The notes under the pieces were generated by a model that saw only the letters and a program-made list of their open reading frames with translations, made no database searches and had not been told where the DNA came from. 64,000 nucleotides of DNA from Candidatus Marinacidobacterales bacterium (lineage in GTDB: Bacteria; Acidobacteriota; Vicinamibacteria; Marinacidobacterales; SMYC01), in assembly GCA_965224085.1 (NCBI GenBank), contig CBDCYI010000004.1, forward strand, positions 1,760,001 to 1,824,000, given 5' to 3'. Both the position numbers and the translations under genes were made by a program. This document shows positions 1-64,000 of this stretch, piece by piece. How positions within the stretch are numbered: position 1 is the first letter of the stretch; each line of letters starts with the position of its first letter.

Positions 1-949
1 GTGGCCGTCGGCTACACACTCATAGGCGGCATGTGGTCGGTCACTTTGACCGATGCGTTTCAAATCAGCCTCGTCATGATCGGGCTCGTCGCTCTCGCGT
101 GGACCACGCTCGCGACGCTCGGCGACGGTAGCGTGCTTTCTGGGCTCGTCCGGCTCTGGGCCGACACCCCACCCGAGATGCGCGAGCCCATCCCCATGGG
201 ATCAATTCAGCTTCTTTTCGAGTGGCTTGCCGTTTTCGCCGTGGGCGCTCTCGGGAACATCCCAGGCCAGGATTTGATGCAGCGCATTTTTTTTGGCGCG
301 ATGGGCGCGCACCGCGGTGAAGGCCTGCTATGCCGGCGGGTTTCTCTACATCACCTTCGGCCTCATCCCTGTCACCCTCGGGATCGCGGGGCGCATCCTG
401 ACACCCGACAGCCTGGAGCACGCCATTCTCCCTGCGCTCGCGCTGAGCTTCTTGGAACCGATCCCTGCCGTCTTCTTCACGGTCGTTCTCGCTTCCGCCG
501 TGCTCTCCACGATCGATAGCGCTATCCTCTCCCCAGCCAGCGTTTTGTCGCAGAACGTTCTCGAATATGTGAACCGCGGCTTCTTCTCTTCTCTGACGTT
601 GACGCGGATCGCCGTCGTGATCGTGACCATCGCTAGCCTCGGCTTCGCATTTGCCGGCGAGAGCGCTTACACGCTTCTCGAAGACGCTTACGAGCTTCCT
701 CTAGTCGGTATGTTCGTGCCGCTCGCCATGGGCCTCTACCGTAAGCCGGTTTCGGCGATGCCGGCGATCGCGTCCATGCTCGTCGGGCTCGGGCTCTGGC
801 TCGTTCACTACTTCGCCGACTGGAGCTATTTCTTCGAGCCGTGGACATCGGGCCTTCCGTTGAAGCCTGAAGCGTCTCTCACGATGACTGCGTTCAGTCT
901 ACTCGCCTATCTCGTCACCGAGCTCGCCACGAAAGAAAGGCCGACATGA
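1..949 (+). CDS. Sodium:solute symporter (SSS, choline-transporter-like); 5'-partial, frameshifted
   Basis: YTLIGGMWSVTLTDAFQ and LGNIPGQDLMQRIF in frame 1 continue into SAVLSTIDSAILSPASVLSQN in ORF 293-949. The frame change falls at a T8 run (287-294), so either a real lesion or a homopolymer error. Confidence 0.8.
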
Positions 950-982
950 GCGATCGCGTGTCCTCTGATGCTCAACAATCGC

Positions 983-2188
983 CTAGGGAGCCAGGCTGAC
1001 GGCGGCGGGATCGAGCAGAAAAAGACCTTGCTCGATGCCGCTCACGGCGACGACGCCGCTCGGGAAGAATGGATAAACGCTCCAGGCGCCGTTGAACGTT
1101 CGCGCGTTGTCTAGAGGGTAAATATCGAAGAAACCGGCGGGATTGAGCTTTCCATCCGCGACGCCGTCGAGATTGAACAAGCGGAGCCCCGCGCGGTAGT
1201 TCGCCTGATAGACGAGTCGGCCGCGAACATAGAGATTGTGATCGATCGCGGGATAGGGAGCTTCGTGTATGCCAATGAGCAGCGGACGGTCGAGGTCGGT
1301 CAGATCCCAGACCCTCGTCAGCGTGTTGTGGGCGAAGTCCTGCTCGTCGGCCTCGTCGCCAAGAAGTAGAAACATGTGGTCGTCGCTCGTCCAGCCCTGA
1401 TGCGTATAGCCGACGCCGGGATAGCTCGTGCGTGAGATCGAGCGAGGGGCCGCCTTGTTCGTCACATCGACGATGGTGAGCGTGTCCTCGTTGAACGCGA
1501 AGCAGACTTCGCTGCCTCGGTAGTCGCTATCAGGCCCAACATAAGAGACACACTGCGCGTCGTGCGTATAGCCATCGGCGCTGAAGCACCCGGCGAATTG
1601 CGGCTTCCGCGGCTTGTCAAGGTTGACCATGTGCAGGCCGCCGCGACATGTATTGGACCCCAAAATGTATCCGAATCCCGAGTCCTCGTTGATCGCGATG
1701 TTGTGCGCATTCGACAAAGATTCCGTGTCGTAATGCGCTACCGTCGAGAGCTCGACAGGCGGCACCGCCACTTCGAGAAGCGCCTTGAGGTCGAAGACTT
1801 GCATGCCGTGGCCGGGAGCTTCGGAGACGACGAAAGCGTGGTGTTTGTGGACCTTGACGTCGCGCCAGGAGCTCGACGCCGTTCGCGTGGGGAGCCGTCC
1901 CATATAGATCGGCGCAGTCGGGTTCGTGATCTCGACGAAGGCCGTGCCATTTCTCATCCCGAGGAGCACGAATTCCCGTCCCGTCTCGCCGTCGGTCCAT
2001 CCCCAAAGGTCGTGCGCCTCGACCGCCCCACTTCCCAGTTGCTCGAGCGGCATGAAGGCGAGCAAGTCGACACGGTTGCAGGGAAAGCCGCCCGCTGTGC
2101 CGGCCACACAAGGTTGGGCCCCACTCGTAAGGGACGTCGTGAGCACGATCACGAAGCCGAGCGCCCCGAGTACTGTTGTCGATCGCAT
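983..2188 (-). CDS. Secreted choice-of-anchor B family (LVIVD-repeat) protein
   Basis: Signal peptide, then PCVAGTAGGFPCNRVDL, DLWGWTD, SSWRDVK, YTHDAQC, YTHQGW, GAWSVYPFFPSG. The ATG at 2188 lies 6 nt after a TACAAT -10 box. Confidence 0.85.
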   Translation of the reverse strand: MRSTTVLGALGFVIVLTTSLTSGAQPCVAGTAGGFPCNRVDLLAFMPLEQLGSGAVEAHDLWGWTDGETGREFVLLGMRNGTAFVEITNPTAPIYMGRLPTRTASSSWRDVKVHKHHAFVVSEAPGHGMQVFDLKALLEVAVPPVELSTVAHYDTESLSNAHNIAINEDSGFGYILGSNTCRGGLHMVNLDKPRKPQFAGCFSADGYTHDAQCVSYVGPDSDYRGSEVCFAFNEDTLTIVDVTNKAAPRSISRTSYPGVGYTHQGWTSDDHMFLLLGDEADEQDFAHNTLTRVWDLTDLDRPLLIGIHEAPYPAIDHNLYVRGRLVYQANYRAGLRLFNLDGVADGKLNPAGFFDIYPLDNARTFNGAWSVYPFFPSGVVAVSGIEQGLFLLDPAAVSLAP

Positions 2189-2209
2189 GCTCACATTGTA
2201 GAGGATATT

Positions 2210-2633
2210 TACGGATGAACTGGTGTTTTATAGACCACGCCGCCTTTCATCACGAACTTTAATGAAACCCGATTCGAGCGTGATCTTTGGCATGCGCGAC
2301 GCTGTAGATCGCTTCATAGGCAACCGACTCTTGAAGCTTGTGGGTGTCGCCGCCATCACCAGGCCTCCCCGCTATGTGGACGTGGCAATCGATGAGCCCC
2401 GGCAAGACGGTATAGCTACTGAGATCGATCACGCGCATACCGGACGGAACGGCGACGTTGGCTCCGACCCTTTCGACCTTGCCGTCACGGATGACGATAA
2501 CGGGATTCTCCATCGGCGCGTCGAAGCTCGGATCCACGAGAAGCGACGCGCGCACAGCAACGTCCTGGCAGAAGGCCGGCACCGAGACCACGGCGAGAAC
2601 AGATATGACAAACAACGATCGGATGCGACCCAT
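2210..2633 (-). pseudogene. Amidohydrolase family relic with large internal deletion
   Basis: Signal peptide and VLPGLIDCHVH (HxH metal motif), then ITLESGF in a shifted frame. This is followed at once by the family's C-terminal KFVMKGGVVYK (about 2225-2260); the catalytic barrel is missing. Confidence 0.75.
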
Positions 2634-2665
2634 GATTATCCTCCCCGGTGAGCGAGGCGAGGATG

Positions 2666-3862
2666 CTAGCACAGATCTTCGTCGAGAAAGCCGACGACGT
2701 GCTCAGCGATAGCGAGCGCGCTCGTCGCTGCAGGAGAAGGCGCGTTCAAGACATGGACGACGTCGTCGATGCGCTGGATGCAGAAATCGTCCACGAGGTT
2801 GCCATCGTGCTCGAGGGCCATGGCGCGCACACCCGCGCCGCCCACCTCGAGATCGTCGCCTGTGACTTCCGGGACGAGGCGTTTGAGCGCGCGAACGAAG
2901 GCGACCTTCGAGAGCGATCGATAATACTCGAGAGCCGCCCGAGTCCAATGTTTTCTTGCCATGCGCCAAAAACCAGCGAAACGCAGCATCTCGCCGACAT
3001 CTGTCCAGTCGACGTCCAGCTTGCGATAGCCTTCCCGCGCAAGCGCCAGCACCGCGTTCGGGCCCGCCTCGATCTCACCGTCGACGCGCCGCGTAAAGTG
3101 CACGCCGAGAAAAGGAAATTGTGGGTCGGGCACGGGATAGATGAGGTTTTTGACGAGACAACGCCGCCGCGGCTTCAGGCGATAATACTCGCCCCGGAAA
3201 GGGACGACGAGAAGCTTCTTCGCACCATCCGAAAACTTGGCGACGCGGTCCGCTTGAAGGCCCGCGCAACACACGACGCGTCTCGCTTCCATGTCGCCCG
3301 CGCTCGACACCACGACGGTAGAGCCCGAGCATCGTTCCAGACCGAACACGCGCGCGCTTTTTTGTATCCTCCCGCCGGCGCTTTCGATCCGCTCGCCGAG
3401 TTTTTCGGCGACGTCACGATAGCCGACGATGCCAGTCTCGGGCGAGAGCAACGCCGCAACACCTTTCGCGTGAGGCTCGATCTCCTCGAGCGCATTGCTT
3501 GAGAGAAGCTCGAGCCCGGAGACGCCGTTCGCCAAGCCACGCTCGTAGAGACCGTGAAGGCGCACCCGCTCATTCTCATTGGTAGCGACGATGACTTTGC
3601 CGCAGAGATCGTAAGCAACATCGTTGGCCGCGCAAAACTCCGTGAGCTTGCGGCTGCCTGCGCGGCAGATGCGCGCTTTCAGAGATCCAGGCTCGTAGTA
3701 GATGCCTGAGTGGATGACCCCGCTATTATGTCCCGTCTGATGAGCGGCAAGTGTCTTCTCTTTCTCGAGTAGAACGACCGATGCTTCCGGCTTCTTTTGC
3801 AAAAGCTCGTGGGCCGTTGCCAGACCGACGATTCCTCCGCCCACGACCACAACATCGTACAC
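2666..3862 (-). CDS. lhgO: L-2-hydroxyglutarate oxidase
   Basis: VVVGGGIVGLATA, HQTGHNSGVIHSGIYY, PFRGEYY, IYPVPDP..PFLGVHFT, NAPSPAATS. Confidence 0.9.
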   Translation of the reverse strand: MYDVVVVGGGIVGLATAHELLQKKPEASVVLLEKEKTLAAHQTGHNSGVIHSGIYYEPGSLKARICRAGSRKLTEFCAANDVAYDLCGKVIVATNENERVRLHGLYERGLANGVSGLELLSSNALEEIEPHAKGVAALLSPETGIVGYRDVAEKLGERIESAGGRIQKSARVFGLERCSGSTVVVSSAGDMEARRVVCCAGLQADRVAKFSDGAKKLLVVPFRGEYYRLKPRRRCLVKNLIYPVPDPQFPFLGVHFTRRVDGEIEAGPNAVLALAREGYRKLDVDWTDVGEMLRFAGFWRMARKHWTRAALEYYRSLSKVAFVRALKRLVPEVTGDDLEVGGAGVRAMALEHDGNLVDDFCIQRIDDVVHVLNAPSPAATSALAIAEHVVGFLDEDLC

Positions 3863-4269
3863 AGACCGATTTATGGATCGGAAAGGCGGAAAAGGTCAAT
3901 TCCCGCCTCGTGCCCGAAGCGCCTCTGCTACGCGAACAGTATCGACGAGTTTCTCGATGGCCGCACGCGACCACGTCGCGCTTCGGGTACGGGTAGTGCT
4001 CGAGCTAGCGTAGTAAGAAGAGGGAGTACGATGCAAAGAAGTGAGAGCCGAAGCCTTCGAGCGTGAGCCACCTACTTACCTCCAGTCTCTCTGTTCTCAC
4101 CGCTTCCCTGTTCATGTTGGACGAAGAGTCCGTGTGTAAGTTCGGACTCAAAACTCACTTCGATAATGTTTTTTTTTATCGCTCGACACGACTTCATTCT
4201 ATTGAACGAAAATTCAACGAAATAGTTGAACTTCCGCTAAACTGACGACATGTCAAGTAAGAGCCGTCG

Positions 4270-5352
4270 ATGAGTTCAAAGTGCCGCGTCGTCGCGTTGT
4301 CGCTTCTTCCGCTCGCTCTGTCGGGCTCCTATCTCGCTTTCCAGTTCCCCGCCGTCACCGATGCGCTCTACTCGAAAAGGTTGTACCTGCTCGCCGTGCG
4401 CGGTTTCGCGATGTTCCGACTTTTGCCGTTCTCGTTGGCAGAGCCTCTTTTCGTAGCGCTCGTCCTGCTACTCGTCTACCAGATCTACCGTTCGTCGAGA
4501 GACAAACGACACCGGATCCGACGAGCCGTCGTTGCGATTTGGGTGGGTGCCGGGGCGGTCGCGCTCGCGTTTCTGTTTCTCTGGGGATTCAACTACGCGA
4601 GACCTTCTCTTCAAGACAGGCTAGGCTTGTCGAGAGAGGGAATCGAAGCCAGCGCGGTCCTCGACGCGGGAAGGCGCGCTGCGATGCTCACTTCGGATCT
4701 CTATGAAGAGCTTCTTCCCGTGGCGTCGCCGACTGCCTTACCGTTCGATTTCGAAGAGTTGAACCTTCTGCTCGACGACGCTTACGATCGCCTCGCGCTA
4801 CCTGGGGATGCGCTGTCGTTCCAACCCGCACCGGCGAAGCCGCTCTTAAGCTCTACGTTTTTCTCTTATCTCGGTATCAGCGGGATCTTCATTCCTTTCA
4901 CCGGCGAGCCTTCCGTCAACGCGCTTCAACCCGATGTCGCGCTTCCCATGGTCGTCGCGCATGAAAAAGCGCACCAGCGCGGGATTACCCATGAAGGCGA
5001 AGCGAACTTCGCGGCGTTTCTCGCCTGCGCCCAGGCCGATAACGCGACCTATTTCCGCTACGCCGCCTATCTCTTCGCGACGCGCTATCTCCTAGGCGAA
5101 GCGTCCAACTATCGCCCGCGCGATGAGGTCGACGCAGCATGGGAGCTTTTGAGCAACGGCCCCAAAGACGACATTCGAGCCATCCGAGATTTCTGGCGCC
5201 GCTACGAAGGCCCCGCGGCTGTCGTTGTCACCACGATGAACGATCAATATCTCAGGACGATGCAGGTTCCCGATGGTGCCCAAAGCTACGGCACCGTCGT
5301 GAAGATGCTCTTGGCACTTGACCGGGAAGGGGGGCTTTTCCCGGGGCACTAA
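4270..5352 (+). CDS. DUF3810 family membrane-anchored zincin-like protein
   Basis: N-terminal TM segments, LWGFNYAR, GISGIFIPFTGE, HEKAHQRG (HExxH) and EGEANF. Confidence 0.8.
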   Translation: MSSKCRVVALSLLPLALSGSYLAFQFPAVTDALYSKRLYLLAVRGFAMFRLLPFSLAEPLFVALVLLLVYQIYRSSRDKRHRIRRAVVAIWVGAGAVALAFLFLWGFNYARPSLQDRLGLSREGIEASAVLDAGRRAAMLTSDLYEELLPVASPTALPFDFEELNLLLDDAYDRLALPGDALSFQPAPAKPLLSSTFFSYLGISGIFIPFTGEPSVNALQPDVALPMVVAHEKAHQRGITHEGEANFAAFLACAQADNATYFRYAAYLFATRYLLGEASNYRPRDEVDAAWELLSNGPKDDIRAIRDFWRRYEGPAAVVVTTMNDQYLRTMQVPDGAQSYGTVVKMLLALDREGGLFPGH

Positions 5353-5427
5353 AACGATATAGGAAGAAGGCGAGGGGAAGAAGGCGCAACGAAAAGACTC
5401 TTTGCTTATTCGCGTTGAAAAAAATGG

Positions 5428-6876
5428 CTAGAACGATTCGGCTAGTTCGACGAAGGTCTTGACTCCGAAGCCGGTTGCACCTTCGGGGTAGTACTTCCAT
5501 TTTCGTTCCAGGATGAACGGGCCGGCGATATCTAGATGAGCCCACAGGGCGCCGTCGGGGACGAATTCCTGGAGGAAGAGACCTGCGGTGATAGCGCCTG
5601 CGAATTTGCCGCCGATATTGTTTAGGTCCGCATAGGGCGTTTTTAGAAGCTCACGATATTCCTCGATCAGAGGGAGCTCCCAATAGACTTCACCGTGGCG
5701 CGCGCCCGCATCGATGACGGCCCGCACGAGACCGGGATCGTTTCCCATGATGCCCGCGACCGAAGTTCCGAGCGCGCGGATGACCGCGCCCGTGAGGGTT
5801 GCGGCGTCGACGATATGGGTCGCTTTCTCTTCTCCCGCGCGAGCGAGTGCATCGGTCAGCACTAGGCGTCCTTCCGCATCCGTGTTGTCGACCATCACGG
5901 ATTTTCCGTTTTTGGCGACAAAGATGTCGCCCGGCCTCTGCGCTTTGGGGCCGGGGAAATTCTCCGCGGCAGCGACGATGCCAGTAACGGCCACCTTGGG
6001 CTTCAACTTCGCGATCGCTGCCATGGCGGCGAGCACCGCGGCACCTCCCGCCATGTCGCCCTTCATCGTCCACATGCCTTCGGAAGGCTTGATGGAGATA
6101 CCGCCGGTATCGAACGTGATGCCCTTGCCTACAAGAGCGAGGTGGTGTTTCGATTTTTTCGCCGGCCGGTAACGAAGCACGATGAGACAGGGCGGGTAGA
6201 GGCTTCCCTTCCCCACCGCGACGAGGCCGGTATAGCCCTGCTTTTCGAGCTGTGCGCCCGAGACGATCGTAGCTCGGAGCTTGCCCGCGGTGGCGATCTT
6301 CCGCGCAAATGCTGCGAGTGTCTTGGGGTAGACGCGATCACCAGGCTCGTTGACGAGATCGCGAGCGTGGTTGACCTGCTCGCTCACTACTTTGTAGCGA
6401 GTCAGAACGCGCTCCGCCTTTTTTTGTTCGGCAGGGCGACAAACGAGACTCACCGATGCTTTGCGTCCGCTCTTCTCTTTGCGATATTTGTCGAAGCGAT
6501 AGTCGCCGAGAACGAAGCCCTCCGTAGCGCTTCCCACATAGTCCAAGCCGTTCGCGCCATCGAGGACTAGTGCTAATTTCGAGTGGCCGTAATCCGAAGC
6601 GAAGGCGAGCGCGCGCGTCGCGAAAATCTTTACGCTCTCCTTAAGGTCGTAAACCTTCTCGTGCGTCGACGAGTAAACGACGAGCGTTTTACCGTCGAAG
6701 GTTCTCACAACTTCCCGATGAACCCGATCTTTACGAAAATCTTTGCGCACTTCGGCGAGCGCTTTTCCGAGCGGCGAGCTACCGGTCCCGAACAGTTGCA
6801 CGTCGGGGTCGTCGATCGCGATGACGAGGTCCGCTTTTATCCTTTCGATGCTCTGTGTCGTCAGTGATAGCTTCAT
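5428..6876 (-). CDS. pepA: Leucyl aminopeptidase (M17)
   Basis: VGKGITFDTGG, MKGDMAGGA, NTDAEGRLVL, ATLTGA, WAHLDIAG. Confidence 0.93.
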   Translation of the reverse strand: MKLSLTTQSIERIKADLVIAIDDPDVQLFGTGSSPLGKALAEVRKDFRKDRVHREVVRTFDGKTLVVYSSTHEKVYDLKESVKIFATRALAFASDYGHSKLALVLDGANGLDYVGSATEGFVLGDYRFDKYRKEKSGRKASVSLVCRPAEQKKAERVLTRYKVVSEQVNHARDLVNEPGDRVYPKTLAAFARKIATAGKLRATIVSGAQLEKQGYTGLVAVGKGSLYPPCLIVLRYRPAKKSKHHLALVGKGITFDTGGISIKPSEGMWTMKGDMAGGAAVLAAMAAIAKLKPKVAVTGIVAAAENFPGPKAQRPGDIFVAKNGKSVMVDNTDAEGRLVLTDALARAGEEKATHIVDAATLTGAVIRALGTSVAGIMGNDPGLVRAVIDAGARHGEVYWELPLIEEYRELLKTPYADLNNIGGKFAGAITAGLFLQEFVPDGALWAHLDIAGPFILERKWKYYPEGATGFGVKTFVELAESF

Positions 6877-6882
6877 CGTCTC

Positions 6883-8850
6883 CTACTCCGCTTCATCAGC
6901 GTATTTCTCTTTGAGTTTTTCGATCACCGTCGGGTCCGCGAGCGTCGTCGTATCGCCGAGCGCTTTGCCTTCCGCGATATCGCGCAAAAGCCGCCGCATG
7001 ATCTTGCCGGATCGGGTTTTTGGTAGATCCGCGGTCAGAATGATGTCGTCGGGACGGGCGATGGCCCCGATGCGTTTGACCACGTGCTGTTTCAAATCAT
7101 CCAAGAGGGACGGCGGCGCCGGCCGCCCTTCCTTGAGGGTGACGAAAGCTGCAATCGCCTGGCCCTTGATGTCGTGCGCCCTTCCTACGACCGCGGCTTC
7201 GGCAACATCCGGATAGTCGACGAGCGCGCTTTCGACCTCCATCGTCCCGATTCGATGGCCAGAGACGTTCAAAACGTCGTCGATGCGCCCGAGAATCCAA
7301 AAATAGCCATCGGCATCGCGCTTGGCGCCGTCTCCTGGAAAATAGACCTCGTTCGACCACTTGCTCCAGTAGGTCGAAACGTAGCGCTCCGGATCACCGT
7401 AAATGCCACGGAGCATAGAAGGCCAAGGACCTTTGATGGCGAGAAACCCGCCGCCGACCTCGACCGTGCTCCCCGTGCCCGTTACGATATCCAGCTGGAT
7501 CCCGGGGAACGGCTTCGTCGCCGAGCCCGGCTTGGTATCCGTTACTCCCGGAAGCGGCGTACACATGATCGCGCCGGTCTCGGTCTGCCACCACGTATCC
7601 ACGACGGGACAACGCTCGCCGCCGATGTGCTCGTGGTACCACATCCACGCTTCCGGATTGATGGGCTCGCCCACCGTTCCGAGGAGTCTCAGAGACGACA
7701 AGTCGTGTTTCTCCGGCCACTCCGTGCCCCACTTCATGAAAGCGCGGATGGCCGTGGGCGCCGTATAGAAACACGTCACCCCATATTCCTCGACGATCGA
7801 CCAGAAGCGGTCTTTGTCAGGCCAGTCGGGCGAGCCTTCGTACATCACACCGGTGACGCCGAGAGCGAGTGGCCCATAGACGATATAGCTGTGGCCCGTC
7901 ACCCAGCCGATATCGGCCGCGGCCCACCAAACGTCATCGTCTTTGAGATCGAAGACATATTTAGTCGTGGCCGCGACCTGCGTCAGATAGCCCCCCGTCG
8001 TATGGACGATGCCCTTGGGTTTTCCCGTCGTGCCAGAGGTGTAGAGGATGTAGAGCATGTCCTCCGCATCCATCGGCTCGGGCTCGCAATAGTTGTCGAC
8101 GTCGTCCACGAGAACGTGCCACCAGTGATCGCGTCCCTCTTCGAAGCGGATGTGAAAATCGCCGCGTTTGACGACGACGACGTGCTCGACACTCGGCGCA
8201 CCTTCGACCGCCTCGTCGGCCAATTTCTTCAACGGAACGATGTTTCCGCGGCGGTACCCGCCATTTGCAGTTATCACGAGCTTGGCTTCGGCATCGTTGA
8301 TGCGATCTCGAAGCGAGTCCGCGCTGAAGCCACCGAAAACGACACTATGCACGGCGCCAACACGGGTGCAAGCCAGCATCGCGATCGGAAGCTCGGGGAT
8401 CATCGGAAGATAGATCGCGACCCTATCGCCCTTGCGTACGCCCAGTTTCTTCAGCACATTGGCGAACCGATTGACCTCGCGGTAGAGATCCCAATAGGTG
8501 AGCGTGCGTCGGTCGCCAGGCTCACCCTCCCAGATGAGCGCAGCTTTGTTGCGGCGGGCGGTCGCGACATGACGGTCGATACAGTTGGCGCTCACGTTTA
8601 TCTTTCCGCCAACGAACCACTTCGCGTGAGGAGGATTCCAGGAGAGCACCTCGCTAAAGGGCTCCATCCACTCGAGCTCACCCGCCATCCGGGCCCAGAA
8701 AGCCTCGGAATCCTTGTCCGCTTCGTCGTAGAGCGACACGTCACTCACGTGAGCCTTTTCCCGAAAGGCCTCGGACGGAGAGAACTTCCTACCCTCTTGA
8801 AGCAGAGCGTCAATCTCAATCTCCGCGCTTGCATCCTCGCCGTCACTCAT
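6883..8850 (-). CDS. acs: Acetyl-CoA synthetase
   Basis: [31 protein letters not shown]. The start was trimmed to MSDGEDAS, which follows a GGAGG-like RBS; the ORF-track N-terminal extension is antisense to the rhomboid gene. Confidence 0.95.
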
Positions 8851-8952
8851 CACAAACCCTCCTTCCACGAAACTCCCATCCGAGATTCTACGACATGTCC
8901 TCCTGTCGGTATACTGGATGTAGTCCCACGAAACCGAGACAGGTGGCCGAAG

Positions 8953-10332
8953 ATGCTGATCCCGCTGACGCATGAGCGCATGACGGTACAACGTCTGCCT
9001 TGGGTCACGATCGGCATCATCGCGATGAACTTCGTCGTCTTTGTTTCTACTTGGCCCACCGCCAAGCAAGACGACGCCCGACGCACCGAAGCCTGGGACG
9101 AGCTCGTCGCCTATGCCGAAGCCCATCCGGGCGTTTGGGAGGACGACTGCGTGCGCTGTCCGGGGCGCGCCGATTTCGACGCCTTGAGCGAGCATTTGCA
9201 GGATGTCGCCTCCGCGCACATTTTTTCTCGATACGGCTACGTCCCGGGAAAGCCTACCCTCCGTGGCCTGTTCGGCTCGATTTTTCTTCACGCAGGCTGG
9301 TCGCACTTGTTGTGGAACATGTACTTTCTGTGGCTCTACGGCTGCAGCATCGAAGATCTTTGGGGGCGCCCACTCTACGCGGTCGTCTATCTCACGGGCG
9401 GCGTGGCCGCCGCGCTCGCCCAAGGCGCCTATGAGCCCAACGCGCTCGGCCCACTCGTAGGCACCTCGGGAGCGATCTCAGCGCTCACTGGTGTCTTCCT
9501 CATACGCTGCTGGGACACGCGCATCCGATTCTTCTGGATGTTCATTATTTTCTTCGGAACGTTTCACGCACCCGCCTGGATCATGTTGGGTTTTTGGATG
9601 ATGAAAGAGCTGTTCAACGCGTTTGTCTATGCGGGCGTCTCGTCGGTGGCATTCTGGGCTCACATTGGCGGCTTCCTGTTCGGCGCCATCGTCGCCTCCG
9701 TTCTCAAGTTGACGCGCGTCGAAGAGAACATCCTTGCACCGGCGCTCGATCGCAAGACCAATCTACTCGGACGCCAGGCGGAGGCTGCCCGCGCGGTCGA
9801 GCTCATGGAGGACGGTGATTATTCGACGGCTACGCGCGCGCTCAAATCGGCCATCCAACAAGCACCACAGGACAGCGATAGCTACCGGCTGCTCGCGCAG
9901 TGCTATCAAGCGCGCGGCCGTCCGCAAGAAGCGACGCGTTGGCTCCGTCAGGAGCTGAAGCTCCACGCCCAAGCGCGGGACGACGTCCTCGTGGCCGAGA
10001 CCTATCAAGAGCTAGTCAATACGGCGCCTGAGCTGTCACTGACGCCGAGAGAACTTTGGAGCGTGGCGACCTCTCTCATGGCGACCGGGAATGAAGGCCT
10101 CGGCGTCCCTCTCTATCATCAGCTGCTCGAGGGCGCGCCGGAACCCATGACGCGCCTGCGAGCCGGTCTCGCACTCGTCGAGCATTATCAGGCCGAGTCG
10201 GACCCGGTACGCGGGCTCGAGATTCTGGACCGCGTCCAGGAGTTCGCCGCGCCGCACGACGAATGGCGCGCGTTCGTCGAGAACAAGCGCACCGCGCTCC
10301 GCGACGCCGCGCCGGCCTTCCTGAGACGGTAG
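8953..10332 (+). CDS. Rhomboid family intramembrane serine protease with C-terminal TPR region
   Basis: [29 protein letters not shown], catalytic GTSG and AHIGG, then helical TPR-like repeats. Divergent from acs. Confidence 0.88.
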
Positions 10333-10348
10333 AGCTTCTCTCTAGCCC

Positions 10349-11842
10349 CTAAGCGAGTCGGCGGAAGAACAAGATCACCATCACCGTGTACAGCTCGAGC
10401 CTGCCGACGATCATCAGGATCGCGAGAAGGACTTTAGCGGGAGCCGGTAGCCCCGCATAGGTCAAACTGGGCCCGACCTCCCCGAAACCGGGCCCGATAT
10501 TGCCGAGGCACGCCGCCGCGGCGGAGAACGACGTGAAAGGATCGAGCCCCATCACCGTCAAGCAGACGCCACCACTCACGAAGAGAAGCACGAAGAGAAC
10601 GAAGAAGGTCGTGACTGAAGAGACGACGTCATCCGGGATGGCGCGCGCGCCCAGCTGGACCGGAAGCACCGCATGTGGCTGGAGAACGCGCTTCACGTCG
10701 ACGGCGATTTTCTTGAAGACGATGAGCAAGCGGACGATCTTCACCGAGCCGCCCGTGGAGCCGGCGCAGCCGCCCGTGAACATCAAGAGAAAGAGCAAAG
10801 TCCTTGTGAGCTCCGGCCAACCGTCATATTCCGCCGTGACAAAACCGGTCGTGGTGACGATGGATACGACCTGAAACGCCGCCAGCCGCACGCCCTCGAA
10901 CAAGGACGGCGTCACGCGGCCGAGCATCAAGTTCAGGAGGACGACGGCGCTCGACACCACGAGGATTCCGAGATAGAGCCGAAGCTCGGAATCTTGTTTG
11001 AGGGCCGAGAATTTGCCCCGAAGCCATTGGTAGTGAATCGCGAAGCTCGCGCCGGCCAAGACCATGAAGAGAGTTACGGTCCATTCGACGCCTGCGCTCC
11101 CGAAAGCGCCGATGCTCTCGTTCTTGGTCGAGAAGCCCCCTGTCGCCATCGTGGCGAATGCATGCGCGACCGCGTCGAGCGGACCCAATCCGAGGAGCAG
11201 CAGGACGACCACTTCAAAGGCGGTGAGCAGGACGTAGATACCCCAAAGGGCTTTAGCCGTCTGAGCGATCCGCGGTGTCAATTTCTCCTGAATTGGACCG
11301 GGCGCTTCCGCCGCAAGAAGCTCCATCCCGCCCACGGCGAGCTTTGGAAGGATCGCGATCCCGAGCACGATGATCCCCATGCCGCCAATCCATTGAGTCA
11401 GCGCGCGCCAGAGCAGGAACGACTTGGGCAAACGCTCCACATCGGCGAAGATGGTGGCGCCTGTCGTGGTGAAACCGGAAGCCGATTCGAAAAAAGCGTC
11501 GACCGCGAAGCCGAAGCCGAACTCGATGACGAAAGGCAGCGCACCCACGAAGGCAGCGACGAGCCAAGCCGACGACACGAGAAGAAATGCCTCGCGGCGC
11601 GCGAAGGTGAACGCGTCACCTTGATGAAAGAACCGCTCGAGAAAGAGACCGAGCCCTGCGACGATGAACGCCGCCACGTAAAACGCCCAACGTGCATTTT
11701 CGCCGGTAAGTTGTCCGACAAGCCCGGGCACGACCAGTGCGAGGCCGAGTGCCAATAGTAAGCGGCCGAGAAGGAAGAGAACGCCCCCGATATTGACGTT
11801 GATGCGAAACCGGCCTCCCGGGCGAGCTTTCGCTTCAGCCAT
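10349..11842 (-). CDS. trkH: Trk potassium uptake permease
   Basis: FESASGFTTTGAT, ATGGFS, TTTGF, GGCAGSTGG, GNIGPG, GRLE. Confidence 0.93.
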   Translation of the reverse strand: MAEAKARPGGRFRINVNIGGVLFLLGRLLLALGLALVVPGLVGQLTGENARWAFYVAAFIVAGLGLFLERFFHQGDAFTFARREAFLLVSSAWLVAAFVGALPFVIEFGFGFAVDAFFESASGFTTTGATIFADVERLPKSFLLWRALTQWIGGMGIIVLGIAILPKLAVGGMELLAAEAPGPIQEKLTPRIAQTAKALWGIYVLLTAFEVVVLLLLGLGPLDAVAHAFATMATGGFSTKNESIGAFGSAGVEWTVTLFMVLAGASFAIHYQWLRGKFSALKQDSELRLYLGILVVSSAVVLLNLMLGRVTPSLFEGVRLAAFQVVSIVTTTGFVTAEYDGWPELTRTLLFLLMFTGGCAGSTGGSVKIVRLLIVFKKIAVDVKRVLQPHAVLPVQLGARAIPDDVVSSVTTFFVLFVLLFVSGGVCLTVMGLDPFTSFSAAAACLGNIGPGFGEVGPSLTYAGLPAPAKVLLAILMIVGRLELYTVMVILFFRRLA

Positions 11843-11848
11843 GTCCCG

Positions 11849-13180
11849 TTATCGGGCTCGAAAAAGCTTCTCCAGAGCTGGCAGCGCTTCTGTCAAACTG
11901 AAGACGAGGGCGCGATCGCCGACCTGAAAGGTGAATTCACCGTCCGGAACGTAGCGCGCCTCGCCTCGAATCACAGCGCCGATGATACTGTCCTTGGGAA
12001 TCTTGAGCTTGCGTAGAGGTGCTTTGAGCGCACGAGAGCCGTCGGGAATCTGAAACTCCACGACCTCGGCGTCCCCGCTGGCGACGAAATCGAGACTCAA
12101 GATTTCGCGGCGATGCACCATTCTCAGAATGGTACCCGCCATAATGAGCCGCGGGGACAACCCGATATCGACACGTGCCGCGCGCAAAACGTTCAGAAAT
12201 TCCGGCCGCTGGTACAGGCTGACGACGATGCGCGCGCCAGCCTCATGCGCCAAATAAGAACTGATCACGTTGCTCTCATCGTCCTGCGTTGCGGCCACGA
12301 AATAGTCGGCCTCCGCGGCGCCCGCCTCCTTCAAAAGCGCCGTATCCGTCGCATCACCATGAAGGACGAGCGCCTGTGGCACGTCGGTCGCGAGAGCGAG
12401 CGCTTTTTGCGCTTGCCGCTGGATGACGGTGACCTGCACGTCGTCTTCGACGAGTTTCTTGGCGAGCCAGCTCCCGACATGACCAGCGCCCGCGATGACG
12501 ACCGTGCGAACCGGCGGCGCTTCAACGCCGATAGCTTTCAGGAATAGTGTAGCCGTCTCGGTCCGGCCCACCGCGTAGATGCGCCGGCCCTGCTTCAGCT
12601 CGGTATCGCCGCGCGGGATCGTGAGCCGTCCGCCGCGCTCGACCCCCACCAAGACCCAACCGTCGGGGCCACGAAGCTCCCGCAGCGGTCGGCCGTAGAT
12701 GTTCGCATCGCGCGAAGGCCGCACCCGAAGCAAAAGAAGCTTCCCATCCTCGAAAAAATGCGCTTTGCTGACGCCCGGAATCCGAGTGAGCCCTAGAATC
12801 TCCTCGGCGACGAGTCGTTCCGGATGCAGAGGGATGATGTTCTCGTCCTCTCGCAGCAGAGGATTCTCACCATATTGAGGGTTCCCGAGGCGGGCCACGC
12901 ATTGCTTGGCGCCGAGGCCCCGCGCGGTCAGCGCGGCGAGCAAGTTTACCGCGTCGGAGTTGGAAACGCTGAAAAAGAGATCGGCCTGATCGATGCCGTG
13001 CTCTTTCAGAAGGCTCGGCTGACACCCGTCGCCATGAATCGCCATGACGTCGAGCTCGGCCTGCACCTTGTGTGCTTGTGCCGAGTCGGCTTCGATGACG
13101 ACGAGGTCGTGCCCCTTCCGTGCGAGGGAGGTCGCGATATGGAATCCGACTTCCCCCGCGCCCACGATGAAGATGCGCAT
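11849..13180 (-). CDS. trkA: Trk potassium uptake NAD-binding subunit
   Basis: MRIFIVGAGEVG and a second RCK domain IAGAGHVG; adjacent to trkH. Confidence 0.93.
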   Translation of the reverse strand: MRIFIVGAGEVGFHIATSLARKGHDLVVIEADSAQAHKVQAELDVMAIHGDGCQPSLLKEHGIDQADLFFSVSNSDAVNLLAALTARGLGAKQCVARLGNPQYGENPLLREDENIIPLHPERLVAEEILGLTRIPGVSKAHFFEDGKLLLLRVRPSRDANIYGRPLRELRGPDGWVLVGVERGGRLTIPRGDTELKQGRRIYAVGRTETATLFLKAIGVEAPPVRTVVIAGAGHVGSWLAKKLVEDDVQVTVIQRQAQKALALATDVPQALVLHGDATDTALLKEAGAAEADYFVAATQDDESNVISSYLAHEAGARIVVSLYQRPEFLNVLRAARVDIGLSPRLIMAGTILRMVHRREILSLDFVASGDAEVVEFQIPDGSRALKAPLRKLKIPKDSIIGAVIRGEARYVPDGEFTFQVGDRALVFSLTEALPALEKLFRAR

Positions 13181-13342
13181 CGAACCCAGAGTTCTAGCTC
13201 ATTGTGCGTGCTCGACGCAAATCGTCGATGCTAGCTTTGGTTTTGAGGCAGCCTTGCAGCGAACCATAGCGCGACCCACAGATACTTGACACTAGTAATT
13301 TGGGATTTTGGGTGCGAACATAGACGAACACCCGAAAAACTG

Positions 13343-15286
13343 ATGTCCAAAACTGTCATTCCCGACAAAGTCGGTAGGTACGAACTACGCGGTCTCGTCG
13401 GCGGTGGCGCCATGGGCGTGGTCTATAGCGCCGTCGACCCGGGGCTCGGACGCTCCGTGGCCATCAAGACCATGTCGATCTCTGATTCGCCCCATGAGGC
13501 GGAGCTTCGGAAACGCTTTTTGCAGGAGGCGCAAGCCGCAAGCCAGCTTCAGCACCCGAACATCATCACGGTGCACGAGCTGTTCGAGGAAGGCGATACC
13601 GCTTTTCTCGTGATGGAACTTCTCGAGGGCGCGTCCTTGTCGGCCCTTCTTCGGCGGAAGAAGGTGCTCTCGCTAGCGGAGAAGATCTCTATCATCGACC
13701 AGATAGCAGCCGGTCTGTCCGAAGCTCACGCAAATCGGATCGTCCATCGTGACATGAAGCCTTCCAACGTCTTCGTTGTTCGAAGCGGCGTCGTCAAAGT
13801 TATCGATTTCGGTGTCGCCAAAGTCGGTGAGGGAGAGCTCACGAAAGCGGGCACCGTATTCGGAACGGTCGAATATATGGCTCCGGAGCAAGTCCGTGGA
13901 CAAAGCGTGACGCAGCAAGCCGACATCTTTTCCCTCGGTGTCGTCGCGTACGAGCTCCTGAGTGGCCGCAATCCGTTTCGTGCGGATACGCTCGCCGCGT
14001 CGGTGTTCAAGATCATGTCCGATAACCCGGGCAAGCTGAGCGACGACGCCAATGTTCCTGAAGAAATCGACGCCGTCGTGTTTCGCGCCTTAGCGAAACC
14101 GATGGTCGAGAGGTTCGAATCTCTGCGCGAGCTCCGCGCACATCTGCAAGACGCCGCGGAACAACTCGGGGTCACCCCCAAACCGCCCTTACTCGCGGAT
14201 GAAGATATCGAGATCACCAAGGAACGTGGGGACATTGTGGCGGTATCGGCCACTCCCCGAGTGTCGCAGTGGTCCAACGTCGCCGCGCAGGCGGATCTGC
14301 TCGAACAGACCTATCAGCTAGGCGTCCAAGCCTACGGCAGAGGTGATTATGAGGACTGCGTTTCCAAGATGAGCCAAGTGCTCGACGAAGTGCCCGTCCA
14401 CGCGATGTCGCTGCACTATCTCGCCTCGAGCGAGGAGAGGCTGAGACGCCAGCGTTTGAGCGACGATGCGAGGCAAAAGGCGTCCACGCTTCTGACCGCG
14501 ATGCGCGACGCCCATCGCCAAGGCGACTCGGACCTGGTCACCGAGAAATCCAATGCTTTTCTCTCGCTGGATCCCGAATCCATGGAAGCGCGGTAGTATC
14601 GTCGCAATGCAGAAGCGCGCAAACGGGCCGCAACCGTGGGCGGTTCGCGTCCGCGCGCCGCCGCAGGTCATTCCCAGATGGGAAGCCTAGGAGGGCAAGC
14701 CCGAGGGAGCTTCGGCTACACGTCATCGCCTGGACGCACGATGAGCGCCGCTCAAACACCGCCGGCATTTGCGCCGACTCCAAGTGCTCTTGGCTCGTCC
14801 GCCAACGGAATGTGGATCCTCGCCGGCGTCGCGATCCTCTTCGTAGGTCTTATCGTGGTGTGGCTCGGAAGCTTGGGGAGCCCGGATCTTAGCGTTTCGG
14901 CCAGCCCCGGCCGCGGTCCCAAGGTGCGCGTTTCGCCGTTTGATGGAATGGACGATAGCCAAGCCGTGCAGCTGCAGCTCCAACGACAAGATCCGGAGCC
15001 GGCCCCGACCGCGCCGCCCGCGGGGTTCTCGGTCCAATACGTCATACCGACCAAGATCGAGGTCGGCCGACCCATGACGCTGGGTCTCTTCGGCGACGGT
15101 TTTCCCGAGGACGCCAAAGTTTCTATCGCCGTAGAGGGGGTGGCCATTTTGTCGACCCACGTGCGGAGCCCCGAGCACATCGAAATCCAGATCCAGGCAG
15201 ACCAAGCACACGAGCAGCTCGACATCGTGGTCGAAGACTCCGAAGGCGCTCGGGTCGCGGTCGCTCTCACCGTGCATGAGCGGTAG
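13343..15286 (+). CDS. Hanks-type Ser/Thr kinase with TPR-like, TM and extracytoplasmic domains, split by an in-frame TAG at 14594-14596
   Basis: GGGAMGVVY, VAIK, HRDMKPSN, DFG, YMAPE. The same frame continues after the stop (EAR*YRRNAE...) into a TM helix (WILAGVAILFVGLIVVWL) and an Ig-like domain. Confidence 0.8.
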
Positions 15287-15517
15287 CCAGATGTACCACA
15301 ACCACGCACATCGAGTGCGGTAAATTCACCACGTTACATCATAAGCCACTCGAACAACTATCCCATTTACAACGGGTTGCGACAGAACACTTTCCTGGCA
15401 CACGGATTGCTACACAAGCGAAGCGGGTCCACTTTCGAATTTCATTGGAAATCCAACACACAGCACGTTTTAAGACCACGTCTCTGCCGAGCGTTTTTGA
15501 TTCAGTAGGTTCATGGG

Positions 15518-17817
15518 ATGGAGCTGAAAAAGAGCGAACAGATGTCCAACGCGAATTGGACTCCTCCACCAATGCCGACATCCGAGCCGGAGTCAGCCGA
15601 GTTCCATCCTCCCGAATCGGAGAAGCACCTGAGGGACTATTGGTACGTTATCTTGAAGCGCCGCTGGGTCATCCTCGCGGTTTTCGTTTCGGTCCTGTCC
15701 TACACCGCGGTAAAAGCGCTCATGCGCCAGCCGGTCTATAGCGCGTCCACCGTCCTCCAGATCGATCGCGGCAAGATCAATCTTGTCCAGGACGTGATGG
15801 TTCAGGACTACTGGAGCGGCTACGACGAGTTCTACCCCACGCAGCAGCGCGTTTTGATGAGCCGCAATCTTTCGCGGGGCGTCGTCCGAAGCCTCCGTCT
15901 CTGGGAGCAACCCTATTTCGGAGGCGACAAGACGCACACACCGGACGAGCAAACCGTGGAGGGTCTCGCCGGGCGCGTGGTCGGGATGCTGCAGGTCACG
16001 CAGATTCGGAATACACAGCTCATGGAGCTGAAGTTCACGAGTACGGATCCGCAAGTCGCCGCGGATCTCGCCAATGCGCTCGCACGACAATACATGACGT
16101 TCAGCATGGAAAAAGAGACGACCCTCGCTCGTGACACCGCCGGTTTCATCCGCGAGCAAGTCGAGAAAATACAAGTCGAGATTCAAGAGCGGGAGCAGCT
16201 TCTTCAGGAATACAGCCAGCGCCAAGACCTCATGATGGTCGATGAAAAAGAGCTCCTCGTCATGCGACAGCTCCAAGATCTCAACAGCGCCGTCGCGGTG
16301 GCGCGCACGTCGCGAGCGAACGCGGAAGCCAAATATCGGAGTCTTCGGGCGGCTGACACGCAAATACTACCTGCGGTTCTCGCGAACCCGACCGTCCAGG
16401 GCCTCGTGCAGCAACGCGGCGTGCTCGAAGGCCAAGTCGCCGAGCTCGCCGCCAAGTTCAAGGACGACTGGCCGGATCTGCGCCGCGCCCGCGAAGGGCT
16501 CGCCGACATCAAGAATCGGATCGAAACTGAGCGTAGAGCTTTGACGGTCGACGTCGTGGCGAAGGCCCGGGTGGAGTATCAGGCCGCTGTCAAGCGCGAA
16601 ACCCTCCTGCTCGCGGAAGTCGAAGCTCAGAAGCGAGAAGCTCAGAAGCTCAGTAAGCTCACGACAGATTACAGTCAAATCAAAGCCGGGATTGACAACC
16701 AACGTTCCATGCTGCAGCAGCTGTTACGCAGGCAATCCGAGACGGGTCTGAGACGGGTCTGAGTGCCGAGCTCGGAGCGCGGGAGCCCGTGAACGTCCGC
16801 ATCGTGGAGGCGGCGCTCGTTCCGAAAGCACCCTCCGGCCCGAGCCTTTCGCGAAGCCTATTGCTCGGCAGCGTCGTCGGTATCGCACTTGCCCTCGGAC
16901 TCGCGCTGTTCCTCGACTATTGGGAAACGAGCATCTACACGATCGAGGATCTACGCCGGCAGGTGCCGCTTCCCTATATGGGGATGATCCCTCGACTTAA
17001 TTCCGACACCATTTCGCGCTGGGACGCTCTTGCGGCAGGCGCGATGGCCCCGCACGGCAAGAACATGAATCACACACGCTCGGCACTTGCCTTGTCGCAA
17101 AGCACCAAAATCGCTTCCCGTGCGAAGGAAGACATGTCGCTGATCGCGGAGCGCTTCAAGTTTCTGCGCGGCTCGCTCTTGCTGTCCACGCCCGGCCACC
17201 CGCCACGAACCGTTATCGTAACGGGTCCGGACAAGAACGCTGGCAAAACGTTCGTCGCTTGCAACCTCGCGACCTCGCTTGCCGATCTGGACAAGAAGGT
17301 TCTTTTGATCGACGCAGACCTCCGCAACCCCCAGATCCACAAGGTCTTCCGGTTCAAAAACCGCGTTGGCCTTTCGAGTGTCCTGTCGGGGCAAACGGCG
17401 GTCGAGAAGGGATGCGTCTTTTCGACGATCATTCCGAATCTCTACGTGCTGCTCGCTGGCCCCCCCAGCCCGACTCCCGCCGAACTTCTCGGCTCGAGCA
17501 AGATGGAGGAGACGCTCGAGCAGTGCATGCAGCTTTTCGACTACGTGCTGCTGGACTCGGCGCCTCTCTTACCTGTTTTCGACTCTCACTATCTCACCGT
17601 ACGCGCCGACGCCAACCTCCTCGTCGTCCGGAGCGGACACACTTCGAGAAATGCTGTAAGCCAGAGCCTCGACTTGATTGATCGCGTCGGTGGCAAGGTC
17701 ACGGGGGTCATCTTGAACGACGTGAACCTCGCGGACTACGCTCAGAATTACTATTACAGCTATCACAGCTACGAGTACGGGACTTACGGCGAAGAGCCGG
17801 CGCGAAAGGTCAGTTAA
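15518..17817 (+). pseudogene. wzc: Wzc/GumC polysaccharide co-polymerase with BY-kinase, frameshifted by an 11-bp tandem duplication
   Basis: HLRDYW..ILKRRW Wzz domain and coiled coil. The second part has Walker A GPDKNAGKT, LIDADLRNP, VLLDSAP and a Tyr cluster YAQNYYYSYHSYEYGTY. GAGACGGGTCT is repeated at 16739-16760. Confidence 0.88.
16739..16760 (+). repeat. 11-bp perfect tandem duplication (GAGACGGGTCT x2) within wzc
   Basis: Seen directly. Removing one copy restores QSETGLSAELGAREPVNVRIVE in frame. Confidence 0.9.
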
Positions 17818-17848
17818 TCGTGCCCCTCACCCGCATCGTTCTCGCCTG

Positions 17849-19033
17849 ATGCCTTCGGTGACGGCCCCCGGGCTCGACAAGCTCACGAGGGCATGCGCCA
17901 AAGAGCTCGCTCAGGGCGCACCTTCCGACTATTTTGTGCGCTCCGAGGTCGAGCGGCTCTCCCCCCTCCTTTATTACGGGTTCGACCGTCTCGGATGGCC
18001 CGACACCGTCCCAGAGGATGAACGTCACCACTTCCGCAAAGCTTACTACGCGAGCGCGGGCCGAAACGTCGAATTGTTGGACGCTCTCGGTAACGCAGCC
18101 GAGGCCCTCTCGGCACGGGATATCCAGACGATCGCAGTGAAAGGCGCGGAGCTCGCGACCAACGTTTATCCGAGCGTCGCACTCCGCCCGATGAGCGATA
18201 TCGACCTCTGTGTGTCGCCCGAGCAGGGCGAAGCTGCGGAGGCTACATTGACGGAGCTCGGATACCGCCCCTATGCGCCGGAAATGACTCCGGGGCTCGC
18301 GCGGAAGACACGGCACGCAAAGTTGTTCATCGGTGGTGCTCGGGACAACATCGCCATCGATCTGCATTGGTCGTTAGTCGGCGGTCTCGGCGACACTCGC
18401 GCACCCCATTACGATTGGCTTCGCGACAATACCGTGAGAAGCGACGCGCCCTACGAGCGGCTTTCGGAGACGGCGCATCTCGCTTATCTGGCCGCACACA
18501 TGAAGCTTCAGCACTACGACGAAGAGATTCCACTCCTGTGGCTCGTCGATTTCACGCTTCTCGCTTCTTCGTCCTCGATGGAGTGGGAGGTGCTCTTCGC
18601 CGATGCGCGCGCTCTTGGGTGGAGCGACGCGCTGGCCGCAACGGCCCGCGATGTGCAACGACGCCTGGGTGCCGATTTGCCCGAGCCGCTCGTGCGGTTC
18701 ACTGACAGCTGGCCGCTGCTGCCGCAGATAGCGGAACTTCATCGGCGGGACGGCCGCGACGAGCCCGAGCGCGTTTGGAACGAGCTCACCACGCTACCCT
18801 GGCACGCACGTTGGGCGCTCCTCTGCGCTCTCGTTCTACCGTCGTTGAGCTACATGCGCTTCCGCTATCCCTCGCTGCCTAGTTGGGCATGGCCGCTCGC
18901 TTATCCGCTTCGATGGGCCCGATTCGTAGCTAAATCTGCAGCGCTCGCTAAGAGGTATGTAGGCCGCGTTGTGCACCGGGAAACACGAACGAAACCGCTT
19001 CTCGCGTCCCCGGATCGCCGCAAAAGCTGGTAG
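17849..19033 (+). CDS. Nucleotidyltransferase family protein (NTP_transf_5-like)
   Basis: VKGAELA..YP....RPMSDIDL and IDLHWSL; this type is commonly found with PqqD/lasso-type cassettes. Confidence 0.85.
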   Translation: MPSVTAPGLDKLTRACAKELAQGAPSDYFVRSEVERLSPLLYYGFDRLGWPDTVPEDERHHFRKAYYASAGRNVELLDALGNAAEALSARDIQTIAVKGAELATNVYPSVALRPMSDIDLCVSPEQGEAAEATLTELGYRPYAPEMTPGLARKTRHAKLFIGGARDNIAIDLHWSLVGGLGDTRAPHYDWLRDNTVRSDAPYERLSETAHLAYLAAHMKLQHYDEEIPLLWLVDFTLLASSSSMEWEVLFADARALGWSDALAATARDVQRRLGADLPEPLVRFTDSWPLLPQIAELHRRDGRDEPERVWNELTTLPWHARWALLCALVLPSLSYMRFRYPSLPSWAWPLAYPLRWARFVAKSAALAKRYVGRVVHRETRTKPLLASPDRRKSW

Positions 19034-19068
19034 AATCTAGGCATACACTAATACATAGGTACAAATGC

Positions 19069-20011
19069 GTGGCTGTGAATTTCGCTGCCTGTAAAACTAC
19101 GCCTTTCGGCGCTCGCTATCTGAAAAACCCAGCCATGTTTCCCCTTGGTTTGGACGGAGAATCGTGGGGAAGCCGCGAGCTATCGCTCGGGGTCTTGGAC
19201 AAGCGGTTTCTCGTATGCGGGCTCAGCGCGGCTCAGGAACATACGATCCGAAGCTTGTGGCCCCGCTTCGTCATCGACGATCCGGACCGCGCGGACGTGG
19301 CGCTGTTCGTGCACCGCGCACCGACGTCCATCTTTATCAAGTTCGACCGCTGGGAGTACACCCTCGATTTCGATTACACGACGAAGTCGCTCTCGATGGC
19401 GGGATTGGATCTCATGGGGCGACTCGAGCTCGTGCCCGAGCTGCGCGCCGCACTTTGGGTGGCAACGGAAGAACACGATCTGTTTCACAGCGCTTTCGAG
19501 AACTTCTTGCGAATCCTCGTCGCCTACGCGGCGCTCGATCTCGGAGGCGGGTTGTTTCACAGTGCTGCCGTCGTGGAGGGCTACTCGGCTTGGCTATTCG
19601 TCGGCCATTCCGGCGCAGGCAAGTCCACCGTCTCCCAACTGGCGCTCGACTCCGGTCGCGCTGTTTTGAGCGATGATTTGAACCCGGTCCTGCCGAATCC
19701 ACGCGGCGGCCTCGACCGTCGTCGGGAGCCCTTTTCTCGGCGACGAAGGCGCCCGCGCGCCGACGCGCCACGCGTTGAACGCCATCTACCGGCTGGAGCA
19801 AGGCGCAAGAGACGGCGTAAGAACGATGGGCGAAGCCGAGACGCTCGCTTCACTCATGGCATCCTCGCCCTATCTCAACCGCGATCCTCACCGGACCGAA
19901 ACGCTGTGCAAAAACCTAGCGACCCTCGCGGGGCGTGTCCCGCAGCGCGTTTTGACTTTTCGGCGCGATGGAACGATCTGGCCCCTCCTCGAACGGAACG
20001 GGGCAAAATAA
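19069..20011 (+). CDS. HPr-kinase-like P-loop protein (ScmC-like), frameshifted near 19700
   Basis: LFHSAAVV, FVGHSGAGKST, LSDD. The GSPFLG and LTFRRDGTIW segment is in the shifted frame (ORF 19775-20011). Confidence 0.75.
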
Positions 20012-20065
20012 TTTGAAGTCAGATATTTAGATCAACGTTTTCTTGCAGTTAAAGGAGCAACTCTG

Positions 20066-20353
20066 ATGATCGACAGGTCGCTTGTTCTCAAGCGTAGGGA
20101 TGACGTTCGGTACCGGATCGTCGGTGATGAGGCGGTTGTGATTCGGCAAAGTGCGGCTGAGGTTCTAGCTCTCAATGACGTGGGGGCGCGGGTGCTCGAG
20201 CTCATCGATGCGGGAGAGACGATGGGCGCTTTGATCGACACGATGGTCGAGGAATACGATGTCGGGCGGGAAGATCTCGCTCGTGACGTCGTGGGGTTCG
20301 TCCAATCGATCCGCGAGGCGGGCATCGTCGAAGGCGTCTCGAACCCGTCGTGA
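20066..20353 (+). CDS. PqqD family RiPP recognition element (peptide chaperone)
   Basis: 95 aa: R.VGDEAVVI, LNDVGARVLELID, EYDVGREDLARDV..FV..I.EAGIV. Confidence 0.9.
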   Translation: MIDRSLVLKRRDDVRYRIVGDEAVVIRQSAAEVLALNDVGARVLELIDAGETMGALIDTMVEEYDVGREDLARDVVGFVQSIREAGIVEGVSNPS

Positions 20354-21459
20354 GCTACGAGGCAACCGTCGTCCGAGCGTGGCAGGATTTTCATCTGTTT
20401 TCAGCTCTGCTCGAGCTCACTTATCGATGTAACCTCGACTGTTCGTTCTGCTATAACGACCTGGAGCTCGAAGGCGAGCCGCTTCGATTTTCCCAATACG
20501 AGCTTTTGCTCGAGGAGCTTCGCGAGCTCGGCTGTTTGCATCTAGGCCTTTCCGGCGGGGAGCCGTTGGCTCATCCTGATTTTTTTGCGATCGGCAAAAG
20601 AGCTCGCGAGCTCGGCTTCGTGACGCGTATCAAGTCGAATGGCCACGCGCTCGGCGGCGAGATTTTGCGCCGCGTAGAGCGCGAAGTCGATCCCTTCGTC
20701 GTCGAGATAAGTCTTCACGGAGCTATCGCGAGAACCCACGATCGCCAGACGCGCGTCAGCGGGAGCTTCGATCGCCTGATATCGAACCTGGCCGAGATGC
20801 GCGAGCGTCACTTGCGTGTCAAGCTCAAATGCGCGTTGACCCGGTGGAACGAGAGCGAGATCGAAGAGATGTTTGCGATCGCCGACAGATTCGAGATGCC
20901 GCTCGTGATCGACCCAGAGGTCACACCCCGCGACAATGGAGACCTCGAACCGTTGCAGCTCACCGCGTCGCCCGAAGGCTTGAAGCATCTCGTCGCGGTG
21001 CAGTCACGACGTGCGCTCGCGGCGCGCGCCGAGATCGCACGCGAAGGAGAGGCCGACGCCCCGGACTCAGACAGGCATTGTGGGGCTGGAACGGCAGGCA
21101 TCGCCGTGGACCCCTACGGAAACGTCTATCCCTGCGTCCAATGGCGGCGTCCGATTGGAAACGTTCACCAGAGCCGCCTCGCCGATATCTGGAGTGACAA
21201 CGCGCGACTCGATGAAATCCGGCATTTGACGGTCGAAGCGAAGTCGATGCTCGGTGATAGGGAGGAGGCGCCGTTGCTCGCTTTTTGTCCTGGTATCGCG
21301 GAAAGTCTGACCGGCGATCCTCTCGTCGTGCCCGAAGCGGCCTCGAAACGGGCGGCAATACTCGCGGAAGCGGTTCTCCCTCTACATCCATCTAGCCGTC
21401 TCAGAACGTCTCTCGCTGTCCCTCCCGATCCCACCGTTTCGATAAAATCAACTACATAG
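20350..21459 (+). CDS. Radical SAM enzyme with SPASM/twitch domain
   Basis: ELTYRCNLDCSFCY (CxxxCxxC), SGGEPL, CGAG...VDPYGNVYPC, later FCPG. Overlaps the PqqD stop (GTGA coupling). Confidence 0.9.
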   Translation: MSYEATVVRAWQDFHLFSALLELTYRCNLDCSFCYNDLELEGEPLRFSQYELLLEELRELGCLHLGLSGGEPLAHPDFFAIGKRARELGFVTRIKSNGHALGGEILRRVEREVDPFVVEISLHGAIARTHDRQTRVSGSFDRLISNLAEMRERHLRVKLKCALTRWNESEIEEMFAIADRFEMPLVIDPEVTPRDNGDLEPLQLTASPEGLKHLVAVQSRRALAARAEIAREGEADAPDSDRHCGAGTAGIAVDPYGNVYPCVQWRRPIGNVHQSRLADIWSDNARLDEIRHLTVEAKSMLGDREEAPLLAFCPGIAESLTGDPLVVPEAASKRAAILAEAVLPLHPSSRLRTSLAVPPDPTVSIKSTT

Positions 21460-21499
21460 AGATATCGCCGTTCGCGAGCCGCAGCCTCGCAAGAAGAGG

Positions 21500-21685
21500 T
21501 CATGCTCTGTCCGGCGACCGGAGCTTCTCCAGGAATCTGCCCATGTGAGGGTGGCTACGGTCGAGTGGGACTGCGTCCTTGTGAAACCATCGTACGCTCC
21601 GAAACTCGGATTCATCGAACACTAGGTTCTGCCTACGGTCACCCTTCATGACGTACCAGAGGCTCACACCGGTATGACCCGCCAA
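21500..21685 (-). pseudogene. C-terminal fragment of a NUDIX-type hydrolase
   Basis: GHTGVSLWYVMKGDRRQNLVFDESEFRSVRWF..VPLDRSHPHMGRFLEKL; the N-terminal part is absent. Confidence 0.5.
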
Positions 21686-22020
21686 CAGATATCTGCTACG
21701 ATGAGCCACTTTTGCCCGCCCGAAACTCGGCTTCGAAGGAGCATGTGGGCGCAATTCGAGCGTGACGTTGAGCGAGGTGCTCCGACGAGGCCGGGTCGTC
21801 ACGTGGTTTTCCGGATATTCACGAGGAATCGAAGCTACAGGTTTCGTGCGTGGTGGTGCAGCCGACGCGAAGGATGACGACGAGCCGACCTTTCTTGCAC
21901 TCAGGGCGGACGTCGGATTCGGTATCGGTGCCTACGGAGTATGGGGCTGAGGGGAGCGTTCTATACTCGCGGAGTGGTGCTTCCTCTACATCCGGTACAG
22001 CGCAGCTGATGATTAGGCCC

Positions 22021-22200
22021 TTACGATCTCTGGGCGAGGGGACAGGTGCCTACCGTGGCTTTGGCGGGAGGCGACGGGGTGCACAACGCGGCCATGGCTT
22101 CGAGGGGTTCGCGGTAGAGTATCTCGGGACGGCGGTAGGCCTTTTTCTTGGCCGTCCCGTTCCCCCGCTCCTTCTTGTTGCGACTGTTGTCTTGCTTCAT
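22021..22200 (-). CDS. Candidate RiPP precursor peptide, 59 aa
   Basis: Hand translation: MKQDNSRNKKERGNGTAKKKAYRRPEILYREPLEAMAALCTPSPPAKATVGTCPLAQRS*. AGGTGG RBS 4 nt upstream, YxxP leader motif, two Cys in the core; about 560 bp from the rSAM gene. Confidence 0.8.
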   Translation of the reverse strand: MKQDNSRNKKERGNGTAKKKAYRRPEILYREPLEAMAALCTPSPPAKATVGTCPLAQRS

Positions 22201-22257
22201 GGATCCACCTGTTTTTCTAGTTTGATAACACGCTCTTTCCGGACATCGTCAGGACAG

Positions 22258-23422
22258 TCAGTGGGCTAGCATCATGAAGAAGTTCACCATTAGCCGATTC
22301 TTCTCGAAGAGGACGACGTTCGAGCGGCGTTCCAGATACTCCGTAGTGACGCCGACGTCCAACCCCCGGCGTATCCTACAAGTGAGCGAGAGACGATAAG
22401 TGATGTGCTCGTCCATGATTCGCCTATGGAGCTGCCACCGAAAAGAGCCGCCGAAGCGTTGCTCGATGAAGTAGGAGTTCTTCACTGAGAACGGACGTCA
22501 CCGCGTCGCGGGAATAGATTCCCGCCAGCCGATGCCCCCCACTCGCAACGTACGTGACGTCCACGGAACCGATGAGGCCCGCATATTCGACACGGTTCGC
22601 ATCCACGGGGATGAGTCGGCGAAAACCGAGAAGAAGTTGCCCGGAGAGGCCTGCGGAAGGGCTCAAGGGTACGATGGAGCCCGACGACAATGTGGGAGAA
22701 AAATCAAAGCCGGCACGCATCCCGTAAGAATCACTATCCCGGGTCGGGTCGTCGATATCGAGCTTCTCGTAGAAGATGTCGGCGAGGGCGTTCGTTTTGG
22801 CGCTCACCCGGCGTGAGAGATTCATGGATACGGAGTCTCGGACGAAGTTGAGACGATCGAGGATGGTGCTGTCGTCGTTCGGTGTCTGGATGATCCTCGA
22901 TCGCGTTTGCTCGTAGCGTGCGCTGAGTTGGTGACGCCATCCGAGTGCTAGAGTCATCGCCGCGTCGAACTGGTTGGTGCGCATCTCGACAGGAAAGTCG
23001 AACTCCGTGCTGGGCCGGCGGATGTCGTCCCGAAACTCGTTGTTGATTTGAAGTAGATAGCGGCGCCCACCCCAGCCTCCGCCGAGACGGGTGATGTCGA
23101 AGATGCGGCGCAGGTCGGCGTTGTTCTTGTAGTAAACGAAGTCGACTTCTTGGAACATATCGAGAAACGCATTCGAGCCCATGGGCACAGCGAGCCGTAT
23201 CCCGGGTCCGAGTAGCGCGGCGATGTCGGACTGCGCCGCCGGCGTCGACAGAGCATTCGAGTCGTATCCACCGGAGAATCGAATGCTCGGGGTGGCGTAG
23301 AAAGGACCGAGCTCGAAGAATCCGCTTCGCACGTCAGTAAGGCGCTCTTCGATGAGGTCCACGGATTGGGCGGCGGCCGGAGCGGCGACGAGCAGCGCTA
23401 AGAGCGTGAGACGAAAGCTCCA
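22258..23422 (-). CDS. Exopolysaccharide-associated outer-membrane beta-barrel protein, frameshifted near 22485
   Basis: Signal peptide (LLALLVAAPAAA-QS), GYDSN motif and amphipathic beta strands. The C-terminus lies in ORF 22258-22485. Confidence 0.65.
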
Positions 23423-23424
23423 CA

Positions 23425-24597
23425 TCACGCGGCGCCCAGAATGCGACCCACGGTCGTATTTTGAAATACCGCGTCAATCAAACCGCGGTGCCAGTCGAAA
23501 TTCGCCTTCTCCCGAATCAAGCTCGCGAGCCCTTCGCGCCGGGCTAGAGACATGAGCCGCTCGATGCCCCAGTCGCTCATGAGCTTGAAGCTCCGCCGGA
23601 GCTTGAGCCCAGTCTCGATCTCATCCTGCAGAAGATCCCGCCACCGCTTCTCGTACGCGCCGAGGGTCGAGCTGTCGAGACGATCTCGCTCGAGCCCAAA
23701 GGCGATAACGTCGGCCGCGATTTCTCCCGTCAGCATGCCGTAGTAAATGCCGCCGCAAGTCGTCGTCTTGATATGGCCGGCCGCCTCGCCGACGACGACG
23801 ACCCGATCCGCATAGCTCTTCGACAAGAATCCAAGAGGAAGGACACTCGTGCGGGTCTCGCCGGCCAGCCCGTTGATGTCGATGCGCTCCGCAATGTCGG
23901 GCCGCGACAAGAAACGCTTGAGCACGCGAGGTCCGTCGCGGCGACACAGAAGGCCGACTTTCGATCGTTGCCGTCCCAAGGGCACGATCCACGCGAAACC
24001 CTCCGGTGCCCATTTGTGGCCCAAATAGACTTCCACGTGCGATGCAGGAAGCTCCAGCTCGGTTTGGACACCCAAGAGCTTGGCAGGAATGTCGTCGAAG
24101 CCGAGCTTGCTCAGAAGCGGCATGCCGGCTCCCGTCGCCACGACCACCACGCGGCACCTCAGAGCCTGTGGCTCCAAGCCCGCGCCTACGGACACGGTCA
24201 CAGCGACGCCTCCAAATACGTTGCGGATGTCGGTGACTCGATGCCCCAACAAAACGGTCGCTCCAGCTTCGCATGCCACGACGCCGAGCTCCGCATCGAA
24301 CTCGCTCCGATCGACGACGTGGGCGAGCGGGGTGTCGGTTCGAAACTCCCAGCGCACGCCTCTCGGTGAGACGAACTCCACGCTGTCAAGGCTGTGGCGT
24401 ACGAGACGCGACGACAGATCGAAACGTCCGAACGCTTCCAAGCCGATAATGCCGCTGCAGTTGACGGGGCGTCCAATCTGGACGTGCTCTTCGAGAACGC
24501 CGACATGGAATCCGGCGCGCGCTAGGCTCGCGGCGGCCGTCAACCCGGCCGGCCCCGCGCCGACGATGAGCACATCAAATTCATCTTTAGCGGTCAG
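23425..24597 (-). CDS. Geranylgeranyl-reductase family FAD-dependent oxidoreductase
   Basis: DVLIVGAGPAG, IGRPVNCSG, VDRSEFD, FAWIVP, VGEAAGHIKTTTCGGIYYG. Start uncertain. Confidence 0.85.
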   Translation of the reverse strand: MTAKDEFDVLIVGAGPAGLTAAASLARAGFHVGVLEEHVQIGRPVNCSGIIGLEAFGRFDLSSRLVRHSLDSVEFVSPRGVRWEFRTDTPLAHVVDRSEFDAELGVVACEAGATVLLGHRVTDIRNVFGGVAVTVSVGAGLEPQALRCRVVVVATGAGMPLLSKLGFDDIPAKLLGVQTELELPASHVEVYLGHKWAPEGFAWIVPLGRQRSKVGLLCRRDGPRVLKRFLSRPDIAERIDINGLAGETRTSVLPLGFLSKSYADRVVVVGEAAGHIKTTTCGGIYYGMLTGEIAADVIAFGLERDRLDSSTLGAYEKRWRDLLQDEIETGLKLRRSFKLMSDWGIERLMSLARREGLASLIREKANFDWHRGLIDAVFQNTTVGRILGAA

Positions 24598-25250
24598 AGC
24601 TTCTTCTCCCTTACTTCCCACTTGCCGCGGAAGGTAATCCAAAACGACAGGAAAATGAGTTTGAGATCGAGCCAGAACGATCGATGGTCGACGTAGAGGC
24701 GATCGAAGCGAAACTTCCGCCGGCGTGAAATGTCACGCCGTGCGTAAATCTGCGCGATCCCGGTGAGCCCGGGAACGACCGCATGCCGCTCGCCATAACC
24801 TGGGATATCCGAAAGAGCCACGTTGCCGCCGCCTCCGGTCTCGGCTTCGTGAGTCGCGAGCGCTCGAGGGCCGACAAAAGACATGTCTCCTCGAAAGATG
24901 TTCCAAAGCTGGGGCAGCTCATCCATCGCCGTCTTGCGGAGCACTTGGCCTATCGGGGTCACGCGCGGGTCGTGTTCTTGAGCCTGCACGGGACCTTCTG
25001 CGCCATCTGCGTTTAGGATCATCGATCGAAATTTGAAACTCCGGAAAGGCTTGCCGGCCTTGCCCACCCGATCCTGGGCGAAGAAAACCGGGCCACCATC
25101 GCCGAGCTTGATGGCAAGCGCGATGAGTCCACCGAGGGGCGTCGCGAGCACAAGCCCGGTTGCTGAAAGCGCGACATCAAGGCCTCGCTTCGCAAGCGGC
25201 GTGGGCTCGAGCACCGGGCTCGAGAAGCTCGGCTTCGAATAGGTCGTGAT
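24594..25250 (-). CDS. Priming sugar (phosphoglycosyl) transferase, Bac_transf family
   Basis: KRGLDV, GPVFFAQDRVG, FKFRSM, DELPQLWNIFRGDMSFVGPR, PGLTGIAQI. Start uncertain. Confidence 0.9.
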   Translation of the reverse strand: MTTYSKPSFSSPVLEPTPLAKRGLDVALSATGLVLATPLGGLIALAIKLGDGGPVFFAQDRVGKAGKPFRSFKFRSMILNADGAEGPVQAQEHDPRVTPIGQVLRKTAMDELPQLWNIFRGDMSFVGPRALATHEAETGGGGNVALSDIPGYGERHAVVPGLTGIAQIYARRDISRRRKFRFDRLYVDHRSFWLDLKLIFLSFWITFRGKWEVREKKL

Positions 25251-26422
25251 AGGCTCGAGCTTGCTTCCGGCGGTCGAACTGAACACCGGCTCTTCGAGCG
25301 TGGCCGCCGAGCTTGCGGGTGAGTTCTCGATCGCGGTGAAGCCGCGTGATCTCATCGACCATTCCTCCAACGTCGCCCGGGGCAACGACCGCCCCGCAAT
25401 CATATTCGCGGGCAATCGAGGCGACTTCTGTTTCCGGCTCCACCGCCGCGACGTAAGCGCGGCCCGCTGCCAGAATTCCGTAGAGCTTGCTGGGCACGAT
25501 GTAACCCGCAAGCCCGGCTTTCAACGAAACGATGAACAAGTCCGCCGAGGCATAGGACTCCGTCATCCGATCTCTCGGCTGGTACGGAAGAAAGAGAACG
25601 TTTTTCAGCTCGCGGCAACGCACGTCATCCACGAGAGCCTGTCTTCGGACGCCATCGCCAACGAGTAGAAAAAGGATCTCCTCGCGTGATGCGAGTTGCG
25701 CGGCTGCTTCGACCACCATGTCGAGATTCTGGGAAAGCCCGAGATTGCCCGACGACGAATCGGTCCTCGAGCCCGTGCTCTCGAGAGAAGGCGTTGTCCT
25801 TTTCGCCCGGCGTCACGATCGAGGTATCTGCCCAGTTGTGGATGACGGTGATTTTCTCTGGATCGGCGTTCTTGCCGTCGACGAGCCGGCGCTTCATGCA
25901 CTCACCGAGTGCGACGATGCGGTCGGCCCTACGCACGAGAAAGACGTTCACGCGCTGCAACACGGCGTTGACCGTCTCGCTTCGAAAATCTTCGAGAAGG
26001 CTCGCAACTTCGGGAAACACGTCCTGGCACAAGAAGACGAAGCGCGCACCCATCCGTTTGGCCGTCATCCACGCGACGAGCCCGATAATCGGCGGATCGG
26101 TCAGAGCCACGACAACGTCTGCCGGCGGGAGACGGAAGCTCGCCCACGTCGCCGCAAGAAAATATGACACGTAGTTGACGAATCGCCCCAAGAAGCCTCT
26201 CGGGGCGAGCCGCGTGCTCTTGGCGCGAAGGATCGTGACGCCTTCGTGCGTTTCAGAAACGCTGAGACCACGAGGAGCGGCCGCGCCCGGTGCCGGGCCG
26301 GCGACCACTGTAACCTCACAATCATAGTCTCGCACGAGGTCTTGGGTGAGCTCGCTGAGAAGCTGCCCCGTCGCGCCGAGGTCAGGGTAGTATGAGCGGT
26401 TGAAGAACACGACACGCATCAA
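25177..26422 (-). pseudogene. GT4 glycosyltransferase (WcaI/WbuB-like), frameshifted near 25745
   Basis: FFNRSYYPD.GATGQLL and QDVFPE. SGNLGLSQNLD and VPSKLYGILAAG are in another frame after a small deletion. Confidence 0.8.
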
Positions 26423-27406
26423 TCAGCGCCTCGCCTGCTCCGAAACCACGTTCTTCACGAGCTGGGCTTCCCGAAACCAAGCGATGGTCCTCGAAAGGCC
26501 TTCGCGAAACCCGGTCGTCGCGCGGAACCCGAAGGTCGTCGCGGCCCGATCGACGCTCAGGCAGCGCCGCGGCTGCCCGTTGGGCTTCGTCCTGTCCCAG
26601 AGAATCTCGCCGGCAAAGCCAATGAACTCGGCGATGAGCGTCGCCAGATCCTTGATTGAGATTTCGAAACCGGCGCCGAGATTGACCGGCTCGGCGCTGT
26701 CATAGGCCATCGTCGCCGCGACCACGCCTCGTGCGCAGTCCTCGACGAAAAGAAATTCTCGCGTGGGCGATCCGTCGCCCCAACAGACGAACTCGCGGTC
26801 GCCGCGCTCAATGGCTTCCTGGCATTTGAGCACGAGCGCTGGGATCACATGGGAGCTCGCGGGATCGAAATTGTCCCACGGTCCATAGAGATTCACCGGC
26901 AACAGATGAATCGCGTTCATCCCGTATTGAGCCCGATAAGCTTGCCCTTGCACGAGGAGCATTTTCTTCGCGAGCCCGTAGGGCGCATTCGTTTCTTCTG
27001 GATAGCCGTCCCAGAGGTCGTCTTCTGAGAAGGGCACTCTGCTGTGCTTGGGGTAGGAGCAAATCGTACCGACGCTTACGAACTTCTCGACGCCGTTTCG
27101 GCGCGCATATTCGATGAGCTGAACGCCCATGATGAGATTCTCGTAGAAAAAGCGGCCAGGATTCTCCCGATTCGCGCCGATGCCCCCGACGACCGCGGCA
27201 AGATGGATCACGATGTCGGGCGCATGGACGCGATAGAGCCTTGCAACCGTCTCTTCCGCGGTAAGGTCATATTCCGCGGAACGTACGATAACGACGTCCC
27301 GCGCACCTTGCGCGATGAGCTCTTCGTAGACGTGGCGGCCGAGAAACCCACCCCCGCCAGTGAGCACGATCCGTTTCGAGCCGAGATCGATTGGCGGTTT
27401 CTTCAT
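26423..27406 (-). CDS. fcl: GDP-L-fucose synthase
   Basis: [53 protein letters not shown]. Confidence 0.92.
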
Positions 27407-29209
27407 GACGCTTGTCTCGTTTCCGCGACTGCGGGGGCCGGCACGACTTTCCGCTTGTCAAAGCGCTTCTCGAGGACATGGCTTCCGAGAACGAGCACGT
27501 CCATATCCGTTCGCAAAAAACAGTCGATTGCCTGTCGTGGCTCGTGCACGATGGGCTCGTTCTCGTTGAACGACGTATTCAGGAGCACCGGAACGCCGGT
27601 ACGCGTTTCGAAAGCCTCGAGGAGCCGATGGTAGATTGGGTTTTGCTCCCGACTGACCGTCTGCAATCGCCCAGAGCCATCCACATGAGTTACCGCCGGT
27701 AACACGTCACGCTTGTCTTTCGCAACCGGGTAGACTTGAAGCATGAACGGATCGGGGAGGGCGCCTTCGAAGTAATCGTCCAGCCGCTCTTCGAGGATCG
27801 ACGGTGCAAAGGGCCGAAATTTCTCACGACGCTTGATCTTCGCGTTCAAGATATTGCGCATGTCGGACCGTCTGGGATCCGCGAGGATGCTGCGATTGCC
27901 CAACGCTCGCGCTCCCCATTCCATGCGGCCTTGAAACCAGCCGACGACCTTCCCCGCCGCCAACTTCTCCGCGGTCCAATCGGTCAGCGCGTGAAGCTCG
28001 TGCATCTGCTCGGCCGCGCACGCGCGCTCGAGCTCACCGTCGCGTCCCCGCAGGGCCGCGAGCACGCTGGCATCGTCGAAGGCCGTACCCCAGTAGCCGT
28101 GCTCCATGGTGAACTTGCGGGGCTTTTTCAGAACTTGATGCCACACGAAATAGGCGGCGCCGAGCGCAGTACCGTTATTCCGCGGCCGCGGGCTGGATGA
28201 AAACGTTCTCGAACGGGGTCTCGGCGCGAAGCTTCCCATTGGCAACGCTGTTCATGGCACATCCACCAGCGAGGCAGAGCCGTTTCGATCCGGTACGCGC
28301 GTGCAGCTCTCTCAGAACGTGAAAGGCTGATTTTTCGAAGACTTTTTGGAGCGACGCGGCAATCGCGTGATGCCGCGTTGTCACCTCTTCGTTCGGCGCG
28401 CGAGCGGGGCCGAGCAGCTTTTCGAGCTCTTCGGTAAAAACCTTATCGATGGTGGGCGCCCCGTCACCCCAAGTCATCACCACCTTTTCGGAGCCGTGGC
28501 GGAAATAGCGCATGACGAGTGAAACCTGTCCGTTCTTCTCGAGCCGGACTAGCTTCGAGATCGCCTCTGCGTATTCGGCCTCGCCATAGGGTGCGAGCCC
28601 CATGACCTTGTACTCGTCTCCGTAGCTCGGAAAGCCGAGGAACTGCGTGAACGCAAGATAGAGAAGTCCCAGGGAATGCGGGAAGTAGGTGCGGGCGTGA
28701 ACGTCCAAGCTGCTCCCCGTTCCGTGCGCCATCGACGTACTCACAAAATCACCGAAGCCGTCGATGGCGCAGACGGCCGCCTCCTCGAAAGGCGAGACGT
28801 AGAACGCGCTCGCCAAGTGTGCCGGGTGGTGCTCTACATCGTGAAAGCGCGCTCGAACGTGGGACGGCGAAAGAGAAAGCGTGTAGGCGACCTCCTCGAC
28901 GACGCCTCGCACTTTGGACTGGTTGCGCAAACGGTCCCAAAGAAACGAAACGTTCGGCTTACGGCAAAGCGCGTAGAGAAACTTCCGGCTTATGTGAGCT
29001 TTCGGATCCCTCGAGACGGCGAAGTAGTCGATCTCTTTTCCGTTGATGCCCGCGATCGCGAGGCAGGCGCGGATGGCCTCCGAAGGAAACCCAGCACAGT
29101 GTTTCACGCGGCGAATGCGCTCCTCTTCGACCGCGGCGATGAGCCGCCCATACGAGATCAACACGGCGCTCGCGTCGCCGTGATAGGCGTTGATGCCGAG
29201 AATGTTCAT
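27403..29209 (-). pseudogene. Carbamoyltransferase (NodU/CmcH family), frameshifted near 28180
   Basis: ILGINAYHGDASA, EEER, EHHPAH, EYKVMGLAPYG, AGGCAMNSVANG; after the shift GTALGAA, RALGNRSILADP, VTHVDGSGRLQTV, LNTSFN. Confidence 0.88.
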
Positions 29210-29408
29210 AGGTCGACTGGCTGGAGAAGCCTCCCCGTAAGACCGAAGTCCCGGAATCGGCGTTTCGCGTGATTTAGAATTGAATCGGATGATTGAAGCT
29301 TTGATTTAATTATACGCAACGGATAAATGGGTGTAAATCCCTGCATGCACGTGCCCACCCGCACAGAATGCTGTATTCTATGAGCACACCCTTTTCAATC
29401 AAGGAATC

Positions 29409-31271
29409 GTGAGTCAATTTTTTTTGTGGCTGCCGTTTTCGCCTGGGCAGCAGGTACGACGGACCATCTCCGAGATGGGACGCGCAAGCCGCTCGCAGCC
29501 AGACGAGCTCGAAGACCATTGCCAGCTGCCGGACCTCGGCGTCGGAACGCTCGAGCGGGACAGCGCACCGTCAGCACAGCCCGCGACGCTCGCCGGACAC
29601 CATTTATGGTTCTTCGGCGAAGCCTATGACGGCCATGGGCTCGGCAACGTTGAGGCGGTTGAGGCGGTCGAGGCCTTCGACTTCCGGCGAAAGCTCCTCG
29701 AGCTCGTCCTCGATCAAGGACCCGACGTCTTGCGAGCGCTGGATGGCGCGTATGTCGTCGCCCTTTGGCGAGCAGAGAGCACAACGCTCAGAGTCGTGAA
29801 CGATCGTTACGGCACCCTCCCTCTCTACTGGTCCAACAACGGCGACGGCTTCGCCATGGCCAGCACCGTCCGAGCCATATTGATGGCCCCGGGAGTCGAG
29901 CCTATGCCGGACATCCAGGCGCTTCGTGAAGCCGTGACTTTCGGAGGCTACCGCCTCGGAGAGCGTACCAACGTCGAAAACGTGAAAATGCTTTACGGAG
30001 GGACCGAGCTCTCTGTGCGCGGCAACACGGTCACAAAGAAGCGCTACTGGAGCTATGCGGCGATCGAAGAACGCGACTCTGGACTCGACGTCGACGTGCT
30101 GATCGAGCAAGCAAGCGAGCTCTGGACCCGAGCGATCAGGCGTCGCTTGCCGCGAAACGGGCGATCGGGGCAGACCTTGAGCGGCGGCCTCGATAGCCGC
30201 GCCATCCTCGCCGAAGCGGCGCCTTCGTGTCCTGAATGGGTCGCGGTGAGCTACGGCCTTCCGAATAGCGATGACGTCCAGATCGCGAAACGCGCTGCCG
30301 AAGCTTCCGGCGTAGCGTGGGTCTACCACGATCCTTATATGCGCGAGCCGCACTGGCTCGAATCCCGCACGAGCTTCGTTCAACAGACGGACGGGCTCAT
30401 CGACCTGACGGATCTGATGCACGTCGCTTCCGTCCACGCACAGGCCCAACAACTCGACGTGCATTTCAGCGGTTATATCGGAGACGCCGTGTGCGGCCCC
30501 ACCTTCACCGATGTCGAAAACGCTTTGGACCTCAAGAGCGCCCTTCCCTTTTACGGGACGCGTCTCGGGATGGACGATGTCGACGCCGAGCGCCGGATCG
30601 AGGAGATCGTCGCAGGACTTTCCGGCGCTCCGCCTCGTTTCGCGCTCTTCGAGCACAAGATCCCACAATCGACGAATCGATGGGTCGACGCGTGGCGGCC
30701 ATGGCTCGCGGTACGGCGGCCGTTTCTCGATTACGACCTATTCGATTTCTGGCAAGGCTTGCCGGTCACGCTTCGCCGTGAAGGTCGCCTATACGAACGC
30801 TGGCTGACGCACCGCTTTCCGGAGCTCTTCCGAACGATCCCGAACCAGAAAGACATGGTCCCCGTTCTCAGCTCACCACTGCGTCGCCAGATCGTTCGAA
30901 GCGTTCGCTTTGCGACACGCAAAGTGCTCGGAGTGGTGAATCTGAAGACACGCTCGCGCAGCTATCACGATGAGCACGGGCACTGGTCCCAGCCAAAGAA
31001 TCGGAGCCGGATCTAAGAAGCGATTCTTCGCCCGGAATCGGTGTCTTGCGACGTCTTCGGGCGCAACACCGTCCGAGCGTTTCTCACACATTGGTTCGAG
31101 ACGAGCTTGAACCCTACCCAAGTGATCGGTGCCTTATACGTCTTCGAGACCTATCATCGCGACCTCGCGAGTCATCTTGGAGAAAGTGCGCAGAAACAGC
31201 ACGAACAAGCTCCGATCACGATGCTCGAGACAGCGCCGCCAAGAACCGCTCGCGAAAACGGGCCGCCGTAA
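29409..31271 (+). CDS. Asparagine-synthase-related amidotransferase-like protein; in-frame TAA at 31014-31016
   Basis: NDRYGTLPLY, LSGGLDSR, SGYIGD, PFLDYDL. No N-terminal Cys. The frame continues after the stop (ORF 31041-31271). Confidence 0.78.
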
Positions 31272-32524
31272 ACTGCGTTTCGAATCGCCTTCGGGCCTCG
31301 GCGCCCATCGCGCGCCTTTTTTCGGGCTTTCCAAAGAGCTCGACGATGAGGTCTGCTAGTCGCTCTTTGGCGTCGAGTGCATCGGGGGCGACGACGAACC
31401 CCGTCACGCCGTCTTCTATGATCTCGCTCGGAGCACCTTCTCCACCGATACAGAGTTTGGAAGCGCGCATGGCTTCGAGAAAGACGAGGCCAAAGCCTTC
31501 GCCGCGGCTCGGCATGATGAAAAAGGCGCACTCGCTGTAGAGCTTCTCGAGCTTCTCGTCATCGACCGTACCGACAAAGCGAATGCTCCCCGAAAGCTTC
31601 AACGCGCGCGCCTTGTTCTCGAGGCGATTCCGATCGTTTCCGCCACCCACCACGACGAGCTCCGCGTCGGGGTGGCGCTCGGCAACGTCGTCCCAGATTT
31701 CGAGCAGAAGATCGTGTCCCTTGTACTCCGAAGAGGAACGAAGGGACGAACATCGATGGGAGCCCGAAGTCCAGATAGGCTTCCGCCGCATATCCGAAAG
31801 CGATGCTCGTACCTTGCTCCGCCCCGGCGACAAAAACCCCGGAATAGGTGCGCACCATTTCACTGTCCGATAAAAGCGCGCCTTTGTCCGGAAAGAGAAT
31901 TCTCGGTGTCACGACCAAATCCTCATCCCCCCCGGGCTCCTGAGCCCTAGACGAGATACAGTTGTGGATGAGCTCAATCTTCTCGGCAGGAACGCCCGAC
32001 TCGTGACAGCGCCGCGACGAGAACTCCGAGTTCACCACGATCCGCGTCACGAGCGGCGAGACAAAAAAGCGCCACAAGCGCTCGTAAAAACGTCCTCGCT
32101 CCGGCGCGTTCGGAACGCGCATGATCACCGTGCGCCCGAGAAGCCGCAGAACCGCGAGAGCGGGCGCGTTCCTCAAGACCGCGCCGAGCTCCGGCAAGAG
32201 CACGTGCGTAGCCCTAAAACGGAAACTGTCGCGAAGCATGCCCAGGCTCGTGAGCAAAATGTCCCAGGCCAAGCGCAAGATGCGCACCGGATTCCTTGTA
32301 TGTCGGTCGAGGTCGACCAAATATCGACCTGTCGACCAGCTCGCGCCAAGTTCGTCGACGACGGGGTGAATCCGCTCGTTGCCCCAAGAGTTCAGGATGA
32401 AGTGAACCGCAACCCCCTTCGAACGCAGCGAGCGAACCACCTCGAAAGTCAGCCGCTCCATTCCCGAGATGATGACCATCCCTCCGCCGCAAACGATCAC
32501 GCGGGGTCGATCTTGGGCGCTCAC
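31216..32524 (-). pseudogene. Mosaic: GT4 N-terminus, polymerase-like membrane protein fragment, GT4 C-terminus
   Basis: SGMERLT...ELIHNC, then TPRILFPDK...TSIAFGYAAEAYLDFG (Wzy-like), then YKGHD...EGFGLVFLEAM in another frame. Confidence 0.65.
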
Positions 32525-32532
32525 CTAAGGGC

Positions 32533-33720
32533 CTAAGCCACCACCGTCTCGCAAGCGAGAACGAGGCCTCTAGTGGCGTGCTCGTAGGAATATTGGCTCA
32601 CGCGATCGCGACACTTCGCCCTACGCACCACGCCGTCCGCCTTCTCCAAACGGAGTCGCGTCAGCTCACACGCCAGGGCTTGGACGTTGCCTGCAGGAAA
32701 GACCTCGCCGGTCTCGCCGGGGACGATCAAATCAGGCGCGCAGCCCACACCGTCGCTCACGACACAAGGGAGTCCTGTAGCCAAAGCCTCATTGACGACG
32801 AGTCCCCAAGTCTCGTGCTCGCTCGGTAAAACGAGACAGTCCGACGTCGCATAGGCACGCCCTAATTCACTTTGATTCTGAAAGCCGCGCCAAACTACCG
32901 GGATATCTTTTCGCTGCGCCTCCTCGCGGCACCGCGACTCGAGCCCGCCACTTCCCGCCACCAAGAAGACGCATTCCGCGCTCATGGCGTGGATGGCTTC
33001 GATGACATCGAGAGGTCGTTTATCTGGAACGAGCTTGCCGACGAAGAGCGCGACGAAGGCATCCTCGGCTATCCCCCACCCGCGGCGGGCTTCAGCTCGA
33101 AGCTCCGTGCCGGCAAAGGCCTCCGCTTCTCGCGCGAAAAACGCGTTGTCCACGGCGTGCGGTGAATCGAATACGCGATCCGTCGGCGCGACGAAATACT
33201 CCAAATACGCGTGCGCTAGAGCACCCACACTCAACCAAGCATCGAAGCGACCGAGAAGGAAACGCGTGCGCCTTTGCCAGGCCCAACGCCTCACGCCCGA
33301 TCGATTTCCTGCGAGATTCGTGTCGCCTCGATAGACGAGCGGGATGCCCGCTCGTCGGCACTCCCAAATCGCGCGGAGCAGATAAGCGGAATGCCAGCCG
33401 CTCACGAGCGCGACGTCAGGCGCCGTAGCGCGGATGGCACCACCGAGCTCGGCAACATCCAAACCAAAGAAATGCTGACTCGAGATCGAATCACTGTCCT
33501 TCGTCGTGCGCAGCACTTGGTTGCAATAGCCCTCGCGAAGAGAGCCATCCCACGTGAACGCGCGGGCGAACGCTACACCCTGTTGATTTGCGGTAGGCTC
33601 GATCGCGTAGAGCACGGTCAAGTCCAGCTCGGGAGCTTCTTGCGCGATGAAACGAAACCACGGCGAAAAATACTGGATCGGATGGGTCATAAACACCGTA
33701 AGTCGAATCCGTCGATTCAT
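32533..33720 (-). CDS. GT4 glycosyltransferase
   Basis: THPIQY, FVGKL..KRP, GFQNQSEL, ETWGLVVNEALA. Confidence 0.9.
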   Translation of the reverse strand: MNRRIRLTVFMTHPIQYFSPWFRFIAQEAPELDLTVLYAIEPTANQQGVAFARAFTWDGSLREGYCNQVLRTTKDSDSISSQHFFGLDVAELGGAIRATAPDVALVSGWHSAYLLRAIWECRRAGIPLVYRGDTNLAGNRSGVRRWAWQRRTRFLLGRFDAWLSVGALAHAYLEYFVAPTDRVFDSPHAVDNAFFAREAEAFAGTELRAEARRGWGIAEDAFVALFVGKLVPDKRPLDVIEAIHAMSAECVFLVAGSGGLESRCREEAQRKDIPVVWRGFQNQSELGRAYATSDCLVLPSEHETWGLVVNEALATGLPCVVSDGVGCAPDLIVPGETGEVFPAGNVQALACELTRLRLEKADGVVRRAKCRDRVSQYSYEHATRGLVLACETVVA

Positions 33721-35057
33721 GGCTTACGCGTGACCTGATCGAAAACGCCCGCCAAACGTCCAGCGAGAGCGCGGGCGGAAAAATCCTCGACGACGCCCGG
33801 GTCGGCGCCTGCCGCTGTTTCGGCGGGTTGGTCGCAAAGTGCTTTGAGCCGTTCGTAGATGGCGTCGACACGTTGCAACGCCCCTCGTTCGCGATTGTAG
33901 GTAATGAGTCGAATACCCGGCGCTTCCCCTGCCCGGCGTAAGATCGAGACAACGCTGCTTTTCTCATGAAAGACAGCCAGTAGGGGTCGCCCCGCCATGA
34001 GCGCGGGATAGAGCTTGCTCGCGGTGTAATGCGCCTCGCTGCTCCCCATCAAGAGAATCGCGCTCGAGTTTGCGAGCACGTTTAGCGCGTCCAAATAGTC
34101 GATGCGGGCCGGCCGCTCGTCGACGACATCCGCGACGCCGAGCCGCTCCGCTTCTGGCAATACACGCCCGGGCGCGTTCTCCGTCGTCTGGTTGCTCGTT
34201 CCGTAGAAATGAAGGCTCAAGCGCGCATAGGCCTCTGGGCGTCCGTCTCGGAGACATCCCACCGCTTCGAGCACCGCGCGAAGGGTCTCGAAGCCGAGGG
34301 GCAGGAGAGTCCCTACATAGGAAATGTGGAGCCGCCCGTCATGGGCATCGAAATAAGGGTTGGGACGCGCTTGGGCACGGAGTGTTTCGAAATCCCGGCG
34401 GTCCGAGCCGATCGGTATCTCGACGCAAGGTGTATTCTCCGCCGCGCGGATGCGCTTTTGCACCGCACGAAAAGTCCCTTCGGACACGGCGGTGATGGCA
34501 TCGGCCGCACGCACCGCCACGGGTTCGAGACGAAGCGCCAGCGCTCGCGACACCCGGCTCTTCAAATCCGGGGTTCCGTTCTTGCCGCCCCCCGTCATCT
34601 GGCCCCAAGAAGACACCCACGGATCCTGATAGTCGAGCACCAAGGGGAGCGAAGCCTTCCGCTTCAACGCCGGTCCCATCAAAGCGGGATAGGTCGGATA
34701 GATGGTGATGAAGACACAGTCGAACGTCTCGCGTAGGACCAGTTCGAGTGCCGCGCGACGAAGGCCACAATAGGCGCGAAGGCCGAGATCTCCCACGCGC
34801 ATCACGCGCGTCCATCGCGGCGACCATGCACGGATCCGGACCACGCGCAGCTCCGGCGGAACGAGCTTCTCGAGATCCCAATCGAGCCGCCCTTCATAGT
34901 CCCGCGGATCGACTGTCAAGACGGTGGGCTCGAAACCGAAGGTCGGCAGATGTGGGGCGATCAGCCGGACACGGTGAGTGCCTGCTGACGTGTCCGGCGG
35001 GAAATGCGGGCTCACCATCAATACGCGGCGCACGTCTATGGACATCTCACGGGTCAT
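33717..35057 (-). CDS. GT4-like glycosyltransferase
   Basis: VLMVSPHFPP, LDYQDPW, ISYVGT, YTASKLYP..MAGRPLLA. Confidence 0.8.
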   Translation of the reverse strand: MTREMSIDVRRVLMVSPHFPPDTSAGTHRVRLIAPHLPTFGFEPTVLTVDPRDYEGRLDWDLEKLVPPELRVVRIRAWSPRWTRVMRVGDLGLRAYCGLRRAALELVLRETFDCVFITIYPTYPALMGPALKRKASLPLVLDYQDPWVSSWGQMTGGGKNGTPDLKSRVSRALALRLEPVAVRAADAITAVSEGTFRAVQKRIRAAENTPCVEIPIGSDRRDFETLRAQARPNPYFDAHDGRLHISYVGTLLPLGFETLRAVLEAVGCLRDGRPEAYARLSLHFYGTSNQTTENAPGRVLPEAERLGVADVVDERPARIDYLDALNVLANSSAILLMGSSEAHYTASKLYPALMAGRPLLAVFHEKSSVVSILRRAGEAPGIRLITYNRERGALQRVDAIYERLKALCDQPAETAAGADPGVVEDFSARALAGRLAGVFDQVTRKP

Positions 35058-35865
35058 CTCTGGGATCTCGAGCGTCGATCGCCCGCTCGCCCCCATAGAG
35101 GCGGAAATAGTCGTCGGCGATCGCATCCATCGTTCGTGGCGCCGGGAGCGCATCCCGCCATACGGCGAGGGTCTTGCGAGGCGCAGCGACGACCTCCTCG
35201 ATCGCGGCGGCGAGCGCCGCGGGCTTGCCGGGCGTCACGAGCCGACCGCTCACTCCGTCCTCGATGATCTCGGCAAGCCCACCGATACGCGTCCCGATCA
35301 CTGGTGTTCCCACGGCATGGGCCTCGAGTGCGGGGATCTTCGAGAGCACGGCGCCCGCGCTTCGCACCAGAGAGCCGTTCGAGACGACGCAAGCGGTACA
35401 TTTGCCGGGTGCGGCGAGGCCGTCGCAAAGCTCGCGACCCCGGCGCATCATCGTACCCCTCTGGCAAACATATCCGAGACCCGGCGTGTGAAAGGTGACG
35501 ATGACGCGAGCACCGAGGCGCTTCGCCACCTTCAATTCGTCGAGCCCTAGTCCCGTCACGAGCGAGTGACAATGAAAGATGGCGGGAGACTTTGTCTCGA
35601 GCCAGCGATGTAACGCCTCCACTCCCGGGACCGGTTCCCGGCCTTGCGCCTGCGCTCGATTTGGGAATGCGGGGATCGGGTAGCGGAAAACTTCGACGCC
35701 CTCGACTTCGTACGAGTGACCTTCGATAATTCTTGAGTCCGGCACCGCGATCGCGACGCGATAGCCATGGTGGCGGAGTCTCCGCGCGAGAGCTCGAACG
35801 TAGATTTCGGTGCCCCCGAGTTTTTCGGGAAAATACCACCCAAGCGCCTGGACGACGGTCGTCAT
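35047..35865 (-). pseudogene. GT4 glycosyltransferase with internal deletion
   Basis: WYFPEKLGGTEIY N-terminal domain joined directly to LEAHAVGTPVIGTRIGGLAE; only 272 aa, with most of the second Rossmann domain missing. Confidence 0.7.
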
Positions 35866-37779
35866 GCCCCCACCATCCGCCAGGCTACCGGACGAATCTC
35901 TTGAGCCGGCAGATCTTCACGAGACGATGCGCCGATGGCCTGGAGCCGTTCGAGCCATGTGCTATAGGCTATGAGCGCCCACGGACGCGACCAGTGCACA
36001 CGCCCACGCGAGAGCGCGTCCCAGAGCCGGTCCACCGCTTGGCTCTCGAAAATTCCTGGCGCGAGCGCCCGCTCGCTGAGCTCCTCGCGGTGGTCGACGA
36101 GCCAGCTTTGAAAAGGGAGGGTGAAGCCTTGTTTCGGCCGGTCCCATACTTCCCGCGGAAGGGGCACATCGAGAGCACGCATCAAGAGCGGTTTGTTGAC
36201 ACGGCGTGAAAACTTGACGTGATGCGGCAGTCGAAATACGGCCTCCACGAGCGCGTGGTCCAGGAATGGCACGCGCGCTTCGAGTGAGTGCGTCATGCTC
36301 ATGACATCCGTATCGCGAAGAAGTTGATGTGGCAGGTAGATCCCGAACTCGAGCCGCATGGCGCTTCGGAGAAGATCGTCGCCCTCGAGCGTTGACGGTA
36401 GATCTCCCCGTATCTCGTACGGCTCGCTTCCAGGGACGAGCTCTAAGATTTGCCCCGGACTGAACAGACCACGAAAAAGAAGATAGAGATTGCGCGCGTT
36501 CACGCTCGCGAGATATTCGAGCTTGCCACCCGAGTGCCCCGCCATCGACGCGCTCACCAAAGGAAGCGAGGTGCCTTCGCGCAAAACGCGGAGAACGCTC
36601 GAGCCATCGGACGAACGGGGCGAGAGCGCGCAACTTTCGGAAGTGGGGATAGCCGAGAAACACTTCGTCGCCGCCGACGCCGCTAAGCACGACGGTGAGG
36701 CCGGCCTGGCGGGCGGCGTGTGAGACGAAAAAGCTGTTCACGCCGTCGACGGTGGGTGAATCCATCGCTCTAAACACATCCGGCAGTGCGCCGAGGAAAT
36801 CCTGGCCGTCGAGACGTATCTCTCGATGGTCGGTGCCGTATCTTTGCGCGACGACACGGGCATAGCGAGCTTCATTCAGCCCCGGCTCGTCGAAAACAAC
36901 GGAAAGGGTCGTGACCTTGGAGCTCGAGAACTTCGCCGCGAGTGCGATGAGCGTGGCGGAATCCATACCGCCGCTCGAGAAGACGCCGAGAGGGACGTCG
37001 CTGACGAGCCGCATACGGACGGACTCCGCGAGGAGCTCTCGCACGTGCTCGATGTCATCGTCTCGCGCATCGTTAATGGCTGCGGGAGCAGGCAGGCTCC
37101 AGTAGCGATGGACGCTCCGCGAACCCTTGCACACCTCCATATAGTGCGCGGGCTCGAGCATGAACACGCCTTCTACAGCGGTTCCCGGTCCGGGGACGGA
37201 ACCAAGAGCCAGAAAAGACGTGAGCGCCGCCTCGGCAGGCTTCGCAGGAACGAGCCCGCTCGCGACGATCGCCGATAGCTCCGAGGCAAATACGAGCCGG
37301 TCTTCCCCTTCGGCATAGTAAAGCGGTTTGATCCCTAGGCGATCCCGCACGAGATAGAGCTTCCGTTCGTGCAGCGGGCGAGCGTCGTAGAGAGCGAAAG
37401 CGAACATGCCACAGAGTCGCGGCAAAAGTCCTTGGAGGCCCCAGGACTCGTAGCCGTGAATAAGGACTTCGAAATCCGAATTCGAGCGAAAACGGTGTCC
37501 AGAAGCGCGTAGCTCCGCACGAAGCGCCTCGAAGTTGTAAATCTCCCCATTGAAGCTAACCCAGACATCACCCGTTTCATTCGGCATCGGCTGCCGCGCG
37601 GAGGCGGTGAGGTCGATCACGGCGAGCCGGGCGTGACCCAATAGCACGCTAGAAGTGCTGAAGGCGCCTTCGTCATCGGGGCCGCGATGGGCTTCGGCGC
37701 GCAACATCCGCGCGAGCGCCAAACGATCCATTGCGTCGATCCGCCCACTTCGACGAACGACACCGCCAATGCCACACAT
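35862..37779 (-). pseudogene. asnB: Asparagine synthase (glutamine-hydrolysing), polysaccharide amidotransferase type; frameshift or deletion near 36570
   Basis: MCGIGG, HRGPDD, FNGEIYN, RDRLGIKPLYY, SGGMDS, LSGVGGDE. LLRDTDVMSM.HSLEARVPFLD is in another frame. Confidence 0.85.
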
Positions 37780-37845
37780 TTTTTTGGAGGAATGCTTTCG
37801 TTAAAGATGATAAGCCTTCTTCGCACAAAAGGCTACGAGGAAGCT

Positions 37846-37874
37846 TTGACAGAGTCGCCCGTCGCCGCTAGACT
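37846..37874 (+). promoter_or_regulatory. Sigma70-type promoter upstream of the wza-like gene
   Basis: TTGACA (37846-37851), 17-nt spacer, TAGACT (37869-37874). Confidence 0.6.
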
Positions 37875-37908
37875 TGAAATAACCTTTTCTTCACAAGACA
37901 AATCGACC

Positions 37909-38350
37909 GTGTCAACTCTCGTGGTTCTGAGTTTCGCCGTTTCCTATGCCCTCGGCTTGCAAGCAACGGCGAATTCCAACATCCCTTCCAATGTGAGCAT
38001 CCAGCCCGGCGAAGTTCCTCTGAGCCTGTTCTTTCGTACGGCCACCCGAGAGAACATAGATTACCGACTGGGGCGCGAGGACGTCATCGAGATTCGCGTA
38101 TTCGAGCTCGACCAGCTCAACCGAACGGTGCGGATCTCGGGTGACGGGAGCATCGAGCTGCCTCTTGTCGGACGGTTGCCCGCTTCGGGCATGACAGCGG
38201 AGGAGCTTGCGGAGGAGGTCGCGTCACACCTGCGCGATCGCTACGTCCAGAATCCCCAGGTCTCGATTTTCATCCTCGAGTTCAACTCGCGAAAGGTTTC
38301 TCTTCTCGGTGCTGTGCAAGCGCCAGCGTCCTACGCCCTCTTAGGCCAGC
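37909..38350 (+). pseudogene. Polysaccharide export (Wza/OPX) protein, N-terminal fragment
   Basis: DYRLGREDVIEIRVF, ISGDGSIELPLVG, YVQNPQVSIFI, VSLLGAVQAP; homology ends in the first SLBB domain. Confidence 0.8.
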
Positions 38351-38577
38351 GACGTACCGCGCTCTCGAGCAAGCTCCGTCTTTCTATCAGTCGCCGTTCC
38401 TCCTCGCAGCGTTCTACGCGAACCGTCTCGAGCAGCCAGAACGGATCGAGCAGAGTTTCGAGGCCGCGATTCGCCGGTTTCCCGCCAATGGGCGACTTCA
38501 TTTGACTTTTGCCGAGTGGCTCTTGACGCCGCGTATGACGGGGCCGTATCGCGCCTATCGCGAGACGGAGGGCTAGA

Positions 38578-39544
38578 GTGGGCTCTGGAATCGTGCTCCT
38601 GATGCTCACCGTTTGGATCGCCCTCTCGCTCGCGCCGCTCCCTTCCTCTTTGCTGTCCATCCTCTCGCCTCGAGCGCTTCAGCTCAAGACCGAGGCTTTG
38701 AGCTTGAGCAGCGCTTCCGGGGAGGCCACGGCGTTCGCGTGGAGTCTCGTTCCGTTTGCTCTTGATGCACTATCGAGAAGGCATTCATCTCGCCCGCGAC
38801 AAAACGAGCGCTCAAGAAGCCAAAGCTCGTACCGTGCTCTTGGGATTAGGCGTCGGCGTGATCGCTCTCAGCTTGCTATTTTCACTATCGCGCTCCGGCG
38901 TGACCTTCGCCATGATCGGTTGCGCCTTTTTCTTCTACGCGACCCGGAGTCGCGGCGAGTCACGAGGCTTGCTCGCGGCGGGCGCTATCGTCCTCACGGT
39001 GAGTGCGCTTTGGATCGGCGTTCACCCGCTTCTCTCCCGCTTCGAGGCCATTGAGCTCACGAGTGAGCAACAAGGCCGTGCGCTCGTCTGGCGGGACAGC
39101 CTCGATACAGTCTCCGATTTCTGGCTTGCCGGGTCCGGGATGAGCTCGTTTCAATACATCTTCCCTGCTTATCGAAGCTTCGGTGGGCGACGCTTCTTCT
39201 CCTGGGCCCACAACGACTACCTGCAGCTCGCGGTAGAGCTTGGGTTGCCAGGTCTCTTCTTGTGCGGGCTGCTGTTGTTCTGGATCGTCGGCCGGGCCGT
39301 CCAGGTACGCCAAAAACTCGCCCACCAAACAAGGCTTCGCGATCTGCATGCCGGCTATTGTGGCGCGACCCTCGCTGTCTCACTCCATAGCTTTACCGAC
39401 TTCGGCCTCCATCTGCCAGCGAATGCCGCTCTTTTTGCCGTTGTCCTCGGAGTGGTGACGGGTCTCTCGCCATTGCGCCGCTCGGCGAAGAGCGCGACGG
39501 CCAAGGGGGACAAAAGACTCCGTCGTTCACCGCCTATTGCTTGA
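38578..39544 (+). pseudogene. O-antigen ligase (Wzy_C) family protein, internally deleted and frameshifted
   Basis: SLAPLP..LL..LSP N-terminal piece, then SLSRSG, R..VWRD, GSGMSSF, AHNDYLQLAVELG, HSFTDFGLH.PAN. Confidence 0.78.
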
Positions 39545-39694
39545 TGCGCATTCCGTTCACGTTTTTGGAGCTGGTCTAGCTTGAAACCCAACAAATCGCT
39601 TTGCACACATCCCCACATCCCCATTTCTTACGGTTGTTGGCAGCCTGCTAGAGCTTGACGGGCCGCGGCCCGTTCCTCTACGCTCTTCGCGTCA

Positions 39695-40759
39695 ATGACA
39701 TCCTTACCCGACGGGAAGCTCCCGAATCAGCTCTTGAAAGAGCTTTTGGCGAAGCTGGCTATGGACGATGTCCATCTCAAAGTCGGCCCTTCACCCGGAG
39801 AGGACGCCGCCGCCATCGACCGTGGCGATCACTATCTCTTGCTCGCGGCGGATCCGATCACGTTTTTGCCGCAGCGCATCGGATGGTACGCCGTACACGT
39901 CAATGCCAACGACATCGCGGCCATGGGCGGCACGCCAAAATATTTCATGTCGACGGTCTTGCTTCCCTCGGGCGCGGCTACCGACGAGATGGTGCGCGAC
40001 ATTCTCGGGGATATCGCGGCCGCGTGCCGCGAGCTCGGATGTCTCGCCGTCGGAGGTCATACCGAAGTCACCGGTGGCATCGACCGTCCGATCGTGGCGG
40101 GCGCGATGGTTGGCGAGGTCGAACGGGAGCGGCTCGTCACGTCGCAAGGCGCTCGGCCGGGCGACATGCTCCTTTTGACCAAAGGTGTCGCGATAGAAGC
40201 AACGGCGATCCTCGCACAGGAGCGTCCGCAGGAGATTCGCGAAAGCTTCGGCGAAGAGTTTCTCGACAAGGCGGCGCGCTTTCTCGACGATCCTGGACTC
40301 TCGGTGCTTCCCGATAGCCGCGCGGCGGTCGCCGCTGGCGGTGTCACCGCCATGCACGACGTGACGGAAGGAGGCGTCACAACGGCGCTCTGGGAGCTTG
40401 CGGAGGCCTCGGACGTGGGTCTCGTCGTGAGCGAAACCGAGATCCCCCGCTTTTGGGAGTCGAGCTCGCTGGCCGAGCGGTTTCATTTCAACGTTCTCGG
40501 CGCTATCGGTTCAGGAGCGCTCGTTCTCACCGTCGGTGAGAGCGAGACCGAAGGGGTGCTCGAGAGTCTCGAGAGCCACAGCGTCGAGGGGTTCGTGATT
40601 GGCCGCGTGGTCGAGCAAGACCAGGGGATACATTTGATGCGCGGCAAAGAAAAGACCACGCTGCCGAGGTTCACGACGGACGAGATCTCTCGCGTCCTCG
40701 GAATGTCCGGAGATGTCGTCCTCGGAACGTTTGAAGATCCAGAAAGTGACGTGAGCTGA
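39695..40759 (+). CDS. AIR synthase-related (HypE-like) protein
   Basis: GKLP, GEDAAAI, DPIT, VNANDIAAMG, GGHTEVT, MHDVTEGG. Confidence 0.85.
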   Translation: MTSLPDGKLPNQLLKELLAKLAMDDVHLKVGPSPGEDAAAIDRGDHYLLLAADPITFLPQRIGWYAVHVNANDIAAMGGTPKYFMSTVLLPSGAATDEMVRDILGDIAAACRELGCLAVGGHTEVTGGIDRPIVAGAMVGEVERERLVTSQGARPGDMLLLTKGVAIEATAILAQERPQEIRESFGEEFLDKAARFLDDPGLSVLPDSRAAVAAGGVTAMHDVTEGGVTTALWELAEASDVGLVVSETEIPRFWESSSLAERFHFNVLGAIGSGALVLTVGESETEGVLESLESHSVEGFVIGRVVEQDQGIHLMRGKEKTTLPRFTTDEISRVLGMSGDVVLGTFEDPESDVS

Positions 40760-40915
40760 TGTCGAGCGCGGCGACGCTCGCGCTCCCGGCGTCGGCAGGG
40801 TTTCTCCTTTTCGGACTTGTCACAGGCGTTTGGAAGTAGATGACCTTCGGGATGCTCCTTCTCATCGTGGGTGAGTTCGGCAGCATTTCCGTTCTCGTCT
40901 GGCGCTTTCTCGTTT

Positions 40916-43498
40916 ATGCAACGAACCACTGATACAGGACAGTGCTTGACACGGCTTTTCAGGTGGGTACCTGTCGCCATACTCATGGCACTTCCCTTTC
41001 TCTACCATTTAAAGCTTTTTTCGCCGAATCCCGAAGAACGAAGGATTTTTCGGGGCGATTTTCTCAACCAGCACTATGTGTGGAAAAGCTACGCACTCTC
41101 GAGAGCTCGCTCCGGAGAGCTCGCTCTCTGGAATCCCCACGTCCTCGGCGGCGTTGCCATTCACGCCAATCCGCAAGTCGGGATCTTCTATCCGCCGACA
41201 TACTCGCTCCTGCCATTCACTAGCGAAGGACGGCTCGACTACATCGCCCTCGAGATCTACCAGCTCCTCCATCAAGCTTTCGCCGGCCTGGGCATGCTGC
41301 TTCTGATGCGCTCGATCGGGAGCCGACCGGCCGGCGCACTGTTGGCAGCGCTCATTTTCGCATTCACAGGCTTTTTCACAACGCCTGGCCACCATACCAT
41401 CGTGATCACAGCCACTTGGATCCCGTGGGCGCTCCTCGCCACGAGGCGAGCCATGAGGCAAGGCGGACCGGGATCTCTCGCTGTGCTCGCCGCAACGCTT
41501 GCGCTCATGGTGCTCGCAGGGCATCCGCAAGTCGCTTATTACGGCCTTCTACTGACAGCTCTCTGGGCTATCGCTTGTGGAGGATTGAAACAGAGCGCAA
41601 CGCGATTCTTGCCAGCGTTGTTTCTCGCTATCGCCATCACCGGAGTTCAGCTGATCCCCACCTATCGCCTCGCCGAGGATTCGTCCCGAGCCGCACTCGG
41701 CTACGAATATTCGACGTCGTTCGGATTCTCGCCCTACTTTCTCGCTGCAGCCTTCATCCCGAAAGGTCAAGTTCGCCTCCCGGGTCAAGACGATTCCGCG
41801 CCACTTCACCTCTATGTCGGGGTCGGCACGTTGCTTCTAGCCGCCGTGGGCTTCCTGCTGTCGGAGACTAAAGGTCATCTTTTTTTCGCCGCTTCCGCTG
41901 CGACGGCTTTGTTTCTCTCGTTCGGGCGGGAGTCCCCCCTTTTCGATTGGTTCTACGCGGCTCTCCCTGGCTTCGATCGCTTTCGTGTTCCGTACCGACT
42001 ACTCGGAATCTATACGCTCGGTATGTCCGTCCTAGCGGGGCTCGGCCTCTCGGTGCTCGAAGAGCTCAGCCGCAAGCAGCGTTTGCGCCTGCGCAGCATC
42101 GTCCGGAGCGCATTCGCCTTACTCGTGGTGCTCACGTTGTGGGCAGGGTTCATGCACACGCGTGTCGTTACGCTCTCTGGCTCCTCTGAGCTCACAGCAC
42201 TTTCGCCCGCTCAAGTGGAGCGCCTCGTTGGCGGCGCATATTGGGCCGTTCTGATCGTGACGATCCACGTGCTCTTCTTGACGCTGCTTCTTTGGCGTCC
42301 ACGCGAAAAATGGGTCATCTATGGGCTCGTGGGCGCCGCGATCCTGGACGTGGGCACGTTCGTGAAGGACCGCGGCGAGCGTCCGTATCGGACACTCGTA
42401 CGGGCCGGAGAGCGCGCGGAGCATCGCCTGGTACAGGCACAAGGCTATCGAAGCCGCTACGTCTCTGAGTCCAACTTGGAGAACTATGCCGCACTCCACG
42501 AAGTAGACTTCGCGGGCGGACACGAGGCTCTCGTCGACCGCCACTACGCCGAGCTTCTCGATGCGAGCCATACGAGCGCGAACGCGCTGTCGCTTTTGAA
42601 CGCCAAGTTCATCGTACGACAAAAGCCTCAATCCGCCTTCCCCTGGTGCGGTCCGCGCTACGCGTCGCCACTTCCCCTGCTCGACATCCCGGCCGGCATG
42701 GCGCCCGCGCGTTTAGAGCTTTTGCCGCCTGTGGACGTCTCGAGCATTCGCCTCGATTGGCATCCGCTCGGCCCGGGCGGAACGGCTTCTGTCGACTTCG
42801 GTGGAGAAGTGTTTCCCCTCGAGCCCGGCCGGCCGCTCGAGCTCCGCTTCGTCGAGCGGAGGTCTATTGACGTGTTCACGGTCATGGTCGACGGCGACAA
42901 TCCGGGGATCCAAATCGAAGGCATCGAAGTCGACCTCAACCCGCTCGCGCTCGTCACGGATTTCATGCGCCTCGGCAACATCAAGATCAATCTCCACGCG
43001 CTCCCCCGGTCCTATTTCATGGTGCCTTCGGACGTCCCGGAGGAAATCCAAACGCTCGACGCGCTCCGGTGCTGGAGCGTCCACGAGGGGGTTCAAGCAC
43101 GGCACCCCGAATCCGGTGAAGGCGCGTCAGGTTTTTTCCGGAAGGACGCGACCGAAATCACCATCTATGAGCCCGAGCTCATCGAGATACGGACCCGCTC
43201 GCCGCGGGCGGGCTTCGTCATTCTCGCGGACACGCTTCGTCCTGGCTGGGTGGCGGAAGTCGATGGCATCGAAACACCCGTCCTTCGGGCGCAATGGTCC
43301 ATGCGCGCCGCCGCCGTACCCGCAGGCGAGCACGTCGTCCGCTTCCGGTACCAACCGCGCGCTCTCACGGCCGGAATGCTCGTGAGTTTGTCGGCGCTTC
43401 TCGTCCTCGTCGCACTCGCTGTGGCCGAATGGCGCCCACGCCGCAAGAAAATACCTCTCCAGGCGGACGAAGACTTCGTCAGCACCGAGCACCAGTGA
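40916..43498 (+). CDS. YfhO-family (GT-C fold) membrane glycosyltransferase
   Basis: GD...HY, LWNPH.LGG..IHANPQ..FYPP, LAGHPQ, FRVPYR, and C-terminal PGW.AEVDG...MRA..VPAGEH.V.F.Y.P. Start uncertain. Confidence 0.82.
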   Translation: MQRTTDTGQCLTRLFRWVPVAILMALPFLYHLKLFSPNPEERRIFRGDFLNQHYVWKSYALSRARSGELALWNPHVLGGVAIHANPQVGIFYPPTYSLLPFTSEGRLDYIALEIYQLLHQAFAGLGMLLLMRSIGSRPAGALLAALIFAFTGFFTTPGHHTIVITATWIPWALLATRRAMRQGGPGSLAVLAATLALMVLAGHPQVAYYGLLLTALWAIACGGLKQSATRFLPALFLAIAITGVQLIPTYRLAEDSSRAALGYEYSTSFGFSPYFLAAAFIPKGQVRLPGQDDSAPLHLYVGVGTLLLAAVGFLLSETKGHLFFAASAATALFLSFGRESPLFDWFYAALPGFDRFRVPYRLLGIYTLGMSVLAGLGLSVLEELSRKQRLRLRSIVRSAFALLVVLTLWAGFMHTRVVTLSGSSELTALSPAQVERLVGGAYWAVLIVTIHVLFLTLLLWRPREKWVIYGLVGAAILDVGTFVKDRGERPYRTLVRAGERAEHRLVQAQGYRSRYVSESNLENYAALHEVDFAGGHEALVDRHYAELLDASHTSANALSLLNAKFIVRQKPQSAFPWCGPRYASPLPLLDIPAGMAPARLELLPPVDVSSIRLDWHPLGPGGTASVDFGGEVFPLEPGRPLELRFVERRSIDVFTVMVDGDNPGIQIEGIEVDLNPLALVTDFMRLGNIKINLHALPRSYFMVPSDVPEEIQTLDALRCWSVHEGVQARHPESGEGASGFFRKDATEITIYEPELIEIRTRSPRAGFVILADTLRPGWVAEVDGIETPVLRAQWSMRAAAVPAGEHVVRFRYQPRALTAGMLVSLSALLVLVALAVAEWRPRRKKIPLQADEDFVSTEHQ

Positions 43499-43728
43499 AG
43501 CCCATGACTCGTTGGAAAAACAAAGAGAAGTGGGACGAGAAAATAGTTTTCTCGGCTTTATCTCCATGCCACACCCGCTGCCTTAGACAGTGGCTTTTTC
43601 CCAACAGATCGACAAAAAGCGTGACGCGTTTTCTCGCCTTTTTCGGGCGCAGGCGGGGCATTAACCCCTTGGAATCTGCACTTTAGGATTCGGGCCGGAC
43701 TGGTCCAAAACTTGCATCTCCGAAAGCC

Positions 43729-45453
43729 TTGGAGCAGTCCCCGCCAATAGCCACCGAAAACGTGCTGACAGACGAATCCGTTTCAGAAACCGGTGAGAGC
43801 ACTCGGGCCGAGCAGGTTCGCGAGCTTTTGCGCTTGCTCGTGAAAGCCCAGAAAGCGCAGCGCTTGTATGAAGGGAAGAATGCGGTCTCGGAACGACTCG
43901 AAAAAGGTTTCTACGATCGACTGACGGACTTCCTCGAAACCGACGGAGAGATTCAACTCGCGGTGCACGAGTTCGAGCTCAAATATGAGCACGAAATCGT
44001 CTACGATAGCCACGACCGAAAAAACAGCCTGGCTTTTCTTCTCTATCGCGACGGCCTGAGGCGGCTGTCTCTCCACCCGGGAGTCGAGCGTTGTGAGCTC
44101 GAAGCTTTCCTCACCTGCCTCAATAGTGTCGCGCTGCACGGGAACGACCAGGACGACCTCGTTACGCTCCTGTGGGAACAAGACTTTCACAGCATTCGCT
44201 ATTTTGCGGTCGAGGAGCTCGCCACCACTGCTGACTTCCCTCGCTTGGACGAGCAGTTGGCTTCGGGTGAGCTGTCTTGCGACGGCGACGGCACAGCCCA
44301 GGCCGTGAGTTTGGACCTCGAACAGCCCGTAAGCTCCGTCCCGGTCGAAACGTGCCGTCTCGACGAAGGAGAGATCGAAGAGCTACAAGCGGCGCGCGCG
44401 CGCGAAGCCGCCATCCCGTTCGAGACTCTCGTCACGGAGCTCGCAATCGAGCTGACGCTACTCGAAGAGAACGAGACGGAGAGGGACGAGCTCATCGCGA
44501 GCCTGGTCGGAATCAGCGATAGGCTCATTTCGGAGGGCGCGCTTCGGGAGCTCGCCGCCATGGTCGAGCATATGGACGGCCTTGCGACGATGCTCAAAGA
44601 CGAGCCGGATGTCGCACGGCTTTTTTCGACGCTTTTGAATCGTCTCCGGGAGCCGGAGCGGCTCGCGCGCTTTCTCGCGAAAGTCGACGAGCACCATGCA
44701 CCCAGGCCCGACGTGCTAACAGCCTACCTCGCGCGCTTCGGGAGCCTCGCGGCCGAAGCGCTTTTGCCTTGGATGGGACGGCTCTCGTCATCCGCTTATC
44801 GACGCGCTGTGACGACCGCCGTTCTCGCGACGGAGGACGGAGGCCTTTCGGCACTGTTCACGAGTTTTCCTGTCGGTAGCCAGAGCGAAGGTGTCGAGCA
44901 TCGTCAATATTTACGAGAGTTTCTCCATGCCCTCTCGCATCACCCGGGCGAGCGCGCGCTTCCCGTGTTGACGCGAGTACTGGACACGCAGGACGTGGAG
45001 ACGCGTCGAGAGAGCTTCGTCGCCATCTCACGTTATCCGGATCCCGAAGTGGACGACCTGTCGCTCGAGCGGCTGGGAGACCCGGACCCGGAGATCCGCG
45101 CCACGGCACTCGACACCCTCGTGCGACGTGGAAGTCAAGAGCTCGGCGAGAAGATACTCGAACGCTCTCTAACTGCAAGCGATTTCGACTCCCGCAGCCT
45201 GAACGAGAAGCGCCGCCTCTTTGCAGCTGTCGCGAAACTTTGCGGTGAATCGGTGCTCGATCTCCTCAACCAACAACTGATGGGGAAGGAAATCCGCTGG
45301 TTCACGTCGAAAAAAGAAAAAGAATTTGCCGAAGCCGTGGCCCACGGGATGCGCGTCGTCGGCACGCCGAAAGCGAAGGAGTTTCTGCAGCACGGCTCCA
45401 ACGACGGCGCCCGCTTCGTGCGTGCCGCTTGCGCCAAAGAGCTCGATCTCTGA
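43729..45453 (+). CDS. HEAT-repeat protein associated with HD-GYP
   Basis: LAFLLYRDGLRRL, DDLVTLLWE, C-terminal HEAT repeats (L.DPDPEIRATAL..L). Confidence 0.7.
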   Translation: MEQSPPIATENVLTDESVSETGESTRAEQVRELLRLLVKAQKAQRLYEGKNAVSERLEKGFYDRLTDFLETDGEIQLAVHEFELKYEHEIVYDSHDRKNSLAFLLYRDGLRRLSLHPGVERCELEAFLTCLNSVALHGNDQDDLVTLLWEQDFHSIRYFAVEELATTADFPRLDEQLASGELSCDGDGTAQAVSLDLEQPVSSVPVETCRLDEGEIEELQAARAREAAIPFETLVTELAIELTLLEENETERDELIASLVGISDRLISEGALRELAAMVEHMDGLATMLKDEPDVARLFSTLLNRLREPERLARFLAKVDEHHAPRPDVLTAYLARFGSLAAEALLPWMGRLSSSAYRRAVTTAVLATEDGGLSALFTSFPVGSQSEGVEHRQYLREFLHALSHHPGERALPVLTRVLDTQDVETRRESFVAISRYPDPEVDDLSLERLGDPDPEIRATALDTLVRRGSQELGEKILERSLTASDFDSRSLNEKRRLFAAVAKLCGESVLDLLNQQLMGKEIRWFTSKKEKEFAEAVAHGMRVVGTPKAKEFLQHGSNDGARFVRAACAKELDL

Positions 45454-45460
45454 TATCGCC

Positions 45461-46915
45461 ATGGCTACCCTCGCAACTGCACCGCTCACATCCCCTGACG
45501 TCGTCGAGAGCCAGTTTCTCGACGGCGCCAGAGACGCGTTGCAGCAGATCGCGGTCTTGCTTCGAAACTCCTACTTGCATGATCTCGGCAACGAGGTTTT
45601 CGAGGAGCCGCTCGAAAAGCTCCACGAGACTCTCGGCCGGCTGCTCAAAAACGAAGGACAGTTTCAGCTCGAGCTCTCCGAAGAAGAGGTCTTCGCGAAC
45701 GGCGTGCGCGTGCGGATGGAGATCAAGACACTTCACGCGTATAAATACGTTATCGGCGAGCTCCGCAAGCGCGACATCGGCGGCATCTCGTTCTCGCGAC
45801 CGTCGGTAGAGAGTCTCTCCAAGCTGCTCGAAGTGCTGGCGAAAGTTCGGGGTGCTTCGGAGGGGGGCATAGGGGCGCTCAACGCGATGTTGACTGAGCG
45901 AAAGGCTAGCGGGATCAAGCTGCTACCGGAGCGCGTTGAAGCTCCTGTCCCAGAGGACGACCCCCGTGCACCCGATCGCCGCGATCGCGCCATCAACGCT
46001 TACCAGCAGGCGCTCGATTTCATTCGCCAGTCCATGATGAGTCTCAGTTCGCCCGCACAAGTGAATCTCAGAAAGGCGAAGCGCACGGTACAAAAGCTCG
46101 TCGACTTGAGCTACGAGGAAGGCAACGGGTTCTCCCTGGCGGGCATGGCCTCCATCAAGGAGCACGACAACTATACCTTCAACCACATGGTCAACGTCTG
46201 CGTGCTCGCGATCGCCTTCGGACAGCGTCTCGGCCTGAGACGCCATGAGGTCGCCCAGCTCGGCTTGAGCGCGCTCTATCACGACATGGGGAAGCTCCAC
46301 ATTCCCGTGAAACTCTTGAACAAGCACACAGACCTCACTGAGAAGGAATGGGCGGTGATGGGCAATCACACCGTCTTCGCCGCTCGGACGCTGTTCCCTC
46401 TTATCGAGACCGACCGCAGCACGGTGCACCGCATCCTCACGGCGCTTCAACATCATCTTCGATATGACGGCAGCGGCTATCCCAAGCTTCGCCTTCGCAC
46501 CCAGCAGAGCCTTTATGCCCGTATCACGGCCATCGTCGATACTTTCGACGCGATGACGACGAAACGTCTCTACCAGCGCCAATTTCTTCCCGATGAAGCC
46601 ATAGCACTCTTGTACAAGCTCGCCGGCGGACGCTATGACCCCACACTCGTGAAGGCCTTCGTCAACTGCATGGGCATCTACCCCATCGGGTCGACTGTCT
46701 CGCTTTCCACCGGAGAGCTCGCTGTCGTGGTCGAGTCGAACCCGAACCCGGACGCTATCCACCAACCCAAAGTTCGCGTCGTCACGGACACTCACCAAGA
46801 CTTGGCGCCACCTTCTCTCGTCGATCTGACGCATCCCAGCCAGAGCGAGCGACGCATTCTGCGTTGCGTGAACCCAGAGAAATACGCCATCAACAGCGCT
46901 CATTATGTCTGCTAA
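45461..46915 (+). CDS. HD-GYP c-di-GMP phosphodiesterase
   Basis: YTFNHMVNV, HDMGK, HHLRYDGSGYP, DTFDAMTT.R.Y, GIYPIGS. Confidence 0.9.
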   Translation: MATLATAPLTSPDVVESQFLDGARDALQQIAVLLRNSYLHDLGNEVFEEPLEKLHETLGRLLKNEGQFQLELSEEEVFANGVRVRMEIKTLHAYKYVIGELRKRDIGGISFSRPSVESLSKLLEVLAKVRGASEGGIGALNAMLTERKASGIKLLPERVEAPVPEDDPRAPDRRDRAINAYQQALDFIRQSMMSLSSPAQVNLRKAKRTVQKLVDLSYEEGNGFSLAGMASIKEHDNYTFNHMVNVCVLAIAFGQRLGLRRHEVAQLGLSALYHDMGKLHIPVKLLNKHTDLTEKEWAVMGNHTVFAARTLFPLIETDRSTVHRILTALQHHLRYDGSGYPKLRLRTQQSLYARITAIVDTFDAMTTKRLYQRQFLPDEAIALLYKLAGGRYDPTLVKAFVNCMGIYPIGSTVSLSTGELAVVVESNPNPDAIHQPKVRVVTDTHQDLAPPSLVDLTHPSQSERRILRCVNPEKYAINSAHYVC

Positions 46916-47984
46916 GAAAAAAGCATCGAAACCACCGACCACCCCGAAGTTCGAAAGAGCCAAGCGCCCGATCGTCTGGATCGGCGGCTCGGGGCTTCCT
47001 GGAGGAGCCACGGGGAAAAAACTCATCGCCCTCGGACACCCTCTGCACTGGGAGCCCGGCTCGTTGAAGGCCGCGGGCTCCGTCGCGACTCTTCAGCCCG
47101 TCATCGTCGTTGTCGAGTCGGAGCGCATGTCCGAGACGCTTCAGGCGCTCCTGGTCACGCTGACCGAGTTGAAATCCACCATCGACGTGGTCGTGTTCCA
47201 GCTTCGCCAGCGGGAACCGCGGCAGATAGCGGACGGGGTCGATGGGCTCTTGCTGTACGGCCCGTCGCTCGTACAACAAATCAAGACGGTCCTCGCAACG
47301 ATGGCCGGCAGTAGGGCATTCAAAGCGACGGGGCTGCGGGCTCAGAAACGCCTGAAGAAAGTACGAAGCGAGCTCGACCGGCTGCGCACGTTAGCTGTGA
47401 AGGATGACCTCACCTGCATCTACAATCTCCGCTTCTTCAACCGCTCGCTGGAGAACGAGCACCAGCGCGCCTTGCGCTTCGGTCGCTGCTATTCACTCAT
47501 TTTTCTCGATCTCGACGGCCTCCGCGAAGTCAATAGCCGCAAGGGCCACCTCGTTGGCGGGCAAGTCCTGAAGCAAGTGGCCGCGTTCGTGATGGACCGC
47601 GTCCGGCGCATCGACCTGCCCGCGCGCATCGGCGGAGACGAGTTCGTCGTTATTTGCCCAGAGACGGCGAAGCCTGCTGCCCGCCTCGTCGCCGAAAGGA
47701 TACGCAGCGGCATCGAAAGCCTGCAAGACGGTAAGGGGAAGCCTCTCGACATTACTGCGAGTATCGGCGTCGCCTGCTTTCCCGAGGACGGCCGCCTACC
47801 CGAGGAAGTGTTGCAGCGCGCCGACCGCGCTCTCTACGAAGCCAAATCCCAAGGCAAGAATCGCGTCTGCAGCTGGGGAGAGTTCGCGGCCGACGGGGAC
47901 GACATGAGCTTCGTAGGGTCGGTCCACAATACTATCGACACTCCAATCATCGAAAAGCCCGACGGGAGCGAAACGATCAACTAG
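46905..47984 (+). CDS. Diguanylate cyclase (GGDEF)
   Basis: DDLT..YN.R, DLDGLREVN..GHLVG, RRID I-site five residues before GGDEF, ADRALYEAK. Confidence 0.92.
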   Translation: MSAKKKASKPPTTPKFERAKRPIVWIGGSGLPGGATGKKLIALGHPLHWEPGSLKAAGSVATLQPVIVVVESERMSETLQALLVTLTELKSTIDVVVFQLRQREPRQIADGVDGLLLYGPSLVQQIKTVLATMAGSRAFKATGLRAQKRLKKVRSELDRLRTLAVKDDLTCIYNLRFFNRSLENEHQRALRFGRCYSLIFLDLDGLREVNSRKGHLVGGQVLKQVAAFVMDRVRRIDLPARIGGDEFVVICPETAKPAARLVAERIRSGIESLQDGKGKPLDITASIGVACFPEDGRLPEEVLQRADRALYEAKSQGKNRVCSWGEFAADGDDMSFVGSVHNTIDTPIIEKPDGSETIN

Positions 47985-48103
47985 CAGCCTGTGACAGTGC
48001 CGAGATCTATGTAACGAATCACTGATACAAGTCGGGAGCGAAACGATCAACTAGCAGCCTGTGACAGTGCCGAGATCTATGTAACGAATCACTGATACAA
48101 GTC
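47964..48103 (+). repeat. 70-bp tandem duplication spanning the GGDEF stop codon
   Basis: GGGAGCGAAACGATCAACTAGCAGCC...ACTGATACAAGTC occurs at 47964-48033 and 48034-48103. Confidence 0.9.
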
Positions 48104-48121
48104 ACCAACATTCAGAGCTTA

Positions 48122-49481
48122 GGTTCTGTTACATAATAATATTTACAAATACGAGTTCGGTAAGAATTAATACCCTCAATCAAGCACGTCGGGGATGGAG
48201 AGTGTAATTCCAGTTGCCGTGGAAGGGGTGGATTTTGAGTCGAAGCTCCTGCATTTCTTCGTTACTGACCTTCTGGCCTGTCTCGTAGGAGTTCTTGTCC
48301 AGCATGGCCTTTACCTTCAAGCCGGTTCGGGTCTTGGTGTTGCCGATAAGATTGACGACCGCCTCGTAGCTCACGAGAGGCCGTCCTTTCCAGTTCATGC
48401 TGACAAAGGAGAATAGTCGATGTTCGATTTTGTTCCATTTACTGGTTCCCGGTGGATAGTGGCATACGGTGATGGGAATCTTCAGTTGGTCCGATAGCTT
48501 TTGGAGGTGGAGCTTCCAGCCTCGCAGCCGGTTTCCGTTGCTTCCACCGGCGTCCGCGCAAACAAGCAGACGTTTCGCCATCGGATAAGACTTTTTTCCG
48601 AGTATGCGCCACCATCTCCGGATGCTTTCTACCTCGAATTCCGCAGTCTCGTGAGTAATGCCGACGTTGACCAGCGCTTCGTCGCGGGACACATCGTAAG
48701 TCCCATAGGGAATTGCTTTGCCCTCAGCCATACTGGGGAAGTCGTGTACAAGAACCGGCTCACCTCCGCCCTTCTTCTTCCTCCACGTTTTACCCCTGTT
48801 TTCAAAGGCTCCTATCAATTCCTTCTTCTTGGTATCGACGCTCACGACCGGATCCTTGCTTCGCATGAACTTGCTTACTTGCTTGTTGATGTAACGAAAC
48901 TGTTTGTCCCGATCCGGGTGCTGATCCCCTTCCAGTCTCTTCACGTTAGCTTGCAGCGAGTAACCCATTTCTCCTAGGCGTCGAGCAACTGTCACGTGCG
49001 AGACATCGTGACCTTTGCGTTCAAGCTCCTCCGCCATCGCTCTCGTGGACTTGTTCGTCCATTTGAGATGCTTCATCGGGTCGCCGGCGGTTCTTTCGTC
49101 GAGGATCTTCTTCAGCTGCCGCTCGATTCTCGGGTCTAACTCCTCGACCCGCTTTCTCCCCCCGCCAGGCTTGCGCACTCGGGCGCTGTCGTCATCAACT
49201 ATCGGCGCTTTCGCTTTGAGTTCCGCCACGCCCTTCATGATGGTCGGCCGCGACATCCCCGTAAGTCGTGACAGCCGACTGACCCCGCCGCGTCCTTCTT
49301 CAAGCGCCCGTTGAGCCACAAAAACACGCGCTTGCGCTTCGTTCAACGTCCCCAGCACCCTCAACCAGTGACGCTCAGACTCTGGTACCTTTCGATCTGT
49401 TGCCATCCTCGTATAGTCTCGCAACCAGCAGAGGATAGCAGCAATGACAGTGTATTGTAAATATTAATATGTAACATGCCC
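48122..49481 (-). mobile_element. ISAzo13-family insertion sequence, apparently complete
   Basis: Imperfect terminal IRs GGTTCTGTTACATAATAATATTTACAA and GGGCATGTTACATATTAATATTTACAA (reverse complement), with TTA flanking both ends as a 3-bp target duplication. Confidence 0.88.
48180..49406 (-). CDS. ISAzo13-family DDE transposase
   Basis: GGGRK, LKWTNKS, GYSLQAN, VSVDTKKKELIG, ADAGGSN, PPGTSKWNKIEHRLF. Confidence 0.93.
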   Translation of the reverse strand: MATDRKVPESERHWLRVLGTLNEAQARVFVAQRALEEGRGGVSRLSRLTGMSRPTIMKGVAELKAKAPIVDDDSARVRKPGGGRKRVEELDPRIERQLKKILDERTAGDPMKHLKWTNKSTRAMAEELERKGHDVSHVTVARRLGEMGYSLQANVKRLEGDQHPDRDKQFRYINKQVSKFMRSKDPVVSVDTKKKELIGAFENRGKTWRKKKGGGEPVLVHDFPSMAEGKAIPYGTYDVSRDEALVNVGITHETAEFEVESIRRWWRILGKKSYPMAKRLLVCADAGGSNGNRLRGWKLHLQKLSDQLKIPITVCHYPPGTSKWNKIEHRLFSFVSMNWKGRPLVSYEAVVNLIGNTKTRTGLKVKAMLDKNSYETGQKVSNEEMQELRLKIHPFHGNWNYTLHPRRA

Positions 49482-49515
49482 TTAGCTGGATGCTGGGGGT
49501 TGTTCCTGCTACCTT

Positions 49516-50751
49516 ATGCGCGTGAATACGCGCCGGATAGGACTGTCTCTGGGGGCCGACCTCTGCTGGCCTACCTGCTACGAAGAAATCCTCAGCCGCT
49601 TTAATCCAAGATTCGAGATCCGTGGGGAGACCATTGGCTTCGACGTCACGCGGCTCGATATCGAGCCTTTCGACCTTCGAAGACCCTGTCCCTATGACGT
49701 AGTTCTAGACCGCGTGACCCATTGGTACCACACGAGCCGCGAGTGGATCAAGAAATCCATCCTCATGGACGGTCTCTATGTGCTGAACAACCCCTGGTCG
49801 ATCCAGTCGATGGAAAAGCAGACGACCTATTGCGCGATGATGCATCTCGGCCTTCCCGTCCCAGAGACGTGGATGTTGCCTCCCAAGGAGTACGAGCCCA
49901 CGCCGGATCTCGAGTCGACGCTCGAGCGCTACGCGAAGCTATTCGATCTCGGTGAAGTGGGGACCCAAGTCGGCTACCCGCACTTTATGAAGCCGTATGA
50001 TGGCGGCGCCTGGGTCGCGGTGACCCGGATTGCGAACGAAGAAGCGCTACGAGAAGCCTACGAGAAGAGCGGACGGCGTGTGATGCATCTGCAACGAGCC
50101 ATCGAGCCCTTCGACCTGTTCGTTCGATGTCTCGGCATCGGGCCCGAGCTACGCTTCATCCGATACGACCCCGACGCGCCGCTCCATGCACGCTACCGCA
50201 CGGATCGTGACTTCCTGACGAAGGAGGAAGAGGGCCTTGTGCGCGACATGACGCTCATGATCAACGCCTATTTCGGATGGGACTTCAACTCATGTGAAGT
50301 CATCCGTAAAGACGGCGTCTTCTACCCCATCGATTTCGCCAACGCTTGCCCAGACGCCCAGGTAACATCGCTCCACTATCACTTCCCCTGGCTCGTCAAA
50401 ACAATGCTTCAGTGGTCACTCTACTGCGCAGCGACAAAACGCAAGATGCGTACAAATATGGACTGGAACCTCTACGAGGAGATCCGAAATAAAAAAGGCG
50501 GCTACCGCGAACGCCTCGCCGCATACGGCGCCGTAGCTAGAGACCGATTCGAAACGGAGGCCTTCGACACCTTCCGCGAGCAACACTTGAAGCCCCTCGA
50601 CGAGATCACGTGGGACTATTTCGGCACCCCCCGCGCAAAAGAGATAATCCGAGCAAAAGTCGCGACCCTCTTCCCTAAGCACGAGCACGACGAGTTCACC
50701 GACCTGTTCTGGACCCAAATCCAGGAATGGCGCGACAACGAAAATCCGTAA
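49516..50751 (+). CDS. ATP-grasp (RimK/GshB-like) protein
   Basis: DRVTHW, NNPW, FMKPYDGGAW, FNSCE, IDFANACPD. Confidence 0.72.
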   Translation: MRVNTRRIGLSLGADLCWPTCYEEILSRFNPRFEIRGETIGFDVTRLDIEPFDLRRPCPYDVVLDRVTHWYHTSREWIKKSILMDGLYVLNNPWSIQSMEKQTTYCAMMHLGLPVPETWMLPPKEYEPTPDLESTLERYAKLFDLGEVGTQVGYPHFMKPYDGGAWVAVTRIANEEALREAYEKSGRRVMHLQRAIEPFDLFVRCLGIGPELRFIRYDPDAPLHARYRTDRDFLTKEEEGLVRDMTLMINAYFGWDFNSCEVIRKDGVFYPIDFANACPDAQVTSLHYHFPWLVKTMLQWSLYCAATKRKMRTNMDWNLYEEIRNKKGGYRERLAAYGAVARDRFETEAFDTFREQHLKPLDEITWDYFGTPRAKEIIRAKVATLFPKHEHDEFTDLFWTQIQEWRDNENP

Positions 50752-50752
50752 G

Positions 50753-50920
50753 AGCGATCAATATTCAAAAAAGCGTAACGCAAAGGCGCAAAGTCGCCAG
50801 GGCGCGAAGGGAAAAAACGAGGAGCGTGAGAGCTTCTGCTCTTCTTGCGTTTGTTTGCGTTTGTTTGCGTCTTTGCGGCTTGGCGCCTCGGCGTTAGGCT
50901 TTTTTGGAATATTGATCGCT
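50753..50920. repeat. Large imperfect palindromic (REP/MITE-like) element between convergent genes; probable bidirectional terminator
   Basis: Left arm AGCGATCAATATTCAAAAAAGCGTAACGCAAAGGCGC pairs with right arm GCGCCTCGGCGTTAGGCTTTTTTGGAATATTGATCGCT. Confidence 0.75.
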
Positions 50921-50928
50921 TTTTCGTT

Positions 50929-52515
50929 TTATTTGCGGATGGTTGGATAGGTTATTCCTAGTTGTTCCAGGTATGTGTCGTATTTGGATTCGTCGTAGTA
51001 GAACGGACGCATTTGTTCGCGGAAAGTGTCCATTTTTTCTTTGTTTAGATGGATGGCGGGGGGGTCGCTGGCGGTGATGAACGGAGTGTATTGGTGATCG
51101 CTTGTTTGTTCGTCTTTGAAGTATTTCCAAGCTTGGTTGACTAGCTCTGGGTTCATGAATAGCTCGAGGGCGGTCATTGCCATCACTTTGGCGCCGGCGG
51201 TGGCGCCTTTGTGGGCGATGGGGGTGGCCATGGCGACGGCGTTGGCCCAATGATGGCCGGGGCCGCCGGGGACGTTGGACGGGAAGCGCATGGTTACGGT
51301 GGGAACGGTCCACGAGATATCACCAATATCGTCGGACCCCCCGCCGAGCCGGGGCTCTTCTACTGGCCCGCGTAGCTCACCGAGCTCCGTTTTGAGTCCT
51401 TCCTCCTCGACGCCCAGCTCAGCCTGCAGACCTTTGGCAAGAGCCACATCCGCGTCGCTCCACTCCGGGAGGCCGACCTTCTCGATGTTCTTCCACATGG
51501 TTTCGGCGACGACTTTGTTGAAGTGACGGGGATAAGCGTGTCCGAGAATGCGCCAGCTGACTTCGGTATCCGTCATCTGCGCAGCGGCTTGGGCCACGGT
51601 GTTCCCGATATCGAAGAGACTCTCCAGATGCTCATGGTCGAGCTCTCGGAAGTAGTACCACACCGATGCTACGGATGGTACGACGTTCGGCTGATCTCCA
51701 CCATTCGTGATGACGTAATGCGTCCGCTGCGGAAGGCGCAGGTGTTCGCGGCGGAAGTTAATGGCCGTATTCATGAGCTCCACGGCATCGAGCGCGCTGC
51801 GGCCGCGCCATGGGGCACCCGCGGAATGCGCGGATTCGCCGAGAAAGGTGTACTCGACCGAGATGAGCCCGTTGCCGCGTCCCTGGCCCCAGCTGACGGT
51901 GAAATCGTTCGAGACATGCGTGAACATGCAGATGTCGACGTCCTTGAAGTTCCCGTCGCGAACGAACCATGCCTTGGTTGCCACGAGCTCTTCGGCCACA
52001 CCCGGCCAAAGTTTCAGCGTGCCTTTTATGCCCTCGCGCTCCATGATGCGCTTGACGACGAGCGCGGCCGTCACGTTCACAGCCTGGCCCGAGTTGTGAC
52101 CTTCGCCGTGGCCCGGTGCGCCCTCGACGAGCGGGTCATGATAGGAAACGCCCGGCTTTTGCGAAGCTTTTGGGATACCGTCAATGTCGCTCCCGAAGGC
52201 GATGACGGGCTTTCCTGAACCCCAGGTGGCCATCCATGCCGTAGGGATGCCTGCGATGCCTTCTTCGAGTTCGAAGCCGTGCTCGCGGAGCACGGCGACA
52301 AGGTAGCGCGACGTCTCAAATTCCTGAAAGCCGAGCTCCCCAAAGCTGAAAATCTTGTCCACCATCACTTGGGTGAGCTTGGCCATCTCACCTACTTGTG
52401 CGCTGGCCGCCTCTTTCAGGTCATCGACTTCGTCGCTCGCGGCTGCGAAGGACGCGCCCATCAGAGCCAACGCGAGCATCCGTGAGATGAAACCGAGCGT
52501 ACGCTTTACCAACAT
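50929..52515 (-). CDS. M20 amidohydrolase (AbgB-like), secreted
   Basis: Signal peptide, ELGFQEFETS, GHGEGHN, AEE, SAHSAGAPW.GRSALDAVEL, GSDDIGDISW. Confidence 0.88.
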   Translation of the reverse strand: MLVKRTLGFISRMLALALMGASFAAASDEVDDLKEAASAQVGEMAKLTQVMVDKIFSFGELGFQEFETSRYLVAVLREHGFELEEGIAGIPTAWMATWGSGKPVIAFGSDIDGIPKASQKPGVSYHDPLVEGAPGHGEGHNSGQAVNVTAALVVKRIMEREGIKGTLKLWPGVAEELVATKAWFVRDGNFKDVDICMFTHVSNDFTVSWGQGRGNGLISVEYTFLGESAHSAGAPWRGRSALDAVELMNTAINFRREHLRLPQRTHYVITNGGDQPNVVPSVASVWYYFRELDHEHLESLFDIGNTVAQAAAQMTDTEVSWRILGHAYPRHFNKVVAETMWKNIEKVGLPEWSDADVALAKGLQAELGVEEEGLKTELGELRGPVEEPRLGGGSDDIGDISWTVPTVTMRFPSNVPGGPGHHWANAVAMATPIAHKGATAGAKVMAMTALELFMNPELVNQAWKYFKDEQTSDHQYTPFITASDPPAIHLNKEKMDTFREQMRPFYYDESKYDTYLEQLGITYPTIRK

Positions 52516-52589
52516 GAAGGCCTCCTTTGCCCCACCGCTCTGAGCGCTCTATTGTATGCGATTCGCCGGAAGAGACCGCGACGAGCGCG

Positions 52590-52860
52590 CTAAAGAGTCG
52601 AGGACAACTTGCAAGAAGGGGTGATGGCCAAGCGGCGCAGCGAGGGATGCCGTGTCAAAACGAGCGCGAGCTCCGTCATGATGTCATAGCTCCGACGGAG
52701 CTTTCGATGACGCGCTTCGTATTCTCGAAACCCGCCGCCGGAACTCAGCGAAGCAATCAAGTCGCGAGCGAAACGGAGGCCGAGCGCCACCCCTTCGCCG
52801 GTGAGCGCATCCAGCTAACCGGCAGCGTCGCCGACGAGGGCAACATTCCCGCGATGAACC
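52590..52860 (-). pseudogene. C-terminal fragment of an FAD-dependent oxidoreductase
   Basis: Hand translation: GNVALVGDAAG*LDALTGEGVALGL, with an in-frame stop. Confidence 0.65.
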
Positions 52861-52914
52861 AACCCGGAGAGCTTCAGCAGCGGAATGCTGATGACTGAAT
52901 GCTGAAAAATAAAG

Positions 52915-53235
52915 ATTGGGCGGGCCTATCTCCGAGCGTTCCGTCTCAGTCACTCTCGAAGAAAGACCCGCCCTTTCCATAATGCCATGGAATGAGTAGG
53001 TCGTATCCGGGCTAACTCGGCAGGGTATGTGCCGGGGGCTATTAACGTCGCTCCCTGTTGCACCCCCGGCACGATTTCACTGGAACGAGCTCGAGCGGAG
53101 TGGGTGCCGGCACGCCGCCCGAGCTCAGTTCCTGTGAATCCCTTGAAACTCCACCGTTTCCGATGTCCGCTGTCCCCCCAAAAACCCCAACCGCAAGTTC
53201 CGGTGCGGAACAACTTTCCACCAAATCGGAAGAGC
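52915..53235. other. Hairpin-rich non-coding region (candidate structured RNA)
   Basis: Consecutive stems at about 52918-52973, 53031-53072, 53077-53139 and 53158-53231; no credible ORF. Confidence 0.35.
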
Positions 53236-53467
53236 TCCGAGCTGATAATTATTGAAGGTGCAACTGGTATGCCAAAACCCGAAAACCTCCTGAATTCGTG
53301 TATAACCCTATTGTGCAAAATAGGTTACGCGTTAGTAACGCCTAGAAAGGACTTTTCGAGACTGGCCCGAATAGGAACAACTCGCTGTTCCACACCACGT
53401 ATGTGAAACAGGATTTGCTCGGGTCTCGGATCCGTACTAGCATCGTCTCAGGGAGGACATTTTCATC

Positions 53468-53929
53468 GTGCGGATTCGAACACATTTGGTTCTTCTCGCA
53501 AGCATCGCAGTGGCTATCCTCTGGGGATGCAATTCGAACAGCCAGGGAACACTCCCCGATGCTGACTTTTTCGCGAGCGACGGTCAGGGTTTCTCCATGC
53601 GCGTCGGAGAAACTGCGGGCGTTCAAACGGTCAGCGCCATCAACGTCATCCGCTTCAGCGGCGTCCTCAACGACAGCCGGTGCCCCGAAAGCGTGCAATG
53701 CGTAGACGCGGGCTTCGCGACGATCGTGCTCGCGGTGCAATCCGCCCTCGCCGTCACTGAAGTACAGATTCAAGTCCCCCCAAGTGGTGAGGCGCAGATG
53801 GTGGTCGAAGAGCTCACCATCGACGTGATCGAGCTACGTCCCGCAGCCCAAGAAGGCGTCGAGATCAATTTACTCGACTACGCAGTGGCGTTGAGGGTAC
53901 GGCAGACTAGCGACCTCGGCGTTACGTAA
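53468..53929 (+). CDS. Hypothetical lipoprotein (DSRCP-motif family)
   Basis: Lipobox LWGC and NDSRCPESVQCVDAG motif. Confidence 0.7.
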   Translation: MRIRTHLVLLASIAVAILWGCNSNSQGTLPDADFFASDGQGFSMRVGETAGVQTVSAINVIRFSGVLNDSRCPESVQCVDAGFATIVLAVQSALAVTEVQIQVPPSGEAQMVVEELTIDVIELRPAAQEGVEINLLDYAVALRVRQTSDLGVT

Positions 53930-54040
53930 GAAACGCAAAGTCGCCAGGGCGCAAAGAAAAAAACCAGAAGAGCAAGACGGTTTCTGATTTTCTTTCTTTT
54001 CTTGCCTTTTGCGTTACGCTGTTTCTAAGATTGATCCGCT
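53930..54040. repeat. Second, partial copy of the palindromic element
   Basis: Shares CGCAAAGTCGCCAGGGCGC and GCGTTACGCT...ATTGATC with the 50753 copy; also between convergent genes. Confidence 0.65.
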
Positions 54041-54043
54041 TTC

Positions 54044-56782
<2,739 letters not shown>

Positions 56783-56857
56783 GGCAGCCTTCTAATGTAG
56801 CACTGACGAAGCTGACCCGAAAGTGGCGCTACCACACGAACAAGTGCTCGAAAAAAA

Positions 56858-57000
56858 TTCAATGTTAAGAAAAGCGTAACGCCAAGGCGCAGAGAGGCAA
56901 AGGCTCGCATCCCAACCCCAAAAGATCATGCAGACCGATGGAGAGAGCGTCAGATCTCCTCTCCTCTTTTTTTTCTTTGCGCCTTTTACGCTTGTTTGCT
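56858..57000. repeat. Degenerate third copy of the palindromic element
   Basis: AAAAGCGTAACGCCAAGGCGC and CTTTGCGCC motifs are shared with the other copies. Confidence 0.5.
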
Positions 57001-57026
57001 ACTGATACTTTGTTTTCAACACGCGA

Positions 57027-57506
57027 CTAATAGGTGCGTTTGTCGGGGAGGCGGCCCCAGTCGTCGAGGAGCTTCAGGCAGGCGTCGCGCATGAAGGCAG
57101 GAACAATCTCGAGACGGCTCCCCCCCAGTGTCTTCAGCCGCTGATTCGAGATCACGAGCTCGTTGAAGCCGAGCCGCTTGACGTCGCGGACGGTCGTGCC
57201 GAACGTGACGCGACGCATTTGGGCCCAGTTGATGGCGGCAAAGCACATGACGCACGGCTCGGTGGTCGAGAAGATCTCCACCCCCTTGAAGTAAGGCCGG
57301 CTCATCTTGCGCGCCGCCCGCGAGATGGCGCACATCTCGGCATGGCGGGTCGGGTCGTTCGTTTTCAAGACTTCGTTGTGACCCTTGGCGAGAACCTCCC
57401 CTTGCTGAACGATCACCGCGCCGAATGGGCCGCCATCGCCGCGTGCGATGCCGCGGTAAGCTTCGCGGAGCGCAATCTTCATGAAGGCCGCATCCCTCCG
57501 TCTCAT
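57027..57506 (-). CDS. Nucleoside/guanine deaminase (cytidine deaminase fold)
   Basis: GGPFGAVI, NDPTRHAE, TEPCVMC. Confidence 0.9.
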   Translation of the reverse strand: MRRRDAAFMKIALREAYRGIARGDGGPFGAVIVQQGEVLAKGHNEVLKTNDPTRHAEMCAISRAARKMSRPYFKGVEIFSTTEPCVMCFAAINWAQMRRVTFGTTVRDVKRLGFNELVISNQRLKTLGGSRLEIVPAFMRDACLKLLDDWGRLPDKRTY

Positions 57507-57522
57507 GATGTCAGCGGTGCCA

Positions 57523-58095
57523 CTATCGGCGCGACGCCGTCCCCATGACGGCCCCAAGCGCGTTTCCCTTGGTCAACGCAGGCGACAGCGATGAGGCAGC
57601 TGCGTCTTGGTCGCCGACAAGCGTTTTCACCAGCCCAAAGTCCACAATCTTCGGCTTCCCATCAGGTCCGATCTTGATATTCGCAGGTTTAAAGTCACGG
57701 TGGATGATCGCCTTCTCATGCGCAGCTACTAACCCCTCGGCAATGTGGATGAACAGCGGGATCGCTTCGTCGATAGGAATGCGACCCTTCGCAATCCGTT
57801 CCGCCAGCGTCTCGCCTTCCACCAACTCCATGATGATGAGCTGTTGCCCGTCGTGCTCTTCAAGCCCATGGAGTGTGGCGATGTTCGCGTGATTCAATCG
57901 GGCGAGGAGTCGGGCCTCTCGTTGGAATCGGTCCCAACGTTCTTTGTCCCGCGCAAACTCCTCGGGTAAAACTTTGAAGGCGACATCTCTACCAAGTTGG
58001 GTATCTCGTGCTCGGTAGACTTCACCCATGCCATCCGCACCCATGGCTTCGACGACTTCGTACTGACCGAGCTTGGTTCCGGGGGTGAGGGGCAT
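57523..58095 (-). pseudogene. Truncated Ser/Thr kinase
   Basis: MPLTPGTKLGQYEV, GADGMGEVY, HRDFKPANI, DFG; ends just after MGTA with no C-lobe. Confidence 0.8.
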
Positions 58096-58172
58096 GGCTA
58101 GTACTCGTCTCCCGTATCGAGCCAGCCGTCTTTCAAAGCGCCTCGCATCGCCCCGGACCCCCGATTACCAGC

Positions 58173-60794
58173 CTAGCGCATCAACCGCTGGTACCTCATC
58201 CAGTCTTCGTCCAGCAGTGAGTCATACAGCAACTCGAATCGATAGTTCTTGGTCTTGCCCAGTCCCAAAAGGTCTGTTTCGTATGTTTCAACGTTGAGGA
58301 CCCTGCGCCCGTCCCGGTCCATCAACCCAATGTTATCGAAGTGCCAGCTCCACTCGTGGTCCTCCGAGGAGAATCGGATCTCTAGCGCTCCTAGACTCAA
58401 GGTGCCTGTGCAGCTACCGAGGCGGTGATTGTGCTTGGCACGGTACGAGAGAGGCAAGGTCTTCTTCCAGAACTCGTCGTTGACCGCGACGAGTAATTCG
58501 GAAGCACCCTCAAAGGAAGGATGGGTTCGAAGAAGTGCTGTGAGCTGGTCCCTGCTACCCTCGAAGTCTCCATTTTCGAACGCGAGCCTTGCGCGGTAGA
58601 AGAGTTCCGCCTCCGCGCGTGGCGCGGAGCGTTTGGGGCTGTCTGGAGCTGGCTCACGTTCGGGATTTCGTAGTTCGCCGCGGAGCTGCTCGTTTACTTT
58701 GACAAGGAGCTCTGGAGCTCCCTCGAAGCCGGGGTTGCCGCGGATGAGTTGCTCGAGACCTGCCTTCGCGGCGTCGAGGTCACCCCGCTCGAAAGCGATA
58801 CTGGCTTGGTGATAGAGCTCGGCATCGCTTCGTTGTTCTGGTTCTGTCTCGCTCGGCTCCTCTGCTGTAATGTGGAGCTTTGAGCTTCTTGGGGGCTCGT
58901 CCGAAAAGGGGCTCGGTTCTGACAACCTCGGAGGTGTTGCCTGTGGCTCCGGAGAGACGCTCTCGTCCGCTGGCCCACCTGAGAAGGCGACGACTACACA
59001 AAGCGCGGCTGCAACGACTGCTGCAAGAGCCAATCCGAAATGGAGGCGCTTGCTTCCAAGCTGCACGGGCGCGACGTCAGCGACCGTGCCGATCTTCGAT
59101 TTCTCTCCGGTAGGGACCCCTGTGCCTATTGCCGGAGCCCCCGCGCTGGTTTTGGAGGAACCCATCTCTTTGTGCGCGGCGATGCCGTCACCAGACGGAA
59201 CCTGCAATATGCGCTTCAACTCGTTGGCGGTCGCGAATCGTTTAGCAGGGTCCTTCGCAAGGCAGCGAACGACAGCAGTACTCAGATGGTCCGGAATTGT
59301 GGCGTCGAGGCTCGACGGCGGCAACGGCTCCTCAAAAAGAATAGCCTGCGCGATGGCGGCGAAGGAGTCACCCGACAACGGTAGCGCGCCGGTGAGCATT
59401 GCGTAAAGCATCACTCCGAACGTAAAGAGATCGGTCCGGGCGTCGATAGCTCCTTTCGAGAGCTGTTCTGGAGCCATGTAGGCGGGGCTTCCAAGAACGT
59501 CCCCGGCCTGGGTCAACTCGGAGCCGACAACATGGGCGATGCCGAAATCCATGATCTTTGTCCGACCATCCTCGGTCACGAGAATGTTCGCGGGTTTGAT
59601 GTCCCGATGAACGACTCCCTTCGAATGAGCAAAGGCTAGGGCCTCAAGGATCTCGACCGAAAGCCGTTGCACTTCGTCGGTTTCGAGGTTCTGGGACTCG
59701 AGTATCTCGTCGAGCGTCCTCCCGTGAACACATTCCATCACGATGAAAGGTGTTTCTTCGTTCGTATGGCCAACATCAAAGATGGTAACAATTCCCGGGT
59801 GGAGGAGCTTTCCCGCCGCCTTCGCTTCTCGGTGGAAGCGTTCCCGGTACTTTTTGAGCTGCGAAGGACCTAGCTGCGCCGCAGTTTGCACGAGCTTGAT
59901 CGCGACCGTTCGGTCGATTGCAGGGTCTCGCCCCTGGTAAACGGCCCCCATAGCGCCGCGACCGAGGAGTCTCTCCACTTCGTAACGCCCGAGTTTCTTG
60001 GGGAGCTCGTCACTGGCAGTGGGGCTGTCTGGCGGTGATCCGTGCTGCCCGAGAGTCATCTGGGGCGTGTCGGCTATCGTAGGTAGAACTCCCTCTGGGT
60101 TCTCGACTTCCAAAACGCCTGCAAGCACGAGGGCGTAGATAGATAGTAGGGTCTTGTCCTCGTCAAGAGGCGAGTTTGAAACGATCTCTTCTATCGTGGA
60201 AACGCCGTTCGCCTGGAAAAGAATCCACTCGACGGAGGAGCTCAGGTTCCCATCCTCGTAGGGGACGAGGGGGTTGGGTGGCTGGCGGAGTACGGCTGTC
60301 AAATCGCCGAGGCCTCGCCGGACGAGCTCAGGGTCCTTGATACTGCGAACCGCCTCTCGGATCATCTCGTGGGTCGAGAGCTCGAGTACGATGTCGTTGA
60401 CGCCCGTCGCCCGCTCCTCGAAGTAGAAAGTTCCAGACGAGCAAGTGAATAGCGAACCTATGATCGACTTCGTCCTTTCGAGGGCGTGCGCTGCGATGTC
60501 CGCGGGTGAGATAAAGCCCATTTCGGTGATTGTTTTCGCGAGACTCTCTCCGGTCTCCTTCATGACCTTCAAGGCAAGTTCGAGATCGGTGTGCTCGAGC
60601 TTGCCCGCGCGGACGAGAACCTCTCCGAGACGTTCCTGTTCGTCGTCGGAGCCCGCAAAGATAATGGAGCCCCCGCCGACGTAGATGCGCTTGGAAACAC
60701 CGTCGTTCGAGATATGAAGAATCCCTTCTTCACGGCTTGCCGCAAGCCCGCGCAGGACGCGCGCGAGCTCATCTGGGGTCAGGCTTCCGCGCAT
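58173..60794 (-). CDS. Ser/Thr kinase with N-terminal DUF4388-like domain, TM and TPR-like extracytoplasmic region
   Basis: MRGSL..L..G.L.I...RLGEVLV N-terminus; LGRGAMGAVY, HRDIKPANI, DFGIA, YMAPE; TM LALAAVVAAALCVVVAF. Confidence 0.87.
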   Translation of the reverse strand: MRGSLTPDELARVLRGLAASREEGILHISNDGVSKRIYVGGGSIIFAGSDDEQERLGEVLVRAGKLEHTDLELALKVMKETGESLAKTITEMGFISPADIAAHALERTKSIIGSLFTCSSGTFYFEERATGVNDIVLELSTHEMIREAVRSIKDPELVRRGLGDLTAVLRQPPNPLVPYEDGNLSSSVEWILFQANGVSTIEEIVSNSPLDEDKTLLSIYALVLAGVLEVENPEGVLPTIADTPQMTLGQHGSPPDSPTASDELPKKLGRYEVERLLGRGAMGAVYQGRDPAIDRTVAIKLVQTAAQLGPSQLKKYRERFHREAKAAGKLLHPGIVTIFDVGHTNEETPFIVMECVHGRTLDEILESQNLETDEVQRLSVEILEALAFAHSKGVVHRDIKPANILVTEDGRTKIMDFGIAHVVGSELTQAGDVLGSPAYMAPEQLSKGAIDARTDLFTFGVMLYAMLTGALPLSGDSFAAIAQAILFEEPLPPSSLDATIPDHLSTAVVRCLAKDPAKRFATANELKRILQVPSGDGIAAHKEMGSSKTSAGAPAIGTGVPTGEKSKIGTVADVAPVQLGSKRLHFGLALAAVVAAALCVVVAFSGGPADESVSPEPQATPPRLSEPSPFSDEPPRSSKLHITAEEPSETEPEQRSDAELYHQASIAFERGDLDAAKAGLEQLIRGNPGFEGAPELLVKVNEQLRGELRNPEREPAPDSPKRSAPRAEAELFYRARLAFENGDFEGSRDQLTALLRTHPSFEGASELLVAVNDEFWKKTLPLSYRAKHNHRLGSCTGTLSLGALEIRFSSEDHEWSWHFDNIGLMDRDGRRVLNVETYETDLLGLGKTKNYRFELLYDSLLDEDWMRYQRLMR

Positions 60795-61594
60795 GGTGTC
60801 TGGATCTAGGTGGGGATGACTTCTTTTTCGGTTCGGTCCCGGTTGTTCTCGACGACCATGTAACAAAGCAGGTTCGGGGCTTTTCGCACAACGTACGCCT
60901 TGGAGTTGACCTCGAAGGCGCTCGGAAGGCGTACGAGATCCCTGTCGGCCTTGTTTGAGAATGGAATCGTGTATTTGGGCATGTTGGCTATCCGGTCCCG
61001 GAGGAAGCGGCAATGGGCCCCGGCCGGGGGCCCGCCCCCGGCCTGGCACGTGTCGCTATTCGCTTTTGGGGAACCTACAAAAAGGTAACGGCGATTTAAT
61101 GGCAGACGCAAACGGTAGTCTCTAAAGCACAGCATTACCGTCGGGTTCCACCGACGATGCTTCGGGCGCGGACACAAGATGCAGAGTACTCGCGGTTCGA
61201 GCCAGCTGCTGCCTCGGTGGACTTTCGGTGCGCAGCTCATGCGCTAGAACTGCAACTCAAACTCCCACAGCCGCAGCTTGTTTCCTAGAACCGCGGCTCG
61301 TAGAGGACCCAGCCACGAGCTCTATCCGTAGGGTGCTCATCCACGTCTCCGAGCTCGCCGCGTGCCTGTCGATCCGATAGACGTCTATTTTTTTGGAACT
61401 GGGGACGACACTGTGGTTCCTTTGCCGGTAAAATCCCTCTGCGCGACGTTGGCCCTCTCGGCACTCTTCTAGAAGAAATCACGACCTACGCATTCCGCCG
61501 AGTCCATTGCAACCACGCTGTCAACTTGGCTTGCACCCGGAAGATTCGCCGGCGGATGGTAGGGACGAGCGGGAAGTCAAGCGCGAGCCGCTTC

Positions 61595-61735
61595 GATAGC
61601 GGTTCCGAAGGTACTGGACTCGGATTTCCAAACGGCGATATCCGGGCCGCCCGCGCATCGACGCGGAGATTCGCGAGCTCATCCGAACGATGGCGCAGGA
61701 CGGCTGGGGCGCACCGCGCATCCACTCCGACATGG
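61595..61735 (+). mobile_element. Integrase-core transposase fragment
   Basis: FRRYWTRISKRRYPGRPRIDAEIRELIRTMAQDGWGAPRIHS. Confidence 0.65.
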
Positions 61736-61739
61736 AGCT

Positions 61740-61900
61740 TCTGCCATTGTCGACGCGCCTTCGAGCTCTTGTGTGCCTGTGGGCGTGCCTCTCACCGGCA
61801 CCTCGGATTTTCAGACCCGTGGAATCGACGATCAGATGAATCGGGTCATCACGCGCTCTGGTGGGAGAAGGCACGTTGACGTCTTTGTTCCGCCGTCGTG
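61740..61900 (-). mobile_element. IS5-family (IS903-like) transposase fragment
   Basis: DDPIHLIVDSTGLKIRGAGE motif. Confidence 0.65.
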
Positions 61901-61914
61901 TGGTCCGGCGCTTT

Positions 61915-62049
61915 CAGGTCGACGAGATCGATGAACACGAGGGCTTTCCGTTCATTGCGATGGAGTATGGGAAGGGGAAGACGTTGAGGGAGATTCTCGC
62001 GGACGGTCCGCTCCCTAACGATAAGCTCATACGCTCAGGCGTGAGGTGA
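61915..62049 (+). pseudogene. Ser/Thr kinase fragment
   Basis: EIDEHEGFPFIAMEY..GKTLREIL..GPL. Confidence 0.55.
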
Positions 62050-62111
62050 TCGGTGTCCGCCTCCGAGAATCAGCCCTACTCATTTCTGCGAGGGGACCGA
62101 CAGCGAGGGCC

Positions 62112-62504
62112 TCATTCCTCTTTCATGACCGCCATCCCGCTCGCGACTTGAGTGGCGCCTTCGACATCATCGACGCCGAGAACAACATCGCCTCCGACGG
62201 TGACGTAGACGCAATCGATGTTGATTCCCGCCTCCGACATCACGAACGCCACGTCGCCCAACGTGCCCGGCTGATCCAGAACGTTCACCACGACGACGTC
62301 GCGCTTGCTGTAGGGAATACCGGACTGCTCAAGGGCAGCAGCAGCCGCTTCGGTATCGCTCGCTACAAAATGCACGACGCTTACCCCGCGGCCGCTCCGG
62401 CCTTCGATCGCTTCGAAGTTGACGTCGGCCTCGCCGAGCACCGAACCTAGCCAGGCAAGCGAGCCCGGTTTGTCTTCGAGACTGACCTGAAACTCAATGG
62501 GCAT
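62112..62504 (-). CDS. Tandem ACT-domain protein
   Basis: LEDKPGSLA...GEADVN and LDQPGTLG...SEAGINI. Confidence 0.8.
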   Translation of the reverse strand: MPIEFQVSLEDKPGSLAWLGSVLGEADVNFEAIEGRSGRGVSVVHFVASDTEAAAAALEQSGIPYSKRDVVVVNVLDQPGTLGDVAFVMSEAGINIDCVYVTVGGDVVLGVDDVEGATQVASGMAVMKEE

Positions 62505-63231
62505 GACCCTTGTCCCTCCGATCATCACAGCGTTCCGTCACATTTTACTTCGGAAAGTAATTCCGGCCGTATGGGTCGTCCTGGGGTCTTCCGTGAACTC
62601 TTGGCGACGGCGACATCGTGGCAGATCGTCTCGTCGTAGCAGCGTTTGAGCGATAGGAAAAATTAAAGTTTGTCTGCCGGGGCGACGCAGAATCCCATTC
62701 TTGAGAGGTTGGCGAGAGTCGTGGTTCAAAGCCGAGCTGAGTGCGACGCTCCGCTAGCGGAATTCGTGCACAGGAGCGCGCTTGTCGTTCATCATTAATT
62801 AATCCGCCGGAACGGGAGCCGTCCGGCTCGATGAGGGACGACCGAAAACGGGGTCGTCGCCGTGTGGGCAAAATACTCGAACGCGCTGCAGGCCAGCAAG
62901 TTCCGAGGTTGTCTCGCCGTGTGCCTTCCATAAACTCGATCCGCAATCCTGAAGCTGCTCTCGACCCTGGGAGAGAGTTCACGCGCGTTGAATGCTTCGG
63001 TCGGCGTCGCGGTCATCGCGTAATCGGACGGGTGCTTCCGCCATCGATTGTTGCTACGCCGCGACGGGCATTTGAATGCTCGTGTCCGTTGCCTGCGTAC
63101 GAGCGATACCGAAGGTGATCACGTCGTATTCTATTACTGCGGAAGCACCTTTTGGAGTCCAATGGCTTGGCTTGCCGGATAGCCGTCAAAACCTGCTCAA
63201 CAGGGGGTTTCCATTATTCACAGTGTCAAGA

Positions 63232-63516
63232 ATGATGAGTCTAACCCAGAAGGTCGTCAGGCAATTCTTCTTGGCAAGCGCTAGACTAATTTGGGAAGGA
63301 AGAGATGCAGAGAAAAGGAGTTTTGGCTGCCAAAAAAACTCGTTATTGGTGCAGCAATTGGTTACGATTTTAGTGACCTCAACTTGTTTATTTCATCGCT
63401 ACGTCAAGTGGGGTATAGGGATGATATTGTCATCCTGGTCAATTGGCTGGATCCCTGGACGAAAAAAAGCACTTACCCATTTTAACGTAACACCAATCCG
63501 TCTCAGCTCGGGGATG
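63232..63516 (+). pseudogene. AT-rich relic of a glycosyltransferase-like hypothetical gene, interrupted by the intron
   Basis: KLVIGAAIGYDFSDLNLFISSLRQVGYRDDIVILV; frameshifted, low GC. Confidence 0.4.
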
Positions 63517-64000
63517 GTCGAGTAGCTCAGCCATTCGGCTTTCGCCCTCACAGATCCGAGCGTGCGGCTTTCCCGCACTCGGCTCCTCCTGAAGGTATAC
63601 CCGAAATCAGACAAGGCAAGGTAGTCGGGACGGAGTGAGGTGAAGGACTGGTAGGGGAAAGCGCTCCAACAACAAGTGAAAACGAGGCCAGGTCATTCGG
63701 CGCTGACTCCGCCGACGAAGGCTTCGAAACCACAACCGTGTCACCTCCTCAGAAAAGGATTGGAGAGAGCGGATGTTGCTGGGAAGTCCGTAGTACGCGT
63801 AGTGACCGCGCAGCACCTGGCAAAGCCAGCGATGCTGGACGGCGACTGGAGCATGCATACGTTGCTTCGCGCGAAGCCGTAGCGACTTGAGTTTGGCTCG
63901 TAGCCGCTGGCTCTGCGTTTTGCGCTTCACGACGAAACGGCCATCGCGGGTTCTCCCACAATAATGAGTGAAACCCAGGAAAGCGAACGTCGCACACCGC
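63517..64000 (-). mobile_element. Group II intron, 3' portion (continues beyond the window)
   Basis: Minus strand domain V GAGCCGAGTGCGGGAAAGCCGCACGCTCGGATC, and domain VI ending CTACTCGAC at 63517. Confidence 0.9.
63607..64000 (-). CDS. ltrA: Group II intron reverse transcriptase/maturase, C-terminal part (no endonuclease domain)
   Basis: TFAFLGFTHYCGRTRDGRFVVKRKT...LRGHYAYYG...WFRSLRRRSQR. Confidence 0.9.
   Translation of the reverse strand, partial: RCATFAFLGFTHYCGRTRDGRFVVKRKTQSQRLRAKLKSLRLRAKQRMHAPVAVQHRWLCQVLRGHYAYYGLPSNIRSLQSFSEEVTRLWFRSLRRRSQRRMTWPRFHLLLERFPLPVLHLTPSRLPCLV

Follow-up and report, generated by a model that had tools for sequence, protein, structure and literature searches.

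Linear polyphosphorylated peptides (LPP; LppA/K/B/S/D/N) of Bacillota are the closest published system to the locus described here (Popov et al. 2026, Nat Commun, PMC13381572). In that paper, the core gene set consists of an SpI-like peptidase, an RRE in discrete form, a kinase like HprK, an NTP transferase and an exporter like MsbA. The leaders contain the motif YxxPxVLxHQxIxFET↓xxS, where the arrow marks the cleavage site and Ser+3 is the phosphosite. Cleavage after T-1 by the SpI-like peptidase and phosphorylation by the HprK-like kinase have been shown experimentally (PMC13381572).

Some lasso peptides also use these enzymes. According to the review PMC8498205, the HprK homologues PadeK (paeninodin) and PsmK (pseudomycoidin) phosphorylate the C-terminal Ser of the linear lasso precursor, and the PsmN NTase of pseudomycoidin adds a hexose to the Ser phosphate. 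Two other cases should be mentioned. The SynChlorMet system (Scm: ScmC TIGR04249, ScmE/F TIGR04250/04251) combines an HprK-fold protein, PqqD and rSAM/SPASM proteins, and the radical SAM enzymes SkfB (6efn), CteB (5wgg) and PqqE (6c8v) have RRE-dependent peptide substrates.

We have analyzed a window of 64,000 nt from a genome of Acidobacteriota. It contains a gene for a 59 aa peptide close to a cassette which codes for a radical SAM enzyme (rSAM), a PqqD-type recognition element, an HprK-like kinase and an NTP_transf_5 nucleotidyltransferase (Table 1). In our view, the rSAM/PqqD/kinase cassette quite likely uses this peptide as its precursor substrate, in an uncharacterised variation on known RiPP logic.

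Table 1. Features of the locus. Nucleotide positions refer to the window, residue numbers to the peptide.
Feature	Position	Strand	Description
NTP_transf_5 nucleotidyltransferase	17849–19033	+	PF14907, 156 bits; intact
HprK-like P-loop kinase, ScmC-like	19069–20016	+	GHSGAGKST; broken by a 1 nt insertion near 19716
Discrete PqqD-type RiPP recognition element	20066–20353	+	PF05402, 53.9 bits
Radical SAM enzyme, partial SPASM (twitch-like) domain	20350–21459	+	CX3CX2C = C27/C31/C34
Insertion	21391–21962		572 nt, between the rSAM 3' end and the peptide gene
Peptide gene	22021–22200	−	59 aa ORF with ATG start, candidate precursor peptide
Shine-Dalgarno-like AGGTGGA	22204–22210	−	3 nt 5' of the peptide ATG
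BBP2_2 beta-barrel porin gene	22258–23428	−	directly upstream of the peptide gene; frameshift near 22481
Peptide N-terminus	residues 1–18		variable
Leader (probable end)	K19–A37		contains Y22xxP25 and the A35-M-A37 site
Predicted core	A38–S59		ALCTPSPPAKATVGTCPLAQRS

The leader of our peptide is spaced like that of LPP, YxxPx[V/I]Lx..x[I/L]x..x(-1)↓xx(+3), with matching hydrophobic positions, and both systems lie within polysaccharide biosynthesis loci. Our locus has the RRE, a frameshifted kinase and NTP_transf_5, and no MsbA-like exporter is found among the window ORFs scanned. There are also differences. The LPP clusters of PMC13381572 lack a radical SAM enzyme (its text contains "radical SAM", "rSAM" and "SPASM" 0 times) and LPP cores are long and variable, whereas the core has about 22 aa here, with two Cys, one Lys and a Ser end. 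Our peptide family has Ala at -1 and Cys at +3, not the T-1 and Ser+3 described for LPP. The phylum is also different, Bacillota for LPP as described in that text and Acidobacteriota here.

With the kinase-tailored lasso peptides, as described in PMC8498205, the locus shares a YxxP leader with a discrete PqqD/B1 protein, a C-terminal Ser, an HprK homologue and an NTP_transf-type enzyme. It differs in having no macrolactam, no Asp/Glu in the core, no Thr at -2 and a radical SAM enzyme instead. SynChlorMet has a similar combination of proteins, but there is one rSAM here, not two, and the scores lie far below the SynChlorMet cut-offs: the NCBIfam model which intact kinase orthologs match best is ScmC, with 30.9–33.5 bits vs a cut-off of 125, and ScmE/F give 61–78 bits vs 400. 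SkfB, CteB and PqqE share the rSAM core and fold with our enzyme, and SkfB-like enzymes also have a single auxiliary cluster domain. However, identity is only 16–22%, the RRE is a separate protein here and the substrate family is unrelated. Sactipeptide and ranthipeptide systems combine an rSAM/SPASM maturase that has auxiliary clusters, an RRE and a core whose Cys give thioether crosslinks. At our locus the rSAM motif and one three-Cys auxiliary motif are invariant, a discrete RRE is present and the peptide has two invariant Cys; the curated models of these systems (StsB and PapB, see below) stay under their cut-offs.

The first-pass annotation of this DNA stated that no characterised product of this type was known. 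Our literature searches agree: no paper was found which names SynChlorMet, which joins HprK, radical SAM and RiPP, or which deals with "Acidobacteri", RiPP, radical SAM and exopolysaccharide together, and "HPr kinase" is absent from the papers listed on radical SAM, PqqD and precursor peptides. The statement should nevertheless be qualified, a close published relative does exist in LPP, described without rSAM in the text of PMC13381572, the only relevant paper in a search for "polyphosphorylated peptide".

The peptide gene and its family

A minus-strand ORF of 59 aa with a ribosome binding site had been proposed in the first-pass annotation. Our translation coincides exactly with the one quoted there, and AGGTGGA is found before the ATG; AGGTGGATCC is also present 5' of the start codon in two relatives (L022 and L045). 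The core is as described in that annotation: C40-x12-C53, five Ser/Thr and a C-terminal Ser, with Asp/Glu absent past E34.

The peptide has 39 close homologues, with lengths of 57–69 aa, and 374 family representatives (50% identity clusters) are detected at E ≤ 1e-3 among 1.84 billion proteins. Neither Pfam nor NCBIfam contains a family for it, even at E ≤ 5 across all 39 homologues, and a search of the ESM Atlas with the peptide gives unnamed clusters only. No paralog is found in its own genome. When 17 distinct orthologs are compared over 39 codons, the differences are mostly in the third position (928/659/2435 for the three codon positions), with 1807 synonymous vs 1102 non-synonymous codon differences. 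The GC3 of the gene is 0.78, as in the flanking genes. An antisense ORF which overlaps it (21850–22269) has a flat GC content by codon position (0.60/0.60/0.59). Judged by these sequence comparisons, the peptide gene is genuine, strongly conserved and under purifying selection. A scan for promoters and terminators in 21300–22700 is uninformative: 0 promoter-like sites and 1 terminator-like site are found, within the expectation from shuffled sequences.

The family signature is [Y/W]xxP-x7-[LIMV]E-A-x-A↓x-x-C ...K... C-x4-6-Ser-COOH, where the arrow marks the predicted end of the leader. The leader pattern is matched by 149 of the 150 top representatives, and these 149 have been scored for individual residues. 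Of these, 147 have Ala at -1, 148 have Cys at +3, 147 contain two Cys and no more, and 142 end in Ser. A Lys between both Cys (147/149) is as conserved as the Cys themselves. Y22, P25, C40, K47 and C53 are invariant family-wide, and the terminal Ser is near-invariant. YxxP and both Cys, whose conservation in homologs had been suggested as a check, are kept across the family.

When it is aligned with the LPP leader of PMC13381572, the leader of our peptide probably ends at A37, with an AxA site before A38. Cys40 aligns with the +3 position, where LPP carries phosphoserine.

The neighbouring genes and their recurrence

NTP_transf_5, the frameshifted kinase, PqqD and rSAM/SPASM, the neighbours named in the first-pass annotation, are all found at the locus. 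One point of that description should be corrected: the peptide gene lies in the strand opposite to PqqD and rSAM, so these genes are convergent. The 572 nt insertion, whose sequence is unique in the genome, is bordered by direct repeats of about 33 nt (21358–21390 and 21963–21995). Because of this insertion, 561 nt separate the rSAM stop codon from the peptide gene; in a relative of the same genus which lacks it, the rSAM and peptide stop codons are 3 nt apart. The last 22 rSAM codons are read from the inserted DNA. A foreign island is found at the corresponding site in one of the metagenome loci (L045). In the kinase gene, the true C-terminal 95 residues run on in frame +2 (19718–20002). The porin is encoded by a single gene in relatives and is split here.

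The same neighbours are found in related loci. In 20 genome loci, rSAM is beside the peptide gene in 19 cases, 18 of them convergent and one co-directional (L040), and was not found beside it in the other (L036). PqqD and the kinase are each present in 16 of these 20 loci, where several contigs end early, and NTP_transf_5 is syntenic in four (L023, L025, L026 and L038). The peptide gene does recur beside cassette genes, as the first-pass annotation had proposed to examine. A metagenome survey, with an alignment of 28 rows as query, has given 80 peptide loci. In 52 of them the downstream flank is 1 kb or longer; a convergent rSAM lies no more than 1 kb away in 41 of these, and 3 have rSAM in another arrangement. 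No rSAM was detected by the queries used in the other 8, one of which (L045) is explained by the island insertion. In metagenome loci with sufficient flank, PqqD is found in 20 of 23, the kinase in 17 of 19 and an SpI-like peptidase in 15 of 17. This peptidase is present in 8 of the 20 related genome loci; none was found in this genome. The cassette is widespread, and sits in polysaccharide gene clusters.

Co-occurrence gives a similar picture. Among 41 genomes, 10 contain both the peptide and the rSAM ortholog and 29 contain neither. The peptide is found alone in one genome, whose contig stops inside the rSAM gene, and rSAM is found alone in another, where it is adjoined by a truncated remnant of the peptide gene. 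Both are thus present together in 10 of the 12 relatives holding either.

The best NCBIfam match of the PqqD protein is the lasso PqqD (36.9 bits, cut-off 70), and TIGR03859 gives 34.9 bits (cut-off 46). Structure prediction of PqqD with the leader was another check suggested in the first-pass annotation. Co-folding of PqqD and the peptide gives an ipSAE of 0.53 (0.56, 0.53 and 0.53 in individual runs) vs 0.00 for the best control, which the tool classifies as "weak support". The runs have at least 91% contact agreement, with a partner pLDDT of at least 53. With solved complexes, the mark of this tool is reached in 58 of 80 cases, and with mismatched pairs in 2 of 110, but only 7 of the solved complexes reach it at 0.60 or under, as do both mismatches. 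Since there are solved RRE–leader complexes, the model may have passed by having learned them.

Synteny, co-occurrence, the invariant residues and the weak co-fold all support the earlier claim of a RiPP precursor with a YxxP leader which serves the adjacent PqqD and rSAM. The peptide would then define what a large peptide-modification cassette, so far untouched by experiment, acts on (374 clusters at 50% identity), and its signature is sharp, with the leader motif, the AxA site, a Cys-Lys-Cys core and the terminal Ser. The cassette is linked to LPP, described in 2026, and to the tailoring enzymes of lasso peptides, and offers RiPP chemists a concrete target for co-expression.

A YxxP leader and a discrete PqqD/B1 protein, both characteristic of lasso systems, are present in this cassette. 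Lasso cores begin with Gly, Ala, Ser or Cys and have Asp or Glu at position 7–9 for the macrolactam. Here the core has no acidic residue, and position 8 from Cys40 is the invariant Lys. A search of the whole genome with PF13471 (Transglut_core3/B2) gives no match over the cut-off (best 21.6 bits vs 26). There are Asn_synthase genes at 29409–31016 and 35962–37779; the first has no counterpart in any of the 20 related loci, and no syntenic cyclase was found. We have therefore rejected a lasso peptide, and the earlier statement that the core does not suit a lasso ring holds. Some distant relatives have a B2-like gene in an adjoining module.

Candidate maturation pathway

The discrete PqqD would bind the leader through K-K-x-Y22-x-x-P25-x-I-L, as the co-fold weakly suggests, and would hand the peptide to rSAM, an enzyme with one auxiliary Fe-S site of three Cys ligands. 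The core, with two Cys and one Lys, would then be crosslinked by rSAM, most likely through Cys-derived thioethers, in analogy with SkfB and CteB. The HprK-like kinase may phosphorylate the near-invariant C-terminal Ser, as the kinases of paeninodin-type lasso peptides do, and the NTP_transf_5 enzyme may put a sugar or a nucleotide on this Ser phosphate, as in pseudomycoidin. The leader would be removed after A35-x-A37. The operon of relatives codes for a candidate for this step, a signal-peptidase-like protein of archaeal type. We propose by analogy how the core is crosslinked, where it is phosphorylated and where the leader is cut; on the same basis, the thioethers with phosphorylation or nucleotidylation of the first-pass annotation are plausible. 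The LPP phosphosite is Ser+3, which is Cys here, so the C-terminal Ser is only one candidate site. The specific combination of thioethers with phosphorylation of the C-terminal Ser is a tentative proposal, to which we give somewhat less than an even chance.

The cassette of this genome is partly decayed, and it might be a decaying relic, where an intact peptide gene remains in a pathway without a mature product. We take this as a serious possibility, if not the one we would favor. The contigs of three studies are identical across 19000–23500, and the frameshifts in the kinase and the porin are found in all of them. An error of long-read assembly has been discarded at these two sites for this reason, and the kinase frameshift seems genuine. 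This strain may therefore have lost phosphorylation, and its pathway may be incomplete. On the other hand, the library type of the runs is off record, so a shared systematic error behind the frameshifts is possible, and a split kinase might keep some activity. Two other EPS genes, a glycosyltransferase (about 25745) and a carbamoyltransferase (about 28185), appear frameshifted compared with their kin. Taken together, the frameshifts, the rearrangement of the rSAM 3' end by the insertion and the failure to find an SpI-like peptidase suggest that this copy may be non-functional. Loss is also observed within the genus: G003 keeps only the last 45 nt or so of the peptide gene, and both peptide and rSAM were not found in G002 and G004. 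Nevertheless, the peptide keeps every invariant residue, and the frames of PqqD, rSAM (to residue 347) and NTP_transf_5 are open.

The chemistry of rSAM allows another alternative. The enzyme has six invariant Cys, three in CX3CX2C and three auxiliary (C244, C262 and C313), and among solved structures the RiPP maturases PqqE, SkfB, CteB and SuiB are closest to it. A structure model and fold search point to generic SPASM/twitch maturases, which does not discriminate the chemistry. The curated models give 84.7 bits for PqqE (cut-off 381), 89.1 for MftC (cut-off 265), 76.5 for StsB (cut-off 625) and 46 for PapB (cut-off 340), and the peptide matches no NCBIfam precursor model. The peptide could be the precursor of the cassette while rSAM makes no thioethers: the two Cys would form a disulfide or act as metal ligands, and rSAM would catalyze a C–C/C–N crosslink at Lys47, an epimerisation or PqqE-like chemistry. 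In sequence, PqqE and the mycofactocin maturase, not sactisynthases, come closest among solved and curated proteins, and the Lys between both Cys is so well conserved. The enzyme also lacks the motif for a second auxiliary cluster, typical of most thioether-forming SPASM enzymes. However, all matches to curated families, including those just mentioned, are far under their cut-offs, so no specific chemistry is favored by them. Furthermore, two invariant Cys beside an rSAM with a three-Cys auxiliary site is the pattern of thioether enzymes of the CteB and SkfB type. An rSAM which makes no thioethers appears unlikely, though it deserves attention.

Polysaccharide context

The peptide gene is opposite to the maturases and co-directional with EPS, porin or C25 genes, so operon logic alone would assign it to the latter. 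It might code for a small protein functionally tied to the co-directional upstream gene, be it the EPS porin, a priming sugar transferase or a giant C25 protease, as an accessory or substrate of polysaccharide export; the nearness of rSAM would only reflect a shared locus. The gap between porin and peptide is only 57 nt in our window, in the same strand and without a promoter-like site. For 49 metagenome loci the upstream flank is 1 kb or more, and the gene before the peptide gene is C25 in 18 of them, Bac_transf in 23 of them and BBP2 in 5. The upstream gene varies by lineage, whereas the rSAM/PqqD/kinase side is constant. The leader contains an RRE-binding YxxP with LPP spacing, the peptide and the rSAM ortholog co-occur phyletically, and in three loci (L040, L079 and L094) the peptide gene runs in the direction of the rSAM operon. 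We find such a tie to the upstream gene very improbable. As for a chance ORF without a product, which might be suspected from a length of only 59 aa and the absence of a Pfam or NCBIfam match, it is effectively refuted by hundreds of homologues of conserved length, the third-position substitution bias, the invariant residues and the conserved synteny.

The peptide gene and the cassette are embedded in an exopolysaccharide locus and probably work with it. A more speculative idea, which we consider quite improbable, is that the mature product is a peptide–glycan conjugate and not a free antibiotic-like peptide. A C-terminal phosphoserine of the crosslinked peptide would then be the acceptor, cap or primer for a polysaccharide, which NTP_transf_5 and the surrounding EPS machinery would build or attach there. 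Such a conjugate would account for the partners of the peptide gene (priming sugar transferase, EPS porin and PorU/gingipain-like C25 protease), for its home in polysaccharide loci of Acidobacteriota, as for LPP clusters in Bacillota, and for a core which is conserved like a cofactor, not variable like a toxin. The constant exopolysaccharide-locus setting points to a function in the biofilm matrix or cell envelope of abundant soil bacteria, rather than that of a classical antibiotic.

The peptide gene and its family

The 59-codon ORF proposed as a RiPP precursor is a gene. Its translation is identical, letter for letter, to the one quoted in the first-pass annotation, and the ribosome binding site claimed there is also found: AGGTGGA, 3 nt before the ATG. 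The sequence AGGTGGATCC, upstream of the start codon, is also present in two relatives. A word-indexed search with the peptide gives 39 homologous proteins of 57–69 aa (E ≤ 2e-12), and a profile built from them detects 374 cluster representatives among 1.84 billion (E ≤ 1e-3). Pairwise comparison of 17 distinct orthologous 39-codon stretches gives 928/659/2435 differences at the three codon positions; synonymous codon differences (1807) exceed non-synonymous ones (1102). The GC3 of the gene is 0.78, which matches the flanking genes, and the composition of the antisense ORF at 21850–22269 is flat. A search of its own genome gives no paralog, and no Pfam or NCBIfam model matches the peptide. It is present in 36 of the 301 genomes and 26 of the 186 genera of a phylum sample (E ≤ 1e-4), or in 35 of 300 genomes without the unpublished G192.

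Residues 1 to about 18 vary freely in the alignment of the close set. Invariant residues are K20, Y22, P25, I27, Y29, R30, E31, L33, E34, A37, A38, C40, P44, P45, K47, G51, and C53, and the final residue is Ser in all sequences. The core features claimed for this peptide all hold in its translation: the two Cys are spaced C-x12-C, there are five Ser/Thr, Ser is terminal, and acidic residues are absent. The signature has been tallied in the best 150 of the 374 representatives, no two of which exceed 50% identity. The pattern [YW]xxP-x7-[LIMV]E is matched by 149 of them. Among these 149, position −1 is Ala in 147 and position −3 in 105 (mostly a small residue in the rest), and 148 have Cys at position +3. 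The number of Cys is exactly two in 147, with a Lys between both Cys also in 147. A tail of five to seven residues comes after the last Cys in 145 cases, and the peptide ends in Ser (142) or Thr (3).

Two minor cases should be mentioned. In one relative (L010/L038), the peptide's C-terminal portion (...PSPSGEDQPGQCAPRGRSSRS) is off the family pattern past the first Cys, which suggests a frameshift in this MAG. The predicted 714 aa protein P0096 matches the family at its C-terminal end (residues 667–713), through either a fusion or a miscalled ORF.

Linkage with the radical SAM cassette

The four neighboring genes named in the first-pass annotation are present, but they lie on the plus strand, opposite to the peptide gene, which is therefore convergent with them.

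Features of the window around the peptide gene
Feature	Position	Strand	Remarks
NTP_transf_5 gene	17849–19033	plus	PF14907, 156 bits
HprK-like P-loop gene (kinase)	19069–20016	plus	
Kinase frameshift	near 19716		extra C, compared with kin
PqqD gene	20066–20353	plus	PF05402, 53.9 bits
Radical_SAM + SPASM gene (rSAM)	20350–21459	plus	
572-nt insertion	21391–21962		between direct repeats of about 33 nt
Peptide ORF	22021–22200	minus	59 codons, ATG start
Porin frameshift	near 22481		compared with kin
Glycosyltransferase frameshift	near 25745		compared with kin
Carbamoyltransferase frameshift	near 28185		compared with kin

A BBP2_2 porin gene precedes the peptide gene on the minus strand, with a 57-nt gap. 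All these genes are surrounded by an exopolysaccharide locus that spans roughly 15.5–39.5 kb. Among its genes are Wzz, an AAA_31 tyrosine-kinase-like gene, Bac_transf, several glycosyltransferases, two Asn_synthase genes, and Wzy_C. A rhomboid-TPR protein of 1082 aa (7084–10332) is encoded upstream of this locus, and an ISAZ013-type DDE transposase (PF07592, 460 bits; 48180–49424) downstream.

We have compared 20 genome loci, from species-representative Acidobacteriota MAGs labelled Holophagales or Thermoanaerobaculia and one Myxococcales MAG. The rSAM ortholog adjoins the peptide in 19 of them: 18 have the convergent arrangement, and in L040 it precedes the peptide on the same strand. No rSAM was found in the remaining locus, L036. 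PqqD and the kinase are each present in 16 of the 20 loci, several of which lie on contigs that stop early. The distance between the stop codons of peptide and rSAM is typically −4 to about 225 nt. A narrower peptide alignment was used to collect 80 metagenome loci, where genes were counted only if the downstream flank was long enough. With at least 1 kb (52 loci), rSAM is convergent within 1 kb in 41, elsewhere in 3, and not detected in 8. PqqD is found in 20/23 loci with at least 2.5 kb, the kinase in 17/19 with at least 3.5 kb, and a signal-peptidase-I-like protein in 15/17 with at least 5 kb. In L045, one of the eight loci without a detected rSAM, a foreign island sits exactly at the rSAM 3′ end.

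The same association is seen among the genome of the window and 40 relatives (peptide E ≤ 1e-5, rSAM E ≤ 1e-40). Both genes are present in 10 of the 41 genomes and neither in 29; these genomes are kin, not independent, so the counts are stated without a statistical test. G001 has the peptide without rSAM, and its contig stops 95 nt past the peptide, within the rSAM gene. G003 has rSAM, with only the last 45 nt or so of the peptide gene beside it. In this genome, of the same genus (L042, G003:C1:6160000-6178000, 10176–10278), the operon from Wzz to rSAM is kept, rSAM is 91% identical, and homology to the window ends at the peptide remnant. Its NTP_transf_5 gene is split over two frames, and the kinase apparently has a single frame.

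Homologues thus recur beside rSAM, PqqD, and kinase, with YxxP and both Cys kept. Conservation, signature, and genomic linkage support the initial proposal that the peptide is the precursor substrate of the rSAM/PqqD cassette.

The upstream gene differs by lineage, while the rSAM/PqqD/kinase side is constant. Window-type loci have the porin gene before the peptide and no peptidase. In other lineages, a priming sugar transferase or a Peptidase_C25 protein of about 1500 aa precedes it, and the enzyme operon also encodes the archaeal-type signal-peptidase-I-like protein (TIGR02228, 28.7 bits, below cut-off). The Peptidase_C25 protein (gingipain/PorU-type) is found on the same strand directly before the peptide in 12 of the 20 related loci and 18 of 49 metagenome loci, for example L033 (5395–9915). 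Some Holophagales-type loci have a second module beside the cassette. In L033 (13290–17842) it contains NTP_transf_5, an HprK_rel_A-like kinase, a lasso B2-like protein (NF033537, 66.5 bits, cut-off 33), and a 578-aa protein with no Pfam or NCBIfam match.

Related systems and a putative pathway

A lasso system can be rejected, in agreement with the first reading: there is no acidic residue in the core, the whole genome yields no Transglut_core3 match at or above the cut-off, and the Asn_synthase at 29409–31016 has no syntenic counterpart in 20 related loci. The tailoring logic of the cassette nevertheless resembles that of kinase-type lasso clusters. As described in the review PMC8498205, such lasso clusters use an HprK homologue to phosphorylate the linear precursor at its C-terminal Ser, and in pseudomycoidin a nucleotidyltransferase puts a hexose on the Ser phosphate. 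The linear polyphosphorylated peptides (LPP) of Bacillota are also similar. According to Popov et al. 2026 (PMC13381572), their clusters are embedded in capsular polysaccharide loci, and their leaders carry the motif YxxPxVLxHQxIxFET|xxS; cleavage takes place after T-1, and Ser+3 is polyphosphorylated. The leader spacing in our peptide is identical to that motif, with Y22, P25, I27, L28, L33, A37 at −1, and C40 at +3. On the other hand, the main text of PMC13381572 never mentions radical SAM.

The best matches of intact kinase orthologs are the SynChlorMet models (NCBIfam), with scores far below the cut-offs. A literature search found no paper with this name, and nothing relevant on radical SAM RiPP systems with an HprK (HPr kinase). 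The cassette is widespread and uncharacterised; it shares the RRE/HprK-kinase/NTP-transferase logic with LPP and kinase-type lasso clusters and adds a radical SAM enzyme.

Only six Cys are common to 15 full-length rSAM orthologs. C27/C31/C34 make up the CX3CX2C motif. The other three, C244-x17-C262 and C313, correspond to a single auxiliary-cluster motif in which three Cys serve as ligands, unlike the canonical SPASM motif, which has seven Cys. The nearest solved chains by sequence are PqqE 6c8v (2e-20), BlsE, SkfB 6efn, and CteB 5wgg; by fold, using a predicted model (mean pLDDT 72.6), they are PqqE, SuiB, SkfB, CteB, and anSME. These matches are consistent with a RiPP maturase and leave its chemistry unfixed.

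PqqD (14-row alignment) and the peptide (39-row alignment) have been co-folded. The score is 0.53, compared with 0.00 for the best control, and the runs share at least 91% of contacts, with partner pLDDT of at least 53. The suggested model of PqqD with peptide passes the mark and is graded as "weak support". Among 80 solved complexes, 58 pass this mark, as do 2 of 110 mismatched pairs. Only 7 of those 80 complexes, and both mismatched pairs, pass at 0.60 or under. Similar RRE-leader complexes are already solved, so this pass may reflect structures that the predictor already knew.

A35-M-A37 is a classical AxA site, following the rule for signal-peptidase-type cleavage. This site and the LPP-identical spacing would set the leader/core boundary before A38. 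The gene, its conservation, its signature, and its linkage are shown by these data; every chemical step below is inferred. PqqD would bind the YxxP leader and rSAM would crosslink the Cys-Lys-Cys core, thioethers from both Cys being favoured. The kinase would then phosphorylate the terminal Ser, whose phosphate might be extended by NTP_transf_5. Where the signal-peptidase-I-like protein exists, the leader would be removed after AxA.

State of the copy in the window

Four window genes, in a 10-kb part of the exopolysaccharide locus, have single-base frameshifts. The region 19000–23500 is identical and gap-free in contigs of three studies (library type unrecorded; one may be the source of the assembly), so the kinase and porin frameshifts are no one-off assembly slip. 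Between the rSAM 3′ end and the peptide gene lies the 572-nt insertion, which replaces the last rSAM codons. The peptide itself retains all invariant family residues. Frameshifts and insertion suggest a partly decayed member of the cassette family, whose pathway may be crippled in this strain despite an intact peptide.

The direct repeats around the insert (21358–21995) are GGATGTAGAGG...CCGCGAGTAT. L045 (3470–8457) switches at the same ...CCGCGAGTAT point into AT-rich foreign DNA with genes for a DNA methylase, a MutH-like endonuclease, and an HK97-gp10-like protein. Judging from these two cases, the rSAM 3′ end looks like an integration hot spot.
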